A stretch of 26,525 nt of DNA from Bacillota bacterium (GTDB taxonomy: Bacteria > Bacillota > Clostridia > Oscillospirales > Butyricicoccaceae), in NCBI GenBank assembly GCA_030705725.1, contig JAUZPW010000001.1, forward strand, positions 1 through 26,525, given 5' to 3'. Shown here in pieces: positions 1 through 26,525 of this stretch. The number at the start of each line of letters is the position of its first letter. Position 1 is the first letter of the stretch. A program made the position numbers and the translations under genes. The notes beneath the pieces are model-generated. The model saw only the letters and a program-made list of their open reading frames with translations, had not been told where the DNA came from and did not search any database.

Positions 1-1289
1 ACTTCTGCCATCACCTTTTCCTCGTCGATGCCGGTTAAAATCCTGTCCTTCATAAGCACTTTACCGTTGCAGACCGTGGTGACGACGTTTCTGCCGGTCA
101 TGCCGAACAAAACATGTCCGTTGCAGTTTCCGCCGTCCATCGGAGTCAGCGGAATATAATCCGAGACTATAACGTCCGCCGCGGCGCCTTCCTTCAGAAT
201 GCCCAGCGGTTTTTCAAAATACCGCCCCGCGATTTTCGCGTTGCCCTCGAAAAGCATCTGCGGAACCTCGGCCCAGGCGGCGTTCGCGTCGCACAGATGG
301 TGCTTGTGCAGGATGTTCGCAACCTTATAAGACTCGGTCATATCATGGGTATAGCCGTCGGTGCCTAACCCCGTCAAAACTCCGTGGTGAACGATTTCCA
401 TCGTGGGCGGGCAGCCGCAGGCGTTTCCCATGTTCGATTCGGGGTTGTGCACCACCATGGTGTCCGTCTCCTTCAGCAGCTCCATCTCGTGCCTGTTTAC
501 GTATATGCAGTGCGCGGTAATGGTTTTCGGCCCCAGCACGCCCAAATCCATAAGCCTGTCGATAATTCTTTTTCCGTAGTGCTTGAGGCAGTGGTGCAGA
601 TCCTCGATACCTTCCGCGACATGGATATGGTAACCGACCCCTTCCGGTTTCTGCGCCGCGCACAGCTCAAGGGTTTCGTCCGAAAGGGTAAAGGAAGCGT
701 GCAGCCCCATCATACCCGCGATCATGCCGTTTCCGTTTTTTAGTGCATGCTTTATAAAATTAGAGTTTTCCTCAACGGCTGCTTTTGCTTTGTCTTTGCC
801 GTCGCGGTCTGACACCTCATAGCAGAGGCATGTCCTCACTCCCATCTCGGAAGCCGCATTCTCAATCGCGGACAGACTGCCCGTTATTTCTCCATAGCTT
901 GCATGATGATCGAAAACCGTAGTTACTCCGTTTTTTATCGAATCAATGTAAGTCGCCCGTGCGCTCTGCCTGGTCTGCTCAAGCGTGAGGTGGCGGTCTA
1001 TATTCCACCACATTCCGTCAAGAATGTCGAGAAAGCCCTTCGGATTGTATCCGCGGATGCTGAGTCCCCTGGCCATGGCGCTGTATATATGCTCGTGAGC
1101 GTTAATAAATGCCGGCATGATAACGCCGCCCCCGGCGTTTATGAAATCTGCCTTCGGAAAGCTTTCCCTTATCTCCTTGGTAGGCCCGACTTTTTTGATT
1201 TCGCACCCTTCAATCGCGACAGCTCCGTCCTCGAGATATGGATTAGACACGTCCCTTGTAACCATTCTCCCGTTTCCGATAATCAGCAT
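1..1289 (-). CDS. ssnA: Putative aminohydrolase SsnA (amidohydrolase superfamily), 3'-truncated by the window edge
   Basis: Manual translation of the minus strand from ATG at 1289 (RBS GGAGGAG upstream): MLIIGNGRMVTRD...NAHEHIYS...GLHAS...HIHVAEG...AHC...GTDG...KVMAEV. Open to position 1; HxH, HxxE and Asp metal ligands present; typical ssnA context. Missing from the ORF track because no stop lies in the window. Confidence 0.9.
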   Translation of the reverse strand, partial: MLIIGNGRMVTRDVSNPYLEDGAVAIEGCEIKKVGPTKEIRESFPKADFINAGGGVIMPAFINAHEHIYSAMARGLSIRGYNPKGFLDILDGMWWNIDRHLTLEQTRQSARATYIDSIKNGVTTVFDHHASYGEITGSLSAIENAASEMGVRTCLCYEVSDRDGKDKAKAAVEENSNFIKHALKNGNGMIAGMMGLHASFTLSDETLELCAAQKPEGVGYHIHVAEGIEDLHHCLKHYGKRIIDRLMDLGVLGPKTITAHCIYVNRHEMELLKETDTMVVHNPESNMGNACGCPPTMEIVHHGVLTGLGTDGYTHDMTESYKVANILHKHHLCDANAAWAEVPQMLFEGNAKIAGRYFEKPLGILKEGAAADVIVSDYIPLTPMDGGNCNGHVLFGMTGRNVVTTVCNGKVLMKDRILTGIDEEKVMAE

Positions 1290-1354
1290 TTAAGGTTCTC
1301 CTCCGCCGTTAATTTATATTTATATAACTTATACGTTCCCACGTTTATATAGTC

Positions 1355-1383
1355 ATACTACCACCCTAAAACCACGATTGCAA
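1355..1383 (-). promoter_or_regulatory. Putative sigma-A promoter for ssnA
   Basis: Minus strand TTGCAA (1383-1378), 17-nt spacer, TG-g-TAGTAT (1360-1355). Confidence 0.55.
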
Positions 1384-1390
1384 TAGCAAT

Positions 1391-1427
1391 ATCCAAATAT
1401 TTTTAGTATAGCTAAATATTTTTGTAT
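1391..1427. promoter_or_regulatory. Candidate tandem operator (two overlapping 19-bp quasi-palindromes, 18-bp period) between divergent promoters
   Basis: ATCCAAATATTTTTAGTATAGCTAAATATTTTTGTAT is 28/37 identical to the reverse complement of 21589-21625; it sits 7 bp from each flanking -35 box. Confidence 0.5.
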
Positions 1428-1434
1428 AAAGTTC

Positions 1435-1462
1435 TTGCTTTTCCCTTATTTTGTGTTATGAT
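1435..1462 (+). promoter_or_regulatory. Putative sigma-A promoter for the regulator-dpaL-ygeY-ygeW-arcC operon
   Basis: TTGCTT (1435-1440), 16-nt spacer, extended -10 TG-t-TATGAT (1454-1462). Confidence 0.5.
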
Positions 1463-1491
1463 GAAGCTGTAATTTGTATAAAGGAGTATTT

Positions 1492-2127
1492 ATGACACCT
1501 ACACTTGACCTTTTAATACAGTTTGCAGACGGAATGTCTAAGCAGTTCGGTCAGGATTGCGAGATCGTTATTCACGATCTCACCCTCCAAAACCTAGAGC
1601 ATTCCATTATTTACATAGTAAACGGCCACGTGACGAACCGTAAACCGGGTGACGGTCCTTCAAAGGTTGTGCTTGAAACCCTGCATAAGGACCCAGACTC
1701 ACTTAAGGACCATATCGGTTATCTGACGCGCACCTCCGACGGGCGGATATTAAAATCCAGCACAATGTATATTCGCGGGGAAGACCGCAGGATACATTAT
1801 ATATTTTCCTTAAATTACGATATTACGGGCCTGCTTGCGGTCGACAGGGCGGTCAAACAGCTGGTCGAATCCGAGCCGCAGGCCGGAAACAAGCAGCCGG
1901 AGCAGATCTTGCAGAACGTAAACGATCTTCTTGACAACCTGATCGAGCAGTCCGTGGCAATGATTGGCAAGCCGGTCGCTCTTATGACGAAGGATGAGAA
2001 AGTCTCCGCGATCCAGTTCTTGAACGACGCGGGTGCCTTTCTGATAACAAAATCCGGAGACAAGGTATCTAAATACTTCGGGATTTCCAAATATACGTTG
2101 TACAGCTACATTGACGTTAATAAATAA
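1492..2127 (+). CDS. YheO-like PAS domain / HTH transcriptional regulator (YheO/DauR/HeuR family)
   Basis: N-terminal FGQDCEIVIHDL...NGHVTNRKPG...GRILKSST (PAS_6-like) and C-terminal MTKDEKVSAIQFLNDAGAFLITKSGDKVSKYFGISKYTLYSYI (HTH_22-like). Start moved to ATG 1492 behind RBS AAGGAG. Confidence 0.88.
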   Translation: MTPTLDLLIQFADGMSKQFGQDCEIVIHDLTLQNLEHSIIYIVNGHVTNRKPGDGPSKVVLETLHKDPDSLKDHIGYLTRTSDGRILKSSTMYIRGEDRRIHYIFSLNYDITGLLAVDRAVKQLVESEPQAGNKQPEQILQNVNDLLDNLIEQSVAMIGKPVALMTKDEKVSAIQFLNDAGAFLITKSGDKVSKYFGISKYTLYSYIDVNK

Positions 2128-2141
2128 GGGGGATTTTTTTG

Positions 2142-3353
2142 ATGTGCGAGCCCATAAAATGGGTAGAAAACAAAATGCCTAAGACTGAAGACAAAGAGCT
2201 TCAGGTCATGAAACTTGACGAGATAGAAAAAGCCAGGGCTTTTCACAGGAGTTTTCCCGAGTACAGCGAAACTCCTTTGGCGAAGCTTGATCATATGGCG
2301 TCTTTTCTCGGCCTTAAAGAGGTTTATGTTAAAGACGAATCCTACCGTTTCGGACTGAACGCTTTTAAAGTCCTCGGCGGCTCATACGCAATGGCCCGTT
2401 ACATAGCACAGAAAACGGGAAAAGACGTTTCAGAGCTTCCCTTCAGCGTTCTCAGCTCCGACGAGCTCCGCAAAGAGTTCGGCCAGGCCACTTTCTTTAC
2501 GGCAACCGACGGAAACCACGGCCGCGGCGTCGCGTGGTCGGCGAATAAGCTGAAGCAAAAGGCCGTCGTACTTATGCCTAAAGGCACGACTAAGACCCGC
2601 CTGCTCAACATTCAGAAGGAAAACGCGACCGTGACGATTGAGGACGCAAACTATGACGAATGCGTCAGAATGGCGGCAGCGGCTGCCGAAAAGACAAAGA
2701 ACGGCGTTATGGTTCAGGACACCGCGTGGGACGGTTACGAGGAGATTCCCTCGTGGATTATGCAGGGCTACGGCACCATGGCGATGGAAGCGGACGAGCA
2801 GCTTAAAGAATATGGCTGCCGGCGCCCCACGCATGTGTTTGTTCAGGCGGGCGTCGGTTCCCTTGCCGGTGCCGTCACCGGTTACTTTATGAACCGTTAT
2901 CCTGAAAATCCCCCTACAGTGGTCGTTGTTGAGGCCGAGGCGGCCGCCTGCCTGTATAAGGGAGCCTTAGCGGGCGACGGAAAAATCAGAATAGTCGACG
3001 GAGATATGGAGACTATTATGGCCGGCCTTGCCTGCGGCGAGCCTAATACGATTTCCTGGGATATACTTAAAAACCATGTGCGTGTTTTCACATCCTGCCC
3101 CGACTGGGTTTCAGCCAAGGGAATGAGGATGCTTTCCGCTCCCATTAAAGGCGATCCCCAGGTTGTTTCCGGCGAATCCGGAGCCGTCTCCATGGGGCTT
3201 TTGAGCTCGATTATGAAATCCGACGAGCTCAGAGGCTTAAAAGAGGCCCTCGGCCTCAACTCAGATTCAAGGGTGCTTATGTTTTCCACAGAAGGCGACA
3301 CAGACCCGGACCGTTACAAGTCCATCGTCTGGGACGCTGAAAAGTGTTTATAA
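2142..3353 (+). CDS. dpaL: Diaminopropionate ammonia-lyase (PLP, fold type II)
   Basis: VKDESYRFGLNAFKVLGGSYA (PLP Lys), TATDGNHGRGVA, QAGVGSLA, MAGLACGEP; about 403 aa; RBS AAGGGGG. Confidence 0.93.
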   Translation: MCEPIKWVENKMPKTEDKELQVMKLDEIEKARAFHRSFPEYSETPLAKLDHMASFLGLKEVYVKDESYRFGLNAFKVLGGSYAMARYIAQKTGKDVSELPFSVLSSDELRKEFGQATFFTATDGNHGRGVAWSANKLKQKAVVLMPKGTTKTRLLNIQKENATVTIEDANYDECVRMAAAAAEKTKNGVMVQDTAWDGYEEIPSWIMQGYGTMAMEADEQLKEYGCRRPTHVFVQAGVGSLAGAVTGYFMNRYPENPPTVVVVEAEAAACLYKGALAGDGKIRIVDGDMETIMAGLACGEPNTISWDILKNHVRVFTSCPDWVSAKGMRMLSAPIKGDPQVVSGESGAVSMGLLSSIMKSDELRGLKEALGLNSDSRVLMFSTEGDTDPDRYKSIVWDAEKCL

Positions 3354-3368
3354 ATGGAGGGTTAAAGA

Positions 3369-4562
3369 ATGGATTTTGCAAAAATCAAGGAAGCCGCAAA
3401 GTACTATGAAAAGGATATGACAAAGTTTCTCCGCGATCTTGTGCGCATCCCTGGCGAAAGCTGCGGCGAGGAAGGGCATATCAACAGGATCGCCAAGGAA
3501 ATGAAAGCCCTTGGGTTTGATAAAGTCGAAATTGATCCTATGGGCAACGTTCTTGGCTATATGGGCACCGGCAAAACTCTTATCGGCTTCGACGGGCATA
3601 TCGATACCGTAGGAATCGGGAACATGGATAACTGGGAATTCGATCCTTACGAGGGATATGAAAACGACACTGAGATCGGCGGCCGCGGTTCCTCAGACCA
3701 GCTCGGCGGCATCGTTTCAGCGGTTTACGGAGCCAAAATAATGAAGGACCTCGGTCTTTTAAGCGACAAATACACTGTGCTCGTAACGGGCACGGTTCAG
3801 GAAGAAGACTGCGACGGTCTTTGCTGGCAGTATATAATCAACGAGGATAAGGTAAAGCCTGAATTCGTTGTAATCACCGAACCAACTGACGGAAACATCT
3901 ACCGCGGCCAGCGCGGGCGCATGGAGATCCGCGTCGACGTAAAGGGCGTGTCCTGCCACGGCTCGGCCCCCGAGCGCGGAGACAATGCGATATATAAAAT
4001 GGCGGATATTCTTCAGGAAGTGCGCGGCTTAAACGACAAGCTTCACTATGATCCGTTTCTGGGCAAAGGCACTCTTGCCGTTTCAGAAATTTTCTTTACG
4101 TCTCCCTCAAGATGCGCCGTTGCGGACAGCTGCGCAATCTCGATAGACCGCCGTCTTACGCACGGTGAGACATATGAGAGTGCTCTCGACGAAATTTCCG
4201 CCCTGCCTTCCGTAAAAAAATACGGCGCCAAGGTCAGCATGTATTCCTATGACAGGCCGAGCTATAAAAATCTCGTATACCCGACGAGCTGCTTCTTCCC
4301 GACATGGGTAATTCCTGAGGACCATCCCGCGACGATCGCGATGACGGAGGCTTACAAGGGCATGTTCGGCGAGCCCAAAGTCGACAAATGGACCTTCTCA
4401 ACAAACGGCGTTTCCATTATGGGCCGCTTCAATATTCCCTGCATAGGCTTCGGCCCCGGCAAGGAAGCTCAGGCGCATGCGCCGAACGAAAGAACCTGGA
4501 AAGCGGATCTGGTCAAGTGCGCCGCGGTATATGCCGCGCTGCCGTCCCTTTACTGCAAATAA
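3369..4562 (+). CDS. ygeY: YgeY-family M20 metallohydrolase (selenium metabolism-linked hydrolase)
   Basis: M20 motifs DGHIDTV, DQLGG, QEEDCDG, ITEP, AHAPNE; position between dpaL and ygeW; RBS GGAGG. Confidence 0.88.
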
Positions 4563-4586
4563 AATTAATATAAAAGGAGCGGAAAA

Positions 4587-5780
4587 ATGAACACATTAAA
4601 AGATTATATCGGAAAGCTCAATACTCTCAAACTCAGCAATATGTACGACAACGATTTTTTCCTTACCTGGGAAAAGACGGATGACGAACTCCAGGCGGTC
4701 TGGACCGTGGCGGACGCTCTCCGCTGCCTCCGTGAAAACAATATTTCGACAAAAGTCTTCGACAGCGGGCTCGGAATCTCCCTGTTCCGCGACAATTCCA
4801 CCCGCACGCGTTTTTCATTCTCATCCGCCTGCAACCTTCTCGGGCTTGAGGTTCAGGACCTTGACGAAGGAAAATCCCAGATCGCTCACGGCGAGACCGT
4901 AAGGGAAACCGCCAACATGATCTCCTTTATGGCCGACGTCATCGGCATCCGCGACGACATGTATATAGGCAAGGGCAACACCTATATGAGAAACGTTTCG
5001 AAGGCTGTCCGCGAGGGAAACCGTGACGGAGTCCTTGAGCAAAGGCCCACTCTCGTAAACCTTCAGTGCGACATCGACCACCCGACCCAGTGCATGGCCG
5101 ATCTGCTTCACGTCATACATGAGTTCGGCGGAATTAAGAACCTTAAAGGAAAAAAGCTCGCGATGTCCTGGGCGTACTCGCCATCATACGGCAAGCCGCT
5201 GTCCGTTCCTCAGGGCGTAATCGGCCTGATGACCCGCATGGGCATGGATGTCGTCCTCGCTCACCCGGAAGGCTACGAAGTAATGCCGGAGGTTGAGGAA
5301 ATCGCAAAGAACAACGCCGCAAAATCAGGCGGCTCGTTCAGAAAAACCAACAATATGGCCGACGCCTTCAAGGATGCCGATATAGTATATCCGAAGAGCT
5401 GGGCTCCCTTCGCCGCTATGGAAAAGCGCACGGCGCTTTACGGCGACGGCGATATGGACGGCATCAAGAAGCTTGAAAAAGAGCTCCTCGCACAGAACGC
5501 GGATCATAAAGACTGGGCCTGCACCGAGGAACTGATGAAAACAACGAAAAACGGAAGCGCGCTTTACCTGCACTGCCTGCCCGCCGACATCTCCGGCGTA
5601 AGCTGCAAAGAGGGCGAAGTCGACGCGTCGGTATTCGACCGCTACCGCGTTCCCCTTTATAAACAGGCCAGCTTTAAGCCCTATGTAATTGCCGCGATGA
5701 TATTCCTGAGCAAATTCAATGACCCGGCTGCTCTCCTCAAAAAGCTCGAAGACAGAGGCACGCGCAGGATATTTGAATAA
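4587..5780 (+). CDS. ygeW: Knotted carbamoyltransferase YgeW
   Basis: FRDNSTRTR (SxRT), NLQCDIDHPTQ, AYSPSYGKPLSVPQ, YLHCLP; 397 aa; RBS AAGGAG. Confidence 0.92.
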   Translation: MNTLKDYIGKLNTLKLSNMYDNDFFLTWEKTDDELQAVWTVADALRCLRENNISTKVFDSGLGISLFRDNSTRTRFSFSSACNLLGLEVQDLDEGKSQIAHGETVRETANMISFMADVIGIRDDMYIGKGNTYMRNVSKAVREGNRDGVLEQRPTLVNLQCDIDHPTQCMADLLHVIHEFGGIKNLKGKKLAMSWAYSPSYGKPLSVPQGVIGLMTRMGMDVVLAHPEGYEVMPEVEEIAKNNAAKSGGSFRKTNNMADAFKDADIVYPKSWAPFAAMEKRTALYGDGDMDGIKKLEKELLAQNADHKDWACTEELMKTTKNGSALYLHCLPADISGVSCKEGEVDASVFDRYRVPLYKQASFKPYVIAAMIFLSKFNDPAALLKKLEDRGTRRIFE

Positions 5781-5803
5781 GCCGTTCCGGGGAGGAAAAC
5801 CGC

Positions 5804-6748
5804 TTGGAAAAGTCAAAACGAATAGTCATAGCCCTCGGCGGAAACGCGCTCGGCAACACGCTTCCCGAGCAGATGAAGGCAGTTAAAATTACATCCCGCG
5901 CTATTGTGGACCTTATAGAGGAAGGCTGCGAGGTTGTGGTGGTTCACGGAAACGGTCCGCAGGTTGGCATGATAAACAACGCAATGACAGCCCTTTCGAG
6001 GGAAGATCCTTCCCAACCCAATACGCCGCTTTCCGTATGCGTCGCCATGAGCCAGGCTTATATCGGCTACGACCTTCAGAACGCGCTGCGCGAGGAGCTT
6101 TATAACCGTAATATCTACAATATACCCGTGGCGACGATGGTAACGCAGATGCGCGTCGACGAAAACGATCCCGCGTTTTTGAACCCGTCAAAGCCTATCG
6201 GTCATTTTATGACCCTTGAGCAGGCTAAAGTCGCCGAAGAAAAGTACGGTTACATTATAAAAGAGGACTCCGGACGAGGCTACCGCCGTGTGGTCGCCTC
6301 GCCGAAGCCCGCGGAAATAATCGAATTAGGCGCTATACGCACGCTCGTCGATTCGGGACAGCTGGTTATCGCCTGCGGAGGCGGCGGCATTCCCGTCATG
6401 CTTAAAGGCAACCATTTGAGAGGTGCCAGCGCCGTAATAGACAAGGATCACGCCAGCTGTCTGTTAGCCGAAGAGCTTGACGCGGATTATCTTATTATAT
6501 TGACCGCCGTCGAGAAGGTGGCGATAAACTTCAAAAAGCCGGATGAAAAACAGCTTGACGACATCTCGGTCGAAGAAGCCCAAAGATACATAAAAGAAGG
6601 ACACTTCGCGCCCGGTTCGATGCTCCCGAAGGTAGAGGCGTCGGTTCGCTTCGCTTCCTCCAAGCCCGGCCGCACAGCGCTAATAACGCTGCTTGAAAAA
6701 GCTAAAGACGGAATAAACGGCAAAACCGGAACCAGAATACATCTTTAA
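5804..6748 (+). CDS. arcC: Carbamate kinase (YqeA/ArcC family)
   Basis: IALGGNAL, VHGNGPQVG, PSKPIG, GYRRVVASP, GGGGIPV, VIDKD, GSMLPK; TTG start behind GGGGAGG. Confidence 0.93.
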   Translation: MEKSKRIVIALGGNALGNTLPEQMKAVKITSRAIVDLIEEGCEVVVVHGNGPQVGMINNAMTALSREDPSQPNTPLSVCVAMSQAYIGYDLQNALREELYNRNIYNIPVATMVTQMRVDENDPAFLNPSKPIGHFMTLEQAKVAEEKYGYIIKEDSGRGYRRVVASPKPAEIIELGAIRTLVDSGQLVIACGGGGIPVMLKGNHLRGASAVIDKDHASCLLAEELDADYLIILTAVEKVAINFKKPDEKQLDDISVEEAQRYIKEGHFAPGSMLPKVEASVRFASSKPGRTALITLLEKAKDGINGKTGTRIHL

Positions 6749-6751
6749 TAA

Positions 6752-6803
6752 TAAGCATAACCAAAGGGGGCTGCATTTTGCAAGCCCCCTTTGGTTATGC
6801 TTA
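6752..6803. terminator. 21-bp perfect inverted repeat between convergent arcC and lysR; probable bidirectional terminator
   Basis: TAAGCATAACCAAAGGGGGCT (6752-6772) / AGCCCCCTTTGGTTATGCTTA (6783-6803), 10-nt loop. Confidence 0.7.
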
Positions 6804-6853
6804 CGCCGAATCTGCTTATATGCCGGCTCTGACTATATTGTTAGTTAAGGAAA

Positions 6854-7753
6854 TCAAAGCATTTCCCGCTTAGGATATTCTTTCAGAAAAAGAATAAAAT
6901 CCGACGTATTCTTTGGCAAATACCGATTCTCCATATATACGATATAGAGGTTTCTGATTAATTTGTACTTTCCAAGCGGAAAGATCATCAGCAGACCTTG
7001 CTGTTCAAGCTGCTCAACCATTCTGCGCGAAATGATCGAAATGCCAATGCCTTGTATAATGCACTGCCGGAGCGCGTCGGCATCGTTTAAGTAAACGATT
7101 ATATTCAGTTTATCAATGGATATGTTGAGGCCCGATAAAAAGCGCTCGGTTTCCAATTTTGTTCCGGAACTGCCTGTCCGCATGATAAACGGCTCTTTTA
7201 ATAGCTCGTCAAAAGAACAGCCTGCCTGAAGCATCCGTTGATAATGGGCTGTATTCGGTGCGGCAATGACCAATTCATCAAGGACAAAGGGCTCAAACAC
7301 ACAGTCGGATTCTGCGGTCGTTCCGACAATGCCGACATCAATATTTCCGTCTTTAACCTTCTGGATAATTTCCATACTGTCGGATTGATAAATGTGAAAA
7401 TGCAATTCCGGTGCCTTATGATGGTAGTCGGATAAGATCCCGGGTAAAACACATTGTCCAGGGACTGATGAAACACCGAGAAAAAGCTCTTTCTTATAGT
7501 CATCTGAAAGCTCATGAACAGCCTTATTCCGAAGATGAAGGATGTTGACTGCATATTCATACAGTCGCTGCCCGTCTGCGGTAATTTCAAATTCCTTCGT
7601 TGTCCGTTTAATCAGCCTGACCTTTAATTCCTTCTCCAATGAACGAATATGCGCGCTTATCGTAGGTTGCGTAAGATAGAGCTTTTCAGCTGCGGCTGAA
7701 AAGCTCTTATTCTCAACTGTATAAGCAAATGCTTCCAACTGGTGAAAATCCAT
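6854..7753 (-). CDS. LysR-family transcriptional regulator (CysL/CmpR-like; resembles LysRs recalled from clostridial selenium/sulfur loci)
   Basis: HTH MDFHQLEAF...SFSAAAEKLYLTQPTISAHIRSLEKEL; 299 aa; LysR substrate domain (MRTGSSGT). The subfamily call is from recall only. Confidence 0.92.
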   Translation of the reverse strand: MDFHQLEAFAYTVENKSFSAAAEKLYLTQPTISAHIRSLEKELKVRLIKRTTKEFEITADGQRLYEYAVNILHLRNKAVHELSDDYKKELFLGVSSVPGQCVLPGILSDYHHKAPELHFHIYQSDSMEIIQKVKDGNIDVGIVGTTAESDCVFEPFVLDELVIAAPNTAHYQRMLQAGCSFDELLKEPFIMRTGSSGTKLETERFLSGLNISIDKLNIIVYLNDADALRQCIIQGIGISIISRRMVEQLEQQGLLMIFPLGKYKLIRNLYIVYMENRYLPKNTSDFILFLKEYPKREML

Positions 7754-7797
7754 AACAAAACCTTCAAATTAAATCAACTGTTTCTTAACTTGAGTAT

Positions 7798-7826
7798 ATT
7801 ATATTTTTATTTATAGAAAAAATCAA
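7798..7826 (-). promoter_or_regulatory. Putative sigma-A promoter for lysR
   Basis: Minus strand TTGATT (7826-7821), 17 nt, TATAAT (7803-7798). Confidence 0.6.
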
Positions 7827-7827
7827 T
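7813..7827. promoter_or_regulatory. Candidate LysR T-N11-A box overlapping the lysR -35
   Basis: ATAG-AAAAAAT-CAAT, a partial dyad around T-N11-A at a position typical of LysR autorepression. The AT-rich context weakens the call. Confidence 0.35.
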
Positions 7828-7842
7828 AAATGTCAAATAAAG

Positions 7843-7864
7843 ATGTGAATTATCAATTTCACAT
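7843..7864. promoter_or_regulatory. Dyad ATGTGAA-N8-TTCACAT overlapping the -35 of the DCCP operon promoter
   Basis: Perfect 7-bp arms at 7843-7849 and 7858-7864. Confidence 0.4.
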
Positions 7865-7886
7865 AGAAAGAACGGCATGCTATCAT
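7858..7886 (+). promoter_or_regulatory. Putative sigma-A promoter for the DCCP-activase-desulfurase operon
   Basis: TTCACA (7858-7863), 17 nt, TG-c-TATCAT (7878-7886). Confidence 0.5.
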
Positions 7887-8014
7887 TAAATAGATTGTGT
7901 GATTATTTTTTTGTTGATAGCAACGGGCCTTTTTTACATATATATGGATTTCATACTGATAGAACCGGCCCGATCATGCTTTGCGGCCGAGCTATATAGA
8001 AAGGTGATAAGATC

Positions 8015-9169
8015 ATGGGAGAAATCAAACTGCCGGAAGGTTTCGTAACCTATCCGGAGGCTAGAAAGAAAGCCTTTTTAACTTTAAAAAAGATGAAGGA
8101 AGAGGGGCGCAGAATCGTCGGCGTTTTTTGCACCTATACGCCCTGGGAGCTGATCGATGCTGCGGATGCAGCCGCGGTAGTATTATGCGGCATCGGTGAT
8201 GAAAATATGCCCGCTGCGGAAAAACGTCTGCCGAAAAATCTCTGTCCCCTCATAAAAGCGAGCTATGGCGGCGCGGTTGCCGACCGCTGCCCTTTCTTTT
8301 ATTTTTCCGACATGGTGTTGGGGGAAACCACCTGTGACGGCAAAAAGAAAATGTACGAGCTGATGTCGGAACTAAAGCACACCCACGTAATGCAGCTTCC
8401 CCCGGGACAGTTCGGACGCGGTGCTCTGGAGTTCTGGAAAGCCTCGGTAGAGTCCCTTAAAGATGATCTGGAGCAATTCTACGGAATCACTATCACGAAT
8501 GACCGGCTGAGGGAGGCCATTCACCTGAGGAATCGGGAAAGGAAAGCCATCCTGGACTTCTATGAAATCGGCTGCCTGAAGCCCAGCCCCATTTCCGGCT
8601 ATGAACTGAATACTGTAATAACTTCAAACGAATATGCTTTTGACATCAACAAGAAAATCGAAGCGCTCGAGCAGCGCATACGGGAGCTTAAGGACCTTTA
8701 TGAGCGGGAATATAAAGGGAAAAAGTCACGTCCGCGCATCCTTATTACCGGTTGCCCTACCCATGGCGTCATCAACAAGGTTATAAAGCGCATTGAGGAA
8801 CTGGGCGCAGACGTGGTGGGCTTTGAAAACTGCTGCGGCCCCAGAGAGAAGAAAGACCCAATCGACGAGACAATCGACCCCATCACCGCCATTGCGGAAA
8901 AATATCTGCGGGTTAACTGCTCTGTTATGAGTCCCAACCCGGGCCGGTTCAAGGCCCTTGGCGAACAGATCCACGACTATCAGGCAGACGGCGTTATCGA
9001 AGTACTGCTTCAGGCCTGCCATACCTTTGCCGTTGAATCGGATTCCGTAAGACGGTTTGTGACGGAGGAAAAAGGCATCCCGTATCTTTCCATAACAACA
9101 GACTACTCAACAACTGACCAAGGGCAGATCGATACCCGGATCGGAGCGTTTATAGAGCTTTTAAGCTGA
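8015..9169 (+). CDS. Double-cubane-cluster protein (DCCP)-like / 2-hydroxyacyl-CoA dehydratase HGD-D family Fe-S reductase (YjiM-like)
   Basis: Cys motifs [65 protein letters not shown]; a single 384-aa subunit directly followed by an activase gene; RBS GAAAGGTG. Confidence 0.82.
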
Positions 9170-9240
9170 ACTGACTTAACCAGTCATCATAATAGCCTGC
9201 GCGGATTAAAATTTGATTATATAGCAAGGATAAAAGAGAA

Positions 9241-10014
9241 ATGACGCATTATATCGGTATCGATATCGGCTCCACCTGCGCAAAGACTGTTGTAATGGAC
9301 GAAAACAGGAATATCTTGTATTGCCTGCTTCAACCCACCGGATGGAGCAGCGTTGACACGGCAGAGTCAATTAACGCGCAATTATCGGAGTTGGGTATAA
9401 CTCCCGGCAATTCTGTCTCCGTGGCAACCGGATACGGACGGGTATCCGTTCCGTTTGCTAATAAATGTGTTACGGAGATCACCTGCCACGGGAAAGGCGC
9501 CTGTTTTATTCACGGCATGAACAGTTTAACGGTAATTGATATAGGCGGTCAGGACACGAAGCTGATCGCGGTGGAAAACGGCATGGTGAAGGACTTCGTC
9601 ATGAACGATAAGTGTTCCGCAGGCACGGGACGCTTTTTGGAGGTAATGGCCAATACGCTGGCAGTGCGGCCCGATGAGCTTTGCGAATTGGCGTCTCACG
9701 GTGGAAACACCTCAATAAGCTCCATGTGTACGGTGTTTGCGGAATCGGAAATTATCAGTCTGATCGGGCGCGGGGAACAGAAGGAAAACATTGCGTATGC
9801 CGTGATTGATTCTATTGCAAAAAAAGTTGCTTCGCAGGCAAGCAGATTGCAGTACGCCAGCTCAGCTATTTGCCTTACGGGAGGATTGTGCGGCTTTTCT
9901 TATCTGCGAAGCTCGCTTTCCAGCCTGCTTGGCGCTCCGGTGCTCGCCGGCCAAAACGGGCGATACGCCGGAGCAATCGGCGCGGCCCTGTGTGCCGCTG
10001 CTGTGGGGAAATAA
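9241..10014 (+). CDS. ATP-dependent [4Fe-4S] activase (BadF/BadG/BcrA/BcrD ASKHA family; YjiL/HgdC/DCCP-reductase-like)
   Basis: GIDIGSTCAK, ATGYGR, EITCHGKG, DIGGQDTK, MNDKCSAGTG, ISSMCTVFAESE, LTGG. Confidence 0.92.
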   Translation: MTHYIGIDIGSTCAKTVVMDENRNILYCLLQPTGWSSVDTAESINAQLSELGITPGNSVSVATGYGRVSVPFANKCVTEITCHGKGACFIHGMNSLTVIDIGGQDTKLIAVENGMVKDFVMNDKCSAGTGRFLEVMANTLAVRPDELCELASHGGNTSISSMCTVFAESEIISLIGRGEQKENIAYAVIDSIAKKVASQASRLQYASSAICLTGGLCGFSYLRSSLSSLLGAPVLAGQNGRYAGAIGAALCAAAVGK

Positions 10015-10040
10015 GGCCACCGGAAAGAGAGGACATACGC

Positions 10041-11177
10041 ATGATTTATCTTGATAATGCGGCCACCACGATTCAAAAGCCGCAGCAGGTGATCGACGCC
10101 GTCGCGGCGGCGATGAGTTCCTGTGGAAATGCATCCCGCGGAACCCACAGCGGAGCCCTGCAGGCTTCCCGAGTGGTCTACGACACGCGGGCCAAGCTTG
10201 CCAGACTGTTCAATTGTCACAGCGCCGACCGCGTAGTGTTCACCTCCAATTCTACCGAGGCGCTCAATATTGCCATAAACGGGACTATCGGTTCAGGCGA
10301 TCACGTTATTACCACCGATCTCGAGCATAATTCCGTCCTGCGTCCCCTCTACCGTCTGGAAGACGAGCAGCAGGCAGCGCTTAGCTTTGTCCGTGCCGAC
10401 ATGAAAGGAACGGTGGACTGCACCGATTTTGAGAAACTTATCCGTAATGAAACAAGGGCTATCGTATGTACGCACGCATCCAATCTGACAGGCGATCTGA
10501 TTGATGCGGCACGGGTAGGCGAAATCGCAAAACGCAAAGGGCTGCTTTTCATTTTGGACGCTTCCCAGACAGCAGGCTCAATACCCATTGATATGGAGAA
10601 AATGAAAATAGATATACTTTGCTTTACGGGACATAAGGGATTAATGGGCCCCCAAGGGACAGGAGGGCTTTGCGTCCGGGAGGGTGTCGAAATACGGCCT
10701 TGGAAAGTCGGCGGCTCTGGGGTTCAGTCCTACCGAAGGAGCCAGCCCGCCGAATTGCCCGCCCGACTGGAGGCAGGAACGCTGAACAGCCACGGAATAG
10801 CCGGGCTTTCGGCAGCTTTGGATTATATTTTTGACATTGGAGTGGAAACAATCGGGAAAAAGGAATCTGCGCTGATGCGCCGGTTTTACGACGGTGTAGC
10901 CGGAATCGGCGGTGTTACAGTTTACGGTGACTTTTCTATGAATCGCCGGGCCGCGATTGTGTCTTTGAATATAAAAGATTACGATTCCGCTGTTTTGTCC
11001 GATGCACTGTACGAAACCTATGAGATTGCCACCCGTCCTGGAGCGCATTGCGCGCCCAGACTGCATCAGGCGCTGTACACGACGGATCAGGGCGCTGTGC
11101 GGTTCAGCTTTTCCTGGTTTAATACTGAAAATGAGGTTGACAAAGCGATACAGGCAGTTAAGGAATTAGCTGAATGA
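10041..11177 (+). CDS. Class V PLP aminotransferase, cysteine desulfurase/selenocysteine lyase-like (group II, SufS/CsdA-like)
   Basis: MIYLDNAATT, LEHNSV, DASQTAG, FTGHKGLMGPQGTGG (PLP Lys), RPGAHCAP (catalytic Cys). Start moved to ATG 10041 behind RBS GAGAGGA; the ORF-track extension from 9870 overlaps the activase and is not credible. Confidence 0.88.
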   Translation: MIYLDNAATTIQKPQQVIDAVAAAMSSCGNASRGTHSGALQASRVVYDTRAKLARLFNCHSADRVVFTSNSTEALNIAINGTIGSGDHVITTDLEHNSVLRPLYRLEDEQQAALSFVRADMKGTVDCTDFEKLIRNETRAIVCTHASNLTGDLIDAARVGEIAKRKGLLFILDASQTAGSIPIDMEKMKIDILCFTGHKGLMGPQGTGGLCVREGVEIRPWKVGGSGVQSYRRSQPAELPARLEAGTLNSHGIAGLSAALDYIFDIGVETIGKKESALMRRFYDGVAGIGGVTVYGDFSMNRRAAIVSLNIKDYDSAVLSDALYETYEIATRPGAHCAPRLHQALYTTDQGAVRFSFSWFNTENEVDKAIQAVKELAE

Positions 11178-11223
11178 AGATGTATCGCTGAGCAAAGCAG
11201 CAGATTACTCAGCTTTTATAAAT

Positions 11224-11267
11224 AAAAAAAGGCACCGCGTCAAATAAAAATTCCGCGGTGCCCTTTT
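11224..11267. terminator. Bidirectional intrinsic terminator between the desulfurase gene and xdhC
   Basis: A7-GGCACCGCG...CGCGGTGCC-CTTTT; 9-bp GC stem with a U-tract available on both strands. Confidence 0.8.
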
Positions 11268-11276
11268 CAACTCATA

Positions 11277-11762
11277 TTACTTTCCGACAACCTTATAGGT
11301 CTCGTCCACAATGCGTTCCATCGCGTTTAATATGTTTTCATAGCCCGTGCAGCGGCACAGATGCCCTGATATAAGTTTTCGCAGCTCGTCCCGGTTGTAT
11401 TTTTTTCCCGTGCCCACTATTTCCACAGCCGTCATTATAAGTCCCGGCGTGCAGAATCCGCACTGCACGGCGGCTTCCTCGATAAAAGCTTTTTGTATCG
11501 GGCTTAATTCACCGTTAGGGCCCTTCAGGCCTTCCACTGTCATAATATTTTTCCCTTCGGCCCAAACGGTAAGATAAATGCAGGAGTCCATCGCTTCTCC
11601 GTTGACAAGTACCGTGCAGGCGCCGCATTCGCCGACCTCGCAGCCTTTCTTAACGCTCGTCAGCCCCAGCCGGTTTCTCAGCGTGTCGACAAGCGCTTCC
11701 CTGTCGTCTACGGCAAGCTCGTGAGCTTTACCGTTGACAGTCAAATTAATCACCTTAAGCAT
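11277..11762 (-). CDS. xdhC: Xanthine dehydrogenase 2x[2Fe-2S] subunit
   Basis: GCEVGECGACTV...DSC and QCGFCTPG...HLCRCTGY; overlaps the xdhB stop by 8 nt. Confidence 0.92.
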   Translation of the reverse strand: MLKVINLTVNGKAHELAVDDREALVDTLRNRLGLTSVKKGCEVGECGACTVLVNGEAMDSCIYLTVWAEGKNIMTVEGLKGPNGELSPIQKAFIEEAAVQCGFCTPGLIMTAVEIVGTGKKYNRDELRKLISGHLCRCTGYENILNAMERIVDETYKVVGK

Positions 11763-12642
11763 CTAAAGTACCTCCCGCATTGATAATCGCCTGCTTAAGC
11801 GCGCGTTTTCCCAGTTCCTCTATAAGCTGAAGCCTGAATTCCTTTGATGCGCGCCAGCTCGAACGAGGATTGACCTCCGCGAGCGCGCCTTTTCCCACTT
11901 TTTCAAATAACTCCGGTGAAATCTTCATTTCCTTAACAGCACTCTCGGTTTCCGTGCAGCGCATCGGAGTAGGTGCAGCCACTCCGTATGCCAGCCTCAG
12001 ATCCTCTATAGCCTTTTTATCCGGAGTAAGCTTAACGCTGACCGAACAGCCAAGCGTAGCTATTTCCATAGCGTTTCTCTTTCCGTATTTTATATAATGC
12101 CCGCCGAAACCGTCGTAATTGTCTTTTGTAATGCGGATAGCGGTCAATATTTCGCTGTGCTCGCGCACCGTTTTGCCGGGCCCCTTGTAAAACTGCCCGA
12201 TGGGTACCTGACGGGTTCCGTTCTCCCCGGTCAGCTCGAGTACAGCGTTAAGTGCGAAAAGCGTTGACGCGCTGTCCGCACTGGTTACGCCGTTGCAGAC
12301 ATTTCCGCCGACAGTCCCGATATTCCTTATTTGCGGGCTCCCCACCTGATCGACCGCGTCTCCGAGAACCGGAATATACTTTTTTATTATATCGTTGTTC
12401 GTGATATGCGAAAAGCTTGTGGCCGGGCGGATAAGTATCGTGCCGTCTTTATCCATTTCAATGCCCTTAAGCTCCGCTATGTTGTGGATGCTGACGAGCG
12501 AACATCCCGCGAGCCTTCCCTCGCGAATCTGAATCAGAACGTCGCTTCCTCCGGAAATCACAACGGCATCCGGGTTTTCAGCAAGCGCGCGGACGGCGTC
12601 CGGCACATCCTTCGCCTGATAAATTTTTTCAATATCGTACAT
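11755..12642 (-). CDS. xdhB: Xanthine dehydrogenase FAD-binding subunit
   Basis: ISGGSDVLI, QIRNIGTVGGNVCNG, YIKYGKRNAMEIA, PRSSWRASKEFR; no [4Fe-4S] insertion; RBS AGGAGG. Confidence 0.92.
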   Translation of the reverse strand: MYDIEKIYQAKDVPDAVRALAENPDAVVISGGSDVLIQIREGRLAGCSLVSIHNIAELKGIEMDKDGTILIRPATSFSHITNNDIIKKYIPVLGDAVDQVGSPQIRNIGTVGGNVCNGVTSADSASTLFALNAVLELTGENGTRQVPIGQFYKGPGKTVREHSEILTAIRITKDNYDGFGGHYIKYGKRNAMEIATLGCSVSVKLTPDKKAIEDLRLAYGVAAPTPMRCTETESAVKEMKISPELFEKVGKGALAEVNPRSSWRASKEFRLQLIEELGKRALKQAIINAGGTLDA

Positions 12643-12654
12643 TGCTTAACCCTC

Positions 12655-14946
12655 CTATATAAGCCCTGCTGCTTTGAAATGTTCGACCAGCTTCTGCGGA
12701 TCGAGCGGCAGCGAGTCGACCGCGACGCCCGTCGCATGCAGCACCGCGTTGCGCAGAGCGGGCGCCACCGGTATTGCCGGCGGCTCTCCGAGCGCCTTAT
12801 TCCCGTACGGCCCTGTCGGGTCGTTAATCTGCACGAAATCAACGTGCAGATCGGGGGTGTCCATCGAGGTAGGCATTTTATAATCGAGCAGATTGTCGTT
12901 AAGCGGTTTCCCGTTTTTGTCGTACAGAAGTATTTCGCTCAGTCCGTATCCGATTCCCATGCTTATGCCGCCGTGAACCTGTGCTTCCGCAAGCTTGGGA
13001 TTAATCAGTATGCCGCTGTCGTGGACGTTGATTATATTGAGCACTTTAACCTTTCCGAGAGGCATATCCACCTCAACCTCCGCGAAGCATACGCCGCTGG
13101 CGAATGTGTTTTCCTTGCAGTGATATGTGGCCTCGGCGGTGATATGCACCGAGCGGTCAAGGCTGTAAAACGCTTCGGTCGCGAGCTCTTCCATCGAAAG
13201 AAGCGATTTATTATCCGCCATCGATACAATATAATTGTCTCTTATGTCAAGTCCCTCTGCGGGAAGCTTAAGCTTATACGAAGCGTAATCCAGTATTTTT
13301 GCTTTTAGCTGCTCGGCTGTCTTTTTCAGCGCTTTGCCGCTGACGTACGTCTGCCTTGACGCATACGCTCCCGTATCAAACGGAGTAATGTCAGTGTCCT
13401 GCGTTGAGACGACATATATCCTGTCCTCGGTAATGCCGAGGGACTCCGCCGCCATCTGCGAAAATACGGTGTCGGCGCCCTGGCCTATCTCGGTAGCCCC
13501 CATCTGGATCTGGAGCGAACCGTCCTGGTTCAGCACCATGCGGCAGGAAGCGGTTTCAAGCGAGATGGGATAAACTCCCGTTTTATAGCAGAAAATCGCC
13601 ATGCCCACGCCGCGGCGGACCGGGCCGGTCTGATCCTTGTACTCAGCCCGTTTCTCGTCCCAGTGTATAAAATCCCGCCCCTTAAGTATGCATTCCTTTA
13701 AGCCGTAGCTTTCGAACCCGAATTTGAGATGCGGGTCGACATATCCTTCCTTCACGCAGTTTTTAAGCCTGTATTCAAGAGGATCGATGCCCGTGAGCCT
13801 TGCGAGGTCCTCCGTCAAAGCTTCCGTAACGAAATCGCTTTGCGGAATACCGTAGCCGCGCATAGCGCCCGCCGTCGCCGAGTTTGTATAAACGGTATAG
13901 CTGTCAGCCTCAAGCCCTTTTTCATCCTGGTAAAGCTGCTTGAACATATTTGCCGCGTTTGCCGCGATTGCATGGCCGTGAGACGCATAAGCGCCCTGAT
14001 TTGAAAATACCTCGAGCTTTCTTGAAACCAGCGTACCGTCCGGTCTGACGGCAGCCTTGGCATGAAATTTTACGGCGTGGCGCACCCTGGTGCAGGCAAG
14101 CGTTTCTTCCCTGGTGAGCTCCAGGCGCACTCCGCGCCCTCCGACCTGCGTGCATAAAAAAGCGTTTAAGGGCTCGTAAAGCACATCCTGCTTGTTGCCG
14201 AAGCCGCCTCCTATGTAAGGCTTAATCACGCGTATCTTTCCCCACGGAATTCCGAGCGCCTGCCCTATAACGCGCCTCACAATGTGAGGGATCTGCGTGG
14301 ACGTGGTCACTACGATCTTGCCGTTTGCGTCCTGATACGCAAAAGAAACCGGAACCTCTATATGACAGTGCTGAACGCGCTGGGTCTCATAGACCTTGTC
14401 GATCAGCAGCAGCCCGTTTTCCTTTGCTGCCTTTTCAAAATCCCCGTCTCCGACAGTAAACCGGGTATGCTTCAATATGTTGTCCGGATATTCAGAGTGA
14501 ACCGGCACGGCGCCCTCCGCCATTGCTTCGTCAACCGTCAGAACCGGCGGATACTCTTCATAAACGACCTTTATGAGCCTCGCGGCGCGGCTTGCCGCCA
14601 CCTCGTCCTCCGCGATCACTGCCGCAATATCGTCTCCGTAAAAACGAACCCTTTGATTCAGTATTTTTCTGTCCTGAACGTCCTGATGCGCCGCCTCGAC
14701 AGACCACGGATGACCCGCCGTCGGAAACTGAATATCCGGGACGTCAAAACATGTCACGATTTTAACCACGCCCGGAACCTTAAGCGCTTCATCCAAATCA
14801 AAGCTTTTAACAAGGCCGTTCGCGATTTTGCTGTGTACGACCCTGGCGACAAGCAGCCCGTCCGGAGCTAAGTCTGCTGAATATTTTGCCTCTCCTGTAA
14901 CCTTGGCATACGCGTCAACTCTGTCAATCTTCTTCCCAACACCCAT
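12655..14946 (-). CDS. xdhA: Xanthine dehydrogenase molybdopterin-binding subunit (E. coli XdhA-type)
   Basis: RVDAYAKVTG, TQIPHIVRR, GGGFGNKQD, GAYASHG, AMRGYG, EIGQGADT, ASRQ, QVHGG, KALGEPP (catalytic Glu), C-terminal AGLI. Start taken as ATG 14946; the alternative at 14958 has no RBS spacing. Confidence 0.9.
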   Translation of the reverse strand: MGVGKKIDRVDAYAKVTGEAKYSADLAPDGLLVARVVHSKIANGLVKSFDLDEALKVPGVVKIVTCFDVPDIQFPTAGHPWSVEAAHQDVQDRKILNQRVRFYGDDIAAVIAEDEVAASRAARLIKVVYEEYPPVLTVDEAMAEGAVPVHSEYPDNILKHTRFTVGDGDFEKAAKENGLLLIDKVYETQRVQHCHIEVPVSFAYQDANGKIVVTTSTQIPHIVRRVIGQALGIPWGKIRVIKPYIGGGFGNKQDVLYEPLNAFLCTQVGGRGVRLELTREETLACTRVRHAVKFHAKAAVRPDGTLVSRKLEVFSNQGAYASHGHAIAANAANMFKQLYQDEKGLEADSYTVYTNSATAGAMRGYGIPQSDFVTEALTEDLARLTGIDPLEYRLKNCVKEGYVDPHLKFGFESYGLKECILKGRDFIHWDEKRAEYKDQTGPVRRGVGMAIFCYKTGVYPISLETASCRMVLNQDGSLQIQMGATEIGQGADTVFSQMAAESLGITEDRIYVVSTQDTDITPFDTGAYASRQTYVSGKALKKTAEQLKAKILDYASYKLKLPAEGLDIRDNYIVSMADNKSLLSMEELATEAFYSLDRSVHITAEATYHCKENTFASGVCFAEVEVDMPLGKVKVLNIINVHDSGILINPKLAEAQVHGGISMGIGYGLSEILLYDKNGKPLNDNLLDYKMPTSMDTPDLHVDFVQINDPTGPYGNKALGEPPAIPVAPALRNAVLHATGVAVDSLPLDPQKLVEHFKAAGLI

Positions 14947-15060
14947 AAATATGACCATTCCTTTCGCTTAATTGCGTCCTGTGCGCCGAATACCGGCGGC
15001 ACTGTGCGGGAGCTGCTTTTGCCATGGGCGGGCCGCAGCTGACCGCTTAAAAATTTATAT

Positions 15061-16335
15061 TCAAAACAGCATGCTGCCAAAAACAAATTTATGCGCTATA
15101 TTCTCATTCCCGGATAAATAAACGGCCCTTTCAAGACGTTCTCTGCAAGTCAGCTTTTGCGGATGCCTCAGACCGCTGTCGTCGATAACGACGGCGTCAA
15201 ATTCAAAGCCCTCATCAAATCCTCCCGCAAAGCCGAAGAATTCCCCGCCGCCTTTAGTCCCGAGGTAAAAAGCCTCCTCAAAGCTGAGCGGCTTTAAGCC
15301 TTCGTCAATAAGCCTCCATCTAAGCTTTGAAACCTGAATCGCGTCCGTCATCGCGCGAAAAATCGATTCGTGCGCTCCCCCCGCTATGTCGCTTCCGAGT
15401 CCGGTTTTTACGCCTTTATCCAGAAACGTCCTGACCGGAGCTATACCGGACGCCAGATTTTCGTTTGACTGCGGGCAGTGGGCTATAAAAACGCCTCTTT
15501 CCCTGATTCTCTCTATTTCACGGTCGTCCGAGCCGACACAGTGAGCCATCACGGTTTTAACGCCCCCGCCGAACAGGCCGAACCTGTCGTAGGCGTCCGC
15601 GTAAAACTCAGCGTCGGGGCAAAGCTCTTGCACCCACTCGATCTCATTTCTGTTTTCCGAAAGATGCGACTGAACCGGAAGATCGTGCTTAACCTGTATT
15701 TCTTTAAGCAATTTCATAAGCTCGTCGGAACAGGCCGGAATAAATCGCGGCGTCAAAATCGGTTTTATCCTTTCGCAGCGCCCTTCGCAGCGCGTTATCC
15801 ATTTCTCCGTGTCCGATGCCGCCCGCGCAGCGCTTTCTTCGGTCAGGTAATCCGGGCTGTTTCTGTCCATGTTAACTTTTCCGACGTAAGCGATCATTCC
15901 TGTTTTTTCGAGGCAGTCCATAAGGATCTCCGTCGCGCCCGCGTGAATCGTTGAAAACACGCAGGCCCTCGTGGTTGCGCCCGCCCTTATGTCCCCGGCA
16001 AAAATTTCATACGCTTTTTTTGCGTATTCTAAATCTTTGAAACGCCCTTCCTCCGGGAAGGCGTGGTTATTAAGCCAGCTTAAAAGCTCGGTATCCGTAT
16101 AAAGCGCGCGGAAAGCATACTGAGATGCATGCAGGTGCAAATCGCAGAGGCCAGGAATAACAAGCATCCCGGAATAGTCTATAACCTTAAGTCCTGTATA
16201 TTTATCAGGAATTTTTTCAAAAACACCTTGTGAAATTCCGTCCGTGCAAATAAGGTAATGGTCAGAAAACGATAAAAGCGTGCTTTTATCCCTGCTCCAG
16301 CATATATCGCCTTTTATGATAAAGTCGCGGCTCAA
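15061..16335 (-). CDS. guaD: Guanine deaminase (amidohydrolase)
   Basis: DLHLHASQY, TPRF, SHLSEN, MAHC, GSDIAGG, EEAFYLGT; TTG start at 16335 behind GGGAGGG; adjacent to xdhABC. Confidence 0.85.
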   Translation of the reverse strand: MSRDFIIKGDICWSRDKSTLLSFSDHYLICTDGISQGVFEKIPDKYTGLKVIDYSGMLVIPGLCDLHLHASQYAFRALYTDTELLSWLNNHAFPEEGRFKDLEYAKKAYEIFAGDIRAGATTRACVFSTIHAGATEILMDCLEKTGMIAYVGKVNMDRNSPDYLTEESAARAASDTEKWITRCEGRCERIKPILTPRFIPACSDELMKLLKEIQVKHDLPVQSHLSENRNEIEWVQELCPDAEFYADAYDRFGLFGGGVKTVMAHCVGSDDREIERIRERGVFIAHCPQSNENLASGIAPVRTFLDKGVKTGLGSDIAGGAHESIFRAMTDAIQVSKLRWRLIDEGLKPLSFEEAFYLGTKGGGEFFGFAGGFDEGFEFDAVVIDDSGLRHPQKLTCRERLERAVYLSGNENIAHKFVFGSMLF

Positions 16336-16351
16336 ACGTTTTCCCTCCCAA

Positions 16352-16380
16352 ATTATACAAATACTTACATAAATAGACAA
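16352..16380 (-). promoter_or_regulatory. Putative internal sigma-A promoter for guaD-xdhABC
   Basis: Minus strand TTGTCT (16380-16375), 17 nt, TATAAT (16357-16352), in a 120-bp AT-rich gap. Confidence 0.55.
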
Positions 16381-16386
16381 ATTCGA

Positions 16387-16405
16387 ATCCAAAAATCCTC
16401 TGTAA
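16387..16405. promoter_or_regulatory. Single degenerate copy of the 19-bp candidate operator
   Basis: ATCCAAAAATCCTCTGTAA matches 14/18 of ATMCAAAAANTTTTTGKAT; 6 bp upstream of the guaD -35. Confidence 0.3.
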
Positions 16406-16455
16406 AAATTGTGCCGATAAACTGTTTTGATTTATTATTGGTAATGCGGTAAAAG

Positions 16456-17433
16456 TCAGCGTTCCTCGCGGAAATAGTTATAGCCGCAGCTTTGCGGTAT
16501 TCGATGCTCGCGGGACTGGCGAATGCTGGTGGCCACAAGGACAACCACGGTTGCGGCATACGGAAGCGTGCCGTAAATCTGCATCGGAATTCCGAGCGGA
16601 AGATAAAGTCGTAAAATTGACAGCCCGCCGAAAACGAGCGAACCTAAAAGCGCTCTGGACGGATTCCAAGTTGCGAAGATAACCAGAGCAACGGCAATCC
16701 ACCCCATGCCGTTAATGCAGTTATGCACCCAGATTCCGGAGCACGTCACCATAACCACATACATCCCGCCTATTCCGCAGATGCCTCCGCCGACGCAGGT
16801 CGCGATATACTTGAAAAGAGTAACGTTTATGCCCGCGGCGTCGGCCGTCGCGGGATTTTCCCCTACCGCGCGCAAATTTAACCCCGCCCTCGTTTTGTTT
16901 AATAAATAAGCCATAGCGGCGGCAATTATAACTCCCAGATAAACTAGAATGTTGTAGTTGAAGAGCAGTTTGCCGAAAAACGGGATAGAAGAAAGCCCCG
17001 GTATGCTGATTCCCAAAAAAGCATCCTTTATTTTGTTTCCGACGCCGGCATAGCCGCTGGCGGTGGTATTCGCCATGACCTCGCCGAAGAAGTTCCCGAA
17101 TCCCGCGCCGAAGATAGTAAGCGCGAGGCCTGTGACATTCTGATTTGCTCTCATGGTTACCGTAAGGAAGCTGTATATAAGCGCTCCGAAAGCGCCGGAG
17201 AAAAAGGCGCATATAACCGCAATAAGTACGGCCAGGGCTCCGGAAGGAGCAGTTACGAATTTTTCATAATAGAAGGCTCCCGCAAGGCCCGCTACGCCGC
17301 CCATAAACATCATGCCCTCGACGCCCAGGTTCAGATTTCCTGATTTTTCTGTAAGAATCTCTCCGAGCGTTCCGAAAAGAAGCGGGGTCCCCGCAAGCAC
17401 GGCGGCATAAAGCAAATTTATGAGCTTATCCAT
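16456..17433 (-). CDS. Purine/nucleoside ABC transporter permease (CUT2; NupQ/YufQ-like)
   Basis: TPLLFGTLGEILTEKSGNLNLGVEG, GLNLRAVGENPATADAAGINV, GMGWIAVALVIFATWNP; start 17433 behind GAAAGGAG, overlapping the upstream stop. Confidence 0.88.
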   Translation of the reverse strand: MDKLINLLYAAVLAGTPLLFGTLGEILTEKSGNLNLGVEGMMFMGGVAGLAGAFYYEKFVTAPSGALAVLIAVICAFFSGAFGALIYSFLTVTMRANQNVTGLALTIFGAGFGNFFGEVMANTTASGYAGVGNKIKDAFLGISIPGLSSIPFFGKLLFNYNILVYLGVIIAAAMAYLLNKTRAGLNLRAVGENPATADAAGINVTLFKYIATCVGGGICGIGGMYVVMVTCSGIWVHNCINGMGWIAVALVIFATWNPSRALLGSLVFGGLSILRLYLPLGIPMQIYGTLPYAATVVVLVATSIRQSREHRIPQSCGYNYFREER

Positions 17434-18538
17434 TGCTGCGCTCCTTTCTGCCTTTGAAAACAAGCCTGTAATTAATAAAGAATTCGCAGCCCAGCATAAA
17501 AAACAGTATAACTCCGGTCAAAACCTCCGCGGCCGAAGCCGGAATCTTAAAAGTTGTCTGTATGCGGTTCGCACCTTTTTCAAGTATTGCAAGCGCGAAA
17601 GACACAAATATCATAATAATGGGGTTGAGCTTTGAAAGCCAGGCAACCGTGATGGCCGTAAACCCTACTCCTCCGGCCGTGTTTTCCGTAAGCGTAAAGT
17701 CCGAGCCCGAAACCTGCATAAAGCCCGTAATCCCGGCGATAGCTCCCGAAATAAACATGGTCCGGATAATAATTTTCGAAACATTCATACCCGCGTACCG
17801 CGCCGTGTTTGTGCTTTCGCCAACGACCGCCGTTTCAAACCCCTGCTTTGAGTGCGTAAGATAAATATATGCCGCAGCCGCGAGCAGGATGGCTAAAACC
17901 CATCCGATATGTACGCCGAAAAGCTTCGGGAGTTTAGCCTCTGCGGTAAACATAGAGATTTTCGGAAAACCGCTTCTTGGATTTTTCCAGGGGCCGTTTT
18001 GCAGATATTGCTCGATCCCCAAAGCAATGTAGTTAAGCATCAGGGTGAAAAGCGTCTCGTTTGTATCCCATTTTGCCTTAAAGAAAGCGGGAATAAGCCC
18101 CCAAATGCCTCCTGCGACAATAGCGGCTATACACATAACGATAAGCAAAAGCCAATGCGGCATTGATTTATATTGAAAAAGTGCGAAATAAGCCGCCCCC
18201 ATAGCTCCCGCCAGAATCTGGCCCTCGGCCCCGATGTTCCAGAAACGCATCCTGAAAGCCAGCGCGACAGCAATTGCCGCGCTTAAAAGCGGAACAGCGG
18301 TTTTTACGGTTTCCTTAAAGACCGTTTTGGTGCCGAGCGCACCCTTGAGCATATCGGCATATACGTAAAACGGATTGTGGCCGAGAGTAATAATGAGCAA
18401 AGCTCCGGTAAAAAGAGCAAGAACCACGGCGGCTGACCTTATAAGTGCCGCATTTCTTCTTGAAATATCGGCGCGCTTCGTTATTCTGATAAAAGGTTCT
18501 TTCCGGCTGTTATCAGGCTGAGAGGCTAATGGTCTCAT
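17426..18538 (-). CDS. Purine/nucleoside ABC transporter permease (CUT2; NupP/YufP-like)
   Basis: FWNIGAEGQ, TNETLFTLMLNY, GFETAVVGESTNTARYAGMN, GVGFTAITVAWL; ATGA coupling to the ATPase. Confidence 0.88.
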   Translation of the reverse strand: MRPLASQPDNSRKEPFIRITKRADISRRNAALIRSAAVVLALFTGALLIITLGHNPFYVYADMLKGALGTKTVFKETVKTAVPLLSAAIAVALAFRMRFWNIGAEGQILAGAMGAAYFALFQYKSMPHWLLLIVMCIAAIVAGGIWGLIPAFFKAKWDTNETLFTLMLNYIALGIEQYLQNGPWKNPRSGFPKISMFTAEAKLPKLFGVHIGWVLAILLAAAAYIYLTHSKQGFETAVVGESTNTARYAGMNVSKIIIRTMFISGAIAGITGFMQVSGSDFTLTENTAGGVGFTAITVAWLSKLNPIIMIFVSFALAILEKGANRIQTTFKIPASAAEVLTGVILFFMLGCEFFINYRLVFKGRKERSNG

Positions 18539-20082
18539 AAATCAGCCTCCTTTAGCGCGTCGATATGCGTCATCTTAAGTCCGATTTCTTCCTTAGTAGC
18601 CTGAGAGGCGTCCAAAATGCCGCTTACTCTGCCGCCGCAAAGCACGATAATCCAGTCGCAAAGCTCAAGCAGCACGTCCAAGTCCTCGCCGATATAAAGA
18701 ACGGCGACTCCTTTTTTCTTTTGCTCGTTTAATAAGTCGTAAATCCTGTATGACGAATTTATATCAAGGCCCCTTACGGGGTAAGCTGCGATAAGCACCA
18801 TCGGTTTGGATGCGATCTCCCTGCCAAGCAGCACCTTCTGAACATTTCCGCCGGATAAAAGCCGCACCGGCGCGTTTAATCCGGGAGTCACGATCTCAAG
18901 GCTCCCCACTATATCCTTAGCAAGCGCCCGAGGCGTTTTTCTGTCTAAAAAAGGCCCTTTACCGATTTTATAGCTTTTTAGCATTGTATTGTCTACAATG
19001 TCCATTGAGGCGACAAGCCCCATTCCCAGCCGGTCTTCGGGGACAAACGCCATGGAGATTCCGCTGCGGATTATCTCGGTCGGAGTAAGCCCCACTATAT
19101 TCAGGTTCTCCCCTTCTGGCCTGCTTAAGCAAATTGCTCCCTGCTGAACGGGACAAAGCCCGGTTATAGCTTCGCAAAGCTCCTTCTGGCCGCTTCCGGC
19201 AATTCCGGCCACACCCATGATTTCACCGCTGCGAAGAGTGAAGCTTACATTGTCGAGAGCCTTAATTCCGTCGGAATTAAGGCAGGTTAACCCTTCTATT
19301 TTAAGCGCCTCCTGCCCGTTTTCTGCGGGCTGCGGGCGGTTTATCTTCAAACTTACGGCATGCCCCACCATCATTTCGGTCAGGTTCTGCCGGTTCGCAT
19401 CCTTTGTTTCAACCGTGCCGACGACCTGCCCTTTGCGCAGAATCGCCACGCGGTCGGACACGGACAGCACCTCGTGCATTTTGTGAGTAATTATTATGAT
19501 TGCTTTATTGTCCGCCTTCATTTTCCGGAGGACGTCGAAAAGCCTGTCGGTCTCCTGAGGCGTGAGCACCGCCGTAGGCTCGTCAAGTATCAAAATGTCT
19601 GCTCCCCGGTAAAGCACCTTTATAATCTCCACCGTCTGCTTTTCGCTTACGGACATATTGTATATTTTTTTGTTCGGGTCTACCCGGAAGCCATACTTCT
19701 GACTGATTTCGCGTATCTCTCCGGCAAGCGCGGCCCTGTTTATCTTTGCTTTGCCGGGCAGGCCGAGAATAATGTTTTCAGCCGCCGTAAGCACGTCGAC
19801 GAGCTTGAAATGCTGGTGAATCATTCCGATTCCAAGAGAAAAAGCATCTTTTGGGGAGCCTATTCTTACTTCCTGGCCGTTTACGAATATCTGCCCTTCA
19901 TCCGGATAATAAATGCCGGAAAGCATATTCATCAGCGTGGTTTTCCCGCTGCCGTTCTCGCCCAAAAGCGCGAGTATTTCGCCCCTGCGCACTTCAAGGC
20001 TTACTTTATCGTTTGCGACTACACGGCCGAACCGTTTAACGACATTACTAAGCAATACTGCGGTTTCTGTTTGCTTTACCAA
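18535..20082 (-). CDS. Purine/nucleoside ABC transporter ATP-binding protein with two NBDs (NupO/YufO-like)
   Basis: Walker A GENGSGKT, ILILDEPTAVL, degenerate second Walker A GIAGSGQKE, LSGGNVQK. Start taken as TTG 20082 behind AAGGGGGG; ATG 20100 is the alternative. Confidence 0.9.
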   Translation of the reverse strand: MVKQTETAVLLSNVVKRFGRVVANDKVSLEVRRGEILALLGENGSGKTTLMNMLSGIYYPDEGQIFVNGQEVRIGSPKDAFSLGIGMIHQHFKLVDVLTAAENIILGLPGKAKINRAALAGEIREISQKYGFRVDPNKKIYNMSVSEKQTVEIIKVLYRGADILILDEPTAVLTPQETDRLFDVLRKMKADNKAIIIITHKMHEVLSVSDRVAILRKGQVVGTVETKDANRQNLTEMMVGHAVSLKINRPQPAENGQEALKIEGLTCLNSDGIKALDNVSFTLRSGEIMGVAGIAGSGQKELCEAITGLCPVQQGAICLSRPEGENLNIVGLTPTEIIRSGISMAFVPEDRLGMGLVASMDIVDNTMLKSYKIGKGPFLDRKTPRALAKDIVGSLEIVTPGLNAPVRLLSGGNVQKVLLGREIASKPMVLIAAYPVRGLDINSSYRIYDLLNEQKKKGVAVLYIGEDLDVLLELCDWIIVLCGGRVSGILDASQATKEEIGLKMTHIDALKEADL

Positions 20083-20114
20083 AAGACACCCCCCCTTCAT
20101 AATGCTTTATAGCC

Positions 20115-20145
20115 CGGAACGAGAACGTAAAACGTTCTCGTTCCG
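20115..20145. repeat. 14-bp perfect inverted repeat between bmp and the ATPase gene (stem-loop without U-tract)
   Basis: CGGAACGAGAACGT-aaa-ACGTTCTCGTTCCG. Confidence 0.7.
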
Positions 20146-20156
20146 AACACGGTTAT

Positions 20157-21326
20157 TTACTGGCTTACAACAGTAATGCCTTTAAGAACCTTGTCAAACT
20201 TGGGAGCGCTGCCCGGATCTTCATAGGTTTCGCCCGACTTCACAACTTCGGTTCCATTGTTGTCGTAAAGCGGTCCCGTAAATACGTCCCAGCCGCCGAG
20301 GATTTTATCTCTTGCTTTCTTGATGGCGTCGGCTGTCCCGCCGGCAACCGTGGCTTCGTTCAGCGCCGATACGTCTACAACGCCCTCGGCCAGTCCCTGT
20401 GACCAGTCGGCGGGGATAGTTTCACCGTTAACAACGCTTTTTACCGCATAAGTCAGATAAACGCTCCAGTCCCATACGGCCGAGGTTAAAACGGCTTTCG
20501 GGGCGGCGGCTATCATATCGGAGTTGTACCCTACGCCCCAGATCCCTTTGGACTCTGCCGTGGTCTGGGTTGCGGTGCTGTCGCAGTGCTGGCCTAAAAC
20601 GTCGCATCCCCTGTCGATAAGCGCCTGAGCCGCCTGGGATTCAGCCGTCGGATTATTCCAGCTGTTCGTATAAATAACGTCCATTGTCACCTTGGGGTTA
20701 ACCGAAAGAGCGCCGAGATAGAAAGAGTCGAAGCCGCTGATGCACTCCGCGAAAGGCTGTGCGGAAACATATCCGAGCTTGTTTGTCTTTGTTTTTAACC
20801 CGGCGGCTATGCCCGAAAGGTAGCGCGCCTGATAGATCTTGCCGAAATAGTTGTGCACGTTTTTAAGGCCGGAGCTTGCGGCCTGAAAGCCTGTTGCATG
20901 GCAGAACTGAATATTCGGATACTCGGCGGCAACCGCAAGCACATAGTCCTCGAAGCCGAAGCTGGTAGCAAAAATAATGTTGCAGCCTTGCTCAGCCAGC
21001 TCGCGAAGCGCGCTTTCGCAGGAATCGTCCTCCTTGATATTATACTTGTTGACGATCTGATCATCTCGGAGATTAAGGTTTTTCTGCATTTTTTTGGTAC
21101 CAAGATCATGGTTATATGTATAACCCTTGTCGCTGGGGTCTGAGATATGGACAAAACCGATCTTGATGTTGTCAAGCGTAACCTTACCTGCGGGTTGAGT
21201 GCCCTGTGCGGAGCCTGACGCTGTATTGGTGTCTGCCGAAGAACTGGTTTGGGCCTTCTTGCCGGAGCATGCCGCGAAGGATAGTACCATTGCAAGAACT
21301 AAAACAATTGCCAGTGGCTTTCTCAT
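20157..21326 (-). CDS. BMP-family ABC substrate-binding lipoprotein (purine/nucleoside)
   Basis: Signal MRKPLAIVLVLAMVLSFAA-C20 (lipobox); DKGYTYNHDLG, NIIFATSFGF, YQARYLSGIAAG, CDVLGQH; start 21326 behind GGAG. Confidence 0.9.
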   Translation of the reverse strand: MRKPLAIVLVLAMVLSFAACSGKKAQTSSSADTNTASGSAQGTQPAGKVTLDNIKIGFVHISDPSDKGYTYNHDLGTKKMQKNLNLRDDQIVNKYNIKEDDSCESALRELAEQGCNIIFATSFGFEDYVLAVAAEYPNIQFCHATGFQAASSGLKNVHNYFGKIYQARYLSGIAAGLKTKTNKLGYVSAQPFAECISGFDSFYLGALSVNPKVTMDVIYTNSWNNPTAESQAAQALIDRGCDVLGQHCDSTATQTTAESKGIWGVGYNSDMIAAAPKAVLTSAVWDWSVYLTYAVKSVVNGETIPADWSQGLAEGVVDVSALNEATVAGGTADAIKKARDKILGGWDVFTGPLYDNNGTEVVKSGETYEDPGSAPKFDKVLKGITVVSQ

Positions 21327-21451
21327 TTCATCATCTCCAAATTTATTTACGCCGCGAAAAGCAGCGTTAATTCTTCTTTTTTGTCTGGAAACTCTCCACA
21401 AAAAAATTAAAAACTGCCAAAATATACGTCATAGTGCTTCACGAAGACATG

Positions 21452-21521
21452 AAGACTTATAGACAACTATTTACGGTAGTTTGTAGAAACGCTCAACCAA
21501 TTTTGGGCATATATAAATCCC
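21452..21521 (-). ncRNA. Purine riboswitch aptamer, guanine-type (C74)
   Basis: Minus strand GGGATTTATA-TAT-GCCCAA-AATTGG-TTGAGC-GTTTCTAC-AAACTA-CCGTAAA-TAGTTG-TC-TATAAGTCTT: 10-bp P1, conserved J2/3 GUUUCUAC, L3 CCGUAAA, L2 ending in GG, U22/U47/U51/C74; upstream of purine transport and catabolism genes. Confidence 0.9.
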
Positions 21522-21542
21522 GATAATATTCTGTTTGTTTCA

Positions 21543-21571
21543 ATTGTACTATTTATTTTTATTTAATGCAA
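21543..21571 (-). promoter_or_regulatory. sigma-A promoter for the riboswitch-bmp-ABC-guaD-xdh operon
   Basis: Minus strand TTGCAT (21571-21566), 17 nt, TACAAT (21548-21543); predicted TSS near 21536, about 15 nt before P1. Confidence 0.7.
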
Positions 21572-21588
21572 TATTTTATTCATGGGCA

Positions 21589-21625
21589 ATACAAATTCTT
21601 TTTGCTATCCAAAAAATTTTTGTAT
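21589..21625. promoter_or_regulatory. Candidate tandem operator (second copy)
   Basis: ATACAAATTCTTTTTGCTATCCAAAAAATTTTTGTAT; 21607-21625 is a near-perfect 19-bp palindrome; 17 bp upstream of the -35. Confidence 0.5.
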
Positions 21626-21645
21626 TTTCTGTGTATGTCACCCGG

Positions 21646-22281
21646 TCATTCAATATTTCCGGCGCGCGGCAAATTCCATTTGAAGTATGCGGATAAAAAT
21701 CGAAGCAGAACAATTACCGCAATGCCTGTAAGCATTGAGAAGGTGCTGCCCGCGTTATGCCACATTAATACGCATATGACGGCGCCGGCGATTGAAGCGC
21801 AGGCGTAGACGTGCTTTACAAATATGTACGGCGTGTTGCCGGCGAGCAGGTCGCGCAGGACTCCGCCGCCCACGCCGGTTATAACGCCGACAAACACCAG
21901 TAAAAAACAGTTAAAACCGTTCGATTTTTCATACGCGGTATAAATCCCCGTGACGGTAAACACTCCAAGTCCCAGAGTATCCATTATAAATAAAATTCTC
22001 TCGTATATGGTGCGGTTGCGGGTTAAATATTTGTTTGCCCCAGGTATAAATATTAATATTGCCGTGAATATGGAAATCAACGCGTATACAGGGTTTTGAA
22101 AAGTTTTCGGCGGCGTTATCCCCAAAGTCAGGTCTCTGATGATGCCGCCGCCCACGGCGGTCGTCAGTCCCAGGATCACGACTCCGAAAATATCCATTTT
22201 CTTTTTCAAGCCCGTCATTGCTCCTGAAAAAGTGAATGCAACGGTTCCGACGATCTCAAGCAAAAAAATCAAGGTTTCCAT
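21646..22281 (-). CDS. TRIC / UPF0126 (YadS/YicG-like) membrane protein, putative glycine transporter
   Basis: Internally repeated GTVAFTFSGA...TAVGGGIIRD and DTLGLGVFT...TGVGGGVLRD; about 211 aa from ATG 22281 (RBS GGAG); preceded by a glycine riboswitch. Confidence 0.88.
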   Translation of the reverse strand: METLIFLLEIVGTVAFTFSGAMTGLKKKMDIFGVVILGLTTAVGGGIIRDLTLGITPPKTFQNPVYALISIFTAILIFIPGANKYLTRNRTIYERILFIMDTLGLGVFTVTGIYTAYEKSNGFNCFLLVFVGVITGVGGGVLRDLLAGNTPYIFVKHVYACASIAGAVICVLMWHNAGSTFSMLTGIAVIVLLRFLSAYFKWNLPRAGNIE

Positions 22282-22296
22282 ATCTTTTTCTCCAAT

Positions 22297-22338
22297 AAAA
22301 AAGCACATCGGTACTAAATATAGTGTACGCGATGTGCT
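22297..22338 (-). terminator. Intrinsic terminator of the glycine riboswitch expression platform
   Basis: Minus strand AGCACATCG-c-GTAC...GTAC-CGATGTGCT followed by a T-run; the 5' arm overlaps the 3' strand of aptamer-II P1. Confidence 0.8.
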
Positions 22339-22496
22339 CTGTCTTGGTACCTGAAAGATTCTTTTGCATAAAAACAAAATTACTTCGTCGGTGCATCAAA
22401 TGCTTTCCAGAGCTCTGTCCGGATTCAGTCCTTTTACCTGAGAGTTTCTGCCCCTTCGGTGCTTCCCGCTGAAAGTCTCTCCCGAATCCATCATCC
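22336..22496 (-). ncRNA. Tandem glycine riboswitch with leader-linker (kink-turn) element
   Basis: Minus strand leader GGATGA; aptamer I P1 GGATTC/GAATCC with GGGAGAG, CACCGAAGGGGCA, CTCTCAGG, AAAAGGAC; linker GGAC; aptamer II P1 GCTCTG/CAGAGC with GGAAAG, CACCGACGAAG, TCTTTCAGG. Confidence 0.92.
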
Positions 22497-22508
22497 ATAT
22501 TTGAAATT

Positions 22509-22537
22509 ATGATAATATATTTTTATTTAAATGTCAA
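22509..22537 (-). promoter_or_regulatory. sigma-A promoter for the glycine riboswitch-TRIC unit
   Basis: Minus strand TTGACA (22537-22532), 17 nt, TATCAT (22514-22509), just upstream of the riboswitch leader. Confidence 0.7.
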
Positions 22538-22663
22538 ATTTTATATAATATAATATTGTTTGTTTACTTATAAGAAGCTCTATTACTGTTGCTGCTATTT
22601 GCAGCTTTTTCTTTTATAATATCTGTGGTATATTAAAAAACAAACTCTGAAAGGATAATCGCT

Positions 22664-23410
22664 ATGGAATGCATCAAAATATTGCCGCTCAGCTTTCGTT
22701 CCGAAGGCGAAAAAGCAAGGATATACCCGGCTGTGTTAAAAGACGCAAACGGCCTTACGCTGGTTGACTGCGGCTGTCCGCAGCATCTGCCCGAAATAGA
22801 AAAGGTTATGGAACAGGCAGGTCTAAAAATCAATGAAATCGTCAGGATAATTATTACGCACCATGATTACGATCACATGGGCGCATTAAAGGAAATAACG
22901 GAAAAGTACGGCGGAATAGAAGTTTTCTGTTCTGAGGCTCAGAAACCTTTTGTTACGGGCAAAGCAAAATCCCTGCGGCTTATCCAGGCGGAGGAAAAAG
23001 AAAAGTATCTGACCGACGCGCAGAAAAAAGAAAGCAAAGTATTCATGGATATGCTGAAATCAGTTAAAACCGTCGATTCCGCATCATCCGTAAACAGCGG
23101 CGATATTCTGCCTGTGTGCGGCGGCCTTCAGGTAATCGATACAAGCGGACACATGCCCGGCCATATAAGCCTGTACTCTATCCGGGAAAAGACTTTGATT
23201 GCGGGGGACGCGCTGAGTATTTATAACGGAAAGCTGAATATTCCGCACCCTGAATATACAATGGATATGCCGATGGCGCTTAAATCCATTGAAAAGCTTA
23301 TAAATTTAGACATTGAGAAAATAATCTGCTACCACGGCGGAATATATGCCGACAGCGCGAATAATATCAGGTCCGATTTTGAGAAAATAGTAAGTAATAA
23401 TAGAGCTTAG
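22664..23410 (+). CDS. MBL-fold metallo-hydrolase, substrate unknown
   Basis: LVDCG, ITHHDYDHMG (HxHxDH), TSGHMPGH, AGDA, CYHG. Confidence 0.85.
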   Translation: MECIKILPLSFRSEGEKARIYPAVLKDANGLTLVDCGCPQHLPEIEKVMEQAGLKINEIVRIIITHHDYDHMGALKEITEKYGGIEVFCSEAQKPFVTGKAKSLRLIQAEEKEKYLTDAQKKESKVFMDMLKSVKTVDSASSVNSGDILPVCGGLQVIDTSGHMPGHISLYSIREKTLIAGDALSIYNGKLNIPHPEYTMDMPMALKSIEKLINLDIEKIICYHGGIYADSANNIRSDFEKIVSNNRA

Positions 23411-23415
23411 TTTTT

Positions 23416-23464
23416 ACGAACAATGGGGGCTATTTTTAAAACGGCTCCCATCGTTCGTTTTTTT
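23416..23464 (+). terminator. Intrinsic terminator after the MBL hydrolase gene
   Basis: ACGAACAATGGGGGCT...GGCTCCCATCGTTCGT followed by a T-run; between convergent genes. Confidence 0.65.
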
Positions 23465-23486
23465 ATAAGGTTAAGGACTAAATCGT

Positions 23487-24950
23487 TCAGCCGGGCTTCG
23501 CTGCATCTTTTGCCAGATCCGCATCTGCGCTTTCGGCGACAAAATTCTGCGCCCAGTAGCCCGTTCTCAGCACCAGCACCCCTATAACGCTTTTTAATAT
23601 ATCGACCAGATAGCATATGGGGTATATGACGTAAATGTCGAGGCCTGAAAAATGGGTAATCGCAAACGTGTACGGCACGCAAACAACCCATGTGTATACG
23701 CTGTCAAACAGGAAGGTTACAAACGTTTTCCCTCCGGAACGCAGAGTAAAATAGCAGCAGTTTGTTGTGGCGTTGAACACCATATAAAAGGCGTTTGTAA
23801 TCATAAAAAGGGTCGCCATTCTGCGCACTTCGTCCGTCGTGTTGTAAATGTACGGAATAAAAGGCGCCAGCGCCGAAAGTATTGCCCCGACAACTAAACA
23901 TAAACAGATGCTGAAGAATATAAGCTTCCATACGTCTTCCTTCGCGCGCCTTATTTCCCCGGCCCCGAGAGCCTGCCCGATTATGACGGCGACTGCTGTA
24001 CCCATGGACAGATATACGACGTTAAAAAGATTTATAACAACGCTTGATATGTTTAGCCCGGCTACAACGTTTAGGCCGCATGTCGAGAATATTTGTGTCA
24101 GCGTTGTCACCCCGATAGACCACAGAAGCTCGTTTACCAGAAGAGGCGTTCCTTTTCTGAAGATATTGAGCGCGAGAGCGCGGGGCACATTCAGTGTGCG
24201 GTACATACCTGTAATAAACGGAAACCGTTCGGCGCTCCTGTGAGTATAAATAGCGATTATCGAGATTTCCACGTAACGCGATATTACCGTGGCGATGGCG
24301 GCGCCGACCACCCCAAGCATCGGGAACCCAAACTTGCCGTATATAAGGACATAGTTGAAGCAGAGATTTGTAAACACCGCGGCAAGACTTGCCTTCATCG
24401 GAAGCACAGCCTCGCCCATTTCGCGAAGCGTGCCGCTGTAAACCTGTGAAAGGGCGAAAGGCGGCAGTCCCCAGAGCATAACTTTAAGATAATCCCGGCC
24501 GTATCTTAGCATGGCGCCGGCGTCGGCCGTATTGCCCTTCCCGGTAAGGTACAGTGAAATAAGAGGTTTGCTGTATATCGTGAAAACCGTAACGGCGGCA
24601 GCCAGCACGACGGCCGCCGTAATAAGCTTAAAGCGGAAGGTGCTGCGCAGGCCTTCGTTGTCCCCGGCGCCGTAGAACTGCGCGCCGAAAATGCCCGGGC
24701 CGGAAAGCCCGCCGAATATTGTAAGGTTAAAGACAAAAATAAGCTGGTTCGCTATGGCCACACCGGACATCTGCACCGTGCCTACCTGCCCGACCATAAC
24801 GTTGTCAAGCAGATTTACGAAGTTTGATATAACGTTCTGCACGACGATCGGCACAACGAGCATAAGCACGGTTTTGTAAAAGACGCGGTCGCCTATAAAA
24901 ATGCGCCGGAATCTGCCCGTGGCATTTGTCGGCGCGGATAAATCATTCAT
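23487..24950 (-). CDS. MATE-family efflux transporter
   Basis: PIVVQNVISNFVNLLDNVMVGQVG, QFYGAGD, NLCFNYVLIYGKFGFPMLGVVGAAIATVISR, IGQALGAG, LRSGG; RBS GGAGG. Confidence 0.92.
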   Translation of the reverse strand: MNDLSAPTNATGRFRRIFIGDRVFYKTVLMLVVPIVVQNVISNFVNLLDNVMVGQVGTVQMSGVAIANQLIFVFNLTIFGGLSGPGIFGAQFYGAGDNEGLRSTFRFKLITAAVVLAAAVTVFTIYSKPLISLYLTGKGNTADAGAMLRYGRDYLKVMLWGLPPFALSQVYSGTLREMGEAVLPMKASLAAVFTNLCFNYVLIYGKFGFPMLGVVGAAIATVISRYVEISIIAIYTHRSAERFPFITGMYRTLNVPRALALNIFRKGTPLLVNELLWSIGVTTLTQIFSTCGLNVVAGLNISSVVINLFNVVYLSMGTAVAVIIGQALGAGEIRRAKEDVWKLIFFSICLCLVVGAILSALAPFIPYIYNTTDEVRRMATLFMITNAFYMVFNATTNCCYFTLRSGGKTFVTFLFDSVYTWVVCVPYTFAITHFSGLDIYVIYPICYLVDILKSVIGVLVLRTGYWAQNFVAESADADLAKDAAKPG

Positions 24951-24989
24951 TGTGTTTCCTCCGTATCGGCTTTACGCGGGTATCCTATG

Positions 24990-25018
24990 ATTGTAGCATA
25001 CGGCATAAGATATGTCCA
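24990..25018 (-). promoter_or_regulatory. Putative sigma-A promoter for the MATE gene
   Basis: Minus strand TGGACA (25018-25013), 17 nt, TG-c-TACAAT (24998-24990). Confidence 0.55.
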
Positions 25019-25117
25019 GTTTCAAACATTTATGGGTGAAATTTGTATTTATATAAAATAAAATCGCTTTCTCAATATTAGCGCCAGTCTCTTTTGACTA
25101 ATCGAATCGGATCGTTC

Positions 25118-26515
25118 CTAAAGCCACGCCTTCCGCAGCCTTTCAGTCGCTTCATATATTTCTTTTTCCCTCAGCGCCGCGAAGCCCAATAATAAAGACG
25201 TATTCCCGTCTTTCGGCGCGTCGCCGAAATAATACTGCGAAATGCCGTAAACCCTAACTCCGTTATTGCGGGCGGACAAAATAAGCTCCTCCTCGCTCAT
25301 CCCGTTGTCAACCGTCAGAATTAAGTGCAAACCGGCGTTCGCTCCCTTGACGGCAGAATTCGGCAGCGCGTTTTTCAAAGCTTTTATAAGCGTTTCTCTT
25401 TTCTGCTTGTAAATGTTCCTCATTCGGTTTAGGTGCCTCTCAAAATAGCCCCCGCTTATAAACCGGTAAAGGGCTTTTTGCTCGACGGCCGGAACCGGGC
25501 AGATATAAAAGCTCAGCTTTTCCCTGTAAAGCTCCATCAGCTTCTCAGGCAAAACCATATAGCTTATTCTGATTGCGGGCGTAAGGGATTTTGAAAAAGC
25601 GCCCATGTAAATTACCTTTCCTCCTCCGTTAAGTCCCTGCATGGAAGGAACCGGCCTCCCGCCGTACTTAAATTCGCTGTCGTAATCATCTTCGATAATA
25701 TAACGCCCGGCCTTTTCGTTCGCCCAGTTTAACAGCTGAATGCGCCGGCTGACGGGCATAATAAGTCCCGTCGGGAACTGATGAGAGGGCGTAACGCACG
25801 CAATGTCGGCGCGGCTTTTAAACAGCTTTTCCGGGATCATTCCGGCTTCGTCCAGGTCGACGGCTTTATATTCCGCCCGATTGCTTTTAAAAATAAGGTT
25901 AAGCTTTTCGTAACCGGGGTTTTCAATGGCAAAAACGCTGCCGTCGTCAAACAGCTGAATCAGAAGCAGCAGTAAAAACTCGGTTCCCGAGCTGACGATA
26001 ATCTGCCCGGGAGAACAGTTTACTCCCCTCGAATTGTGCAGATATTCCGATATGGCTACGCGAAGGTTTAGCTCGCCCTGTGTTCCTCCGGCTTTCAGTA
26101 AATCCGCGTCGTATTCGCTTATAACGTCTTTTAAGATTTTTCTCCATGTTGCAAACGGAAAATTGTCTAAGTCCACCCCGTGATGCGAAAAATCGTACTT
26201 ATATGAAAAACCGGAGCCGGAATTGTCAGGCTTTAAGCTTAATTCGTTTTTAATATTGAAAATTCCTTCAAGCCTGCATACATAATACCCGCTTCTGGGC
26301 TTAGCCGATATGTAGCCTTCCGCCGTGAGCTGATTATAGGCAGCCTGAACAGTGTTCTGGCTGCACTGCAGATGCGCTGCAAGCCTCCTTTTTGACGGAA
26401 GCCTTAAATCCGGCTTATACCTTCCTTCGGTTATTTCCTGCTTTATGTATTTGTAAATCTGTTCGTAAAGCGGTTCCGAAGCCTCCGGGCAAAGCCTTAT
26501 CGTTATAGTGTTCAT
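25118..26515 (-). CDS. MocR/GabR-family PLP-dependent transcriptional regulator (GntR wHTH + aminotransferase domain)
   Basis: LYEQIY...LPSKRRLA...SQNTVQAAYNQLTAEGYI; IENPGY, TPSHQFPTG, IIEDDYDSEF, AFSKS (PLP Lys). The RBS lies beyond the window edge. Confidence 0.9.
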   Translation of the reverse strand: MNTITIRLCPEASEPLYEQIYKYIKQEITEGRYKPDLRLPSKRRLAAHLQCSQNTVQAAYNQLTAEGYISAKPRSGYYVCRLEGIFNIKNELSLKPDNSGSGFSYKYDFSHHGVDLDNFPFATWRKILKDVISEYDADLLKAGGTQGELNLRVAISEYLHNSRGVNCSPGQIIVSSGTEFLLLLLIQLFDDGSVFAIENPGYEKLNLIFKSNRAEYKAVDLDEAGMIPEKLFKSRADIACVTPSHQFPTGLIMPVSRRIQLLNWANEKAGRYIIEDDYDSEFKYGGRPVPSMQGLNGGGKVIYMGAFSKSLTPAIRISYMVLPEKLMELYREKLSFYICPVPAVEQKALYRFISGGYFERHLNRMRNIYKQKRETLIKALKNALPNSAVKGANAGLHLILTVDNGMSEEELILSARNNGVRVYGISQYYFGDAPKDGNTSLLLGFAALREKEIYEATERLRKAWL

Positions 26516-26525
26516 TATTAAAAGC

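Follow-up and report, generated by a model that had tools for sequence, protein, structure and literature searches.

What a double-cubane cluster protein (DCCP), its ATP-dependent activase and a lyase of the selenocysteine lyase/cysteine desulfurase type are doing in the middle of a purine-degradation island is the question raised by this stretch of 26,525 nucleotides (the window) from a bacterium of the family Butyricicoccaceae. In accordance with the surroundings given in a preliminary description of the locus, the cassette is flanked by ygeX-ygeY-ygeW-arcC on the left and by xdhCBA-guaD on the right, with ssnA at the contig edge. Within positions 6854–11177, where ORF positions were checked, a lysR gene is divergent from three same-strand genes, and two strong hairpins flank the unit:

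6753–6800, no strand: long inverted repeat, candidate two-way terminator, between the arcC and lysR stops (sequence read directly)
6854–7753, minus strand: LysR_Se, selenium-metabolism-associated LysR-family regulator (NF040786; PF00126 + PF03466)
7754–8014, no strand: AT-rich divergent control region with promoter-like sites and an inverted repeat
8015–9169, plus strand: DCCP, single-subunit HGD-D family reductase (NF040772; PF06050)
9241–10014, plus strand: DCCP reductase/HgdC-type ATP-dependent activase, ASKHA fold (TIGR00241; PF01869)
10041–11177, plus strand: EF2568/SclA-family class-V PLP lyase, selenocysteine lyase/cysteine desulfurase-like (TIGR01977)
11231–11262, no strand: GC-rich hairpin, two-way terminator, between the lyase gene and xdhC (sequence read directly)

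The divergent LysR and the three co-oriented genes described earlier were thus found in place, and each of the four scores above its curated NCBIfam cut-off. The bounding terminators were borne out in part: hairpins can be read in the sequence at both ends, but a simple terminator scan lists neither of them. The right-hand hairpin has a 9-bp GC stem between an A-run and a T-run, while the left-hand repeat, with a stem of about 23 bp and one bulge, has no clear U-tract. The activase gene lies 71 nt 3′ of the DCCP gene, and the lyase gene starts at ATG 10041, behind a GAGAGG ribosome site and 26 nt past the activase stop; the ORF listed for the lyase, 9870–11177, begins too early.

The identity of the DCCP is clear. 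It scores 491.5 bits on the NF040772 ‘double_cubane’ model (cut-off 350; 491.2 in the genome-wide search) and matches the solved DCCPs 7YYL/6ENO with an E-value of 3e-69. Cysteines 39, 58, 77, 107, 273, 302, and 335 align with cysteines of 7YYL_C, and these seven, together with Cys92, are invariant in 89 relatives. The HMM and ligand checks proposed in the preliminary description therefore both came out in favor of a DCCP rather than HgdAB. The identity of a 2-hydroxyacyl-CoA dehydratase was rejected, as the protein reaches only 89 bits on the HadC model (cut-off 700) and 27 bits on HadB (cut-off 750), and there is no subunit pair; on a further dehydratase/benzoyl-CoA reductase-type model it scores 58 bits against 421. 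As had been described, the protein is a single-subunit one: an alpha/beta pair is absent because the DCCP gene is the sole HGD-D gene in the whole genome. Profile searches of the window also confirmed that neither a CoA-transferase nor an acyl-CoA dehydrogenase is encoded there. Thus, the cassette shares with the HgdAB/HadBC dehydratases and the BcrBC/BzdNO benzoyl-CoA reductases the superfamily and the use of an HgdC-type activase to inject electrons at the expense of ATP, but it differs from them in having one HGD-D gene, no alpha/beta pair, and no CoA-transferase.

The activase scores 235.5 bits on TIGR00241 (cut-off 125.4); the two cysteines that bind the cluster in HgdC (1HUX) have aligned counterparts in its Cys124 and Cys162, and the protein also matches the DCCP reductase 7YYL_E. 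The closest characterized counterpart is the DCCP/DCCP-R pair of Carboxydothermus hydrogenoformans (6ENO, 7YYL; Jeoung and Dobbek), which likewise consists of a single HGD-D subunit with the seven aligned cluster cysteines and a homodimer-type ASKHA reductase with two cluster cysteines. The bit scores suggest about 40% identity between the two DCCPs. Cys247, near-invariant in the subfamily of the DCCP studied here, is replaced by Thr in the solved protein and, unlike the C. hydrogenoformans pair, the pair here is joined to LysR_Se and a gene of the selenocysteine lyase family.

The regulator gives a first hint of function. It scores 301.8 bits on NF040786, ‘selenium metabolism-associated LysR’ (cut-off 250), whereas the next-best model, YeiE, yields 142 bits, far under its own cut-off of 480. 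In other species, six of six divergent LysRs adjoining DCCP operons pass the same model, and in relatives the LysR_Se family adjoins selD or DCCP; here it faces the DCCP/lyase operon in a SelD-bearing genome. The control region bears the inverted repeat TGTGAA-N8-TTCACA at 7844–7863, whose right half is the −35 element of a promoter-like site for the operon (7858–7886), and a promoter-like site for lysR lies at 7826–7798. No operator shared with relatives was found in the lysR–DCCP control region, and the predicted leader fold of the DCCP operon is not significant. A response to selenium status, with selenophosphate as a possible effector, has been proposed in the literature for HrsM.

The location of the cassette between ygeXYW-arcC and xdhCBA could speak for a function in purine catabolism, with the DCCP pair feeding super-reducing electrons into the reduction of urate or 2,8-dioxopurine, as the preliminary description had supposed, or donating them to XDH, DOPDH, or YgfK; moreover, in some lineages published pathway variants substitute the dearomatising reductase. 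However, all enzymes of the 2,8-dioxopurine pathway are present here (Se-dependent XDH/DOPDH, YgfK, SsnA, HyuA, YgeY, YgeW, YqeA, and YgeX), and the pathway has been rebuilt from eight enzymes without DCCP (10.1101/2025.04.24.650524; 10.1101/2025.05.19.654654), which lies outside this defined reductive urate enzyme set and is not co-located with its genes across genomes. Within 10 kb of DCCP, the sole purine gene across 80 + 11 DCCP loci is one arcC, found in one of the 80 loci from other species. In a sample of 151 genomes of the same family as the host, DCCP is missing from 13 of the 20 genomes with the purine pathway (YgeW), and all of the 12 purine loci inspected in relatives are without the cassette. 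The cassette promoter region of the host bears no candidate purine operator. A purine-reducing role is therefore very improbable. The cassette lies inside a purine island only in this genome, which looks like a one-off.

The neighbors of DCCP elsewhere point to selenium instead. In the 80 other-species loci, they include the activase (40), DUF3343 (19), YedF (14), the lyase (7), LysR_Se (6), and SelD (4), so that, of the two linkages the preliminary description proposed to compare, the one seen is with selenium genes and not with purine genes. Selenium markers occur within 10 kb of DCCP in 24 of these loci, and every DCCP-adjacent lyase of this family is accompanied by them. The order DCCP–activase–lyase recurs in three further genera, the arrangement in the nearest relative (86% identity) is LysR_Se-activase-DCCP-SelD-YedF-DUF3343, and in several genomes DCCP resides within the selD operon, upstream of selD. 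The nearest DCCP orthologues (73–78% identity), mostly standing alone and in varied contexts, would weigh against a selenium module.

The co-occurrence data agree with published ones: of the 49 genomes with DCCP in the family sample, 48 have SelD, as do 955 of 970 in the survey of Haft and Gwadz (10.1101/2022.07.06.499078). Within the family, DCCP follows selenocysteine decoding (37/44 genomes) better than YqeB (11/62), and since 51 of the 62 YqeB genomes lack it, DCCP is not essential for the Se-cofactor trait. For their co-occurrence, Haft and Gwadz also considered the formal possibility that DCCP itself consumes selenium, a bridging Se replacing the ninth sulfur of the cluster; the lyase and SelD would then build the cofactor, and the substrate would be unrelated to selenium. 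The presence of the lyase, DUF3343, and YedF beside DCCP would suit cofactor assembly and trafficking equally. Nevertheless, the solved DCCPs hold an [8Fe-9S] cluster (PMC9351452), no selenium-specific sequence signature separates the DCCP groups (Haft), and the place upstream of selD is typical of a supplier, although this is no proof. Selenium in the cluster thus appears unlikely.

It has also to be considered whether the lyase is nothing more than a cysteine desulfurase under a sulfur-type LysR, serving Fe-S assembly for the DCCP pair or sulfuration of the XdhABC Mo-cofactor. Enzymes of the XDH family require a sulfido group as terminal ligand, which NifS-like proteins deliver jointly with XdhC. 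The lyase resembles SufS: it scores 267.9 bits on the SufS-type model TIGR01979, E. coli CsdB/SufS are among its PDB matches, and in the alignment Lys199, Cys337, and His96 occupy the positions of SufS-type catalytic residues; in addition, DUF3343 and YedF are regarded as carriers of selenium or sulfur (Lin 2015). The protein exceeds the cut-off of the EF2568 family (TIGR01977, 434.9 bits against 377) but not the exception-level cut-off of the SclA model (NF040779, 373.1 against 525), and it has His96-Asn97 where SclA has His99-His100, so that its specificity for selenium is only putative. SclA (EF2568) of Enterococcus faecalis belongs to TIGR01977 too and has the PLP lysine and catalytic cysteine in common with it; E. 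faecalis, like the host, has SelD and Se-dependent Mo hydroxylases without selenocysteine decoding, but its sclA adjoins selD, while the lyase gene here sits behind the DCCP pair. Against a sulfur system stand the selenium-specific model passed by the LysR and the almost perfect coincidence of DCCP with SelD. The lyase is orthologous to lyases of selD/yedF/DUF3343 operons and is a sister of the one in a DCCP-YedF-DUF3343-activase-lyase operon. Other desulfurases in the genome serve Fe-S assembly, and a second lyase paralogue, immediately preceding yqeC, an XdhC-family factor, and mocA, is a better candidate for Mo-cofactor work. A sulfur system is thus quite unlikely, and so is the earlier suggestion that the desulfurase merely builds the double-cubane cluster, given the selenium markers that always attend a DCCP-adjacent lyase.

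The host has SelD, YedF, YqeB, YqeC, and DUF3343, while SelA, SelB, SelU, and tRNA-Sec were not found in its metagenome-assembled genome (MAG), which, at 394 contigs and 94% completeness, makes these absences and the scaffold provisional. Judging from contig-end overlaps of 97–99% identity, selD-yedF-yqeB provisionally lie about 16 kb left of the cassette and form a single Se/Mo/purine island with it. In the absence of SelA, SelB, and SelU from the MAG, the only detectable selenium users are the purine-pathway Mo hydroxylases, namely XdhABC and the Se-dependent XDH/DOPDH; in Clostridium sporogenes, both purine Mo hydroxylases depend on SelD (10.1101/2025.04.24.650524).

Taken together, the linkage to SelD, YedF, and DUF3343, the scarcity of purine genes near DCCP, and a purine pathway complete without it argue for a selenium-mobilisation module rather than a purine reductase. 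Most likely, the cassette helps supply selenium; the reading as a module for selenium mobilisation, controlled by a LysR that senses selenium, has somewhat more than an even chance of being correct. The preliminary proposal that the trio mobilises selenium or sulfur to mature XdhABC survives in its first half, which is supported by LysR_Se, the orthology of the lyase, and the relatives of DCCP beside SelD, YedF, and DUF3343. Its second half, specificity for XdhABC or purines, does not agree with the convergence of the lyase gene with xdhC across the terminator or with the counts from purine loci and pathway genomes given above.

As for the mechanism, we infer from the genes and their contexts what DCCP acts on, which way selenium flows, and which effector the LysR binds. 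The PLP lyase would strip free selenocysteine of its selenium (or cysteine of its sulfur) and load it onto its catalytic Cys337 as a bound selenosulfide. DCCP, receiving very-low-potential electrons from its ATP-hydrolysing reductase, may then carry out one of the reductions within selenium trafficking, most likely the release of selenide from Se(0) bound to the lyase or a carrier; SelD would take up the selenide, and selenophosphate would enter the YqeB/YqeC route. The passage of all four genes over curated cut-offs, with a selenium-specific model for the regulator, would favor a role in selenium metabolism. So does the product of SclA, probably a selenosulfide, which in vitro calls for a strong reducing agent, for instance DTT (10.1101/2020.02.07.939272). 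On the other hand, the Se(0)/H2Se potential is close to that of H2 (PMC5187540), and an ATP-driven super-reductant is therefore not thermodynamically required. The more specific proposal that DCCP and its reductase perform the missing selenide step of anaerobes, taking HSe− off the lyase, YedF, or DUF3343 for SelD, here solely for the purine Mo hydroxylases, is tentative, with clearly less than an even chance.

To call the system undescribed, as was done at first, is an overstatement, for the link between DCCP and selenium is in print in a table of Lin et al. 2015 (PMC5322559), in Haft and Gwadz 2022/2023, and in NCBIfam names. DCCP has been found almost confined to SelD genomes (Lin et al. 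2015; Haft and Gwadz; the type I MGC paper, PMC10418091), and the selenium neighborhoods published there likewise contain LysR_Se and a protein of the selenocysteine lyase family, along with a ‘CoA-substrate-specific enzyme activase’ and a ‘2-hydroxyglutaryl-CoA dehydratase subunit’ linked to SelD, YedF, and DUF3343. In contrast to them, the operon described here lacks these last three genes, which lie at a distance of about 16 kb in the same island, and LysR_Se faces the DCCP operon rather than selD. Moreover, while LysR_Se was associated by Lin et al. chiefly with selenocysteine decoding, the host shows the Se-cofactor trait only.

The locus thus shows that the pairing of LysR_Se with DCCP is not bound to selenocysteine decoding. 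Its worth is that of an experimental handle, not of a discovery: it is a simple case in which the sole detectable use of selenium is the Mo-hydroxylase cofactor of a gut urate/purine pathway, and any selenium role of the cassette should be directly readable from the activity of xanthine dehydrogenase or dioxopurine dehydrogenase. If the release of selenide by DCCP is true, it would be the first natural function assigned to DCCPs.

Between 6854 and 11177, the arrangement given in the preliminary description was confirmed: a divergent LysR gene and a DCCP–activase–lyase operon are bounded by strong hairpins (6753–6800 and 11231–11262), the one correction being the start of the lyase gene, which lies at 10041 and not at 9870. 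The Rfam scan gave no match inside this cassette. The regulator (6854–7753, minus strand) is recognized as a selenium metabolism-associated LysR, LysR_Se (NF040786, 301.8 bits against a cut-off of 250). The single HGD-D protein, described as lacking the alpha/beta pair, is indeed a DCCP (8015–9169; double-cubane reductase model NF040772, 491.5 bits against 350), and a genome search revealed no second HGD-D gene. It aligns with the solved DCCP structures 7YYL and 6ENO (E 3e-69); seven cysteines line up in this alignment, and eight cysteines are invariant across 89 relatives. Cys247 (ITGCP; window 8753–8755), kept in 86 of 89 close relatives, is replaced by Thr in the solved C. hydrogenoformans protein and in 16 divergent second DCCP paralogues; its function, if any, may be specific to the subfamily.

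The 9241–10014 product is an HgdC-type activase, whose two cluster cysteines align with those of HgdC and which also matches the ATP-dependent reductase DCCP-R. The lyase scores above the cut-off of the EF2568 family model (TIGR01977, 434.9 bits against 377) and below that of the narrower SclA model (373 against 525); by alignment, it retains the PLP lysine, the catalytic cysteine, and the active-site histidine. A predicted DCCP–lyase complex scored 0.00, which counts neither for nor against such an interaction.

The cassette lies among purine genes on C1, the whole 26.5-kb contig, which comes from a MAG of 1.97 Mb (394 contigs, 94% complete). The gene table built from the ORF listing and family scans is as follows.

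Features of the window
3–1289, minus strand: ssnA
1474–2127, plus strand: YheO-like regulator (PF08348 and PF13309)
2139–3353, plus strand: ygeX
3369–4562, plus strand: ygeY
4587–5780, plus strand: ygeW
5804–6748, plus strand: carbamate kinase
6854–11177, minus then plus strand: cassette
11277–14958, minus strand: xdhC, xdhB, xdhA
15061–16392, minus strand: guanine deaminase (guaD)
16456–21401, minus strand: Bmp-type ABC transporter, preceded by a purine riboswitch
21440–21536, minus strand: purine riboswitch (Rfam RF00167, 52.7 bits)
22336–22494, minus strand: tandem glycine riboswitch (RF00504, 63.3 and 40.7 bits)

The transporter heads a same-strand gene string that runs through guaD to xdhABC. 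The glycine riboswitch precedes a gene of the PF03458 glycine-transporter family, whose true start is probably further downstream than listed, since the listed start at 22377 overlaps the aptamer. In 9 of 12 relatives, ygeX likewise comes with a YheO-like regulator.

A 37-bp repeat (28 of 37 positions matching) is common to the ssnA/ygeX control region (1391–1427) and the transporter operon (21589–21625). This candidate purine operator is not present in the cassette promoter, where the best match, 20/37, is at background level; thus, the cassette looks to be regulated separately from the purine genes. Folding of the 131-nt leader of DCCP does not stand out from that of shuffled sequences (z −0.93), and no conserved operator was found among seven LysR_Se–DCCP intergenic regions. 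Searches for public sequencing runs, one made with the entire cassette and one with just DCCP, yielded none.

The neighbourhood of DCCP was followed through 80 loci of other species (45–86% identity, 10-kb flanks), which were probed with the proteins of the window and of the genome. The neighbours included the activase (40 loci), DUF3343 (19), YedF (14), the EF2568-type lyase family (7), LysR_Se (6, all above the NF040786 cut-off), and SelD (4), and the only purine-related one was a single arcC. The nearest relative (86%) lies in the order LysR_Se–activase–DCCP–SelD–YedF–DUF3343. Unbiased clustering of neighbours also yielded PF11823 carriers and an NMT1-type ABC transporter. The DCCP–activase–lyase order recurs in three more genera (G001, G003, and G132), with YedF and DUF3343 inserted among these genes in G132, whose lyase is sister to the window copy in the lyase tree. 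Neofamilia massiliensis (L095) is a cultured carrier of a LysR_Se–DCCP–activase–lyase cluster.

Two other arrangements were observed. In one genus (G103:C17, G108:C1, G122:C35, G135:C80), a second, lower-scoring LysR_Se paralogue (about 246–259 bits) stands right beside DCCP and co-directional with it, the main copy facing selD. In Synergistaceae (loci L038, L043, L046, L049, and L054), a recurring operon, DCCP–YedF–activase–second divergent DCCP–DUF3343, in many cases comes after an NMT1-type ABC transporter.

Within 151 genomes of the same family, DCCP above the cut-off was found in 49, SelD in 106, YqeB in 63, LysR_Se in 46, and YgeW in 21. SelD is present in 48 of the 49 DCCP genomes; the lone exception is 80% complete and carries YqeB. 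SelD genomes without YqeB, most of whose selD genes contain an in-frame TGA and which are therefore Sec decoders, have DCCP in 37 of 44 cases, and YqeB genomes in only 11 of 62. The DCCP–activase pair of 11 YqeB relatives has neither selenium nor purine neighbours, and the present genome is the only one among 63 YqeB genomes to hold LysR_Se and DCCP together. DCCP is missing from 13 of 20 YgeW genomes, and where both genes occur (n=7), they are always on different contigs; nothing cassette-like follows arcC in 12 purine loci of relatives.

Taken together, the DCCP-locus neighbours, the family sample, and direct inspection of loci identify the cassette as a selenium-linked module, placed in a purine island only here within the sample. 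The earlier interpretation is thus partly supported: selenium mobilisation fits the evidence, whereas the proposed purine link is not supported, since the cassette is absent from the 12 purine loci of relatives and some DCCP loci of other species have SelD, YedF, or DUF3343 as neighbours. That the cassette is a purine reductase, as its position might suggest, is accordingly very improbable; moreover, the eight enzymes from which the 2,8-dioxopurine pathway was reconstituted do not include DCCP (10.1101/2025.04.24.650524; 10.1101/2025.05.19.654654), and the two Mo hydroxylases of this pathway need SelD (10.1101/2025.04.24.650524). DCCP as a stand-in for a missing YgfK/UacX was also rejected, as the genome does encode YgfK, in two pieces on contigs C215 and C266.

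Contig ends overlap with 94–100% identity (97–99% on the stretch from C1, joined through window 1–760, to selD) in the chain C1–C215–C266–C349–C216–C214–C305–C196–C116, from which we infer one Se/Mo/purine island. The non-identical overlaps suggest a strain mixture within the assembly.

Inferred island, leftward from ssnA
First part: ygfK, DUF3343 (PF11823), Se-dependent XDH (TIGR03311), hyuA
Next part: ModE-like gene, selD, yedF, yqeB, moeA-like gene, moaA, moaC/B
Last part: modABC, second EF2568-family lyase, yqeC, XdhC-family maturation factor, mocA

Since the island holds hyuA and ygfK, neither is missing from the organism; along the chain, selD and the DCCP gene are some 16 kb apart. In the genome, no SelA, SelU, YedE, or tRNA-Sec was found, and no SelB above its cut-off; as far as a MAG can show, selenium use is confined to the Se-cofactor trait (YqeB/YqeC). 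Both same-genus genomes match the right flank of the contig and lack the cassette, SelD, and YqeB; therefore, the whole island may be horizontally acquired. The second lyase (L107 on C305, 160–1299, minus strand; 422 bits on TIGR01977), a long branch within the clade that also holds the window copy, directly precedes yqeC, the XdhC-family factor, and mocA and is the better candidate for direct Mo-cofactor work, and a sulfur, Fe–S, or Moco-sulfuration role for the cassette itself is quite unlikely.

The selenium link has precedents. LysR_Se, YedF, and DUF3343 were defined as selenium-linked by Lin et al. 2015 (PMC5322559); the partners in their STRING table already include a '2-hydroxyglutaryl-CoA dehydratase subunit' and a 'CoA-substrate-specific enzyme activase'. 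Haft and Gwadz, who built NF040772, counted 970 DCCPs, of which 955 came from genomes with SelD, and proposed that DCCP either processes selenium compounds or carries a selenium-bridged cluster (10.1101/2022.07.06.499078); a 2023 preprint provisionally counts DCCP as selenium-linked, and its physiological function is still given as unknown (PMC9351452). The second of these proposals, a selenium-bridged cofactor, agrees with the same associations and is considered unlikely here.

We favour, with moderate confidence, a lyase–DCCP supply of selenide for SelD under LysR_Se, ending in Mo hydroxylases. With the parts list and associations as observed, the chemistry would run as follows: the lyase would place selenium on Cys337 as a selenosulfide, DCCP, charged by its ATP-dependent reductase, would perform the reductive step giving selenide for SelD, and LysR_Se would adjust the operon to selenium status, with XdhABC and the Se-dependent XDH as the final recipients. 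A value of about −0.7 V for the Se(0)/HSe− couple was not confirmed; a published account places H2Se near the H2 potential (PMC5187540), so no thermodynamic necessity is claimed for DCCP. The SclA study remarks that the lyase product, probably a selenosulfide, needs a strong reductant such as DTT in vitro (10.1101/2020.02.07.939272). The locus is one more case of a known, functionally unsolved system, and its genomic setting is unusually clean for testing that system.

Follow-up and report, generated by a model that had tools for sequence, protein, structure and literature searches.

A guanine-type purine riboswitch with a predicted transcriptional ON layout before an ABC importer and purine-catabolic genes in a clostridial genome

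The guanine-I riboswitch is the textbook OFF switch for purine supply. The add adenine riboswitch of V. vulnificus and C. perfringens reportedly activates a purine-deaminating enzyme, adenosine deaminase, as Mandal and Breaker are said to have described in 2004. The characterised guanine-I members, of the Bacillus subtilis xpt-pbuX type (RF00167), turn off biosynthesis, salvage and uptake genes, and xanthine dehydrogenase is an uncommon association of this class (PMC9295807). The ON switches published on the purine scaffold are those for adenine (pbuE and add), 2'-dG-III, xanthine-II and guanine-II (PMC9295807), together with the 8-oxoguanine riboswitch (PMC10556655). In the B. subtilis pbuE (ydhL) adenine riboswitch, which acts on transcription of an efflux pump, the hairpin P4 is the toehold for a terminator strand that invades P1, and shortening P4 impairs the switching (PMC7707468). 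In Paenibacillus, the 8-oxoguanine riboswitch has a guanine-I-derived aptamer and precedes a purine deaminase of the amidohydrolase type; P1 plus P3 exclude the terminator, and in vitro transcription identified the riboswitch as an ON switch (PMC10556655). Xanthine-II and guanine-II, found in Paenibacillus and a few other genera, are predicted to be ON switches as well, and xanthine-II occurs with xanthine dehydrogenase and further genes of purine degradation (PMC9295807). Thus an ON platform on a guanine-sensing aptamer is not unprecedented, since the guanine-II, xanthine-II and 8-oxoguanine variants have been published (PMC9295807; PMC10556655). A canonical guanine-I aptamer acting as an ON switch before guaD or xdh genes was not described in the literature that we searched, although such a description could exist elsewhere.

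The window that we analysed is a stretch of 26,525 nucleotides (contig JAUZPW010000001.1), and the leader discussed here lies on its minus strand. We consider it quite probable that this leader acts as a transcriptional ON switch of the pbuE kind, with a purine aptamer of the guanine type. The reading is built on the aptamer match, on a competing hairpin and its stability, and on the conservation and covariation of that hairpin in relatives. The parts of the aptamer are the following:

21440-21536, minus strand: purine riboswitch aptamer (RF00167 match)
21519-21512 and 21461-21454, minus strand: 5' and 3' strands of P1, 8 bp, from the fold
21511-21509, minus strand: J1/2, UAU
21508-21491, minus strand: P2, formed in the fold, with one C·A mismatch
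21490-21483, minus strand: J2/3, GUUUCUAC, 8 nt, canonical sequence
21482-21464, minus strand: P3, formed in the fold
21463-21462, minus strand: J3/1, 2 nt, U21463 (U73) and C21462 (C74)

The match to the Purine family (cmscan, 21536-21440, minus strand) reaches 52.7 bits, where the gathering score is 37, and spans model positions 1-102, with E-values of 1.7e-6 and 2.9e-8 in two runs. It is the only Rfam match between 21250 and 21700, even at E <= 1, and the only purine riboswitch in the whole 1.97-Mb genome of 394 contigs. The window copy shares with guanine-I the three-stem junction, the J2/3 sequence with U47 and U51, U22, C74 and the L2/L3 kissing contact; all four ligand-contacting nucleotides (U22, U47, U51 and C74) are intact, and the kissing nucleotides are kept as UGG in L2 and CCG in L3. 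The differences from guanine-I lie in the output, which here is an ON platform before catabolic genes where the characterised members are OFF switches (PMC9295807), and in the core of the aptamer. Canonical guanine-I aptamers bind hypoxanthine and xanthine as well (PMC12445698), and within the ON-switch reading the ligand is most likely guanine, hypoxanthine or xanthine.

Three positions of the window aptamer are non-canonical, namely U73, the A54·G72 opposition at the base of P3 and the C·A mismatch in P2. The guanine-I class has the purine A73 and a C54-G72 pair closing P3, and the window copy has U73 and A54·G72 at these places. In solved structures the purine at position 73 stacks above the ligand (PMC12445698). 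Among about 59 aptamers sampled from the order, position 73 is nearly always a purine (44 were parsed as AC and 8 as GC), and U73 occurs in the window copy alone. Positions 54-72 are C-G in 42 of these aptamers, while A54·G72 recurs in one other, the first aptamer of a tandem in genome G256. The canonical relatives score 50-58 bits against RF00167, and the window copy is equal to them. The three changes could have weakened or altered ligand binding; alternatively, they could be assembly errors in a genome of 394 contigs. Whether the window copy still binds its ligand is the main doubt about the ON-switch reading.

The other described classes were compared at their defining nucleotides. An adenine riboswitch was rejected because C21462 occupies position 74 in place of U; pbuE, by comparison, has U74, and the add riboswitch, which resembles the window in having a purine aptamer that activates a deaminating enzyme, is adenine-specific and in its Vibrio example acts on translation. 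A 2'-dG reading was likewise rejected on its defining nucleotides. The 8-oxoguanine class shares with the window a guanine-I-derived aptamer before an amidohydrolase-type deaminase gene and the overlap of the terminator with both P1 and P3, but it is without U47 and rejects xanthine and hypoxanthine (PMC10556655); it was set aside as U47 is present here and the deaminase scores 340 bits with the guanine model against 108 bits with the 8-oxoguanine model. Xanthine-II and guanine-II share the scaffold and the predicted ON response, but both have extra nucleotides inserted in J2/3 and J3/1, and xanthine-II has U51G besides; the window aptamer has none of these. Xanthine-II, defined by U51G, a 2-nt insertion in J2/3 and an insertion in J3/1 (PMC9295807), was rejected in view of the U51, the 8-nt J2/3 and the 2-nt J3/1; guanine-II, with one inserted base in J2/3 and 3-4 in J3/1, was rejected since there are no insertions. 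If A54 and G72 are counted as unpaired, J3/1 becomes 3 nt long, one above the canonical 2, whereas guanine-II has 3-4 nucleotides inserted.

The elements that would make up the expression platform are these:

21428-21464, minus strand: hairpin as first described, from sequence and fold
21411-21482, minus strand: full terminator hairpin, 72 nt, 29 bp, dG -21.1 kcal/mol
21400-21413, minus strand: U-tract UUUUUAAUUUUUUU, from sequence, predicted termination zone
21437-21454, minus strand: small hairpin directly 3' of P1 (CUUCAUG, loop UCUU, CGUGAAG; 7 bp), from the fold

The earlier note had drawn a hairpin with a 5' arm at 21464-21448, a UCUU loop at 21447-21444 and a 3' arm at 21443-21428, and its letters and coordinates are exact. 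Folding with RNAfold places this hairpin as the inner two thirds of the longer one at 21482-21411 (minus strand). At the base of the longer stem AAACU (21482-21478, P3 5' arm) pairs with AGUUU (21415-21411), and the stem runs directly into the U-tract UUUUUAAUUUUUUU (21413-21400), whose first three U can pair with A21480-21482. The stability of the terminator corresponds to z = -4.2 for 72 nt and -4.7 for 77 nt, when a few U are added, and none of 200 dinucleotide shuffles folds as well. It is AU-rich, and its outer arms alone are weak, with a duplex energy of -5.4 kcal/mol. A simple terminator scan of 21100-22600 returned no terminator, which we attribute to the long, imperfect and AU-rich stem and did not take as absence.

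The longer hairpin changes two of the original statements. The caveat of a weak U-tract referred to GUAUAUUUU at 21427-21419, which pairs with L3 (AAAUA and CCG) and therefore belongs to the 3' arm and not to the tail; a good U-tract, UUUUUAAUUUUUUU, follows it. The transcript end, which had been placed near 21420, is now predicted at about 21408-21400, because the hairpin reaches 21411 and the U-tract occupies 21413-21400. The claim that the hairpin and the ligand-bound aptamer exclude each other holds: the 5' arm of the terminator consists of the P3 5' arm, L3, the P3 3' arm, J3/1 and seven of the eight 3' nucleotides of P1, and C74 (21462) itself pairs with G21430. Since the terminator consumes P3, J3/1 with C74 and the P1 3' strand, the two structures cannot coexist. 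It is the only hairpin of the leader that abuts a U-tract.

The leader has the elements of a pbuE-type platform: one arm of the terminator is an aptamer strand, the U-tract follows directly, and a hairpin that could serve as toehold adjoins P1. This small hairpin (21454-21437) is compatible with P1 in the fold, and relatives have a hairpin of other sequence at the same place. With pbuE the window leader thus shares a transcriptional ON layout with putative strand invasion from a toehold hairpin after P1 (PMC7707468). Unlike pbuE, its terminator reaches back to the P3 5' arm and swallows the whole P3 hairpin, and its aptamer has C74. The ON layout claimed in the earlier note is therefore upheld in a stronger form, as the terminator competes with both P1 and P3 and is kept before guaD in relatives.

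Transcripts of growing length were folded from a start at 21536. The minimum-energy fold is the aptamer (8 of 8 P1 pairs and 5 of 5 P3 pairs) until the 3' end reaches about 21440, and it is the complete terminator once the 3' end lies at 21410 or beyond. At full length the terminator state has -25.5 kcal/mol and the enforced aptamer -19.0, a gap of 6.5 kcal/mol; with P1 alone constrained, the aptamer state has -15.6. By our own estimate from the published guanine-I affinity, nanomolar ligand binding could reverse the gap of 6.5 kcal/mol.

The proposed mechanism would run as follows. RNA polymerase would start about 15 nt upstream of P1, so that the aptamer is made first, and guanine, hypoxanthine or xanthine in the pocket would lock P1 and P3. 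Without ligand, the hairpin at 21454-21437 would act as a toehold that nucleates invasion of the aptamer, like P4/L4 of pbuE. The strand 21435-21411 would then zip through the P1 3' strand, C74, the P3 3' arm, L3 and the P3 5' arm to give the 29-bp terminator, and transcription would stop in the U-tract at 21413-21400. Bound ligand would block this invasion and permit read-through into the genes of the Bmp-type ABC importer, the guanine deaminase and xdhABC. In this way the purine would induce its own uptake and its oxidation to urate.

The genes that would be switched on lie directly downstream:

20157-21326, minus strand: lipoprotein substrate-binding protein of a Bmp/PnrA-type ABC transporter, first gene of the operon (Pfam PF02608, 1.7e-50)
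20100-18535, minus strand: ABC ATPase with two ABC domains (Pfam PF00005)
18538-17426 and 17463-16456, minus strand: two permeases (Pfam PF02653)
15061-16335, minus strand: guanine-deaminase-like amidohydrolase (NCBIfam TIGR02967, 340 bits)
14958-12655, minus strand: XdhA (NCBIfam equivalog, 1233 bits, above cut-off)
12642-11755, minus strand: XdhB (NCBIfam equivalog, 439 bits, above cut-off)
11762-11277, minus strand: XdhC (NCBIfam equivalog, 256 bits, above cut-off)

Pfam and NCBIfam bear out the earlier gene assignments of a Bmp/PnrA-type importer, a guanine-deaminase-like amidohydrolase and XdhA/B/C. The deaminase score is just under the TIGR02967 cut-off of 375 bits, and the same protein reaches 108 bits with the 8-oxoguanine deaminase model. 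The likely start of its gene is the TTG at 16335, after GGGAGGG, and not 16392. We found no convincing intergenic terminator among the same-strand downstream genes, and all eight could be read as one transcript. The gap before the deaminase gene (16336-16455) contains a promoter-like site, TTGTCT, 17 nt and TATAAT (16380-16352); a start from it would cut the Shine-Dalgarno sequence of the deaminase. Because Bmp/PnrA-type binding proteins are described as nucleoside binders, the operon may import nucleosides instead of bases. The remainder of the window forms a purine-degradation island with an SsnA-like amidohydrolase, a YheO-type regulator, a DpaL-like enzyme, an M20 peptidase and also a selenium-linked cassette.

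Two further elements flank the switch:

21543-21571, minus strand: candidate sigma-70 promoter read from the sequence, TTGCAT (21571-21566), 17-nt spacer, TACAAT (21548-21543)
21350-21366, minus strand: GC-rich 6-bp hairpin (CGCUGC, loop UUUUC, GCGGCG), from sequence

The candidate promoter would start the transcript about 12-18 nt before P1; a consensus scan did not return it because its -35 hexamer matches at 3 of 6 positions. The gene upstream is a TRIC/Gly_transporter gene, itself under a glycine riboswitch. No hairpin plus U-tract was found at 21540-21646, between the stop of this gene (21646) and the aptamer, therefore upstream read-through would meet the terminator of the purine switch. 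Just upstream of the candidate promoter lies one copy of an AT-rich 37-bp repeat (21589-21625), which is inverted relative to its counterpart at 1391-1427 and identical to it at 28 of 37 positions; it could be a protein operator. On the other side of the switch, the GC-rich hairpin ends 11 nt before the bmp Shine-Dalgarno sequence GGAG (21338-21335) and may be a remnant of the importer's own leader; short hairpins stand at the same place before the bmp ribosome-binding site in relatives (L003-L007). The Shine-Dalgarno sequence lies 116 nt beyond P1 and is unpaired to the aptamer in every fold.

To place the leader among its relatives, we searched for RF00167 in 121 genomes from the family and in 151 from the order, and all leaders were extracted, their first genes identified and their terminators located. 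The design of the window leader recurs before guanine-deaminase-like genes in nine leaders of genus g7 and three of genus g18, two genera of the family to which the window belongs, and in a tandem pair in G241, a genome from a different family of the order. All the guaD-linked leaders that we sampled in g7, g18 and G241 fold like the window leader: their distal arm is a repeat of the P3 3' arm and, just before a U run, pairs with the P3 5' arm plus L3; U7-type tracts stand at the place of the window U-tract. In two of the three genomes checked, xdhABC follows guaD, directly in G037 and after a permease in G241. We folded 17 ON-type leaders singly, drawn from both of these genera and from further families of the order, with a group before FAD-oxidoreductase genes among them; every one gave a single long hairpin from the P3 5' arm to the U-tract (z -1.2 to -6.4). 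The OFF layout, with a compact terminator wholly downstream of P1, is that of the xpt, AzgA-type permease and most Bmp leaders of the order.

The position of the switch before a Bmp importer is another matter. Neither a regular-expression search nor Rfam found a purine riboswitch at the 18 closest Bmp orthologue loci (56-69% identity), and none was found in the two same-genus genomes searched, whose Bmp paralogues are at just 43-46% identity. So far, the exact arrangement in the window is unique, and it looks as if the switch belongs with guaD-xdh and has come to lie before an importer operon in this genome. At the closest Bmp orthologue locus, from a sheep gut MAG (L031:1-1500), a guaD homologue (52% identity) is divergent from bmp; this wiring of bmp and guaD differs from that of the window, and there is no riboswitch.

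Several other leaders of the order show variations of the purine platform. In G241 (L114:1296-1544, minus strand), a tandem of two complete guanine-type ON riboswitches precedes guaD, an NCS2 permease and xdhABC; each unit has a terminator of its own that overlaps its aptamer, and a 3-nt J3/1 (UGC and CGC). In G256 (L112:1420-1652, plus strand), two back-to-back purine aptamers share one terminator before an NCS2-type permease; the distal arm of this terminator, CUGUUUGCGGCAG, matches P3/L3 of both aptamers, so that either empty aptamer would be able to feed the terminator and the tandem would be an AND gate. In seven loci (L010, L019, L020, L024, L025, L028 and L030) a guanine-type aptamer near position 1500 precedes the gene of an uncharacterised, FAD-dependent oxidoreductase some 460 aa long (Pfam Pyr_redox and FAD-depend_C, no NCBIfam name), which may have a part in purine catabolism. 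Terminator and aptamer overlap in L019, L020, L024, L025 and L030; L010 and L028 were assigned to the overlap class from a weaker automatic fold only, which runs into the coding region. The guaD leaders of genus g15 (L011, L013 and L021) have a different platform, in which the terminator begins at the end of P1 and a P1 extension (CGGA with UCCG) would sequester the terminator 5' arm, possibly making an ON switch by P1 extension.

To quantify the conservation of the terminator, we built a covariance model for the terminator state from 11 sequences of g7 and g18, with the window left out. In the window this model matches 21482-21402 (41.1 bits, E 9e-7), and it also finds the G256, G241 and two other ON-type leaders; at E <= 1 it finds none of the 32 leaders classed as OFF-like or unclear. 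For the 12 outer terminator pairs, pairing holds in 89% of cells, compared to 25-48% with slid partners, and compensatory double changes occur in six of the 12 (14 cells), a level that none of 500 shuffles reaches; these covariation figures are upper bounds, as the sequences are related and the structure under test guided the alignment. The outer pairs change from AAACU/AGUUU in the window to CAACUG/CAGUUG in g7, CCAACU/GGUUGG in g18 and GCUGCCG/CGGCAGC in G241. The same positions of the P3 5' arm show covariation with the P3 3' arm too, as is expected because this strand is shared between two structures. RNAalifold on a MAFFT alignment returned the aptamer P3 and not the terminator, because MAFFT had set the distal arms out of register; per-sequence folds and a model-based alignment were used in its place. 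When duplex energies of the outer arms were compared between own and other partners, the permutation test gave p ~0.0004 overall, with a weak contrast for the window. Covariation of the hairpin in orthologous leaders had been proposed earlier as a check: the outer pairs do covary across the ON leaders of relatives, but the leaders of the closest Bmp orthologues are without a purine riboswitch.

One could argue that the switch has decayed or become constitutive, with the aptamer disabled by its three non-canonical positions and the 72-nt hairpin left as a mere terminator or attenuator. That hairpin would end the glycine-riboswitch/TRIC transcript and keep the purine operon low, and relief would come from another factor, for example a protein at the upstream AT-rich repeat. 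Such an account draws on the fact that U73, A54·G72 and the P2 mismatch are absent from the g7 and g18 relatives, that no terminator was seen between the TRIC stop and the aptamer, that the repeat is common to the other end of the island, and that the arrangement is unique among Bmp orthologues. However, no change has touched the ligand-contacting nucleotides, J2/3 or the loop-loop nucleotides, the Rfam score is on a par with those of canonical relatives, A54·G72 also occurs in the first aptamer of the G256 tandem, and a dead aptamer would strand the importer and catabolic genes behind a strong terminator. Thus we regard decay as rather unlikely.

It could also be that the leader is an ON switch with a shifted preference, in which U73 and the unpaired A54 and G72 reshape the layer above the ligand and favour xanthine, hypoxanthine or another oxidised purine over guanine. 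In guanine-II, specificity does change with small alterations around a pocket that itself stays the same (PMC12445698), variants before xanthine dehydrogenase genes sense xanthine (PMC9295807), and U73 has no equal among the sampled aptamers. Yet U51G, the J2/3 insertion and the 3-4 nt J3/1 insertion are all absent and U47 is present, the junctions are fully canonical in relatives whose genes follow the same logic, and hypoxanthine and xanthine are bound by canonical guanine-I aptamers already (PMC12445698); such a preference therefore seems improbable. An OFF or translational switch, in which the ligand lowers expression as in xpt or pur leaders, would agree with the behaviour of all characterised guanine-I riboswitches (PMC9295807). 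It is nevertheless very hard to reconcile with a leader that has no hairpin plus U-tract compatible with the folded aptamer and a Shine-Dalgarno sequence so distant from P1 and so consistently unpaired to the aptamer; moreover, the OFF-type leaders of the order look quite different and are missed by the terminator-state model. The pbuE-like ON switch with a guanine-type aptamer remains our preferred reading.

The window switch is a real but moderately novel use of a well-known RNA family, and its relatives share the design. We suggest, as a tentative and rather speculative extension, that canonical guanine-I catabolic ON switches may constitute a purine-breakdown regulon, undescribed as far as we found, across an order of gut Clostridia, with guaD, xdhABC, purine permeases, the FAD oxidoreductase, tandem units and a two-aptamer one-terminator AND gate. 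Here the switch would have moved before a nucleoside-type ABC importer, and its core with U73 and A54·G72 may shift the preference among guanine, hypoxanthine and xanthine. The natural set of ON and OFF platforms with one aptamer in one bacterial order suits studies of expression-platform evolution and could be of use in building guanine-inducible tools. For purine-degradation islands the leader offers a simple and testable regulator. In gut-type Clostridia a guanine-I pocket on a pbuE-like platform appears to induce anaerobic purine breakdown, from guanine via xanthine to urate, together with an importer, and this guanine-to-urate pathway is relevant to the urate balance of the host.
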